DNA from: Burkholderiaceae bacterium | GTDB lineage: Bacteria; Pseudomonadota; Gammaproteobacteria; Burkholderiales; Burkholderiaceae_F | Length of the DNA: 36,364 bases | Direction of reading: 5' to 3' | Assembly (NCBI GenBank): GCA_036732825.1 | Contig: DAINBQ010000002.1 | Span: 1-36,364 of the forward strand | Shown: positions 1-36,364 of the stretch, in pieces | Numbering within the stretch: position 1 is the first letter of the stretch | Layout of the letters: each line of letters opens with the position of its first letter | The notes under the pieces: generated by a model | The model's database searches: none | What the model saw: only the letters and a program-made list of their open reading frames with translations | Told to the model about the DNA's origin: nothing | Made by a program: the position numbers and the translations under genes

Positions 1-1337
1 GCGAAGGCCTGGCTGGTGCGGTCGTACCAGCCGGCCGCACGCAGTTCCTCGATGAAGATCGCATCGGCCCGGCGCAGCAGGTCCGCGTAGGACTGCTTCA
101 CCTCGCCGAGGATGCGCACGCCGAGACCCGGGCCGGGGAACGGATGCCGGAACACCATGTCGCGCGGCAGGCCGAGAGCGAGCCCCAGGCTGCGCACCTC
201 GTCCTTGAAGAGTTCCCGCAGCGGCTCGAGCAGCTTCAGGTGCAGCGTTTCGGGCAGGCCGCCGACGTTGTGATGACTCTTGATCGTCATCGCCTTCTTG
301 GTCTTCGCACCGGCCGATTCGATGACGTCCGGATAGATCGTCCCCTGCGCCAGCCACTTCGCATTCGGCAGCTTCGCGGCTTCTTCCTGGAACACGTGCA
401 CGAACTCGCGGCCGATGATGCGGCGTTTCTCCTCGGGGTCCGTGACGCCGGCGAGCGCGTTCATGAAGCGCGCAGTGGCATCGATGTGCAGCAGCTTCAT
501 GCCCAGGTGCTTGTCGAACGTGTCGACCACCTGCCGGCCTTCGTCGAGCCGCAGCAGCCCGGTGTCGACGAACACGCAGGTGAGCTGGCTGCCGATCGCG
601 CGGTGAATCAGCGCGGCCGCCACCGAAGAGTCGACGCCGCCGGACAGTCCAAGGATCACCTCTTCGGCGCCGACCTGCGAGCGGATCTTCTCGACTGCCT
701 CGCCGGCGTAGTCGCCCATCACCCAGTCGGCCCGCGCACCGCAGATCTCGAGCACGAACCGGCTCAGGATCGCCTGTCCCTGCGGCGTATGCGTGACTTC
801 GGGATGGAACTGCACCGCGTAGTAACGCCGGCGTTCGTCGGCCATGCCGGCGATCGGGCAGGACTCGCTCGACGCCATCAGCGCGAAGCCCGGCGGCATC
901 TCGACGACTTTGTCGCCGTGGCTCATCCAGACCTTCAGCAGGCCGTGTCCTTCGGCCGTGCGCTCGTCCTCTATGCCTGCCAGCAGCTTCGTGTGTCCGC
1001 GCGCCCTCACCTCCGCGTAGCCGAACTCGCGCGCGTGGCCGCCCTCGACCTTGCCGCCGAGCTGGTGCGCCATCGTCTGCATGCCGTAGCAGATGCCGAG
1101 CACCGGCACCCCCAGTTCGAAGACGGCCGGCGGTGCCTTGTCGGTCGATTCCTCATACGCCGACATGTGGCTGCCCGAGAGGATCACGCCCTTGGGCGCA
1201 AAGTCGCGCACGAAATCGTCACTGACATCGGCCGGGTGGATCTCGCTGTAGACACCCGCTTCGCGCACGCGCCGGGCGATCAGCTGCGTGACCTGCGAAC
1301 CGAAGTCGAGGATCAGGATGCGGTCGTGTTTCGTCAT
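1..1337 (-). CDS. guaA: GMP synthase (glutamine-hydrolysing); C-terminus runs off the window start
   Basis: Not in the ORF track because it is truncated. My minus-strand translation from the ATG at 1337 reads [35 protein letters not shown]...GICYGMQTM (GATase domain), then [13 protein letters not shown] (ATP-PPase P-loop). It lies directly downstream of guaB. Confidence 0.93.
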
Positions 1338-1434
1338 CGGGTGCGGCCGGCGCGCCGGCAGGTGGTCGAAGTGCTGCCAGGGAATGGCTCAAGAACGGAG
1401 CGGATCGCTGCCGTGCAAGTCAGCCGCACTCCAG

Positions 1435-2898
1435 TCAGTCCTCCAGCCGGTAGTTCGGTGCTTCCTTCGTGATTCGCACGTCGTGCACGTGCGATTCGCG
1501 CATTCCGGCAGTCGTGATCTCGACGAACTGCGCCTTGGTCCGCATTTCGTCGATCGAATTGCAGCCGCAATAGCCCATGCTGGACCGCAAGCCGCCCGTC
1601 ATCTGGTAGATGATTGCCAGCACACTTCCCTTGTACGGGACCATGCCTTCGATCCCTTCGGGGACGTACTTGTCGACGTTGGCGTCGTTGTCCTGGAAGT
1701 AGCGCTCGGCGGATCCTTCCGTCATCGCGCCCAGGCTGCCCATGCCGCGATAGCTCTTGTATGAACGGCCCTGGTACAGGATCACTTCGCCCGGGGCCTC
1801 CTCCGTGCCGGCGAACATGCCACCCATCATCACCGAATACGCGCCCGCTGCGAGCGCCTTTGAAACGTCGCCCGAATAGCGGATTCCGCCATCGGCGATG
1901 AGCGGAACGCCGGTGCCGGCCAGGGACTGCGCGACGTTCGACACCGCGGTGATCTGCGGCACGCCCACGCCGGCCACGATCCGCGTCGTGCAGATCGAGC
2001 CGGGCCCGATGCCGACCTTGACGCCATCAGCACCGGCATCGACCAGTGCGCGCGCCGCCTCGGCGGTCGCGACATTGCCGCCGATGACGTCGACGTCCGG
2101 GAAGTTCTTCTTGACCCATTTCACCCGATTCAGCACGCCCTGGTGATGGCCGTGCGCGGTATCGACGATCAGCACATCGACGCCAGCCTTGACCATCAAT
2201 TCGGCCCGCTCGTCGGAGTCGGGCCCGGTGCTGATCGCGCCGCCGACGCGCAGCTTGCCGAGCGCGTCCTTGGCGGCCAGCGGGTGCTCGGTGGCTTTCG
2301 TGATGTCCTTGACGGTGACCAGTCCGCGCAGTTCATCGTCGCCGTTGATCACGGCCACGCGCTCCAGCCGGTGCTTGTGCATCAGCGCCTTCGCTTCTTC
2401 GAGACTGGCGCCCTCGGGAACCGTGACCAGGCGCGCGCGCGGCGTCATGATGTCGCGGATCGGAGCGTCGTAGCGGGTCTCGAATCGCAGGTCGCGGTTG
2501 GTCACGATGCCGACGATGCGCTTGCCCTCGACCACCGGCAGTCCCGAGATCTTGTGTGCACGCTGCAGTTCGATCGCGTCACGCACCGTCATGTCCTGCG
2601 TGACGGTGATGGGGTCGCGCAGCACGCCGGCCTCATGACGCTTGACCTTGATGACCTGCGCGGCCTGCTCTTTCGGCGTGATGTTCTTGTGGATGATCCC
2701 GATGCCGCCCTCCTGCGCGAGTGCGATCGCGAGGCGGGCCTCGGTCACGGTATCCATCGCCGCCGAGACCAGCGGGATATTCAGGGAGATGTTGCGGGAG
2801 AGCTTTGTGGAGAGCTGTACGTCGCGGGGAAGGACCGCCGAGTAGGCGGGGACGAGCAGCACGTCATCGAAGGTCAGCGCCTTCTGAACCAACCGCAT
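1435..2898 (-). CDS. guaB: IMP dehydrogenase
   Basis: The track ORF 1435..2910 contains [20 protein letters not shown], a CBS pair and the catalytic loop [12 protein letters not shown] chose the second ATG (2898) because a GAGGA RBS lies a few nt upstream and the N-terminus then matches the family. Confidence 0.94.
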
Positions 2899-3038
2899 AG
2901 TTGTCCTCATGACGCAAAAGCGGAGTATACGCGACCGTTCGGACGACTATTTGGCACCGAACTGCATGCCTGTTCAGGCGACTGAAGTCTTGCCGGGTGC
3001 CGGAAAAGCGTCGGACAATGGGCGGCGAAGGAGGACGT

Positions 3039-3572
3039 ATGCGCGCTGAATTACAGGCGGTTCGACGGACGTTGGCGGTGGCGATCGCGCTGGGCGCACT
3101 GACGGCGCTGCCGGCCGCGGCCCAGTGGGTCTGGAAGGACAGCAACGGACGCACCGTTTATTCCGATCGCTCGCCACCGGCCGACGTGAAGCCTTCGCAG
3201 ATCGTGCGGCAGCCAGCCAATCCCGTGCTGGCCCCTGCACCTGCGCCGGCCAGCCCAACGGAGGCGTCGAAGGCGCCGGCCGAGAAGGCTCAGGCGGCAA
3301 GCGGTCCGAAGACCGTCGCGGAACAGGAGATGGAGTTCCGCAAACGCCAGCAGGAGCGCGCCGATAACGAACGCAAGGAACAGGAAGAACAGCAGAAGAG
3401 CGCTGCAAAGGCGGCAGAATGCGAACGGGCCCGCGGCTATCTGAAGGGTCTTGAAGACGGCCAGCGGATCGTTCGTACCGATGCATCCGGCAACCGCGAG
3501 TACCTCGACGACACCCAGCGCAAGGCGGAGATCGAACGCACGCGCAAGATGGTTCAGTCGTTCTGCAGCTAG
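3039..3572 (+). CDS. DUF4124 domain-containing secreted protein
   Basis: Signal peptide MRAELQAVRRTLAVAIALGALTALPAAAQ, then WVWKDSNGRTVYSDRSPP, typical of DUF4124. The C-terminus is charged and coiled-coil-like. A GGAGG RBS precedes the ATG at 3039, so the track start 2997 was trimmed. Confidence 0.72.
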   Translation: MRAELQAVRRTLAVAIALGALTALPAAAQWVWKDSNGRTVYSDRSPPADVKPSQIVRQPANPVLAPAPAPASPTEASKAPAEKAQAASGPKTVAEQEMEFRKRQQERADNERKEQEEQQKSAAKAAECERARGYLKGLEDGQRIVRTDASGNREYLDDTQRKAEIERTRKMVQSFCS

Positions 3573-3579
3573 CTCATCC

Positions 3580-3879
3580 TCACCGGCCTGCCCTTTTGCG
3601 CTTGATCTTCGCGCGGATGCGGCGGGCCTCCTTCGGCTCGACCTTCAGCGGCCGGTAGATTTCGACCCGGTCCGCGTCGCGCACCTCTTCCTGTAGCGAA
3701 CACGGCCGGCCCCAAATGCCGGCATCCGGCACCGCGCCGAGCTCGGGGCGGCGCGTGAGCAGCCCCGACGCATCGATCGCATCGCGAACGGTCGCGCCGG
3801 AGGCCAGTCGCACCTCGACGATGTCCTCGGCGCCAGGCGCGCAGTAGGCGACCGTCACCAGGACTTCAGTTGGGGCCAT
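3580..3879 (-). CDS. rnfH: RnfH family protein (UPF0125, ubiquitin-like fold; RatB-like)
   Basis: [35 protein letters not shown]...DRVEIYRPL matches the RnfH/YfjF family. It overlaps the ratA stop by 14 nt, the usual ratA-rnfH arrangement next to smpB. Confidence 0.8.
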   Translation of the reverse strand: MAPTEVLVTVAYCAPGAEDIVEVRLASGATVRDAIDASGLLTRRPELGAVPDAGIWGRPCSLQEEVRDADRVEIYRPLKVEPKEARRIRAKIKRKRAGR

Positions 3880-4303
3880 AGAGTTGCTCGGCGCGTTCGG
3901 CGAACGAGTCGACCATCGAGTTCGCGATCGCATCGAACACCGGTGCGACCGCCCGTCCGAGCCATCCGCTTGCGAACTCGTAGTGCAGCGACAGGTGAAC
4001 CTTGCACGCGCCTGGCCGCAGCGGGAGGAAATGCCAGTGGCCGGTCAGCGCACGGAACGGTCCTTCGACGAGACTGATCCGGATCTGCTCCGGATAACGA
4101 TGGTCGTTGCGCGTCGTGAACCGCGTGCGGATGCCCAGATAGGCGATGTCGATGCTCGCATCGACCCCGCCCTCGTGATCCGCGATCACGCGCGATCCCT
4201 CGCACCACGGCAGGAACGCCGGATACGCCTCGACGTCGGCGACCAGATCGAACATCTGTTCGGCGCTGTAGTGGACGTAGACGGAGCGATCGACGCGTGG
4301 CAT
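3866..4303 (-). CDS. ratA: SRPBCC/START-fold RatA-family protein (ribosome association toxin / Coq10-like)
   Basis: [34 protein letters not shown]...[12 protein letters not shown] resembles E. coli RatA (YfjG). The start was set at the MPRV methionine by N-terminal homology. The gene is divergent from smpB. Confidence 0.8.
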
Positions 4304-4325
4304 GGCGAGCCGGAGATACACTCGA

Positions 4326-4811
4326 ATGTTCGGGGATTCTATTCAGGCAGGCACGACCGCAGTGGCCATCGTTCAGAACAAGAAGGCGCAGCATGACTAC
4401 TTCATCGAGGAGCGGTACGAGGCCGGGCTGGTGCTCGAAGGCTGGGAAGTGAAGGCAATCCGTGCCGGCCACGTGCAGCTGGGCGAAGCATATGTCGTGA
4501 TCCGCAATGGCGAACTCTTCCTGCTCAATGCCCATGTCAGTCCGCTGCCGACTGCGTCGACGCATATCACGCCCGAAGCGACGCGAACACGCAAGCTGCT
4601 GATGCATTCGAACGAGATTCGCAAGCTGATCGGCAAGGTGGAGCGCGCGGGATACGCGCTGGTACCACTCGACCTTCACTACAGCAAGGGCCGCGTGAAG
4701 CTGGAGGTCGGCCTCGCGAAGGGCAAGCGGCAGTTCGAGAAGCGCGCCTCGGAAGCCGACAAGGACTGGAAGCGGCAGCAGAACCGGTTGCTGAAGTCGC
4801 GCAGTCGCTGA
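4326..4811 (+). CDS. smpB: SsrA-binding protein SmpB
   Basis: [31 protein letters not shown]...[13 protein letters not shown]...[22 protein letters not shown]. The start at MFGDS leaves the same N-terminal spacing as E. coli SmpB. The ATG at 4302 is an alternative. Confidence 0.92.
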
Positions 4812-4821
4812 CCGCGCGCGG

Positions 4822-5232
4822 TCAGGGCCGCTGTCTGCCGAGGAAGCCGTCGTAGAAGACGCGCAGCTCGTTCAGATCGAAGGTGAAGATGCCGGACCGT
4901 ACGCCAGGGTCGGCCTCGAGTTCGGCGCGCGCCGCCGCTTCCGATTCGGCGCGCAACACGATCATTCCCTTGTCGGAATACCGCGCGCCGAGCACGATGC
5001 GGCCGGCGTCGCGCAGGCGCTCGAGGTTCTGGCCATGCTCGCGAAAGCTCGGCTGCTCACCGGGCGGCCTGCCGGCGATCCATCCGGGACCGAGTGAGAA
5101 CACGACGAGAAAGTCCTTTCCTGCCGCTGCGACCCCACCCGCGTCCGCTGCTGCGGCTGTCCCCGTGACGATCTGGGCCGCGACCGGAAGCACAGCGGCC
5201 AGGAGGACTTTTGCGATTGACTGCTTCGTCAT
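4822..5232 (-). CDS. YciI-like protein with N-terminal signal peptide
   Basis: A GAGGAGG RBS precedes MTKQSIAKVLLAAVLPVAAQIVTGTAAAA (Sec-type signal). The body FLVVFSLGPGW...HGQNLERLRDAGRIVLGARYSDKGMIVLRAESEAAARAELEADPGVRSGIF fits the YciI-like pattern. The family call is by eye only. Confidence 0.55.
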   Translation of the reverse strand: MTKQSIAKVLLAAVLPVAAQIVTGTAAAADAGGVAAAGKDFLVVFSLGPGWIAGRPPGEQPSFREHGQNLERLRDAGRIVLGARYSDKGMIVLRAESEAAARAELEADPGVRSGIFTFDLNELRVFYDGFLGRQRP

Positions 5233-5477
5233 CTCGACCTCCTCGGATTCGCTGCCGCGCGGTACCCAGTGTACCCAGCGCATTGGGTGAGAGCGGCAGA
5301 GCGCCATGAGGACTGAAGACGCGAGCTGCAATGGCTATTGCAGGGATCAAGTCGACGCTTGTTCGCGCCGCAAAAGGTTTGACAACGCCGAGCGGCACCA
5401 CTTACCGTAGTTACATATCACGCCGCCCGCCCCGCCTGCACTTGGCGGTGCGCCTCGTACGGTGCCAGGGAGCCAAG

Positions 5478-5675
5478 ATGCCGAAGTCGGGACGTCGAAC
5501 CGCGCGGCTGGTCGCGCTATGCATGCTGGGCTGTCTGCTGTTTAACTATCCGATCCTGGCGCTGTTCAACCGCCCTGCCGACTTTCTCGGCATTCCGGTG
5601 CTGTACGCATGGATCTTCGGCGCCTGGACGGTGCTGATTGTGCTGATGGCTCACGCGGTCGAACGCGAAGACTAG
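5478..5675 (+). CDS. DUF3311-like small two-TM membrane protein (accessory subunit type found with SSS transporters)
   Basis: 65 aa: MPKSGRRTARLVALCMLGCLLFNYPILALFNRPADFLGIPVLYAWIFGAWTVLIVLMAHAVERED. It has two hydrophobic helices around a DUF3311-like core (FN.P....G.P..Y.W). It lies upstream of an SSS-domain gene on the same strand. Confidence 0.6.
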   Translation: MPKSGRRTARLVALCMLGCLLFNYPILALFNRPADFLGIPVLYAWIFGAWTVLIVLMAHAVERED

Positions 5676-6034
5676 AACCTGTCTCAGAGTCCACGATGCA
5701 TCGCGTTGCGAAGAGAGGCGGGCGGATGCTAGGCGGTTGGCGAAGGACCGTAGCTTGGCCTACGGCCGAGCCGGCCAACAACGCAGACGCCCGCCACCGC
5801 AGCGGCAGAGCCGCTGCGTCGTCGGAAACCTCCCAAGAAGCGCACGCGCGTAGCGCGTGCTCAGCTTCGCAACCCTGCGGGGCGGGGTCGCTCATGTCGC
5901 AAGTGAGGGCGCGTGGCGTTGTTGCGGCTCCGGTCTTTGCATTGAGCAATGGTCCCCTAGCCGCGCCTAGCCTGCACCCAATGCAACGCCGCCGCGACCA
6001 CCGCGGATTTTGAGATAGGTTCCGGGCGCACAGC

Positions 6035-8788
6035 ATGCTCCAGGGCGGGTTCATCATCGCCACTTCGTTCGCCTACCTGGGGCTCCTTTTCGCGATCGCC
6101 TATTACGCCGACCAGCGGGCCGACAGCGGCCGCCCGGTCATAGCCAGCCCCTACATTTACAGCCTGTCGCTGGCCGTGTACGCGACGGCGTGGACGTTTT
6201 ACGGCAGTGTCGGCCGTGCCGCGAGCGACGGCGTCGGCTTCCTGCCGATCTACATCGGCCCGACGCTGATGATCGCGCTCTGGTGGCTGGTGCTGCGCAA
6301 GATCCTGCGCATCTCCAAGCAGAACCGCATCACGTCGCTGGCGGATTTCGTCGCTTCGCGTTACGGCAAGAGCGCGCTGCTGGGCGGCGTGGTCACGATC
6401 ATCGCGGTGGTCGGCATCGTGCCCTACATCTCCCTGCAATTGAAAGCGATCTCCAACAGTTTCACGATCTTGGTGCAGTACCCGGAGATCGTGATGCCAG
6501 CCAAGCTGGGCGCGGCACCCCTGTTGCAGGACACGGCACTGTGGGTGGCTCTGATCCTGGCACTGTTCACGATCGCATTCGGCACGCGCCATCTGGACGC
6601 CGCCGAACACCATCCGGGGATGGTGGCTGCGATCGCATTCGAATCCCTGGTCAAGCTGCTCGCGTTCGTCGCCGTCGGTGCTTTCGTGACCTGGGGAATT
6701 TACGACGGCTTTGGCGACGTGTTTGCGCGCGCCGCGGCGGTTCCGAGGATCGCTCAGTTGCTCACTCCGCTGGAAGTCGTGGCCGGCGGCTATGCGAGCT
6801 GGGTCTGGCTGACCATTCTGTCGATGCTGGCGATCATGTTCCTGCCACGCCAGTTCCAGGTCGCGGTCATCGAGAACATCGACGAAAGACACCTGAAGAA
6901 GGCGATCTGGGTGTTCCCCGCCTACATGCTGGCGATCAACATCTTCGTGCTGCCGATCGCCTTCGGCGGCCGGTTGCACTTTCCGGCAGGCAACGTCGAT
7001 GCCGACACCTTCGTGCTGACCTTGCCGATGGCCGAGCATCAGGAACTGTTGGCGCTGCTGGTGTTCATCGGCGGGCTATCTGCGGCCACCGGCATGGTGA
7101 TCGTCGAGACGATCGCGTTATCGACGATGGTCTGCAACGACCTGCTGATGCCCGTGCTGCTGCGCATGCGGCAGCTGCGCCTGGCCGCGAGGCCCGACCT
7201 GACCACCCTGATCCTTGGCATCCGGCGCGGCGTGATCGTGCTGGTGCTGCTGCTCGGGTATCTGTACTTCCGCCTGGCCGGCGAGGCCTATGCGCTGGTG
7301 TCGATCGGGCTGATCTCGTTCGCAGCGGTCGCGCAATTCGCCCCGGCCATCATCGGTGGCATCTACTGGCGGGGCGCAACACGGCGTGGTGCACTCGCCG
7401 GTCTGATCGCAGGGTTTGGCGTGTGGCTGTATACGCTGCTGCTGCCCGCGCTCTCACGCTCCGGCTGGTTGCCGATCTCCTTTCTGGAACACGGCCCGTT
7501 CAGCATCGAACTGCTAAAGCCGCTCGCCTTGTTCGGGCTCACGGGGCTGGACCAGATCACGCACGCGATGATCTGGAGCATGATCGCCAACATCGGACTG
7601 TATGTGGGCGTTTCAATGGCCGGCACGCAGTCGGCCGTCGAGCGCCGGCAGGCAAGCGTGTTCGTCGACGTGTTCCGGCACGAGGCCGGCGGAGCGCGCT
7701 TCTGGCGCGGCACGGCCTCGGCACGCGATCTGTATGCGGTGCTGGCTCGGTTCATCGGCGTCACCGCGGCTGACACCGCGTTTGCCGACTACGCGCGGGC
7801 GCGTGGACTTTCCTGGCCCAACGATGAACTGATGGCGGACGCCGAGTTCGTTCACTACGTCGAGACCCAACTGGCCGGCGCAATAGGCGCGGCTTCGGCC
7901 CGCATCATGATCGCCTCCGCGGTCAAGGAAGAGGCACTGACGCTGGAAGAGGTAAGCGCGATCCTCGACGAAGCGTCGCAGGTGGTCGTCTACAGCCACC
8001 GGCTGGAGCAGAAGTCGCGGGAACTGGAATTGGCCACCGCCGAACTGCGCGCGGCCAACGAACGACTGAAGGAACTCGACCGCCTGAAGGACGACTTCAT
8101 TTCCACGGTGACACATGAACTGCGCACGCCGCTGACCTCGATCCGCGCGTTCTCCGAGATACTGTTGGCCAACCCGAAGGTGGATCTTGACCAGCGCATG
8201 GAGTTTCTCGGCATCATCACCCGCGAAACCGAGCGGCTGACGCGGCTGATCAACCAGGTGCTTGACCTGGCGAAGATCGCTTCCGGCCGCGCTGAATGGC
8301 AAATGACGCGGGTCGACGTGCGCGAGGTCGTGGCCGACAGCCTGGCCCGGATGAGCCAGGTATTCAAGGAAAAGGGCGTTCAGCTCGAGGCTCGACTGCC
8401 CGAGCACACGCCGCCGGTGCAGGTCGATGTCGACCGCCTGATCCAGGTCTTGATGAACCTGCTGTCCAATGCATTGAAATTCAGTCCGGAGGGCCGCGGC
8501 CGGGTCGAGGTGACGTTGCGCGTGCTCGACGGCGAGGTGCGCATCGACGTGCGCGACAACGGGCCTGGTGTGCGCCGCGAGGATCAGGCACTCATCTTCG
8601 ACAAGTTCTGGCAGGGGGGCGACACTCTGGTCGCCAAGCCGCCGGGAACGGGTCTGGGGCTGAATATCAGCCGCCAGATCGTCGAATACTTCGGCGGCCG
8701 CATCTGGGTTGAAAGCGAACCGGGCGCCGGCGCATGCTTTGCTTTCACGCTGCCGCTGGCGCCGGCATCGACTCTCGCGCCCGCCTGA
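6035..8788 (+). CDS. Sensor histidine kinase with N-terminal sodium:solute symporter (SLC5/SSS) domain and STAC-like linker (CbrA/CrbS-type architecture, no C-terminal receiver)
   Basis: The first ~530 aa are polytopic and PutP/ActP-like. A soluble linker follows (ADAEFVHYVETQLAGAIGAASARIMIASAVK), then a coiled coil. All kinase boxes are intact: H-box FISTVTHELRTPLTSI (His codon 8114-8116), N-box NLLSNALKF, G1 DNGPGV, F FDKF and G2 GTGLGLNISRQIV. Confidence 0.9.
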   Translation: MLQGGFIIATSFAYLGLLFAIAYYADQRADSGRPVIASPYIYSLSLAVYATAWTFYGSVGRAASDGVGFLPIYIGPTLMIALWWLVLRKILRISKQNRITSLADFVASRYGKSALLGGVVTIIAVVGIVPYISLQLKAISNSFTILVQYPEIVMPAKLGAAPLLQDTALWVALILALFTIAFGTRHLDAAEHHPGMVAAIAFESLVKLLAFVAVGAFVTWGIYDGFGDVFARAAAVPRIAQLLTPLEVVAGGYASWVWLTILSMLAIMFLPRQFQVAVIENIDERHLKKAIWVFPAYMLAINIFVLPIAFGGRLHFPAGNVDADTFVLTLPMAEHQELLALLVFIGGLSAATGMVIVETIALSTMVCNDLLMPVLLRMRQLRLAARPDLTTLILGIRRGVIVLVLLLGYLYFRLAGEAYALVSIGLISFAAVAQFAPAIIGGIYWRGATRRGALAGLIAGFGVWLYTLLLPALSRSGWLPISFLEHGPFSIELLKPLALFGLTGLDQITHAMIWSMIANIGLYVGVSMAGTQSAVERRQASVFVDVFRHEAGGARFWRGTASARDLYAVLARFIGVTAADTAFADYARARGLSWPNDELMADAEFVHYVETQLAGAIGAASARIMIASAVKEEALTLEEVSAILDEASQVVVYSHRLEQKSRELELATAELRAANERLKELDRLKDDFISTVTHELRTPLTSIRAFSEILLANPKVDLDQRMEFLGIITRETERLTRLINQVLDLAKIASGRAEWQMTRVDVREVVADSLARMSQVFKEKGVQLEARLPEHTPPVQVDVDRLIQVLMNLLSNALKFSPEGRGRVEVTLRVLDGEVRIDVRDNGPGVRREDQALIFDKFWQGGDTLVAKPPGTGLGLNISRQIVEYFGGRIWVESEPGAGACFAFTLPLAPASTLAPA

Positions 8789-8865
8789 CGCCCGGCCGTC
8801 GGTGTGAAGCAGGCGTCCGCGACAACACTGCGTAATGTGTTGATACCAGACCATCAGGGGTAGTC

Positions 8866-9261
8866 ATGAGCGAAACGACGCGCAAGGTGCTCATCGTTGA
8901 TGATGAGCCGAACATCGTCACCGCACTCGAATTCCTGCTCAAGCGGAGCGGCTATGACGTACGGCTGGCGGCGAACGGCGCCGAGGCGCTGGAGCAGGTC
9001 GAAACCTACCGGCCGGATGTCGTCCTCATGGACGTCATGATGCCGATCAAGAGCGGTTTCGAGGTCTGCCAGAGAATGCGGGAACGACCCGACCTGGCGC
9101 AGATCAAAATCGTGATGCTGTCGGCCAAAGGCAGCGAGGCCGAAGTCAGCAAGGGCCTGTCGCTCGGCGCCGACCTTTACATCACCAAGCCATTTTCCAC
9201 GCAGGAACTGGTGTCCACGATCAACCGGCTGTTCGAACCGGGCGGAACGCCGAGCCAATGA
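8866..9261 (+). CDS. Stand-alone CheY-like response-regulator receiver (no output domain)
   Basis: 131 aa. It has KVLIVDDEP, the phospho-acceptor context VVLMDVMMP (Asp56 codon 9031-9033), LSAKG and YITKPF. Its stop overlaps the next gene's ATG (ATGA at 9258-9261). Confidence 0.9.
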   Translation: MSETTRKVLIVDDEPNIVTALEFLLKRSGYDVRLAANGAEALEQVETYRPDVVLMDVMMPIKSGFEVCQRMRERPDLAQIKIVMLSAKGSEAEVSKGLSLGADLYITKPFSTQELVSTINRLFEPGGTPSQ

Positions 9262-11402
9262 GATTCTTGCGCGGCGTCTGGCTCTGGGTACTGATCGCCT
9301 GCGGCGGCGTGCTCCTGGTGCTCGCTACCGGGGCGTTACTGCTTTATCTCGCGACGGACACCGAACGCAGACCAATTCTCAGCGCTTTGGCAAGCGAATC
9401 CGCGCCCCTGTTGTCCTTTGGTACGACCATCCTGCTCGTGGTCGCCGGCATGGCGGCACACTGGCTGTTTCGCCGTTATCCGCATGCGGCACGCCAGCTC
9501 GCCGAGCAGTCGCGCAGCGTGCTGGCCGCCGAGCACGGCTTTCGCGTGGCTGCGGCGGACGCGCCGGAACTGGCCGACGTCGCCTCTGCAATCAACCAGT
9601 TGGCCGACGCCTACCACCGCGTCGAGCAGGATCTCGATCAGCGCAGCGCCGACGCGCGGGCGCGCGTCGAGGAAGAGCGTGACCGCTTCGCAGCTCTGAT
9701 GTCGGAGCTTTCGCAGGGCGTGCTGGTGTGCAACGCCGACGGGCGCATCCTGCTCTACAACTCGCGCGCCGCAGCGTTGCTGGCACCGTTCGTCGGCAGC
9801 GCACCGCGCGGCGATTACAAACCGCTCGGCCTCGGCCGTTCGGTACTCGCGTTGCTCGACCGCAATCAGGTCGCGCATGCATTGGACTTGATTCAGCAGC
9901 AGCTCGATCACGTAGATCGGCCGCACGCGCGTTTTGTCGTCTCGGTTGCCAATGGCGCTCTGCTCCGCGTGCAGGTGGCGCCGTTCCTCGGAGCGGAGGG
10001 GCTTGTAGCCGGCATGGTATTTACCTTCGATGACGTGAGCGGCATGGTCGGCCGCGAAGCTCAACGCCTGCGGCTATTGCAGTCGCTGGCGACCGGCACG
10101 CGTGCGCCTGCGGCCAACCTGCGCGCAGCGGCAGAGAACCTCGCCGGGTATCCGGACATGCCGGCCGACCAGCGCAAACAATTCGTTGAAATCGCCGTTG
10201 CCGAGTCGCGGATCCTGACTGACCGGCTGAACACCGCGCTGCGCGAGTATGCCGATGCACTGAAGGGCAGCCTGACGCTGGACGACATGCGCGCGGTCGA
10301 CTTGCTGGCAGTTGTGCAGCGGCGCATCAGCGATGTACTGCAGCTGCCGACCTCAATCGAGGAAGCCGACTCGGAACTGTGGTTGCGCGTAGACAGTTAT
10401 GCGATCGTGCAGGCGATGACCTTCCTGGCGGCACGCCTCGCTGGCGACTACCCGATCCACGGTTTTCAGCTGCGCGCCAGCAGCGGCGGCGGCTTTGCCG
10501 AGGTCGATCTGATCTGGACGGGCGCAATCGTCAGCAGCGAAGCACTGTCGCTGTGGGAAGGCGAACCAATGCGGATCGGAGCCGAGGAAACACCGCTCTC
10601 GCTGCGTGACGTGCTCGAGCGCCACGGCGCCGAGGCGTGGCTGCAGGTCGACAAGATCCGCCAAATCTCGCGCTTCCGCTTCCTGCTGCCGCGCGGAGAG
10701 GCTGCGGCGGCGTTGGCCTACAAGACAAGCACCGCGGAAAGCCGGCCGGAGTTCTATGACTTCGATTTGTTCGACCGTATCGATACGGCCGGTGCGCTGG
10801 CTGAACGCAAGCTGTCGGAGCTTTCGTACACGATATTCGATACGGAAACCACGGGACTGGAGCCGTCGGCCGGCGACGAGATAATCTCGATGGGTGCGGT
10901 TCGCATTGTCAACGGCCGTTTGCTGAAGCAGGAAGTGTTCGAGCAACTGGTCAACCCGCGCCGGTCGATCAGCCGCGAGTCAGTTGCCGTGCACGGAATC
11001 GAGGCGCGCCAGTTGCTCAATGAGCCGCCGATCGAACAGGTGCTGCCGCGGTTCCATCGCTTCTGCGAGGATACGGTGCTGGTGGCTCACAACGCCGCGT
11101 TCGACATGCGTTTCCTCGAACTGAAGGAAGCCGCCGCCGGAGTGCACTTCGGTCAGCCGGTGCTCGACACGCTTCTGCTTTCGGCGGTCGTGCACCCGAG
11201 CCTGGACAATCACGATCTGGATACGATTGCCGAACGTGTCGGTGTCCGCGTGATCGGGCGGCACACCGCGCTCGGCGATGCACTGGTGACAGCCGAAGTG
11301 TTCCTGCGTCTGCTGCCACTGCTTGCCGAACGTGGCATCGTCACTCTGGCGCAGGCGCTCGAGGCGTCTCGCGCAAGCTACCTTGCGCGCCTTCAGTACT
11401 GA
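9258..11402 (+). CDS. Membrane-anchored HAMP/PAS sensor with degenerate histidine-kinase core fused to a DEDDh (DnaQ/PolIII-epsilon-like) 3'-5' exonuclease
   Basis: Two N-terminal TM helices are followed by a HAMP-like segment and a PAS-like segment (LSQGVLVCNADGRILLYNSRAAALL). The DHp-like segment LQSLATGTRAPAANLRAAAENL aligns to an H-box with Thr where His is expected. I see no G1/G2 glycine boxes. The C-terminus carries ExoI FDTETTGL (D528, E530), ExoII VAHNAAFDMRFL (D616) and ExoIII HTALGDALVTAEVF (H669, D674). Confidence 0.85.
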   Translation: MRFLRGVWLWVLIACGGVLLVLATGALLLYLATDTERRPILSALASESAPLLSFGTTILLVVAGMAAHWLFRRYPHAARQLAEQSRSVLAAEHGFRVAAADAPELADVASAINQLADAYHRVEQDLDQRSADARARVEEERDRFAALMSELSQGVLVCNADGRILLYNSRAAALLAPFVGSAPRGDYKPLGLGRSVLALLDRNQVAHALDLIQQQLDHVDRPHARFVVSVANGALLRVQVAPFLGAEGLVAGMVFTFDDVSGMVGREAQRLRLLQSLATGTRAPAANLRAAAENLAGYPDMPADQRKQFVEIAVAESRILTDRLNTALREYADALKGSLTLDDMRAVDLLAVVQRRISDVLQLPTSIEEADSELWLRVDSYAIVQAMTFLAARLAGDYPIHGFQLRASSGGGFAEVDLIWTGAIVSSEALSLWEGEPMRIGAEETPLSLRDVLERHGAEAWLQVDKIRQISRFRFLLPRGEAAAALAYKTSTAESRPEFYDFDLFDRIDTAGALAERKLSELSYTIFDTETTGLEPSAGDEIISMGAVRIVNGRLLKQEVFEQLVNPRRSISRESVAVHGIEARQLLNEPPIEQVLPRFHRFCEDTVLVAHNAAFDMRFLELKEAAAGVHFGQPVLDTLLLSAVVHPSLDNHDLDTIAERVGVRVIGRHTALGDALVTAEVFLRLLPLLAERGIVTLAQALEASRASYLARLQY

Positions 11403-11416
11403 ACCGGAACGCCGCC

Positions 11417-12892
11417 ATGGCAGAGCACTTCCCGACTCCGATTGGCAAGCCCGACCGCCGACTTGCCGGCGAGCAGCGAACACTGGCACAGCCGCTGCGC
11501 AGCCTCATCCGCGGCGCGCCACTGGTCTGCAACGAAAAAGATACGGTTCGCACAGCCGTTCAGCGGATGCACGATGAAAATGTCGGTGCGATCGTCGTTC
11601 TCGACGGCCGGAACCGCCCGATCGGGATCTTCACCGAACGCGACCTGTTGCGGGCAACACTGCAGCTGCAGCTCGATGCGCCAGTGACCGACGTCATGTC
11701 AAGCGACCCGCTGTCTCTGCCCGACCACACGCCCTCGTACGAAGCTGCATTGCTGATGATCCAGCACGGCATCCGCCACGTGCTGGTCAATCGAGACGAT
11801 CAGCTTGTCGGCGTGATTTCGGAGCGTGATCTGTTTTCGCTGCAGCGCCTCGGCCTGGGCGAGCTGACGATGGAGACCCGGCTGGCACGCGACGTCGATA
11901 CATTGGCCGGCCTCGCCGGACGGGTGCGGCAGCTGACGCGGATACTGCTCGAACAGGGAGTCGCGGCAGAGCAGTTGACGTTGTTCGTTTCCGTGTTGAA
12001 CGACCGCATCTCCGAACGGATCATAGAGCTGGTGCGCAAGCGTCACAGCTGGGAGCGTATCGGCTGGTGCTGGCTTGCGTTCGGCAGCGAGGGTCGGCTC
12101 GAACAGACTTTCGCCACCGATCAGGACAACGGGCTGGTATTCGTTGCCCACGACGACCGTGCGCCGGCACGGGTGCGCGAGCTGCTTTTGCCGTTTGCGC
12201 GCGAAGTCAACGAGGCGCTCGATGCCTGCGGCTTTCCGCTGTGCAAGGGCAACGTGATGGCATCCAACCCGGAGCTGTGCCTGTCGATGGCGGAATGGAA
12301 GGCCAAGCTCGAAGGCTGGCTCGCCAACTCGGACCCGAAGGCGCTGCTAGATGCCGCGATATGTTTCGATTTCCGCGCGCTGTACGGTGACGCTCGACTG
12401 GCGTCGGACCTGCGCCGATGGTTCCTCGAAGTCACGCGCAAGCGGCCGAACTTCCTGCGCCTGATGGCAGAGAACGCGCTCCAGGTAAAGCCTCCGCTGG
12501 GTCGCTGGCGCGACTTCATCACCGAGGATGCACCCAACACACCGGGCACGATCAACCTGAAGATGTACGGCGTGCGGCCCTTCGTCGATGCGGCGCGCGT
12601 CTATTCACTGGCCCACGGGTTGCCGCAGACGAACACTGCAGACCGCCTGCGCGGGGCCGGATCCGCCGGCGCGCTGCCGACGGATGAAACCCGGTCGATG
12701 CTGGCTGCGTTCTTCCTGATCCAGCGCATCCGGCTCGCGCACCAGGCGACTTCCGACACCTTTGCTGCCCACGACGGATCGAACCGGATCGACCCGGACA
12801 CGCTCAATCAGCTCGACCGAAGATCGCTGAAGGAGGCGTTCCGTATCGCCCGCGACCTGCAGTCACGGCTCGCGATGGACTATCACTTGTAG
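11417..12892 (+). CDS. CBS-pair + DUF294 (GlnD-type Pol-beta-fold) nucleotidyltransferase with DUF294_C substrate-binding-like domain
   Basis: Two CBS motifs (VGAIVVLDGRNRPIGIFTERDLL and IRHVLVNRDDQLVGVISERDLF). The NTase signature is LAFGSEGRLEQTFATDQDNGLVF (G223-S224 at 12083-12088; D235/D237 at 12119-12127). The helical C-terminal half includes KMYGVRPFVDAARVYSL. The gene starts 14 nt after the exonuclease gene. Confidence 0.85.
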   Translation: MAEHFPTPIGKPDRRLAGEQRTLAQPLRSLIRGAPLVCNEKDTVRTAVQRMHDENVGAIVVLDGRNRPIGIFTERDLLRATLQLQLDAPVTDVMSSDPLSLPDHTPSYEAALLMIQHGIRHVLVNRDDQLVGVISERDLFSLQRLGLGELTMETRLARDVDTLAGLAGRVRQLTRILLEQGVAAEQLTLFVSVLNDRISERIIELVRKRHSWERIGWCWLAFGSEGRLEQTFATDQDNGLVFVAHDDRAPARVRELLLPFAREVNEALDACGFPLCKGNVMASNPELCLSMAEWKAKLEGWLANSDPKALLDAAICFDFRALYGDARLASDLRRWFLEVTRKRPNFLRLMAENALQVKPPLGRWRDFITEDAPNTPGTINLKMYGVRPFVDAARVYSLAHGLPQTNTADRLRGAGSAGALPTDETRSMLAAFFLIQRIRLAHQATSDTFAAHDGSNRIDPDTLNQLDRRSLKEAFRIARDLQSRLAMDYHL

Positions 12893-12900
12893 CGAGGGAC

Positions 12901-13842
12901 CTAGGCCTTCTGCACCTGCTGGCTCTTGATGACCGACATTGCCGCGGCGATCAGGCTCGCGACGTCCGCCAGATTGGCCGGAACGATCAGCGTGTTGTTC
13001 GTCTTCGCGAGGTTGCCGAACGCGTCGACGTAGCGATCCGCCACCCGCAGGTTCACTGCCTCCATCCCGCCCGGCTGGCGGACGGATTCCGCGACCATCT
13101 GGATCGCGCGCGCCGTGGCCTCCGCAACCGCGAGTACCGCGCCGGCTTCGCCCTGCGCGATGTTGATCTGCGCCTGCTTCTCGCCCTCGGATCGCGCGAT
13201 TTCGGCCTCGCGCGCGCCGGTCGCGATGTTGATCTGCTCCTGCTTGCGCCCTTCGGACGATGCGATCAGCGCGCGCTTCTCGCGCTCGGCGGTGATCTGC
13301 GCCTGCATCGCGTGCAGGATCGCATTCGGTGGAGTGATGTCCTTGATTTCATAGCGCAGGACCTTGACGCCCCAGTTCATCGCCGCTTCGTCGATAGCGG
13401 AGACGACGCTGTGGTTGATGAACTCGCGCTCCTCGAAGGTCTTGTCGAGCTCGAGCTTGCCGATCACCGAACGCAGCGTCGTCTGCGCCAGCTGCGTGAT
13501 CGCGAGGATGTAGTTGCTGGCGCCGTACGAGGCCCGCTGCGGATCGGTGACCTGGAAATACAGCACGCCGTCCACCTGCAGCTGCGTGTTGTCCTTCGTG
13601 ATGCAGACCTGGCTCGGCGTATCGAGCGGAACCTCCTTCAGGCTGTGCTTGTAGGCCGCGCGATCGATGAAAGGGATGACGATGTTGAGGCCGGGCTGCA
13701 GCGTCGCGTGGAACTTGCCGAGCCGCTCGACCACCCAGGCGCTCTGCTGCGGCACGACCTTGACCGCCTTCACGACGAACGTGATCGCGACGACCAGAAC
13801 GACGATCGCGATGATCGCAACGCCGTCGACATAGGTGAACAT
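12901..13842 (-). CDS. qmcA: SPFH/band-7 (stomatin/paraslipin-like) membrane protein
   Basis: N-terminal TM helix, then VKVVPQQSAWVVERLGKFHATLQPGLNIVIPFID...VDGVLYFQVTDP...WGVKVLRYEIKDITPP and an A/E/Q-rich coiled coil. It pairs with the upstream nfeD, as in ybbJ-ybbK. Confidence 0.88.
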   Translation of the reverse strand: MFTYVDGVAIIAIVVLVVAITFVVKAVKVVPQQSAWVVERLGKFHATLQPGLNIVIPFIDRAAYKHSLKEVPLDTPSQVCITKDNTQLQVDGVLYFQVTDPQRASYGASNYILAITQLAQTTLRSVIGKLELDKTFEEREFINHSVVSAIDEAAMNWGVKVLRYEIKDITPPNAILHAMQAQITAEREKRALIASSEGRKQEQINIATGAREAEIARSEGEKQAQINIAQGEAGAVLAVAEATARAIQMVAESVRQPGGMEAVNLRVADRYVDAFGNLAKTNNTLIVPANLADVASLIAAAMSVIKSQQVQKA

Positions 13843-13853
13843 GAATGGATCTC

Positions 13854-14285
13854 CTACCGCGGCTTCGCGGCGACGATGAGGCGGTTGGCCTGGATCTCGC
13901 GGATCACGAAGTCACCGGCGGCCGGCAGTTCGCCCGGTGCGAGCTCGACGTCCCAGGTCGCACCGCGGTACTGCGCGCGCGCCGTACGACCCGGCGTCCA
14001 GGCGTCGACGCGCAGGGTCTGGCCGATATCCATGTGCTGCACCCGATCGTCCGCGCGCTCGTGCAGGCGCCGGCCGAACCGGGTCGAGCGCAGCCACATC
14101 GACCCGCCCAGTCCGATCGCTGCGGCGATCACGAGCTGGAGCGCCAGCGACGCACCGGCCAGCGCACCGAGGCCGGCGGCACCGAGCGCCACTGCGATCA
14201 CCAGCAGGTAGAAGGTCCCCGTCAGCAGTTCGGCGACCAGCAGGCCGAAGCCGATGACGAACCACCAGACGTACCCCTCCATCAC
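13854..14285 (-). CDS. NfeD family membrane protein
   Basis: Three hydrophobic segments (WWFVIGFGLLVAELLTGTFYLLVIAVALGAAG...) plus a C-terminal OB-like soluble domain (GQTLRVDAW...ARAQYRGATWDVEL). It ends 11 nt upstream of the SPFH gene. Confidence 0.8.
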   Translation of the reverse strand: MMEGYVWWFVIGFGLLVAELLTGTFYLLVIAVALGAAGLGALAGASLALQLVIAAAIGLGGSMWLRSTRFGRRLHERADDRVQHMDIGQTLRVDAWTPGRTARAQYRGATWDVELAPGELPAAGDFVIREIQANRLIVAAKPR

Positions 14286-14322
14286 TCACTCCCGGTTGGA
14301 CGCTTCTCGCGACGGCCGCTAT

Positions 14323-16719
14323 TCAAGCAGAACGGGCGAGCCGCTGCCAGGTTTCCACGACGGTGTCCGGATTCAGCGAAATCGACTCGATGCCCTGCTC
14401 CATCAGCCATTCCGCGAAGTCCGCGTGGTCCGATGGCCCCTGGCCGCAGATGCCGATGTACTTGCCGCGCGCGCGGCACGCGGAGATCGCCTGCGCAATC
14501 AGTGCCGTGACCGCGGGGTCGCGCTCGTCGAAGCCCTCGGCAACCAGCCCCGAGTCGCGGTCGAGCCCGAGCGTCAGCTGCGTCAGGTCGTTCGAACCGA
14601 TCGAGAAACCGTCGAAATAATCGAGGAAGCGGTCGGCGAGAATCGCATTGGAAGGCACCTCGCACATCATGATCAGGCGCAGGCCGCCGCTGCCGTCGGC
14701 GGCCTTGCCGCTGTCGCGCGACAGGCCATGCTCCGCAAGCAATTCGGTGACGCGCCGCGCCTCGGTCAGCGTGCGCACGAACGGCACCATGATCTGGACG
14801 TTCGTGAGCCCCATTTCCTCGCGAACCCTCTTCAGCGCGGCCGCTTCCATGCGGAAGCACTCGCGGAACGAATCCGCGATGTAGCGCGCGGCGCCACGAA
14901 AGCCGAGCATCGGGTTCTCCTCGTCGGGCTCGTAGCGGGTGCCCCCGATCAGCTTCTTGTATTCGTTGCTCTTGAAGTCCGACATGCGGACGATCACCGG
15001 CTTGGGCCAGAACGCAGCCGCGATCGTCGCGATGCCTTCCGCCAGCCTGGCCTCGAAGAACGCGCGTGGGCTGCGGTAACCGGCGGAAAGCCGCTCGACG
15101 GCGTGCTTGAGCTCCGGATCGAGATTCGGATAGTCGAGCACCGCTTTCGGGTGCACGCCGATGTTGTTGTTGATGATGAACTCGAGTCGCGCGAGCCCGA
15201 CGCCGGCGTTCGGCAAGGACTGGAAGTCGAACGCCAGGTGCGGATTGCCGACGTTCATCATGATCTTCACCGGTATCTTCGGCATCTCGCCGTGCATCAC
15301 CGACTCGACTTCCATTTCGAGCGCGCCGGCGTAGATGTTGCCGGTATCGCCTTCCGCGCAGCAGACCGTGACGACAGCGCCTTCGACCAGGTCCTCGGTC
15401 GCCGTGCCGCAGCCGACGACGGCCGGGATGCCGAGTTCGCGCGCGATGATGGCCGCATGACAGGTGCGGCCGCCGCGATTCGTGACGATGGCCGATGCGC
15501 GCTTCATCACGGGCTCCCAGTTGGGATCCGTCATGTCCGTCACGAGCACGTCGCCCGGTTGCACGCGATCCATCTCGCGTACGTCCTGGATGATGCGAAC
15601 CGGCCCGATCCCGATCTTCTGGCCGATCGCCCGGCCGGAAGCCAGGATTGCGCCCTTGCCCTTCAGGCGGAAGCGCTGCTGCTTCTCGTTGCCGGCCTGC
15701 GATTTCACCGTCTCGGGGCGCGCCTGCAGGATGTAGATGCCGCCGTCGACGCCGTCCTTGCCCCACTCGATGTCCATCGGCCGGCCATAGTGCTGCTCGA
15801 TCGTCACCGCGTAGCGGGCGAGCTCGAGCACGTCGGCATCGGTGAGCGAAAACGAGTGGCGCTCGGTCTCCGGGACGTCGACCGTCCGCACGGTCCGTCC
15901 GTTCGCGGCCGCGGGATCGAACTCCATCTTGATCAGTTTCGAGCCCAGGCTGCGGCGGATGATCGGGAACTTGCCAGCCGCCAGCATCGGCTTGTGCACG
16001 TAGAACTCGTCGGGGTTGACGGCCCCCTGCACGACGGTCTCGCCCAGGCCATAGCTCGACGTGATGAAGACGACGTCCCGGAATCCCGACTCGGTGTCCA
16101 TCGTGAACATGACACCCGCCGCCCCTCGGTCGCTGCGCACCATGCGCTGCACACCCGCCGAAAGCGCCACCTCGCCTTGCGCGTAGCCCTTGTGCACGCG
16201 GTACGCGATCGCGCGGTCGTTGTAGAGCGAGGCGAACACCTCCCGGATGCGATGCACAACCGCGTCGAGCCCGGACACGTTCAGGAAGGTCTCCTGCTGT
16301 CCGGCGAACGACGCGTCCGGCATGTCCTCGGCCGTCGCGCTGGAGCGGACAGCGAATGATGTTTCACTTGAAGATCCGTGCGTAAGCTCTTGAAATATTA
16401 TTCTAATTTCCGCCTCGAAATCAGGCGGGAACGGACAGGAAACGATCCATTCGCGGATCTCGCGACCGGCTTCGGTCAGCGCCCGCACATCGTCGACATC
16501 GAGCGTCGCCAGCCGCTTTGAGATGCGCTCCCTCAGTTGTCCCGCGTCGAGAAAGGCGCGAAAAGCCTCCGCCGTGGTCGCAAACCCGTCCGGGACGTTG
16601 ATGCCGGCTTGAGACAGCTGGCTCAGCATCTCGCCCAGCGATGCGTTCTTGCCGCCGACCGATTCGACATCGCTCATCCGGAGCTGGGAAAACGGTACGA
16701 CGTACTTGCCGCGCTGCAT
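14323..16719 (-). CDS. ppsA: Phosphoenolpyruvate synthase (pyruvate, water dikinase)
   Basis: [37 protein letters not shown], the phospho-His region [24 protein letters not shown] and the C-terminal PEP-utilising domain [12 protein letters not shown]. The start was trimmed to [10 protein letters not shown] (ATG at 16719, AGGAGA RBS); the track start is 16800. Confidence 0.95.
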
Positions 16720-16811
16720 GCGCTCTCCTGATCGAGCTTCGTGTGACAGAATCGGCGGCATTTTACCGGTCGCACTTCGTTCGATCGTGCGCCGCATCAA
16801 CGTGAGCCTGC

Positions 16812-17660
16812 ATGCCCGATCGCCTCACCACTTCCTACGACCGCACCGTCTTCTTCGTATCGGACGGAACCGGCATCACGGCCGAGACACTCGGTCACAG
16901 CGTGCTGACGCAGTTCGAGAACCTGCGCTTCCGGCCGCAGCGGCTGCCGTTCATCGACTCGGCCGACAAGGCCCGCGAGGCGGCGGTTCGCATCAACGAG
17001 GCCGGAGCGCGGGACGGCAAGCGTGCCGTGGTGTTCTCGACGCTCGTCAACCCGGCGGTCGCTGCCACGCTGCGCGCCGGCACAGACGCTTTCTTCGTCG
17101 AGATGTTCGAGACTTTCGTCGAGCCGCTCGAGCGCGAGCTGGGACTGCAGTCGACGCACACGATCGGCCGTTCGCACAACATCGCGGTCAACTCCGAGGA
17201 CTACAAGAACCGCATCGAGGCCATCAACTTCACGCTTGCGCATGACGACGGCCAGTCGGCCCGCGGACTGGAAAAGGCCGACGTCATCCTGGTTGGCGTG
17301 TCGCGATCCGGCAAGACGCCGACGAGCCTCTACCTGGCCATGCAATACGGCGTGAAGGCCGCCAACTATCCGCTGATCCCCGAGGACTTCGAGCGCGGGC
17401 AACTACCGAGCGCGCTTCCTCAGCACAAGCCGAAGATCTTCGGCTTGTCGATCAGCCCGGAACGGCTGGCCGAAGTGCGTCACGAGCGGCGTCCCAACAG
17501 CCGCTACGCCTCGCCGGAAAACTGCCGCTACGAGGTCGAGGCTGCCGAACGCATGATGCGACGCGAAGGAATCCGCTGGCTCTCTTCGACGACCAAATCG
17601 ATCGAGGAGATCGCGGCGACGATCATGCAGGAAGTCCGGCTCGAAAGACGTTCCTACTAA
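16812..17660 (+). CDS. ppsR: PEP synthase regulatory protein (bifunctional kinase/pyrophosphorylase, DUF299)
   Basis: [25 protein letters not shown] and the P-loop [16 protein letters not shown]. Divergent from ppsA, the conserved arrangement. Confidence 0.93.
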
Positions 17661-18481
17661 CTGGAGTTCGGCCAGCGGCCAGACCCGGTTGGCGGCCCCG
17701 CCAGTCTGCGGCGGTGTTGCTCGAACAGGCAGACCGCCGCCGCGGCGGCGACATTCAGCGACTCGACTCGCTCGTCGATGGGGATGCGAAGTCGGCGCTG
17801 TGCGAGAGCGAGCGTCGCGGGTCCGAGGCCCTGCCCTTCGGCACCGAACATCCAGAGCGTCGGCGCGCGCTCCCAGCCCTCGGAGTAAAGGTCGTCCCCG
17901 CCGGCTGCGTCAGCGGCCAGGACGGTCCCCGCGAACACGCGACCGATCACCTCGGGCAACACCTCCTCGTGCAGCCCAAGCACGAAATGTGCACCCATGC
18001 CCGCGCGCAGCACCCTGGGTGACCACAGGTAGGCGCAGCCGGGACCGGCGAGCACCTGCCGCACCCCGGCTGCCGCCGCGGTCCGCAGCAACGTGCCGAC
18101 GTTGCCCGGATCCTGCACTCCGTCGAGGTAGACCGAATCCTCGTCGATCCGATCCGGCAGCAACGCGCGCGGAATCCCGATTTCCGCGAGCACGCCGCTC
18201 CCGTGCTCGACCGGGCTGATCGCGCGGTACAGCGCAGGCGCGAGTTCCACCGTCTTGACGCCCGGTAAGGCGCGCGCCTGATCGGCAAGCGCCAGAGCTT
18301 CAGCGGGCGTGTCGCCGGCGCGCAGTACCAGCGTATGCAGCACGGCCTTCGACAACTGTGCGGCCTGCAGCAGGTGCGCGCCTTCGATCAAGGTCCGGCC
18401 CAGCGTGCGGCAGTCACGCGCCGAGCCCGAAAGGCGCTTGAGGCGGCGAACTGTCGGATTCTCAGGCGAAGTGATGATCAT
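17657..18481 (-). CDS. TrmH/SpoU-family RNA 2'-O-methyltransferase
   Basis: SpoU motifs [11 protein letters not shown] and [23 protein letters not shown], with an N-terminal substrate-binding-like domain. It overlaps the rnhB 3' end by 20 nt. Confidence 0.85.
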
Positions 18482-19103
18482 CGGCGGGCCTCCGGATCAG
18501 TCCGCGTACCGGCGCGAAACTGCGACGGTGCAGCACACAGGGGCCCAGTCGCTGCAGGCAGTCGAGATGTTCTGGCGTCGCGTAGCCCATGTGCTGCGCG
18601 AAGCCGTAGCCCGGATGCTCGCGGTCGAACGCGCGCATCAGCGCATCGCGCACGGTCTTGGCCAGGATCGAAGCGGCCGAGATCGCCGGTTCGAGCGCGT
18701 CCCCGGAAACGATCGCACGTCCCGGCATCGGCAGCCGCGGCATCTGGTTTCCGTCGATCAGTGCATAGTCGGGCGTGACAGCGAGCCCCTGCACTGCGCG
18801 TCCCATCGCAAGCAGCGTCGCCTGCAGGATGTTGAGTGCATCGATTTCCTCGACGCTGGCCTCGGCAACCGCCCATGCGACGGCGCGCGCGCGAATGCGA
18901 TCCGCGAGCTGTTCACGGCGGGCCGCCGTCAGTTGCTTCGAATCGCGCAGGCCATTGATCCGCCGGCCCGGACCGAGGATCACTGCCGCGGCGACCACCG
19001 GCCCGGCGAGCGGGCCGCGACCGGCTTCATCGATTCCGCAAATGCGACCAACGGCGAGCGCCGCCTGTTCGAAGAGGTCGGGCGTTGACGGCCTCCGGCT
19101 CAT
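18462..19103 (-). CDS. rnhB: Ribonuclease HII
   Basis: [29 protein letters not shown] and [10 protein letters not shown]. Its ATG overlaps the lpxB stop (ATGA at 19100-19103). Confidence 0.93.
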
Positions 19104-20248
19104 CGCGCGGCGACCTCGAGTATCGCGTCGGCCGCGAGGCGCGCGGTGTCGCGTTTCAGCGCGACGTGCATCTCGGTGAAGCGGGCGACCGTTCGATCGC
19201 GCAGCGCAGCGTCGTCCAGGAACTCGCCGACCGCATGAGCGAGTGCAGTGGGTGTCGCGGCTTCCTGCAACAGCTCGGGCACGACGAATTCTCCGGCAAG
19301 GATATTGGGCAGACCTGCGTAGGGAATGTAGCCCTTGCGCCGCATGATCAGCGCCGAGAGCCAGGGCATCCGGTACGAGATCACCATCGGGCGCTTGAAG
19401 AGCGCCGCTTCGAGCGTCGCGGTGCCGCTGGCAACGAGCACGACATCGCTGGCTTCGAGACAGTCGTGCGAGCGGCCCGTGGTCAGCGTCACGCGGGCCG
19501 GGAGTCCCGCGTGCGCAGCCAACATGGCCTCAATGTCCGCGCGCAGTCCGGGATCCGCGACCGGCAGTACGAAGCGCAATCCGGTCCGCCCGCGGGCGAG
19601 TTCGGCCATTGCGGCCACGAAGGTCGGGCCGAGATAGCGGACTTCGTCCGGACGTGACCCGGGCAAGACCGCCACGACCATGCCCTCTTCGGCAATGCCG
19701 AGGCGCCGGCGGGCTGCCGGCGCGTCAGGCGCCAGCGGGATCATGCCGGCCAGCGGATGGCCGACATAACTCGCCCGGATCCCGGCTTCATCGTAGATCT
19801 TCTGTTCGAACGGAAAGACCAGCAGCATGCGGTCGACTGCGCGCGCGATCTGCGCCAGCCGTTCCCGTCGCCAGGCCCAGATCGACGGGCTGATGAAGTG
19901 CACGGTGCGGATTCCGCCGGCGCGCAACTTCTCCTCCAGGCCGAGGTTGAAGTCCGGTGCGTCGATGCCTACGAAGGCGGCGGGATGCAGCGCCGCCGTG
20001 CGCCCGTGCAGTTCCCGCCGCAGGCGAAGCAGTCGCGGCAGGTGCCGCAGCACCTCCACATAGCCGCGCACCGAAAGCTCGCGCACGTGGACCCAGGCAT
20101 CGAAGCCTTCGGCAATCATTCGATCGCCGCCGACTCCGCAGCAGTTCAACCCGGGTTCACGCTGTTTCAGCTCCCGCACGACCTGCGCGGCGAGCAGATC
20201 GCCCGACGCCTCGCCGGCGACGAACACGATGCTGCGCGAGCCGTGCAT
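19100..20248 (-). CDS. lpxB: Lipid-A-disaccharide synthase
   Basis: [28 protein letters not shown]... The first 141 aa of the track ORF (to 20671) are an off-frame read-through of lpxA. The ATG at 20246-20248 overlaps the lpxA stop (ATGA). Confidence 0.92.
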
Positions 20249-21036
20249 CAACGGATGATGCCGCGCTGCGAGTTCTGGACGAAGTCCTTCAGGTCCCGGA
20301 TCGCGACCGCCGCGCCGGGATGCTCGACCGCCATCCGCTCGAGTTCCGCCACGGCCTCGGCAACCGTGAGTCCGTCCCGGTACAGGGTCTTGTAGGCACG
20401 GCGCAGCAGGTTGACCGTCTCCGGATCGAACCCGCGGCGCTTCAGGCCTTCGCTGTTGATGCCGTGCGGCGCCGCCGGATTGCCGTTGCAGATCACGTAA
20501 GGCGGGATGTCGCGCAGGATCACCGACCCGCCGCCGGCCATCGCGTGCGGCCCGACCGAACAGAACTGGTGCACGCCGGACAGTCCACCCAGAACGGCCC
20601 AGTCGCCGATGGTGACATGTCCCGCCAGAGTGACGACATTCGCGAGGATCGTATGGTCGCCGATCGCGCAATCGTGTGCGATATGGACAGTCGCCATGAT
20701 CCAGTTGTCGGACCCGATCCGCGTGACCCCGCCGCCCTGCGCAGTGCCGATGCTGATCGTGCAGGACTCGCGCACCGTGTTGTCGTCGCCGATCACGAGT
20801 TCAGTGTCCTCGCCGGCATACTTCTTGTCCTGCGGCACGCCTCCGATCGCGCAGAATGCAGCGAATCGGTTCCGGCGACCGATCGTCGTGCGGCCGGCGA
20901 CGACAACGTGCGAGGCGAGCACGGTGCCGGCGCCGATCCTCGTCTTCGGACCGACGACGCAATACGGCCCGATCTCGACATCCGCGGCGAGCTCGGCTCC
21001 CGGATCCACGAGCGCCGTCGGGTGGATCCGAGCCAT
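20248..21036 (-). CDS. lpxA: Acyl-ACP--UDP-N-acetylglucosamine O-acyltransferase
   Basis: [30 protein letters not shown], hexapeptide repeats and a C-terminal helical domain. Confidence 0.95.
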
Positions 21037-21492
21037 CTAGCGCTCCTCGTTGAGGTTGCGGTGCGCGCACATCATTTCGGTCTCGGCCGCGACCTGCCCT
21101 TCGACCAGCGCGCGCCCGGTGAACTTGCCGACGCCGCGCTTGACGCGTCCCATCTCGACTTCGAGCCGCAACTGGTCGCCGGGCATCACGGGCCGCTTGA
21201 AACGCGCCGCATCGATTCCGGCGAAGTAGAAGAGTGTTCCGTCGCCGTGTTTCGCGCCGAGCGTCATGTAGGTCAGGATCGCGGCGGCCTGCGCCATCGC
21301 CTCGATGATCAGCACGCCGGGCATCACGGGGTAGCCCGGGAAATGGCCCATGAAGTACGGCTCGTTGATCGAGACGTTCTTCAGCGCGACGATCCGCGCG
21401 CCCGGCTCGATCTCGAGCACGCGATCGACCAGGATGATCGGGTATCGGTGCGGCAGGGTCTGCAGGATCTTGTGGATGTCGATGCTGCTCAT
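21037..21492 (-). CDS. fabZ: 3-hydroxyacyl-ACP dehydratase
   Basis: [13 protein letters not shown]...[26 protein letters not shown]. Confidence 0.95.
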
Positions 21493-22565
21493 TGATTTCC
21501 TCCGTCCCGCTCCGATTCCAGCTTGCGCAGCCGGTCGCGCATCTCATCAAGTTGCCGAATGATTGCCGCCGCGCGCTGCCAGTCGCGGTTCTTCATCATC
21601 GGGAAGAACCCGGTGTAATGACCGGGTTCGGTGATGGAGCTCGCGACCAGCGTCCCGGGCCCGATCGCACTCCCGTCGGCGATCGAGAGATGGCCTGCGA
21701 TCATCGCCGCGCCGCCGATCTGGCAGCCGCGCCCGATATGCGCGCTGCCTGCGATCCCAACACACCCGGCAATCACCGTGTGCGCGCCGATCATGCAGTT
21801 GTGTCCGACCTGGATCTGGTTGTCGAGCTTCACGCCGTCCTCGATGACCGTGTCGCCCATCGTGCCGCGGTCGATCGTCGTGTTGGCGCCGATTTCCACG
21901 TCGTCGCCGACGACGACGGCCCCGACCTGCGGAATCTTGATCCAGCGGCCGTCGAGCGGCGCAAAGCCGAATCCGTCGGCGCCGATGACCGCCCCGCTGT
22001 GCACGATGCAGCGCGCACCGATGCGGCAATCGTCGAGCACGACGGAGCGCGGGTACAGACGTGAGTCCACTCCGATCAACGCACGCGCGCCCACGACGGC
22101 GCCGGTTCCGACCCAGACGCGGGCGCCGATCTCCGCGCCATCGCCCACACTGGCGCCCGACTCGATGCAGGCCGAGGGATCGACGCGCGCGCCGGCGGCG
22201 ACGTGCGCGCCAATCGCGATTCCGGGCGCGACCTCCGCCGCAGGATGAAGAAGTTGCGCAGCATGCGCGAACCAGGCGTAGGGCTGATCGACGACGACGA
22301 GCGGAGGCAGCGCGCTCTTCTTCGTTATCAACGCATCGCGATCGGCCGGACCGACGACGATGGCCGCTGCGCGACTTGAGAGCGCCTGCGGGCGATAACG
22401 CGGATTCGCGAGGAATGAAAGGTCCTGCGCTCCCGCTTTCGCGAGTGGCGCGAGCCCGCTGACGCGCGTTGCAGGGGATCCGATCACGGTCGCCGCGAGG
22501 CGGCCACCGGTGCGTTGCTCAACCGCGGCTGTCAGCTCGGAAAGCGACAGACCGTCCGCGGCCAT
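21489..22565 (-). CDS. lpxD: UDP-3-O-acylglucosamine N-acyltransferase
   Basis: [17 protein letters not shown]...[13 protein letters not shown], then a long hexapeptide-repeat left-handed beta-helix. The track start 23075 is an off-frame extension through skp. The ATG at 22565 lies 5 nt after the skp stop. Confidence 0.92.
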
Positions 22566-22570
22566 GCGTG

Positions 22571-23086
22571 TTACTTGGCGCCGTTGTTCAGGGCCCGCAG
22601 GATCTTCTCCGTGATGTCGATGCGGGGATTGAAGTAGACCGCTTCCTGAAGGATCAGGTCGTACTTCTCCTGCTCTGCGATCTGCCGGATGATGCGATTC
22701 GTCCGCTCGAGCAGTCCCTGCAGTTCCTCGTTGCGGCGCTGGTTGAAGTCCTCGCGGAACTCGCGCTGCTTGCGCTGGAACTCGCGGTCCATCTCGGCAA
22801 GCTCGCGCTGACGGCGCGCGCGATCGGTCTCGGTCATGACCGGGCCGTCCTTCTCGAATCGCTCGACGGACGATTTCAGGCGCACGCCGATTTCCTGCAG
22901 TTCCTTGTCGCGCTTGGCGAACTCGGCTTCCAGCTTCTGCATCGCGGCCCGCGCCGGGATCGAGTCGCGCAGGATGCGGTCCGAATTCACGACACCGACC
23001 TTGAGATCCTGCGCGGCAAGCGGCGCCGAAGCCATCAGCATGGCAGCGAAGGTCGCCCCGAGCCGGACAAGCCACTTGTTGGTCAT
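22571..23086 (-). CDS. skp: Periplasmic chaperone Skp (OmpH family)
   Basis: Signal peptide [27 protein letters not shown], then [15 protein letters not shown] and charged coiled-coil arms. An AAGGAGG RBS precedes the ATG at 23086. Confidence 0.85.
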
Positions 23087-23123
23087 CGTGCGCACCTCCT
23101 TGGAACCGTGCGATTTTGCCACA

Positions 23124-25511
23124 TCAGAATCCCGTTCCTATCTGGAACTGGAAGCGCTGGATGCGATCTTCCGGTTTCTTGTTGATCGGATACGCGTAGG
23201 AAAGCTTGAGCGGACCCAGCGGGGAAATCCATGCAATGCCGACGCCCACCGAATAGCGCAGGTCACCGAGGTCGATCTTCTGGTTCCGGTAGATCAGATT
23301 GCCGGTCGATGAGCAGAATCCGACGGTGCCGACGATGACCGGCGGACTGCCATCCGGGCAGAACACGTTCTGGCCCCACACCTGGCCGCCGTCGAAGAAT
23401 GCCAGCGCGCGCAGCGAGCGGTCTGCACCCGGCAGCGGAGCCAGTGCCTCGACCGAGAAGTTCAACCGCCGGTTGCCGCCGAGCGGATTGCCGTCCAGGT
23501 CACGCGGCCCGAGGCTGCCGCTCTCGTAGCCGCGCACGCTGCCGATGCCGCCGACGTAGAAATTCTTGAAGAACGGATACGGGTCTCCACTGTAGCCATC
23601 GCCGTACCCGACCTCGGAGTTGAAAGCCAGCGTGAGCCTGGGCAGGACTGGCCAGAACTGCTGGTACTGGTAGCTCAGCCGGTAGTACTGCAGGTCGAGC
23701 ACCGGCAATGCCCATTCGCCGAATGCGCGCTGGTAGTTGCCGCGCGAGGGGACGAGCAGGTTGTCCCGGTTGTCGCGCGACCAGCCGACCGTTGCCGCAA
23801 GTGCATCGGATGAGTCGCCGAATGCATTCACGTATTCGACGTAGCGCTGCGGCGAAAACGCCGTCAGGTCGATCGTCGTGTTTTCCCACCGCAGGCCGAA
23901 GTAGATGCGATCGAACTCGGTGAACGGCACGCCGTAAACGATGCCGGCGCCGTGCGTCGAATAGCCGACGCTTGAAAGGCCGAGCTCCGCGAGGTCCGAA
24001 GTTCGGCTGAACACTTCGACGGACCGGCTGATACCCTCCGTCGTCACGTACGGGTCGACATGCGTGATCGCGATGATGCGATTGGCCTGGCTGGTGTTGA
24101 TCTCGAGCGACAGTGCGTTGCCGGAACCGAACAGGTTCTGCTGCGACAGCCCGGCGGTCAGCACCAGTCCTTCCGAGCTCGAGTAGCCGGCGCCGAGCTG
24201 GATGTTGCCGGTTGCGCGCTCCTTCACCGTGACATTGACGTCGACCTGATCGGGGGCCGACGGCACCGCCGGCGTCTCGATGTTCACCGACTCGAAGAAG
24301 CCGAGGCGGTCGATACGGTCGCGTGACAGCCGAACACGGTCCGAGTCGTACCAGGCGGACTCGAACTGGCGAACCTCGCGCCGTATCACTTCGTCGCGAG
24401 TGCGCGAGTTGCCGGCGATGTTCACGCGCCGCACGTAAACGCGCCGGCCGGGATCGACGATGATCGTGAACGCCACCTGGCGCTTGTCCTTGTCGGCTTC
24501 CGGCACCGGATTGGCCGTGGCAAATGCGTAGCCGAGCGTGCTCATCCGGTCCGTGACGCGCTTGGCAATCGCGTTCAGTCTCTCGGCGCTGAACACGTCG
24601 CCCGCCTTCACGTCGATCAGCGGCTGCAGCTCTTCCTCCAGCCCGAGCATCTCGCCCGACAGCTTGACGCCCGACACCGTATAGCGCTCGCCTTCGGAGA
24701 CGTGGACCGTCACGAAAATGTCGCGCTTGTCGGGACTGATCGAAACCTGCACCGACTCGATCCTGAAGTCGAGGTAGCCGCGATTCAGATAGTAGGAGCG
24801 CAGCGTCTCGAGGTCGGCCGACAGCTTCTGGCGCGAATACTGGTCGCGCTTCGTGTACCAGGACAGCCAGTTCGGAGTCGAAAGCTCCATCTGGTCGCGC
24901 AGCACCGAGTCGCGGTAGACATTGTTGCCGGTGAAAGTGATCGACCGTATGCGCGATATGTCGCCCTCGCTGACGGCCATCGACACATTGACGCGATTGC
25001 GTTCGATCGGCGTCACCGTCGTCTTGACCTCGACGCCGTAGAGGCCGCGCGACAGGTACTGGCGGCGCAACTCCTGCTCGGCCCGCTCAAGCAGCGAGCG
25101 GTCGAAGATGCGACCCTCGGCCAGGCCGACGTCGCGCAGCGACTTCAGCACCTGGTCCTTGTCGAATTCCTTGACTCCGGACAGATCCACGGCCGATATG
25201 GCCGGCCTCTCCTCCACGACGACGACGAGAACGTCGCCGTCGACCTCGAGCCTGACGTCCTTGAACAGGCCGCTCGCATAGAGCGCGCGGATCGCCTGGG
25301 TACCGCGTTCAGGTTCGAAGCGATCGCCGACCCGTATCGGCAGGTAACTGAAAACGGTGCCGGCTTCGGTGCGCTGGATGCCTTCGACCCGGATGTCCCG
25401 CACGACGAACTCCTGGCCGGCGGCGGTAACGCAATAGGCGGCGAGCACGGCCGCCGCGACGCGGCGCAGGGTTGCAGGCACGCTGCGCCGGGAGGACACG
25501 CGGCGATTCAA
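23124..25511 (-). CDS. bamA: Outer membrane protein assembly factor BamA
   Basis: 795 aa. Signal peptide, POTRA repeats starting at VVRDIRVEGIQRTEAGTV, and a C-terminal beta-barrel ending FQFQIGTGF. Confidence 0.95.
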   Translation of the reverse strand: MNRRVSSRRSVPATLRRVAAAVLAAYCVTAAGQEFVVRDIRVEGIQRTEAGTVFSYLPIRVGDRFEPERGTQAIRALYASGLFKDVRLEVDGDVLVVVVEERPAISAVDLSGVKEFDKDQVLKSLRDVGLAEGRIFDRSLLERAEQELRRQYLSRGLYGVEVKTTVTPIERNRVNVSMAVSEGDISRIRSITFTGNNVYRDSVLRDQMELSTPNWLSWYTKRDQYSRQKLSADLETLRSYYLNRGYLDFRIESVQVSISPDKRDIFVTVHVSEGERYTVSGVKLSGEMLGLEEELQPLIDVKAGDVFSAERLNAIAKRVTDRMSTLGYAFATANPVPEADKDKRQVAFTIIVDPGRRVYVRRVNIAGNSRTRDEVIRREVRQFESAWYDSDRVRLSRDRIDRLGFFESVNIETPAVPSAPDQVDVNVTVKERATGNIQLGAGYSSSEGLVLTAGLSQQNLFGSGNALSLEINTSQANRIIAITHVDPYVTTEGISRSVEVFSRTSDLAELGLSSVGYSTHGAGIVYGVPFTEFDRIYFGLRWENTTIDLTAFSPQRYVEYVNAFGDSSDALAATVGWSRDNRDNLLVPSRGNYQRAFGEWALPVLDLQYYRLSYQYQQFWPVLPRLTLAFNSEVGYGDGYSGDPYPFFKNFYVGGIGSVRGYESGSLGPRDLDGNPLGGNRRLNFSVEALAPLPGADRSLRALAFFDGGQVWGQNVFCPDGSPPVIVGTVGFCSSTGNLIYRNQKIDLGDLRYSVGVGIAWISPLGPLKLSYAYPINKKPEDRIQRFQFQIGTGF

Positions 25512-25545
25512 CTTCCAGTTCCAGTCACGAAGCGATGTGCAGGGA

Positions 25546-26898
25546 TCAGGAAAGCAGCCGAATGAAGTCGTTGTATAGCGCCAGCACGGTCAGCAGTCCG
25601 AGCAGCGCGATGCCTGCACGCTGCCCCCACTCCACGACCCAGTCTGCGGGCGGGCTGCCCTTGAAAATCTCGATCAGATAATACAGTAAGTGCCCTCCAT
25701 CGAGCATCGGAATGGGCAGCAGGTTCAGCACCGCGAGGCTGATCGATACAAGAGCGAGAAAACCGAGGAACGAAGCGAGTCCGACGCGCGCTGTCTGCCC
25801 TGCGTAGTCTGCGATCGTCACCGGTCCCGACAGGTTTTTCCACGATGCCTGGCCCGTGATCATCTTGCCGAGCATCTTCAGCGAGAACAGCGCGGTATCG
25901 GCTGTCTTGCCGACCGCGAGCCCGATGCTCTCGAAGGGGCCGTACTGCACCTTCACCAGCGCCGGCCGGTCATTCAGTTCGGCACCCATGCGGCCGAACG
26001 AATTTCCGCTGTCGTCGGTCACGCGCGCAGGCGTGACTTCGATTCGGAGCTCGGATCCTTCGCGCTCGATGTGCAGCTCGATCGGCCTCTCCGCGGAGGA
26101 GCGGATGCGATCGATCAGTTGTCGCGCCGAAGTGATCGGTTGGCCCTCGACGGCAACGATGCGGTCGCCGACGCGCAGCCCCGCGCGCAGTGCCGCGCTG
26201 TCGTCGGCGACGCGACCGACGCGCGGCGGGCCGCTGTAGGCAATGACACCCAGTCTGCCGATCACATCGCCGTCGAGATCATCGGCATTCAGGCGCGCCG
26301 GATCCAGCGTCAGGGAGCGTCGACGGCCGTCAAGCCCGTCGACTTCAAGCGCGATCGGGCGCTCCCCGACGACGCGCTGGAGCAGCAGCCAGCGCAGCTC
26401 GTTCAGCGAACGAACCGCGTCACCGTCGACTTCGACGACCGTATCGCCCGCCAGAACGCCGGCGCGTGCGGCCGCCGTCGCCGCCGGGGGCGATCCCAAC
26501 ATCGCCTTCGGTTCGAAGACACCGACAACGTTGAGCACCCAGTACACGGCAACAGCCAGCAGCAGATTGGCGACCGGTCCTGCAAGAACAATCGCGATGC
26601 GCTTGGCGACCGGTTGCCGGTTGAATGCGCGCGGCAGGTCGCGCGCGCTGATCACGCCGCAATCCGGATCACGCTCGTCGAGCATGCGAACGTAGCCACC
26701 GAGAGGCAGGGCCGCGAGCACCCACTCGGTGCGATCTTCCCCACGTACCCAGCGCGCCAGCGGGCGGCCGAATCCGATCGAGAAACGCAGCACCTTGACG
26801 CCGCATTTCTTCGCGACCCAGTAATGGCCGTATTCGTGGATCACGATCAGCACGCCGAGCGTGACGAGGAACGCGGCAACGGTCGTCAGGAAATTCAT
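25546..26898 (-). CDS. rseP: RIP site-2 metalloprotease RseP
   Basis: HExxH motif in IHEYGHYWVAKK, PDZ regions, and LNLLPIPMLDGGHL. Confidence 0.93.
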   Translation of the reverse strand: MNFLTTVAAFLVTLGVLIVIHEYGHYWVAKKCGVKVLRFSIGFGRPLARWVRGEDRTEWVLAALPLGGYVRMLDERDPDCGVISARDLPRAFNRQPVAKRIAIVLAGPVANLLLAVAVYWVLNVVGVFEPKAMLGSPPAATAAARAGVLAGDTVVEVDGDAVRSLNELRWLLLQRVVGERPIALEVDGLDGRRRSLTLDPARLNADDLDGDVIGRLGVIAYSGPPRVGRVADDSAALRAGLRVGDRIVAVEGQPITSARQLIDRIRSSAERPIELHIEREGSELRIEVTPARVTDDSGNSFGRMGAELNDRPALVKVQYGPFESIGLAVGKTADTALFSLKMLGKMITGQASWKNLSGPVTIADYAGQTARVGLASFLGFLALVSISLAVLNLLPIPMLDGGHLLYYLIEIFKGSPPADWVVEWGQRAGIALLGLLTVLALYNDFIRLLS

Positions 26899-26904
26899 CG
26901 TTCC

Positions 26905-28071
26905 CTAGGCTCTAAGGGCAGTGCAGTCGAGCGCGCGCTCGCGCGCCTCGCGGTCGATTTCGAGGACGTCTTCGACGCTCCGTGGCGCCGCCGGGTCACA
27001 GGCGGCAAGCACACGTTCGATCGTGGGCGCGATCTCGGTGAAGCGCAACCGGCCATCCAGGAAGGCTTGGACAGCAACCTCGTTCGCTGCGTTCAACACG
27101 GTCGGGGCGGCATTGCCGCGCAGCAGGGCCTGGTAGGCATAGTCCAGGCAGGGAAAGCGCCGGCGATCGGGCGCCTCGAATGTCAGCGCGCCCAGTTGCG
27201 TGAAGTCGAGCCGGCGCGCCCCGCTCACGATCCTCTCGGGCCATGCCAGTGCATAGGCCAGCGGCGTGCGCATGTCGGGACTGCCCATCTGGGCCAGGAC
27301 CGAACCGTCCGCGAACTCGACCATCGAGTGGATCACGCTTTGCGGATGGATGACGACTTCGATGCGTTCTGCCGGCATGCCGAACAGCCAGCTTGCCTCG
27401 ATGACCTCGAGTCCCTTGTTCATCAACGTCGCGGAGTCCACCGATATCTTGCGCCCCATCACCCAGTTCGGATGCGCACAGGCTTCGTCCGGCGTTACCG
27501 TTTCCAGATCGTCACGGGTACGGAACGGACCTCCCGACGCGGTCAACACGAGCCGCGCACCACGGCGTTCCGCCTCACGCACCCCGGCCAGGCACTGGTG
27601 GATCGCGTTGTGCTCCGAATCGACCGGCAGCAACTCGCCGCCGCCACGCTGCACCGCGGCGACCAGCAGCGCGCCAGCGCAGACGACGGCTTCCTTGTTC
27701 GCGAGAAGCAGCCGCTTGCCGGCCTCGGCGGCCGCAAGCGTCGGCACCAGCCCTGCCGCGCCGACGATGGCAGCCAGCACGGTGTCGACCTCGGCGGACT
27801 GTGCAACCTCGACCAGCGCTGCACGCCCCGCGCGCGCGACACTGGTCGCGCCCCGGCTGCGCAGCGCCTCGCGCAGCTGGCTTTCCAGCGCGGGATCGGC
27901 AATGACTGCGATTGCCGGCTTGAAGCGCGCAGCGAGGTCGGCCAGCGCTTCGACGCTGCTCTGCGCGGTCAGTGCGTGGATCCGGTAGCGCTGCGGGTGG
28001 CGCGCGATGACATCGAGCGCGGACAGTCCGATCGAGCCCGTTGCGCCGAGGATCGTGATGCTCTGCATCAT
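26905..28071 (-). CDS. dxr: 1-deoxy-D-xylulose 5-phosphate reductoisomerase
   Basis: [25 protein letters not shown] and [13 protein letters not shown]. Its ATG overlaps the cdsA stop. Confidence 0.95.
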
Positions 28072-28898
28072 CGGGCCAATCCGTCGATCAGCGCCGCGAG
28101 CGGCAGAACCGGCACGAGCGCATCGATACGATCGTAGACGCCGCCGTGCCCCGGCAGCAGATGGCTGCTGTCCTTCACGCCGGCCTGGCGCTTGAGCAGG
28201 CTTTCGTAGAGGTCGCCGAAGATAGACATCGCGACCAACACCATGATCAGGATGACCGCGACCGGCAGGACAAATTCATCAAGCAATCGATTCGTGAAGA
28301 TTGCTGCAGTCGGCAGCAAGCGCCATGCCGCGATTGCGACGACCAGCACCGCCCCGATCGCGCCATAGACGCCGGCCCATGTCTTGCCGGGGCTGATGTG
28401 GGGCGCCAGCTTCGTCCGGCCGAACGCACGTCCGGCGAAGTATGCGGCGGTGTCGGCGACCCAGACGATCACGAACACGGAAAGCAGCATTGCAGCCCCT
28501 TGCAGCAGGAAGTGCACGAGCGCGATCCAAGCCGCGCCGAGCAGCAGGAGCGCGAGCACCGTCGCAGCCGCGCGCGGCAGCCGGACTGCCAATGCATCTG
28601 CCTGCATCAGGAGGCCGGCGATGCCGAGCCAGATGATCGTCGCGAGCAACGCGACCGGCAACACCGCGCTCATGACCGGGCCGCCTGCAAAGTGCAGCGA
28701 ACCGGCCAGCAGCACGCCGAACGTGAACGCGATCGTCAACGCGGTCGCTCGACCCCATCCGACGAGCTGCAGCCATTCCGCGGCCGCCGCGACGATCGCG
28801 AGCGTCGCAAGCAGCGCGAACACTGTCGGCGACCATGCCAGCGCGCCGCCCAGGATCGCCAGCAGGATGACAGCCGTGATGACTCGCTTCTTCAGCAC
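28068..28898 (-). CDS. cdsA: Phosphatidate cytidylyltransferase
   Basis: Polytopic membrane protein carrying the CdsA signature [29 protein letters not shown]. Confidence 0.9.
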
Positions 28899-28925
28899 GC
28901 GGCGATCCCTGGTCGACGCGCCGGA

Positions 28926-29699
28926 TCAGGCCGCATCCGCGACCGGCGGCGTTGCGACCTGTTCGCCCGTCATGCCGAAACGGCGCTGGCGACTCGAGTA
29001 CCACTCGATTGCCCGATCCAGCTCAGCCTCATCGAAGTCGGGCCACAGGACGTCGCAGAAGTAGAGTTCCGCGTAAGCGAGCTGCCACAGCATGAAGTTG
29101 CTGATGCGCTTTTCACCGCCCGTGCGGATCAGCAGGTCGGGCTCCGGCGCGAACGCCAGCGCGAGGTTGGACTCCACGTCCTTCTCGCCGAGCGCGATGC
29201 GCTCTGCACCGCGCGCCCGTTGCGACTCCGCGGCACGGCTCGCAGCCTGCGCGATGTCCCACCGGCCCCCGTAGTTGGCGCAAATCGTCAGATTCAGCTT
29301 GCTGTTCGCGGCAGTCCGACGCTCCGACTCGACGATGAGCCGGCGCAACTCGGCGTCGAACGCCGACAGATCCCCAACGACCCGCATGCGGACTCCGAGC
29401 TCGATCAGCCGGTCGACCTCGCGCTGCAGCGCATAGACGAAGAGCTTCATCAGCGTCGACACCTCGTCGGCGGGTCGCCGCCAGTTCTCCGAACTGAACG
29501 CGAACAGCGTCAGGTACTCGATCCCCCGCTCGCCGCAGGCCCGCAATGTGTCGCGCACCGCTTCGACTCCGCGGTGATGCCCCGAAACGCGCGGCTTGCC
29601 GCGCGCGACCGCCCACCGGCCGTTGCCGTCCATGATGATGGCAACATGCCGCGGCATGCGCACGGCCGCGGGCCGGCTCGATGCAGGTTCGTTGCGCAC
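28926..29699 (-). CDS. uppS: Ditrans,polycis-undecaprenyl-diphosphate synthase
   Basis: [30 protein letters not shown] and [12 protein letters not shown]. Confidence 0.93.
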
Positions 29700-29721
29700 G
29701 GCGGGCCGACGTGACCGTCGC

Positions 29722-30282
29722 TCAGACGGTCATCACCTCTTTTTCCTTTTCCGCGATCAGCTTGTCGATCTCGCCGACGTAGCGATCGGTCAGCTTCTGG
29801 ATCGCATCCTCGGCACGCCGGTCGTCGTCCTCCGAGATCTGCTTCGCCTTCAGCATTTCCTTCACATGGTGGTTGGCGTCGCGCCGCAGGTTGCGCACGG
29901 CGACCTTGGCGTTTTCGCCTTCGTGCTTGACGACCTTGACGAGTTCCTTGCGCCGCTGCTCGGTGAGCGGAGGCATCGGAACACGGACGATGTCACCGCT
30001 GGTGGCCGGGTTCAGTCCGAGATCGGAGTCGCGGATCGCCTTCTCGACCACCGGCACCATCTTCTTTTCCCAGGGCTGCACGGTGATCGTGCGCGCGTCG
30101 CCCAGTCCCACCTGGGATACCTGCGACAGCGGGACCATCGTGCCGTAGTAGTCGACCTGGATGTGATCCAGCAGGCCGACATGCGCGCGGCCGGTGCGGA
30201 TCTTGGCGTAGTCGTGCTTGAGCGCTTCCACCGACTTCTGCATCTTCTGTTCGGTCGATTTCTGGATTTCTGCAATGCTCAT
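29722..30282 (-). CDS. frr: Ribosome recycling factor
   Basis: 186 aa: [35 protein letters not shown]...[15 protein letters not shown]. Confidence 0.95.
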
Positions 30283-30301
30283 CAGCGTCTCCTCAGCCGC
30301 G

Positions 30302-31027
30302 TCAAACGTGAACCAGCGTCCCTTCGTCCTCGCCCATGACCACCCGCTTCAGCGCGCCCGCCTTCGAAATGTTGAAAACCTTGATCGGCAGGTGCTGGTC
30401 GCGACACAACGCGAACGCCGTCGCGTCCATGATCTGCAGGTTGCGCGCCAGTGCCTCGTCGAAGGTGATCGTCGTGTAGCGGGTCGCCTTCTTGTCCTTG
30501 TTCGGATCCGCCGAATACACGCCGTCGACCTTCGTTGCCTTCAGCACGACCTCGGCGCCGACTTCGGAACCCCGCAGCGCGGCGGCGGTGTCGGTCGTGA
30601 AGAACGGGTTGCCGGTGCCCGCCGCGAAGATGACGACCTTGCCTTCCTCGAGGTAGCGCAGCGCCTTGGGCCGGATGTAGGGCTCGACCACCTGCTCGAT
30701 GTTGAGCGCCGACTGCACGCGGGCCTCGATTCCGGCCCGCCGCATCGCATCCTGCAGCGCCATCGCGTTCATGATCGTCGCCATCATGCCCATGTAGTCG
30801 GCGGTTGCGCGGTCCATGCCTTCGGCGCCGAGCGCAACTCCGCGGAAGATATTGCCGCCTCCGATGACGATCGCGACCTCGACACCGAGCTTCACGACGG
30901 CGCCAATGTCGGCGACCATCGCCTCGACCGTCGTCCGGTTGATCCCGAACGCGTCCTCGCCCATCAGCGCCTCGCCCGACAGCTTCAGCAGCACCCTTCG
31001 GTACGCTGCCTTGTCGCCTGCCGACAT
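30302..31027 (-). CDS. pyrH: UMP kinase
   Basis: [23 protein letters not shown]...[20 protein letters not shown] precedes the ATG at 31027. The track start 31153 overlaps tsf and was rejected. Confidence 0.94.
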
Positions 31028-31046
31028 GCGGCCTCCCGGTTTCAGG

Positions 31047-31937
31047 TCAGCCGCGTGCCGCGGCCACCGCGGCCACTTCGGCCGCGAAATCCGACTGCTT
31101 CTTCTCGATGCCTTCGCCGACAACGTAGAGCACGAAGTCGTTGACCTGCGCACCCCTGGCTTTCAGCAGCTGCTCGATCGTCTGCTTGCCGTCTTCCGCC
31201 TTCACGAAGACCTGGCCCAGCAGCGTGACCTCCTTCAGGAACTTCTGCACGGTGCCCTCGGCGATCTTGTCGAGCATCGCCTCTGGCTTGCCCGCCTCGC
31301 GCGCCTTCTCGATCGCGATGCGGCGCTCGGTATCGAGCAGCGCGGCCGGCACGCCGGAGGCATCGAGCGACTTGGGCTTGCTGGCCGCGATGTGCATCGC
31401 GACGTCCTTCGCCAGTTCCGCGTCGCCCCCGCTGAGGTCAACCAGTACGCCGATCTTGCTGCCGCCGTGGACGTAACTCGCCAGACGACCTTTGGCCTCC
31501 AGGCGAGCGAAGCGGCGGATTGCCATGTTCTCGCCAATCCTGCCGATGAGCCCGGTACGCGTGGTCTCTACGGTGCCTGCGCCGAGCGGCAGCGCGGACA
31601 GCGCCGCGACGTCAGCCGGCTTGCGCGCCGCGACCAGCGCCGCGAGGTCCTTCGCGAACCGGACGAAGTCATCGTTCTTAGCGACGAAGTCGGTCTCCGA
31701 GTTGACCTCGACGATCGCGCCAATCTGGCCGGCGGCGTCGATGTCGACCGCGACGATGCCCTCGGCCGCCACGCGCGAGGCGGCCTTCGTCGCCTTGTTG
31801 CCCAGCTTGACGCGCAGGATCTCTTCGGCCTTCGCCAGGTCGCCGCCGGCCTCGGCCAGCGCCTTCTTGCATTCCATCATCGGCGCGTCGGTCTTGTCGC
31901 GCAGTTCCTTCACCATTGCTGCCGTGATTTCCGCCAT
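31047..31937 (-). CDS. tsf: Translation elongation factor Ts
   Basis: [39 protein letters not shown]. Confidence 0.95.
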
Positions 31938-31971
31938 TCAGTGCTCCTGCTCGATTGATCTGCTCGGTACG

Positions 31972-31993
31972 AAAAAGGGGCTTGCGCCCCTTT
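31972..31993 (-). terminator. Rho-independent-type hairpin between rpsB and tsf (probable attenuator)
   Basis: The minus strand reads GAAAGGGGC-GCAA-GCCCCUUUUUC: a GC stem with a GCAA tetraloop and a U-run, about 25 nt after the rpsB stop. An rpsB-tsf intergenic attenuator is known in E. coli. Confidence 0.6.
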
Positions 31994-32017
31994 CTCGCCG
32001 CCGCCGCCCGCGGGCGG

Positions 32018-32767
32018 CTACTCCTGCTCTTCGCTGACTTCGACGAATTCCTCGTCGCCGGTGGCTGCCTGCACGACTCCCTGCAGCGCCGCCGCCTTGC
32101 CCTCGAGCGCCGCATCGGCAATGCCGCGGGCGTACAGCCGCACCGCGCGGCTTGAATCGTCGTTGCCCGGGATCACGTAGGCGATGCCCTCCGGCGAGTG
32201 ATTGGTATCGACGATCGCGACGACCGGAATGCCGAGCTTGGCGGCTTCCTGCACCGCGATCTTGTGATAGCCCACGTCGATGACGAACAGCGCATCGGGC
32301 AGCGCGTTCATGTCCTTGATGCCGCCGATCGACTTGTTGAGCTTCTCGACCTCGCGTGCGAAGTCGAGCGCTTCCTTCTTCGTCATGCGCTCGGTGCCGT
32401 TGTCGGCAACGATCTGCTCCATCTCCTTCAGCCGCTTGATCGATACCTTGACGGTCTTGAAGTTCGTGAGCATGCCGCCGAGCCAGCGCTGGTCGACGAA
32501 TGGCATGCCGCACCGCTTGGCCTCCTCGACGATCGTGTCGCGTGCCTGGCGCTTGGTGCCGACGAACAGGATCGTCCCGCGATTGGCAGCCAGCTGGCGC
32601 ACGAACTTGGTCGCGGCCTGGAACTGCTCGAGCGTGCGCTCGAGATTGATGATGTGGATCTTGTTGCGGTGACCGAAGATGTACGGTGCCATCTTCGGGT
32701 TCCAGAATCGCGTCTGGTGGCCGAAGTGAACGCCGGCCTCCAGCATCTGGCGCATAGTGACTGACAT
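32018..32767 (-). CDS. rpsB: 30S ribosomal protein S2
   Basis: [32 protein letters not shown]... A GGAGAGGAAAG RBS precedes the ATG at 32767. The track start 32854 was rejected. Confidence 0.95.
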
Positions 32768-33033
32768 GGCTTTCCTCTCCAAGGTTGGGTCCTGCGCATG
32801 CGCCGAGGCGGACCTTGGCTGCCATTGACTGCAATGAGCAGCTTCGGACCGCACCTTGGTGGCGCTGCGCGCGATTTCCGTCGCGAGCCGGGCGGACTTG
32901 CATCCTGCTTCGCTACATCCCGCTTCGCGGGATCTTGGCTTGCAGCATCTCGCCTCAAGATCGTGCGTTGGGGCCCATTCGGCGCCGGCGCACGAAATTC
33001 AACTAACTTCTTGATTTTCAAGCATCGAGACAG
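32768..33033 (-). promoter_or_regulatory. Putative long structured rpsB 5' leader
   Basis: About 265 nt lie between a minus-strand TATAAT (33045..33040) and the rpsB ATG. The stretch contains several hairpins and three CCAAG(G/A)U copies complementary to an ACCUUGG that abuts the SD. S2-autoregulated rpsB leaders are known in gammaproteobacteria. The 5' end is inferred from the promoter guess only. Confidence 0.4.
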
Positions 33034-33069
33034 CCCGATATTATATCCACCTTCCCGCCCGCCGCTCAA
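33011..33069. promoter_or_regulatory. Candidate overlapping divergent sigma-70 promoters for rpsB (minus) and map (plus)
   Basis: Minus strand: TTGAGC (33069..33064), 18-nt spacer, TATAAT (33045..33040). Plus strand: TTCAAG (33017-33022), 16-nt spacer, TATTAT (33039-33044). The two -10 hexamers occupy the same AT-rich box, GATATTATATCC. Confidence 0.35.
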
Positions 33070-33090
33070 GCTTGGAAAGCCCCCGCCGCC

Positions 33091-33933
33091 ATGCCGATCG
33101 TGATCAAGAACCCGCAGGACATCGAAGGCATGCGTCTGGCCGGGCGGCTCGCGGCAGAAGTGCTCGATTTCATCGCGCCGCACGTCAGGCCGGGCGTCAC
33201 CACCGGCGAGCTTGACCGACTGTGCCACCAGTACATGGTCGAGGCACAGGGCACCGTTCCGGCCCCGCTGAACTACGCGCCGCCGGGCTACCGGCCGTTT
33301 CCGAAGGCGATCTGCACGTCGGTCAACCACCAGGTCTGCCACGGCATCCCGGGGGACCGCGTCCTGAAGGCGGGCGACGTGGTCAACATCGACGTGACGG
33401 TCATCAAGGACGGGTACCACGGTGACACCAGCCGCATGTACTTCGTCGGCGAACCCTCGATCGCGGCTCGCAGGCTGTGCGAGGTGACCTACGACTGCAT
33501 GTGGCTCGGCATCCAGCAGGTCCGTCCGAGCGCGACGATCGGCGACATCGGCCATGCAATCCAGACGCACGCGGAAAAGCACGGCTACAGCGTCGTCCGC
33601 GAATTCTGCGGGCACGGAATCGGCCGCAAGTTCCACGAGGAGCCGCAGATCCTGCATTACGGCAAGCCCGGCACGCTGGAATCGCTCCAGGCAGGAATGA
33701 CCTTCACGGTCGAGCCGATGATCAACGCGGGACGCCGGGAGATCAAGGAACTCGCCGATGGCTGGACGATCGTGACCAAGGATCATTCGCTGTCGGCCCA
33801 GTGGGAGCACACGGTGCTCGTCACGGATATCGGCTACGAAGTGATGACGCTTTCGGCAGGCGCGCCACCGGTGCCGGCGTTTGTCAATGCCGGACAGTCC
33901 GGCGCCGCGGCGACGGAGCCCGCCGCCGCCTGA
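33091..33933 (+). CDS. map: Type I methionine aminopeptidase
   Basis: VCHGIPGDRVLKAGDVVNIDVTVIKDGYHGDTSRMY, FCGHGIG and EPMIN...WTIVTKDHSLSAQWEHTV. Confidence 0.95.
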   Translation: MPIVIKNPQDIEGMRLAGRLAAEVLDFIAPHVRPGVTTGELDRLCHQYMVEAQGTVPAPLNYAPPGYRPFPKAICTSVNHQVCHGIPGDRVLKAGDVVNIDVTVIKDGYHGDTSRMYFVGEPSIAARRLCEVTYDCMWLGIQQVRPSATIGDIGHAIQTHAEKHGYSVVREFCGHGIGRKFHEEPQILHYGKPGTLESLQAGMTFTVEPMINAGRREIKELADGWTIVTKDHSLSAQWEHTVLVTDIGYEVMTLSAGAPPVPAFVNAGQSGAAATEPAAA

Positions 33934-36364
33934 TGTCGCAGGCACCCGGCGGCACGCTTGCCGTCCCCCGCGAAGCGACTCCGGTGATGAACGATGTTGC
34001 GTTCAAGCTGCGCGACCGGCTGCGCCAGGAACGCACAGCCATCATTGACCGGTTCAAGGCCGGAGGTCCGGTCGACAGCCTGCTGCGGGGGCTCGCGCGC
34101 GCGGTCGACCGCCTTCTGCGGGAGGTCGCGGAAGCGACTGGAATCACGCGCCGCGCGACGCTGATTGCGGTAGGCGGCTATGGCCGCGGCGAGCTGTTTC
34201 CGCACTCGGATGTCGACGTACTGATCCTGCTGCGGCAGCCGCCGACGGCCGAGGACCGGGCAACGATCGAGAACCTGATCGGCCTGCTCTGGGATCTCGG
34301 CCTCGCGCTCGGGCACAGCGTGCGCACGATCGACGAGTGTCACGAAGAGGCGGCGCGCGACGTGACGGTGCTCACGTCGATGCTCGAGTCGCGGCTGATT
34401 GCCGGCTCGCGATCGCGCTACGAGTCGTTCGCGCGCGCCGTCGTCGGCGCGCTGGACCGCGAGGCCTACTTCCGGGCCAAGGTGCTCGAGCAGCAGCAGC
34501 GCCACACGAAATACAACGAGGCACCGTACACGCTCGAACCCAACGTCAAGGAAAGCCCCGGCGGCCTGCGCGACCTGCACGTCGTGTTGTGGATCGCGCG
34601 CGCCGGCGGCTACGGCGCGACCTGGTCCGAACTGGCCCGGCGCGGGTTCATCACGCCGCCCGAGGCCCGCATCATCCGCTCGAGCGAACGGACACTGAGA
34701 GAGATCCGGGTACGTCTGCACCTCGTGACCAACCGCCGCGAGGATCGGCTGGTATTCGACGTCCAGAACCAGGTCGCGCAGATGAGTGGCCTGCACGCGA
34801 CCGCCAACCGGCGCGCCAGCGAAGTGCTGATGCAGCACTACTACCGCTCGGCCAAGGTCGTCGCGCAGATGAACACGATCCTGCTGCAGAACATCGAGCA
34901 CCGGCTGTTCGCGCACCTCTACGCGCCCGAATCGGAGCCTGGCCAGGCGATCGACTCCACCTTCGTCGCGCGCAACGAGTTGCTCGACATCGACGACGAG
35001 CAGGCATTCGAGCGCGATCCGAACGGCATCCTCCGGGCTTTCCTGGTCATGGCCCAGCGTGCGGAACTGAAGGGAATGTCGGCGCGGCTGATGCGCGCGC
35101 TGTGGCACGCGCGCGTCCGGATCGACGCTCGCTACCGCCGCGATCCGGTAAACCGGGCGACCTTCCTCTCGCTGATGCAGCAGCCGCGCGGCGTGCTGCA
35201 TGAACTGCGGCGCATGAACCAGCTGTCGGTGCTGGGGCGCTACATGCCCGTGTTCCGCCGCATCGTCGGGCAGATGCAGCACGACCTGTTTCACGTCTAC
35301 ACGGTCGACCAGCACATCCTGCAGGTGCTGCGCAATCTGCGCCGCTTCATGCTGGCCGAACACGCGCACGAGTACCCGTTGTGCAGCCAGCTGATGGTCG
35401 ACTTCGAGAAGCCCTGGCTGCTGTACATCGCCGCGCTTTTCCACGACATCGCGAAGGGCCGCGGCGGCGACCACAGCGAGCTTGGAAGCCGCGACGCACG
35501 CCGCTTCTGCCGCGAGCACGGCCTCGACCGCGCGGATACCGAGCTCGTCGAGTTCCTGGTCGCGCACCATCTCTCGATGTCGCTGGTCGCGCAGAAGCAG
35601 GACCTGGCCGATGAAGCGGTCGTGCGCCGTTTTGCCGACCTCGTCCGGACCGAACGCAGGCTGATCGCGCTCTACCTGCTGACCGTTGCCGACATCCGTG
35701 GCACCAGCCCGCGCGTCTGGAACGCATGGAAAGGCAAGCTGCTCGAAGATCTGTTTCGCGCAACCCGGGCGCTGCTCGGCGGCGGCAGCGTCTCGAGCAG
35801 CGCCGTGCTGGAAGGCCGCAAGCAGGAGGCGCTGAAGATACTGCGCCTCTACGGTCTTCCGGACAGCGCGCGCGAAGAGCTGTGGGAACAGTTCGACGTC
35901 GTCTACTTCCTGCGTCACAGTGCCCAGGACATCGCCTGGCACACGCGCTCGCTCTACACGCGGGTGCGCACCGAGCAGCCGATCGTGCGCGCGCGCCTGG
36001 CGCGTATCGGCGAAGGCGCAGAAGTCCTGATCTACGTGAAGGACCAGAAGGACCTGTTCGCGCGCGTCTGCGGCTATTTCGACAGCCGCAACCTGAGCAT
36101 TCTCGACGCCCGGATTCACACGACGCGGCACGGCTACGCGCTCGATACCTTTCTCGTGACCGATCATGGACGGTCGCCGCATTACCGCGAGTTGCTGAGC
36201 CAGGTCGAACACGAGCTCGCCGAGTGGATCGCGCGCCAGCACGAGCTGCCGCCGCCGGTGAAGGGCCGCATGTCGCGCCAGTCTCGTCACTTTCCGGTGT
36301 CGCCTGCCGTGCATCTGCAGCCCGACGAGCGTGGCCAGCATTACCTGCTGTCGGTGACCGCCAC
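33933..36364 (+). CDS. glnD: [Protein-PII] uridylyltransferase/uridylyl-removing enzyme; C-terminus runs off the window end
   Basis: Not in the track because it is truncated. My plus-strand translation reads MSQAPGG...IAVGGYGRGELFPHSDVDVLILL (NTase motif), then the HD domain LYIAALFHDIAKGRGGDHSELG. The ATG overlaps the map stop (TGATG at 33931-33935). An alternative start lies 18 codons downstream. Confidence 0.92.
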   Translation, partial: MSQAPGGTLAVPREATPVMNDVAFKLRDRLRQERTAIIDRFKAGGPVDSLLRGLARAVDRLLREVAEATGITRRATLIAVGGYGRGELFPHSDVDVLILLRQPPTAEDRATIENLIGLLWDLGLALGHSVRTIDECHEEAARDVTVLTSMLESRLIAGSRSRYESFARAVVGALDREAYFRAKVLEQQQRHTKYNEAPYTLEPNVKESPGGLRDLHVVLWIARAGGYGATWSELARRGFITPPEARIIRSSERTLREIRVRLHLVTNRREDRLVFDVQNQVAQMSGLHATANRRASEVLMQHYYRSAKVVAQMNTILLQNIEHRLFAHLYAPESEPGQAIDSTFVARNELLDIDDEQAFERDPNGILRAFLVMAQRAELKGMSARLMRALWHARVRIDARYRRDPVNRATFLSLMQQPRGVLHELRRMNQLSVLGRYMPVFRRIVGQMQHDLFHVYTVDQHILQVLRNLRRFMLAEHAHEYPLCSQLMVDFEKPWLLYIAALFHDIAKGRGGDHSELGSRDARRFCREHGLDRADTELVEFLVAHHLSMSLVAQKQDLADEAVVRRFADLVRTERRLIALYLLTVADIRGTSPRVWNAWKGKLLEDLFRATRALLGGGSVSSSAVLEGRKQEALKILRLYGLPDSAREELWEQFDVVYFLRHSAQDIAWHTRSLYTRVRTEQPIVRARLARIGEGAEVLIYVKDQKDLFARVCGYFDSRNLSILDARIHTTRHGYALDTFLVTDHGRSPHYRELLSQVEHELAEWIARQHELPPPVKGRMSRQSRHFPVSPAVHLQPDERGQHYLLSVTA

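Follow-up and report, generated by a model that had tools for sequence, protein, structure and literature searches.

The window analysed here is a 36,364-nucleotide stretch of a Burkholderiaceae bacterium genome (contig DAINBQ010000002.1). Between positions 5478 and 12892 it carries five co-directional genes on the plus strand, identified from the ORF list and by direct reading of the sequence (Table 1). The receiver stop codon and the start of the exonuclease gene are read from the sequence as an ATGA overlap (9258-9261), and 14 nt separate the exonuclease gene from the transferase gene (11403-11416). These coordinates and junctions are as the initial annotation gave them. These are genuine genes, with domain E-values as low as 1e-43, and the cassette, which is found again in dozens of species, is more than a chance arrangement. 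A promoter and terminator scan gave no signal above shuffled expectation, and we therefore take the operon structure from spacing and synteny. No Rfam family reached threshold anywhere in the window, cassette and insert included, and we rejected a structured RNA in either on this ground. We also rejected an anti-phage defence system: PADLOC returned generic domain-level matches for the DEDDh exonuclease, the receiver and the kinase and none for the transferase, and no cassette protein matched a system-specific PADLOC model.

Table 1. Features of the cassette (positions in the window)
Feature	Positions	Strand	Length
ORF 1, small membrane peptide	5478-5675	+	65 aa
Non-coding insert, between small ORF and kinase	5676-6034		359 nt
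ORF 2, SLC5/STAC histidine kinase	6035-8788	+	917 aa
ORF 3, receiver-only protein	8866-9261	+	131 aa
ORF 4, pseudo-kinase/DEDDh exonuclease fusion	9258-11402	+	714 aa
ORF 5, CBS-DUF294 transferase	11417-12892	+	491 aa

The sensor kinase combines, in order, an SLC5-like membrane domain, a STAC domain, a coiled coil, a DHp domain with H694 and a CA domain. A PAS domain and a fused receiver are both absent. Pfam recognizes HisKA and HATPase_c. Residues 8-627 align to the SLC5-STAC structure of CbrA (PDB 10ED, E 3e-72), and identity to a P. aeruginosa MxtR/CrbS homologue is 44% for the sensor half (701 aa aligned), as against 28% for the kinase core. The STAC region has no separate Pfam match and is spanned by both alignments (that to CbrA through chain residue 589). 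Pfam SSF was undetected even at E<=10, so the SLC5 assignment rests on homology to CbrA and MxtR, by which we replaced the SSF label. Read in this way, the SSS(SLC5)-STAC-histidine kinase proposed initially is retained; the SSS label in its Pfam sense is not. H694, the N box (N808/N812), G1 (D841-G843-G845) and G2 (G871-G873-G875) are at least 95% conserved in 65 orthologues. The DHp and CA domains thus appear intact and the kinase is predicted to be catalytically competent.

Downstream of the kinase lies a single-domain, CheY-like receiver. Response_reg is its sole domain (E 2.7e-32, 111.7 bits), its sequence is of the OmpR/PhoB type, and it has no output domain, as the initial annotation had proposed. 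D56 and K108 are at least 95% conserved, and the protein is 47% identical to the receiver that precedes the long exonuclease of Paracoccus denitrificans. We considered whether it might be the receiver of a CrbS hybrid kinase that had split off, and rejected this idea: the two share only 26% identity and the window receiver is OmpR/PhoB-like. This 131-aa protein is the sole regulator encoded in the cassette, which, as first noted from the sequence, has no DNA-binding output. The cassette has no LuxR- or NtrC-type response regulator to partner the kinase, and the same is true of 65 of 70 related loci; such a partner may be encoded elsewhere.

The 714-aa protein is the most unusual member of the set. 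Its N-terminal part comprises two transmembrane helices, a HAMP-like/coiled-coil segment and a PAS domain (about 150-261), followed by a DHp domain that has lost its histidine (about 263-338) and a CA-like domain that has lost its ATP boxes (about 342-480). The exonuclease occupies residues from about 520 to 700. Pfam assigns PAS_4 and RNase_T (the latter at E 2.5e-34). AlphaFold2 models the N-terminal part with block-mean pLDDT values mostly of about 65-87, and the top Foldseek matches to the pseudo-kinase part are WalK, VicK, YF1, ThkA, DivL and HK853. Moreover, hhalign aligns this part with the core of the window's own kinase (E 5e-5, 26% identity) and places T279 at the histidine position. 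Across 72 sequences that position is Glu in 56, Asp in seven, Gln in four and Thr in three, and the N, G1 and G2 boxes are replaced. We therefore call the N-terminal part a pseudo-kinase, because the overall fold is that of a histidine kinase and the phospho-acceptor histidine and ATP boxes are gone. Its fusion to a DEDDh exonuclease, seen at the outset, is upheld by Foldseek, hhalign and the conservation pattern. T279 itself was rejected as a nucleotidylylation site, the position being Glu in most of the wider orthologues.

The exonuclease domain is assigned from sequence alone, since its AlphaFold2 model is unusable (pLDDT 30-50). It aligns with the PolC exonuclease 2p1j at E 7e-40, and the Exo I-III residues D528, E530, D616, H669 and D674 are invariant in all 72 orthologues; the DEDDh catalytic set thus appears intact and, because of this invariance, the nuclease activity is predicted to be under selection. 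No biochemical activity is known for this exonuclease subfamily. The proofreading exonucleases DnaQ and PolC share Exo I-III and the DEDDh residues and are its strongest sequence matches, and database sources annotate the 714-aa protein as 'DNA polymerase III subunit epsilon'. However, it falls well below the dnaQ cut-offs (TIGR01406, 110.3 bits against 222.7; PRK05711, 104.7 against 196), and by the curated equivalog cut-off it would not be dnaQ. It further differs from DnaQ and PolC in its membrane anchor, in the sensor module joined to it and in the metabolic or signalling operons where its gene lies.

These observations bear on a rival explanation of the locus, in which the receiver would serve as a phosphate sink or connector, the pseudo-kinase mainly modulates the true kinase (for example as a DHp heterodimer), the DNA-binding output lies elsewhere and the exonuclease is incidental or serves DNA repair. 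Single-domain receivers are commonly phosphate sinks, the alignment of the pseudo-kinase DHp/CA region with the kinase core would suit a heterodimer, and the epsilon annotation would suit repair. Against this stand the invariant DEDDh residues, the wide shortfall from the dnaQ cut-off, the membrane anchor and metabolic operon setting, and the retention of the receiver and long exonuclease at loci where no SLC5 kinase is adjacent. We regard this explanation as very unlikely.

The last gene encodes a protein with two CBS domains followed by DUF294 (PF03445, 147.5 bits) and DUF294_C (PF10335, 142.5 bits), both above cut-off, in agreement with the CBS/DUF294 nucleotidyltransferase of the initial annotation. 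Unlike its Pseudomonas and Paracoccus counterparts, it has no cNMP-binding domain. The residues of the GS...DxD motif (G223, S224, D235 and D237) are at least 95% conserved, and the protein is a predicted nucleotidyltransferase of the Pol-beta superfamily, GlnE/GlnD-like in character. Its AlphaFold2 model has a pLDDT of 86 and a pTM of 0.83. Foldseek matches the catalytic part to GlnE (1v4a, E 1e-7 over 384 columns; also 3k7d) and to DrrA (6yx5), so that the modelled fold is closest to those of these two protein adenylyltransferases. DUF294_C has been grouped with the C-terminal domains of GlnD and GlnE (PMC3710099). We found no report in the literature of a biochemical activity or substrate for any DUF294 protein.

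Because the modelled fold is nearest to GlnE and DrrA, it lends some support to the nucleotidylylation of a protein; it lends none to the short-oligonucleotide or second-messenger alternative. In that alternative, which the initial annotation had also offered, the transferase would make a linear or cyclic (oligo)nucleotide and the exonuclease would degrade it, much as Orn degrades pGpG, at a rate set by the phosphorelay. DEDDh enzymes specialized for dinucleotides and signal-making Pol-beta enzymes of the cGAS/DncV kind do exist, and the cNMP-binding domain of longer DUF294 proteins would be in keeping with a nucleotide signal. However, there is no CD-NTase-like fold among the top Foldseek matches, no conserved receptor or effector in the neighbourhood and no CBASS-like system by PADLOC, and we think a second messenger quite unlikely.

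Control at the level of RNA deserves somewhat more weight, though we still consider it unlikely. Here a signal-regulated 3'-5' RNase would degrade or trim specific mRNAs or sRNAs of acetate and pyruvate metabolism, and the DUF294 enzyme would tag RNA 3' ends by tailing. DEDDh enzymes are chiefly nucleic-acid exonucleases, the nearest relatives of this one are of the PolC/DnaQ type, and the Pol-beta nucleotidyltransferases include poly(A) polymerases and CCA-adding enzymes. The best structural matches of the transferase beyond its CBS pair, on the other hand, are GlnE and DrrA rather than RNA-tailing enzymes, its C-terminal domain groups with those of GlnD and GlnE, and the cassette has no RNA-binding domain or Rfam element. 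The authors of a P. putida study have themselves speculated about mRNA decay (PMC9927547).

We carried out a gene-neighbourhood census anchored on the long exonuclease (the form represented by the 714-aa protein), taking one genome per species. Of 70 loci, 65 have a receiver gene immediately before the long exonuclease and 61 have an SLC5/STAC kinase ahead of it. Of 45 loci with full flanks, 36 contain a DUF294 gene at a distance of no more than 10 kb, and 28 contain genes for an SSS permease or an acyl-CoA synthetase. The annotated ORFs of the window itself include no SSS permease or acs gene. Since nine of the 45 loci have no DUF294 gene within 10 kb, the transferase may not always be needed for the exonuclease to act. 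At annotated loci anchored on DUF294, a receiver gene precedes all five long exonucleases and none of the four short ones, a pattern that links the receiver to the pseudo-kinase module in particular. The long exonuclease and the short exonucleases that partner DUF294 proteins nevertheless have a C-terminal tail motif in common. In P. denitrificans and P. pantotrophus all five genes occur together again, but their order is permuted and neighbouring genes overlap by 4 nt; P. denitrificans PD1222 has, in addition to the full cassette (orthologues PDEN_RS25395-25415 on plasmid 1), an acs-SSS-DUF294-receiver-exonuclease operon.

The short version of the enzyme pair has a published history. It forms one operon that is a direct target of MxtR/ErdR (CrbS/R), and growth on acetate or propionate induces it along with actP; in P. 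putida the exonuclease mutant grows poorly on pyruvate, like the actP-I mutant, and the transferase mutant is silent (PMC9927547; PMC9765439; PMC5715377). This pattern fits an eraser and a writer acting on an uptake component. The same three papers, together with our census and the tight conservation of the kinase-receiver-exonuclease wiring, bear out the statement of the initial annotation that DUF294/exonuclease pairs are linked to acetate permease/acs loci under CrbS-type kinases. Its description of the pair as of unknown function was accurate for biochemistry and too strong otherwise, in view of the P. putida deletion phenotypes. In the literature on DUF294 with exonucleases and on the kinase-receiver-exonuclease module we found no description of direct phosphorelay wiring through a pseudo-kinase. 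This proposed wiring appears to be what is new here, the short pair as an MxtR/ErdR target having been published already.

Comparison with CrbS/CrbR (MxtR/ErdR), whose regulon includes acs, actP/yjcH, PP_0354-PP_0353 (PA3233-PA3232) and Pflu5625, makes the distinction clear. The sensor halves are related, and both systems are accompanied by a DUF294 transferase and a DEDDh exonuclease as well as by SSS permease/acs genes. Whereas CrbS is a PAS-containing hybrid kinase that controls the pair transcriptionally through the LuxR-type CrbR, the window kinase has no PAS domain or fused receiver and only a distantly related core, its partner is a receiver-only protein unlike the CrbS receiver, and the exonuclease itself bears a sensor-kinase-like input module. 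DivL and DivK of Caulobacter offer a parallel to that module: a DHp-CA protein lacking the histidine works with a receiver-only partner, and DivL is among both the Foldseek (E about 5e-8) and the profile matches. DivL differs in having Tyr at the histidine position and in regulating the kinase CckA; the window pseudo-kinase and its orthologues have Thr or Glu there and an enzymatic output of their own, and receiver docking is putative in this case.

The first gene supplies a further parallel. Its 65-aa product is a two-helix membrane peptide, and in many loci the gene is conserved at this place, shortly before that of the kinase; the Paracoccus counterpart is an 81-aa 'hypothetical' protein that overlaps the kinase start. 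We set its start by a close relative (L001) and the JGI gene call, neither of which supports a longer version from an ATG at 5331. It had been labelled DUF3311-like, a label we discarded: neither the 65-aa nor the 114-aa version has any Pfam match at E<=10, DUF3311 (PF11755) included. There is no match among PDB sequences either. CbrX forms a hairpin and binds CbrA at its SLC5 domain (PMC13488458), and the window peptide, a likely positional and topological analogue of it, is best described as CbrX-like. In both systems a two-helix peptide gene lies immediately upstream of a homologous SLC5-STAC protein (PDB 10ED for Pseudomonas CbrA), with translational coupling in the window's relatives; CbrA differs in sensing histidine, having a PAS domain and signalling to the sigma-54 activator CbrB.

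Taking these comparisons together, we think it best to place the cassette among the SLC5/STAC 'transceptor' two-component systems (CrbS/MxtR, CbrA, RpuS), as a branch in which the output would be enzymatic and not transcriptional. To this explanation, with the following five-step model that runs from kinase to receiver to pseudo-kinase to an exonuclease that opposes the transferase, we would give even odds. The hairpin peptide and the SLC5/STAC kinase would detect an acetate- or pyruvate-like short-chain monocarboxylate, or the flux of its transport. The kinase would autophosphorylate at H694 and pass the phosphate to D56 of the receiver. The phosphorylated receiver would then bind the DHp domain of the membrane pseudo-kinase, as DivK~P does with DivL, and this docking would turn the fused exonuclease on or off. 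The transferase, which adenine nucleotides probably gate by way of the CBS pair, would nucleotidylate a target that takes part in the uptake or activation of monocarboxylates; hydrolysis of the target-bound nucleotidyl group by the exonuclease domain would release 5'-NMP. The gene set, the integrity or degeneracy of each domain, the conserved synteny, the relationships between folds and the association with SSS permease/acs genes in genomes are observed features of these loci; we infer the ligand, the docking of receiver on pseudo-kinase, the direction of regulation, and the chemistry and identity of the substrate.

A more specific and, in our view, rather improbable form of this model casts the cassette as the 'carbon-side' equivalent of the GlnD/GlnE nitrogen cascade, acting rapidly and at the post-translational level. 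GlnE-like, CBS-gated nucleotidylylation of, for example, an SSS permease or acyl-CoA synthetase would be opposed by a DEDDh de-nucleotidylylase set by the phosphorelay through the DivL-like pseudo-kinase. The likeness to the GlnE and GlnD cycles (GS-AMP and PII-UMP) and to DrrA/SidD acting on Rab1 lies in the catalytic and C-terminal domains of the transferase and in the proposed writer/eraser logic under metabolic signals. The known erasers are an NTase-fold phosphorylase (the GlnE N-domain), an HD domain (GlnD) and a PP2C-like enzyme (SidD). To our knowledge no de-nucleotidylylating eraser is a DEDDh exonuclease, and we know of no DEDDh enzyme that removes protein-bound NMP.

The DUF294 transferase and the exonuclease adjoin acetate permease/acs genes in many Proteobacteria, and their knock-outs in Pseudomonas have a puzzling pyruvate phenotype. 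The exonuclease has its own sensor-kinase-like input, a dedicated receiver and a transporter-kinase in hundreds of species, which points to nuclease activity as the regulated output. The cassette also constitutes a defined in vitro system of kinase, receiver, pseudo-kinase-exonuclease and transferase, by which the enzyme pair becomes directly testable, and one of its carriers, P. denitrificans PD1222, is genetically tractable. If the writer/eraser reading is true, the assimilation of short-chain carboxylates would be seen to be under a new kind of post-translational control, DEDDh domains would gain a new chemistry, and widespread 'DNA polymerase III epsilon' annotations would be corrected.

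A separate observation, unmentioned in the initial annotation, concerns the 359-nt insert between the first two genes. Its ends are imperfect 17-nt terminal inverted repeats, both ends are paired in a fold with a z-score of -4.1, and it looks MITE-like. It occurs once in the window, and its only other occurrences found were in sibling metagenome contigs, again at this locus; we rejected a multi-copy element, an exact 44-mer being present only at this locus in two such contigs and matching no plasmid. In L001, the closest relative, the insert is absent and the TGA of the small ORF is followed directly by the ATG of the kinase. The insert thus appears to break the coupling of small-ORF stop and kinase start found in relatives, a point in which the window also differs from CbrX-CbrA, and it might impair expression of the kinase in this organism.

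All five plus-strand ORFs of the cassette are present as the initial annotation described them, and both the overlap of the receiver and long exonuclease genes and the spacer before the transferase gene can be read from the sequence (table). The start of the small ORF was set by its closest relative and an independent JGI gene call. The cassette is flanked by smpB and a YCII-like gene on one side and by a convergent SPFH/NfeD pair, then ppsA, on the other. It is indeed the non-housekeeping block, the remainder of the window being housekeeping (guaB, rnhB, lpxB, fabZ, skp, bamA, uppS, tsf).

Location of the features discussed; unprefixed coordinates are those of the window, and L-numbers denote related loci gathered for comparison
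Feature	Location	Strand	Size
smpB	4302-4811		
Small ORF	5478-5675	+	65 aa
Non-coding insert	5676-6034		359 nt
Kinase	6035-8788	+	917 aa
Receiver	8866-9261	+	131 aa
ATGA overlap	9258-9261		
Long exonuclease protein	9258-11402	+	714 aa
Spacer	11403-11416		14 nt
Transferase	11417-12892	+	491 aa
ppsA and divergent PF03618 gene	14323-17660		
Long ORF	25690-28137	+	815 aa
Long ORF	33834-36341	-	835 aa
Paracoccus complete cassette (L088)	NC_008688.1 624884-631784		
Paracoccus second operon (L082)	NC_008688.1 31432-40293		
Azoarcus sensor region (H33)	NC_020548.1 202188-204035		
Pseudo-exonucleases	L009:15184-15837, L012:15169-15837, L026:15198-15863, L028:14016-14678		
Homologue with DEDDh residues	L077:1741-2433		
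Short DUF294 paralogues (examples)	L002:13689-14684, L009:12177-13199		
Second modules	L002:17139-19694, L030:11834-14389, L003:18605-21878		

The 714-aa protein is, as predicted from its modelled fold and alignments, a pseudo-kinase input module on an active-looking nuclease, because the fold is kinase-like, the histidine is replaced and the DEDDh residues are invariant; the fusion originally proposed is thereby upheld. Two N-terminal transmembrane helices and a long helical segment are followed by a PAS domain, a DHp-like two-helix hairpin, an alpha/beta CA-like domain and the DEDDh exonuclease. Block-mean pLDDT over the first 480 residues of the AF2 model is mostly ~65-87, with short low-confidence linkers, and this part is most similar in structure to full-length sensor kinases (WalK, VicK, YF1, ThkA, DivL, HK853, CpxA; E 2e-18 to 1e-7). 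The family profile has sequence matches to VicK, ThkA, DivL and HK853. Alignment with the window's own kinase core (hhalign, E 5e-5) places T279 on the phospho-acceptor His, 'WTGAI' over the G1 box and 'ETPLSL' over the G2 box. Across 72 orthologues the His position holds Glu (56), Asp (7), Gln (4) or Thr (3), and exonuclease residues D528, E530, D616, H669 and D674 never vary. The protein lacks the defining features of a kinase and of DnaQ and has those of a DEDDh exonuclease; since its exonuclease scores far under the dnaQ equivalog cut-offs, the 'DNA polymerase III epsilon' source names are domain-level annotations.

The kinase had been called an SSS(SLC5)-STAC-histidine kinase. The SLC5-STAC assignment stands: residues 8-627 match the P. 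putida CbrA SLC5-STAC cryo-EM structure (PDB 10ED, E 3e-72), and over 701 residues the sensor half shares 44% identity with a P. aeruginosa MxtR/CrbS homologue, compared with just 28% for the kinase core. An SSF label does not, as Pfam finds HisKA and HATPase_c only. In 65 orthologues H694 is kept, as are the N, G1 and G2 boxes; sensor, STAC and catalytic core are all those of the SLC5/STAC family. Unlike CrbS and CbrA, the kinase has no PAS domain and, unlike CrbS, no fused receiver. Its neighbour is a receiver domain alone (D56 and K108 conserved), output-less as annotated, and the family's usual DNA-binding output is absent from the cassette; reviews name only CbrA, CrbS/MxtR, RpuS and PrlS as family members, with DNA-binding regulators in every case. 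On a plasmid of Azoarcus sp. KH32C, a gene annotated 'EAL domain-containing protein' covers an SLC5/STAC-like sensor region with 62% identity to the window kinase, a hint that such sensors may also be fused to c-di-GMP phosphodiesterase outputs.

The small ORF encodes a two-helix peptide, as expected of the micro-membrane protein first proposed; the DUF3311 label was not borne out, there being no Pfam match and no PDB sequence match. By position and topology it corresponds to CbrX, which binds the CbrA SLC5 domain as a helical hairpin and whose gene is translationally coupled to cbrA (PMC13488458). Between it and the kinase start lies a GC-rich non-coding insert that the initial annotation did not mention. 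In the nearest genome relative the small-ORF TGA abuts the kinase ATG (TGAATG), without insert, and other relatives are alike. The insert folds strongly (z = -4.1) with its ends paired. With imperfect terminal inverted repeats of 17 nt it resembles a MITE, and its presence may break the coupling of kinase translation to the small ORF. Beyond the window, the only exact matches to a 44-mer of the insert come from two sibling metagenome contigs, at this very locus.

The transferase is a genuine DUF294 protein that lacks the cNMP domain. The annotated CBS pair, DUF294 and DUF294_C follow one another, the Pol-beta motif (G223-S224...D235-x-D237) is conserved and the AF2 model is confident (pLDDT 86, pTM 0.83). 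Beyond CBS-pair structures, it matches the Legionella AMPylator DrrA (6yx5) and both halves of GlnE, the E. coli glutamine synthetase adenylyltransferase (1v4a, E 1e-7, 384 columns; 3k7d). These fold matches are consistent with the grouping of DUF294_C with GlnD/GlnE C-terminal domains (PMC3710099).

The gene set is widely conserved. Relatives of the long exonuclease are encoded by >526 species genomes, and the pseudo-kinase part as sole query returned 330 cluster representatives at E<=1e-30, nearly all of them the same fusion to judge from their length (~700-740 aa). Our exonuclease-anchored census covered 80 loci in one-genome-per-species data (tblastn, ORF clustering, Pfam labelling). A receiver gene lies directly upstream of the long exonuclease gene at 65/70 loci, and an SLC5/STAC kinase gene upstream on the same strand at 61/70. 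DUF294 adjoins it downstream at 35/72 loci and lies within 10 kb at 36 of the 45 with full flanks; DUF294 genes are few per genome, and the chance expectation within 20 kb is estimated, not computed, to be of the order of 1%. Nearby are an SSS permease, often with a DUF485 or DUF4212 small subunit (24/45), an AMP-forming acyl-CoA synthetase (15/45), or either one (28/45). The suspected linkage of DUF294/exonuclease pairs to SSS and two-component genes is thus real. Moreover, among ten annotated DUF294-anchored loci on plasmids and chromids, a DEDDh exonuclease follows DUF294 in nine, an SSS permease precedes it in six and acs is present in four; a receiver gene stands before all five long exonucleases and before none of the four short ones.

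Plasmid 1 of Paracoccus denitrificans PD1222 carries two such loci, making this organism a tractable model. One is a complete cassette adjoining cyoABC, ordered DUF294, small peptide, kinase, receiver and long exonuclease, with overlapping stops and starts. The other is an operon of acs, DUF4212, SSS, cNMP-CBS-DUF294, a hypothetical gene, receiver and long exonuclease, the last two 47% and 39% identical to those of the window. That the same genes stay together in a permuted order, and in Alpha-, Beta- and Gammaproteobacteria alike, argues strongly for a functional unit.

Variants also occur. A second DUF294 paralogue (~330-340 aa, DUF294 and DUF294_C, no CBS) often directly follows the long exonuclease, besides the CBS-DUF294 gene. 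In Rhodocyclales a ~220-aa homologue of the short exonuclease, with all DEDDh residues replaced, comes after the CBS-DUF294 gene close to the cassette; the L077 version keeps them. The replacements suggest that the small partner can play a non-catalytic role where the long exonuclease is present. In some Burkholderiales genomes, a few kb downstream, DUF485 and SSS permease genes are followed by another receiver and long-exonuclease module or by another set of small peptide, kinase and receiver.

How might the signal travel? The stimulus is likely a short-chain monocarboxylate or its transport, because the sensor half is CrbS/MxtR-like and acs and acetate-type permease genes abound in the neighbourhoods. 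Both the kinase and the receiver are intact; the receiver gene is translationally coupled to that of the 714-aa protein. DHp-CA modules are the canonical receiver-docking surface, and the His-less DHp-CA is the sole non-catalytic cytoplasmic surface of that protein. Given this surface, the coupling, the missing output domain and a receiver present exactly when the exonuclease carries the module, the most economical reading is that the phosphorylated receiver would bind the pseudo-kinase, as DivK~P binds DivL, and switch the nuclease; a role as sink or connector is a rival reading. Such docking on the pseudo-kinase would make nuclease activity the regulated endpoint.

The DUF294/exonuclease pair is already published, as a 'known unknown', and its proposed placement beside acetate permease/acs genes under CrbS-type kinases is correct. 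In P. fluorescens, the CrbS/R regulon includes the cNMP-CBS-DUF294 protein Pflu5625, whose mutant shows no phenotype (PMC5715377). P. aeruginosa PA3232-PA3235 (exonuclease, DUF294, actP, yjcH) are co-induced ~16-fold on propionate and tied to MxtR/ErdR (PMC9765439). ErdR binds the operon formed by P. putida pp_0354 (DUF294) and pp_0353 (exonuclease). On acetate both mutants are unimpaired, whereas the exonuclease mutant, like the actP-I mutant, is impaired on pyruvate, by a mechanism those authors call unclear, speculating on mRNA decay (PMC9927547). We found no description, in the literature searched, of an SLC5/STAC kinase whose partners are a lone receiver and a pseudo-kinase-exonuclease. 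What appears to be new, judging from sequence, is that a known sensor family is joined to a known, unexplained enzyme pair by a direct phosphorelay through a pseudo-kinase, not by transcription. The cassette offers a minimal reconstitutable pathway.

The exonuclease domain shares 35% identity and a C-terminal tail motif with the P. aeruginosa short DUF294-partner exonuclease and belongs to the same subfamily; on these grounds it would do the same job, acting opposite the DUF294 enzyme. A role of the two enzymes in RNA tailing and decay, or in a nucleotide messenger cycle, is a rival account. We favour protein nucleotidylylation as the putative 'write' step, because the DUF294 enzyme is GlnE/DrrA-like. 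A 3'-5' exonuclease cleaves an R-O-P-O5'-N linkage to give 5'-NMP, the chemistry needed to remove an O-linked NMP from a protein, and a DEDDh exonuclease could thus be the eraser. The P. putida phenotypes fit such a writer and eraser: eraser loss mimics ActP-I loss and writer loss is silent, a pattern expected of a modification that inhibits some component of uptake or activation. The CBS pair, whose structural neighbours include AMP/ADP-binding AcuB, could link writing to adenylate charge, which is relevant since Acs turns ATP into AMP.

Around the cassette, ppsA (PEP synthase) is divergent to the gene for its regulatory kinase/pyrophosphorylase (PpsR-type), an ordinary pairing that, with only the SPFH/NfeD pair between, makes the cassette adjoin pyruvate/PEP metabolism. 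The 36-kb window encodes smpB, but neither a tmRNA nor another Rfam family scores at gathering threshold in it. Its two long ORFs without Pfam match have lower GC3 (~0.72) and may be shadow ORFs of opposite-strand or other-frame genes.

Follow-up and report, generated by a model that had tools for sequence, protein, structure and literature searches.

What does a DEDDh exonuclease do at the end of a membrane-anchored sensor protein, and is it controlled by the receiver encoded immediately upstream? The question is raised by a 714-aa protein encoded from an ATG start at 9258..11402 of the window, as we call the whole stretch of 36,364 nucleotides analysed (all coordinates refer to the window, and all features discussed lie on its + strand). 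An earlier note on this DNA had described a sensor scaffold devoid of phosphotransfer chemistry and fused to an intact exonuclease, a description which agrees with both profile and fold evidence, and had proposed that the phosphorylated receiver docks on the scaffold and gates the nuclease. The domain order of the protein is as follows: two transmembrane (TM) helices, HAMP-like helices, a PAS domain, a DHp-like hairpin, a CA-like alpha/beta domain, a conserved linker, and the exonuclease. Pfam detects RNase_T and a weak PAS match, and nothing else, and the AF2 model has a pLDDT of 84.9.

The two TM helices lie in residues 1-71 (9258..9470), with hydrophobic stretches at about residues 8-31 and 48-70 and AF2 helices at 2-32 and 38-90. 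Both were expected from the earlier reading, as was the short loop between them, which is about 16 aa long. This is the least conserved region of the protein (mean column conservation 0.35). For the following segment (residues 72-130, 9471..9647), the HAMP-like assignment made earlier holds in part. AF2 predicts a helix-loop-helix after TM2 (72-90 / 91-102 / 103-125) and, in the alignment of the full-length family profile, residues 52-296 pair with VicK residues 15-233 (E=1.5e-8), a span that covers the VicK HAMP domain, but Pfam HAMP does not match the protein even at E<=5; we therefore call the segment HAMP-like only. Residues 131-262 (9648..10043) comprise a conserved signalling helix (EEERNRLAALMSEL) and a PAS domain, previously described as PAS-like. 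The latter is recognized by PAS_4 over residues 150-261 (E=4.6e-5, scoring 24.0 bits where the gathering cut-off is 23.1), is modelled by AF2 as a five-stranded PAS beta-sheet at 154-259, and leads the family profile to WalK PAS structures at 3e-7. Conservation reaches 0.64 in the PAS domain and 0.51 in the preceding signalling helix, and N168, G191, and R194 are invariant in the family.

The DHp-like hairpin (residues 263-340, 10044..10277) and the CA-like, GHKL-fold domain (residues 341-482, 10278..10703) keep the kinase fold. AF2 places the two DHp helices at 261-297 and 303-338 and models the CA-like domain with a pLDDT of 90-96. Against the PDB, the family profile of residues 136-482 matches VicK (7.7e-16), ThkA (9.6e-11), HK853 (3.4e-10), and DivL (6.3e-6), and hmmsearch aligns the hairpin onto those of VicK, HK853, and ThkA. 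Similarly, Foldseek with the AF2 model retrieves WalK (1.7e-22) and VicK (6.8e-18), as well as ThkA and HK853. In sequence and fold alike, the protein is best matched overall by canonical HAMP-PAS kinases of the WalK/VicK type, which align over about 470 residues and share its domain order up to CA, but which are active and lack a C-terminal nuclease.

The residues required for kinase chemistry are replaced. A comparison with the neighbouring kinase by hhalign (E=4.7e-5, 202 columns, 26% identity) independently reproduces the H-box alignment of the earlier note, placing LATGTRAPAANLRA on VTHELRTPLTSIRA. In this alignment, and in the hmmsearch alignments with VicK and HK853, Thr279 (codon 10092-10094, ACC) occupies the position of the phospho-acceptor His, and residues 263-340 contain no His at all. 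The same hhalign comparison puts R393 at the N-box Asn, W420 (in DLIWTG) at the G1 Asp, and TPLSL at the G2 GxGxG, so that the loss of the His and of the G-boxes, for which a profile alignment had been suggested as a check, is seen at every one of these positions. These N, G1, and G2 replacements are conserved as such across the family, and an ATP-binding motif survives in none of its members. In agreement, neither HisKA nor HATPase_c (Pfam) matches residues 262-484 even at E<=5. The consensus at the phospho-His column is Glu among 78 diverse members (E50 Q6 T5 A4 D4 V2 H2), and the N, G1, and G2 boxes are missing from the two members with His as well. After the His position there is no phosphatase motif E/DxxT/N either, as residues 279-283 read T-G-T-R-A (G280, A283); the family mostly has G at +1 and A, S, or G at +4. 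Within the hairpin, R282 is nearly invariant. Conservation in the DHp helix below the position of the His (0.57) exceeds that of DHp helix 2 or of the CA domain, a point in favour of the link to the receiver considered below. These alignments and models support the view that the protein is a complete histidine-kinase scaffold (TM, HAMP-like, PAS, DHp, CA) from which the acceptor His has been lost, as have the N, G1, and G2 boxes. As judged from the predicted fold and the aligned residues, it is a pseudo-histidine kinase of the DivL kind, in which the kinase fold is kept and the acceptor His substituted.

The linker (residues 483-522, 10704..10823) is variable and predicted to be disordered (pLDDT below 50 at residues 484-502) outside an SRPEFYDFDLF motif (residues 495-505, nt 10740-10772), which is retained in every distant member checked and is the most conserved stretch of the whole protein (0.83). 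It leads into a DnaQ/PolC-type 3'-5' exonuclease domain (residues 523-714 and stop, 10824..11402), the conservation of which (0.71) makes it, together with the linker motif, the most conserved part of the protein. The domain has an RNase H-like exonuclease fold: RNase_T matches at 2.5e-34, the PolC exonuclease structure 2p1j at 2.3e-40, and Foldseek superposes the domain on the PolC exonuclease (rmsd 1.7 A over 190 columns) and on the epsilon subunit (TM 0.85). The catalytic residues D528 and E530 (Exo I, D-x-E), D616 (Exo II), and H669 and D674 (Exo III, H-x4-D) are all present, at the positions assigned to them before, as was also the case for the codon of Thr279, and each of them is at least 90% conserved among the 78 members. 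With all catalytic residues in place, the exonuclease is predicted to be catalytically competent. Characterised DEDDh exonucleases of the DnaQ, PolC, and RNase T types have this fold and these five residues in common with the protein, but none of them is known to carry a TM-HAMP-PAS-DHp-CA module.

Family members are annotated in public databases as 'DNA polymerase III subunit epsilon', which is a misnaming. NCBIfam scores are all far below family cut-offs and cover the exonuclease domain alone, and every equivalog cut-off is missed, including those for the epsilon subunit (dnaQ_proteo TIGR01406, 110.3 vs 222.7 bits; PRK05711, 104.7 vs 196). PADLOC matches no complete defence system (domain-level matches only, to a Cas-associated DEDDh model at 2.9e-39 and to PDC-S48) and finds nothing in the DUF294 protein encoded downstream. 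The locus is surrounded by housekeeping genes. The family itself is widespread and undescribed, with at least 672 clusters at 50% identity, nearly all of about 715 aa, and conservation on this scale means that its domain combination is not a chance feature.

The gene belongs to a four-gene module, which the earlier note, limited to a single window, did not mention. The gene order, observed in 80 mainly betaproteobacterial genomes, is SLC5-type kinase, receiver, pseudo-kinase-exonuclease, and CBS-DUF294 nucleotidyltransferase. The kinase (917 aa, 6035..8788) has a putative SLC5-like, multi-pass transporter domain at its N-terminus and intact HisKA (6.4e-19) and HATPase_c (4.7e-31) domains, and no receiver of its own; its translation contains the H-box THELRTP, the N-box NLLSNA, G1 DNGPG, and G2 GTGLGL. 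Its N-terminal 600 aa match PDB 10ed, a 'histidine kinase', at 1.4e-71; the Pfam family SSF does not match the kinase of the window and matches the orthologue at the distant locus L081 faintly. The receiver (131 aa, 8866..9261) consists of REC only (Response_reg 2.7e-32 over residues 8-119), with D12/D13, D56, S86, and K108 in place and no output domain found by Pfam. The fourth gene (11417..12892), which starts 14 nt past the pseudo-kinase-exonuclease gene, encodes a putative nucleotidyltransferase of 491 aa with the architecture CBS-CBS-DUF294 (DUF294 2.9e-43, DUF294_C 1e-41, CBS 6.5e-25). A small membrane ORF (65 aa, 5478..5675), without a Pfam family, lies upstream of the kinase gene, in the position that CbrX holds before cbrA. 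Homologues are found directly ahead of the kinase gene in loci L001-L003, L006, and L007, a 76-aa ORF abuts the kinase gene in L081, and a 350-nt insertion parts the ORF from the kinase gene in the window; we tentatively count it as part of the module. A DNA-binding response regulator is absent from the module, and none is conserved across the loci compared. With a real kinase and a stand-alone receiver as almost constant neighbours of the pseudo-kinase-exonuclease, the module looks like a signalling pathway with a nuclease, not a transcription factor, as its output.

Several observations tie the pseudo-kinase-exonuclease to the receiver. The receiver gene ends in a TGA (9259-9261) that overlaps the ATG of the pseudo-kinase-exonuclease gene (9258-9260; ...CCAATGAGA...), as had been read before, and this 4-nt overlap recurs in 46 of 67 loci, three more having a 1-nt overlap. 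The REC gene is immediately upstream in 69 of 74 loci, and still so in four of five relatives at about 30% identity. Adjacency, overlap, and the persistence of the pairing in such distant relatives strengthen the case for a functional link. Covariation between REC and the protein is weakly suggestive of contacts with the hairpin: DHp columns are enriched 2.8-fold in the top 50 REC-to-protein pairs, against 1.4-fold for the DHp of the real kinase taken as positive control, in a set of 64 sequences in which phylogeny is ignored, few columns carry signal, and column-wise means are near-equal between domains. A point against such contacts is that the specificity positions differ, the pseudo-DHp having A286, A290, and A291 where the real kinase has T, A, and F (hhalign).

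We propose that the pseudo-kinase-exonuclease, the third gene product of the module, is gated by the phospho-receiver docked on its dead DHp, a reading to which our analysis gives a probability of about 0.5. By homology with CrbS/MxtR, which respond to acetate and short-chain acids, the SLC5-type kinase would sense a carboxylate-type carbon signal and autophosphorylate, and would then phosphorylate Asp56 of the receiver. In the key step, the phospho-receiver, having no output domain of its own, would dock on the DHp hairpin of the pseudo-kinase and there be neither phosphorylated nor dephosphorylated, a reverse signalling as in DivK~P/DivL. The resulting change in the DHp/CA dimer, together with ligand input from the PAS domain, would pass through the SRPEFYDFDLF linker and switch the paired exonuclease domains on or off. 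More speculatively, the exonuclease might trim the 3' end of an RNA, DNA, or oligonucleotide extended or modified by the DUF294 nucleotidyltransferase. That the complete chain, from carboxylate-sensing kinase through receiver and dead scaffold to exonuclease, forms with DUF294 a signal-controlled system for adding to and trimming 3' ends is a more tentative suggestion.

Other readings have to be weighed against receiver gating. The protein might be regulated by its own PAS/HAMP input alone, with adjacency reflecting co-expression and the receiver serving as a phosphate sink or acting on DUF294. Such a reading, which we consider rather unlikely, would account for the high conservation of the PAS domain and signalling helix, including the three invariant residues, and for orphan members without adjacent REC or kinase genes (four Accumulibacter loci, L060, and P0243): these retain all motifs, the DHp motif included, and DHp conservation therefore does not need a neighbouring receiver. 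Besides, CrbS-type kinases are hybrids that carry a receiver themselves (PMC5715377), which makes a split receiver plausible; the receiver of the module may just as well have been detached from a CrbS-like hybrid kinase and serve as a phosphate sink. However, the receiver gene is bound tightest to the pseudo-kinase-exonuclease gene (its 69/74 loci compare with 58/69 in which a DUF294 gene lies at most 800 nt downstream), and their overlap is kept in most lineages, yet 77 nt separate the kinase and receiver genes here. A DHp without chemistry, moreover, has no obvious reason for conservation beyond dimerisation or partner binding. A link in the opposite direction, in which the pseudo-kinase modulates the kinase and receiver upstream of it (through mixed complexes in the style of RetS-GacS, or by sequestering or protecting REC~P) while the exonuclease is constitutive or membrane-localised, seems to us improbable. 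Kinase and pseudo-kinase are membrane proteins of one operon, the DHp fold is a dimerisation module, and anchors made of two TM helices and a minimal loop are typically found in kinases that rely on a partner transporter for sensing. On the other hand, the low conservation of the TM region argues against a specific TM-TM interface, a DHp heterodimer is unlikely at the 26% identity of the region aligned by hhalign, and the strongest conservation falls on the exonuclease and linker motif, which is what one would expect of a protein that exists for its nuclease.

Two further readings were considered. That the protein is a DnaQ/PolC-like paralogue for proofreading or repair, tethered to the membrane by an N-terminus that does nothing but localise it, is suggested by the database name and by what its C-terminal domain matches best, namely the proofreading domains of PolC and epsilon, as well as DinG. 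We nonetheless hold this for very improbable: these matches concern the exonuclease domain alone and stay below the NCBIfam cut-offs, a sensor scaffold of 500 aa is conserved across the 672 clusters, and the genes conserved around it encode signalling proteins and a nucleotidyltransferase, not proteins of replication. Least probable of all appears a cryptic active kinase or phosphotransferase, in which Thr279, Glu, or another residue takes over as a non-canonical acceptor, or which receives its phosphate in trans from the SLC5 kinase. The His found at position 279 in two of 78 members might speak for such an activity, but both of these members are as devoid of N, G1, and G2 boxes as the others, a conserved acceptor cannot be reconciled with a position as variable as this (E, Q, T, A, D, V), and the family has no surviving ATP-binding motif.

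Receiver gating of the exonuclease would have its closest precedent in DivL of Caulobacter crescentus, a pseudo-kinase that has Tyr in place of His and to which the single-domain regulator DivK binds when phosphorylated. DivL, which is among both the sequence and the fold matches of the family, has the same PAS-DHp-CA arrangement with a replaced acceptor His and is functionally paired with a receiver-only protein. However, the CA domain of DivL has stayed more kinase-like, whereas no N, G1, or G2 box is left here, and the output of DivL is allosteric control of another kinase, CckA, instead of a covalently attached exonuclease. NifL is likewise a histidine-kinase-derived sensor with PAS domains, which acts without phosphotransfer and by protein-protein contacts, and the NifL-NifA complex (9qq6) is a Foldseek match at 3.7e-10. 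Its GHKL domain has remained nucleotide-binding, and what it regulates is a separate transcription activator, NifA; in contrast to the protein studied here, with its exonuclease and membrane anchor, NifL is not known to have a fused catalytic output, a membrane anchor, or a receiver partner.

The module is related to the CrbS/MxtR regulon. In Pseudomonas and Vibrio, the SLC5/STAC kinase of the MxtR/ErdR (CrbS/CrbR) system controls acs, actP, and the pair PP_0354 (cNMP-CBS-DUF294)-PP_0353 (RNase_T exonuclease); in Pseudomonas, the operon of stand-alone DUF294 and RNase_T proteins is the strongest MxtR/ErdR-dependent transcriptional target and has no known function (PMC9927547, PMC5715377, bioRxiv 10.64898/2026.09.07.749794). 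Deletion of these stand-alone counterparts gives mild phenotypes only (PMC9927547), a point against receiver gating as proposed here. Both settings combine a DUF294 nucleotidyltransferase and a DEDDh exonuclease with a sensor kinase, which in the module is tentatively assigned to the SLC5 type. Acetyl-CoA synthetase genes adjoin the module at two distant loci, and in locus L054 a stand-alone exonuclease of 218 aa adjoins DUF294. The gamma-proteobacterial link is transcriptional, via the DNA-binding ErdR/CrbR, and its exonuclease is short and stand-alone, whereas in the module the regulator is receiver-only and the exonuclease is fused to a pseudo-kinase sensor of 500 aa; the link therefore appears to be post-translational here.

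To our knowledge, pseudo-histidine kinases are known from few cases (DivL, NifL, and RetS-like proteins), the output of which is always another regulator. The present family, in contrast, couples an apparently dead kinase scaffold to a nucleic-acid-cutting enzyme, and a receiver-only protein is nearly always encoded with it, in translational coupling. Should the receiver indeed gate the nuclease, a kinase that senses a metabolite would be connected directly, by a post-translational route, to the processing of nucleic-acid 3' ends, and two-component signalling would gain a new class of output. For the DUF294/exonuclease pair of the CrbS/MxtR acetate regulon, which has long gone unexplained, it would also offer a first mechanistic foothold. 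As the betaproteobacterial operon packs sensor, receiver, nuclease, and nucleotidyltransferase into a set that could be reconstituted in vitro, it would make the DUF294/RNase_T question testable.

The ORF at 9258-11402 (+) is genuine and encodes a 714-aa product. In the sequence CCAATGAGA, the ATG of this ORF and the TGA that ends the preceding 131-aa receiver gene overlap, and the N-terminus of the product carries two hydrophobic segments, at about residues 8-31 and 48-70, some 16 residues apart; the earlier note had described both this overlap and two transmembrane (TM) segments joined by a short loop, and both descriptions stand. In the protein, Pfam recognizes an RNase_T domain (residues 526-682, 2.5e-34) and a borderline PAS_4 domain (residues 150-261, 24.0 bits versus a cut-off of 23.1), NCBIfam returns the exonuclease domain alone, far under every family cut-off, and databases annotate it either as 'DNA polymerase III subunit epsilon' or as 'exonuclease domain-containing protein'. 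Neither library matches HisKA, HATPase_c or HAMP, on the whole protein or on residues 262-484, even at E<=5. As Pfam and NCBIfam miss the module, a family profile or a structure is needed to reveal its kinase-like scaffold.

Three independent lines (profile searches, comparison with the neighbouring kinase and structure prediction) concur in identifying the middle of the protein as a histidine-kinase scaffold. A profile of residues 136-482, built from 18 diverse family members and searched against PDB, matches the kinases VicK (7.7e-16), ThkA (9.6e-11) and HK853 (3.4e-10), as well as ZraS (5e-7) and DivL (6e-6), and its alignments to PDB kinases cover both the DHp (the helical hairpin that carries the phospho-acceptor His in kinases) and the ATP-binding CA domain. 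Similarly, an hhalign comparison with the C-terminal portion of the real kinase encoded nearby aligns 202 columns (E=4.7e-5). Finally, an AF2 model based on 78 diverse sequences (mean pLDDT 84.9, and 90-96 in the CA-like domain) places after the TM helices a helix-loop-helix (residues 72-125), followed by a long signalling helix, the PAS sheet of residues 154-259, a hairpin of two helices (261-297 and 303-338), an alpha/beta domain (342-479), a disordered linker (484-502) and an exonuclease fold (523-711). The top Foldseek matches of this model in PDB are WalK (1.7e-22) and VicK (6.8e-18), followed by YF1 and LOV kinases, ThkA, HK853 and DivL; for its C-terminus, the matches are the PolC exonuclease, at an rmsd of 1.7 A, together with DinG and the epsilon subunit.

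The scaffold had been proposed to carry a Thr in place of the phospho-acceptor His, and all alignments indeed put Thr279 (codon 10092-10094, ACC) on the His (LATGTRAPAANLRA versus VTHELRTPLTSIRA). No His occurs in residues 263-340. Among 78 diverse members, the column of residue 279 is composed of E50 Q6 T5 A4 D4 V2 H2, which is so mixed that this position is no conserved acceptor of any sort, and both members with a His there likewise lack the ATP motifs. The position of the N-box Asn is occupied by Arg393 (R in 55 of the 78 members), that of the G1 Asp by Trp420 (W in 75 of the 78) and that of the G2 GxGxG by TPLSL; both hhalign and family-profile alignments to PDB kinases confirm the loss of the His and of the G-boxes. 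The HisKA phosphatase motif E/DxxT/N is missing as well (G280 at +1 and A283 at +4). What the DHp-like hairpin still conserves is Arg282 (76/78) and, on helix 1, the face lying below this residue (xANxRAAxExL), which corresponds to the receiver docking region of real kinases. The five DEDDh residues reported as intact (D528, E530, D616, H669 and D674) are all found at these positions, and each is at least 90% conserved in the family. Conservation across the whole protein peaks (0.83) at SRPEFYDFDLF (11 residues, 495-505, nt 10740-10772), whose location within an otherwise variable, predicted disordered linker preceding the nuclease suggests a docking or autoinhibitory peptide.

When 1.84 billion cluster representatives were scanned in full by HMMER for residues 265-510, 672 clusters matched at E<=1e-3, of which 444 also did so at E<=1e-10. 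Full-length matches are nearly all 700-750 aa long, with the module in the same position, and the architecture is one fixed arrangement, not a one-off fusion. The gene order, read from 80 loci in GTDB species representatives of Burkholderiales, Rhodocyclales and lineages related to them, is SLC5-type kinase, REC-only gene, focal gene and CBS-DUF294 nucleotidyltransferase. The REC gene lies directly 5' of the focal gene in 69 of the 74 loci with a long enough contig; its stop overlaps the focal start by 4 nt in 46 of 67 loci, and by 1 nt in three further ones. A DUF294 gene occurs within 800 nt downstream in 58/69 loci, and upstream of the kinase in three more. The REC pairing persists in four of the five relatives whose module is only ~30% identical. 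In two Rhodocyclales loci (L027 and L072), a fusion of REC and pseudo-kinase proved only apparent, the ORFs of L027 being separate with a 30-nt gap. Two DUF294 paralogues lie 3' of the focal gene (about 9800-12800) in the Rhodocyclales loci L025-L029, L033, L035-L038, L043, L044, L047, L048, L067, L072, L073, L079 and L080; the first is shorter and apparently lacks the CBS pair, as judged from ORFs read in L027 and L072. Orphan members without nearby REC, kinase or DUF294 genes were found at four Accumulibacter loci, at L060 and for the family member P0243, and they retain the DHp motif. At the Accumulibacter loci (L076, 7551-12176; L057, L071 and L077), an 803-aa phosphofructokinase-family gene lies directly 3' of the orphan gene, and SPFH and DUF4178 genes lie 5'.

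In the window's own SLC5-type kinase, the H, N, G1 and G2 boxes are all in place, and the kinase is intact. Its N-terminal 600 aa (6035-7834), a multi-pass membrane region, match PDB 10ed 'histidine kinase' at 1.4e-71, and Pfam SSF finds no match there even at E<=5. This kinase lacks the C-terminal receiver found in CrbS-type hybrid kinases, and the stand-alone receiver, which has every phospho-acceptor-site residue and no output domain, may be the detached counterpart of a hybrid-kinase receiver. No DNA-binding regulator is part of the module. In the neighbouring CBS-DUF294 protein, solved structures match the CBS domains alone, and none matches the DUF294 part. Upstream, a 350-nt insertion (5684-6033) separates a small membrane ORF (5478-5675) from the kinase start (6035), and may uncouple the two genes, which abut in the close relatives L001-L003, L006 and L007. 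This insertion has a high GC content and a strong secondary structure (MFE -170.9 kcal/mol, z = -2.6). A tmRNA identity, prompted by the nearby smpB, was considered, but ARAGORN and Rfam detected no tRNA, tmRNA or Rfam match in it. Directly downstream of the module (12901-17660), convergent SPFH/band-7 and NfeD genes are followed by the PEP synthase gene ppsA (14323-16800, -) and its regulator PpsR (16812-17660, Kinase-PPPase). Two long minus-strand ORFs (33834-36341 and 31938-33945) without a Pfam family are probably shadow ORFs of opposite-strand genes such as map (33091-33933, +), as the sequence is 65% GC.

In Pseudomonas, the SLC5/STAC kinase MxtR (CrbS) works via the DNA-binding regulator ErdR (CrbR). 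It thereby activates acs, actP and an operon in which PP_0354 encodes a cNMP-CBS-DUF294 protein and PP_0353 an exonuclease of the RNase_T family, the latter two genes showing the strongest dependence on MxtR/ErdR and, when deleted, only mild defects, on pyruvate and propionate (PMC9927547; bioRxiv 10.64898/2026.09.07.749794; PMC5715377, on Pflu5625; PMC9765439, on PA3232-PA3235). The adjacency of ppsA, preserved in the closest relatives L001-L003 and L006-L008, is intriguing beside the reported pyruvate phenotype of pp_0353. SLC5 kinase, DUF294 and DEDDh exonuclease are common to the MxtR regulon and the betaproteobacterial module, but in the latter a bare receiver replaces the transcription factor and a dead-kinase sensor has been added to the exonuclease. 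With the same players so rearranged, the simplest reading of these sequences would be that control has shifted from transcription to protein-protein signalling. At a distance of 5.5 kb from its fused module, Rhodoferax ferrireducens (L054) also has a stand-alone pair arranged as in Pseudomonas (15284-17064, -): a DUF294 gene and, after it, a gene for a 218-aa DEDDh exonuclease, whose start the DUF294 gene overlaps. One of the ~30% identical relatives, L081, has the complete gene set, with a cNMP-CBS-DUF294 partner and two acetyl-CoA synthetase genes alongside. Such synthetase genes form a tandem pair in L081 (8158-14151) and in L086 (3590-7681), likewise a relative at ~30% identity, and the extra cNMP-binding domain of the L081 partner is shared with Pseudomonas PP_0354; these features tie the module to the acetate switch.

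We infer a mechanism in which the SLC5 kinase would sense a carboxylate-type carbon signal and phosphorylate the receiver, which would then dock on the dead DHp of the focal protein. The docking step is modelled on DivK~P-DivL, in which a pseudo-kinase reads a phospho-receiver, DivL itself being among the matches of the focal family. The resulting conformational change, together with PAS input, would be relayed via the conserved linker to both exonuclease domains of a dimer, and the nuclease and the DUF294 nucleotidyltransferase would probably act on a common 3'-end substrate. What the analysis establishes is the fold, the lost kinase motifs, the retained motifs and the synteny; docking, gating and the substrate are extrapolated from these. 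We give this reading, a receiver-gated nuclease acting with a nucleotidyltransferase, a tentative probability of about 0.35. Covariation between REC and its partners (normalised MI with APC, 64 non-redundant loci) is weakly suggestive and does not amount to evidence for a REC-DHp contact: the 50 strongest pairs show a 2.8-fold enrichment in DHp columns, versus 1.4-fold for the DHp of the real kinase taken as positive control, but with 64 sequences and phylogeny uncorrected we weigh it lightly, as a few clade-splitting columns dominate the top pairs and column-wise means are nearly alike between domains.

Running counter to the docking model are the retention of the DHp motif by orphan members and the prospect that a detached hybrid-kinase receiver might serve as a phosphate sink. 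Regulation by the PAS domain only, with the receiver acting elsewhere, is possible but doubtful. An upstream role for the pseudo-kinase, in modulating either the real kinase or the receiver, appears improbable, as conservation is lowest in the TM region of the protein and highest in its nuclease and linker. Scores under the family cut-offs and a signalling gene neighbourhood make a plain DnaQ paralogue very improbable, and a cryptic kinase is hardly credible, as the acceptor column varies and no ATP motif survives. We also considered a defence system combining nuclease and nucleotidyltransferase, and rejected it, as PADLOC matches are at the domain level alone and the neighbourhood is housekeeping (guaB, smpB, ppsA/ppsR, rnhB, lpxB, lpxD, bamA, rseP, dxr, cdsA, uppS, pyrH and tsf).

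Both parts of the protein, kinase-like scaffold and DEDDh exonuclease, are of already-known kinds, and pseudo-kinases reading phospho-receivers have precedent; in the searchable literature, no description was found of a protein that joins a histidine-kinase-like scaffold to a DEDDh exonuclease. For the two-component field, a receiver-gated nuclease would represent a nuclease output with reverse signalling, and for the acetate-switch field, it would make the unexplained DUF294/exonuclease pair available in a form open to reconstitution.
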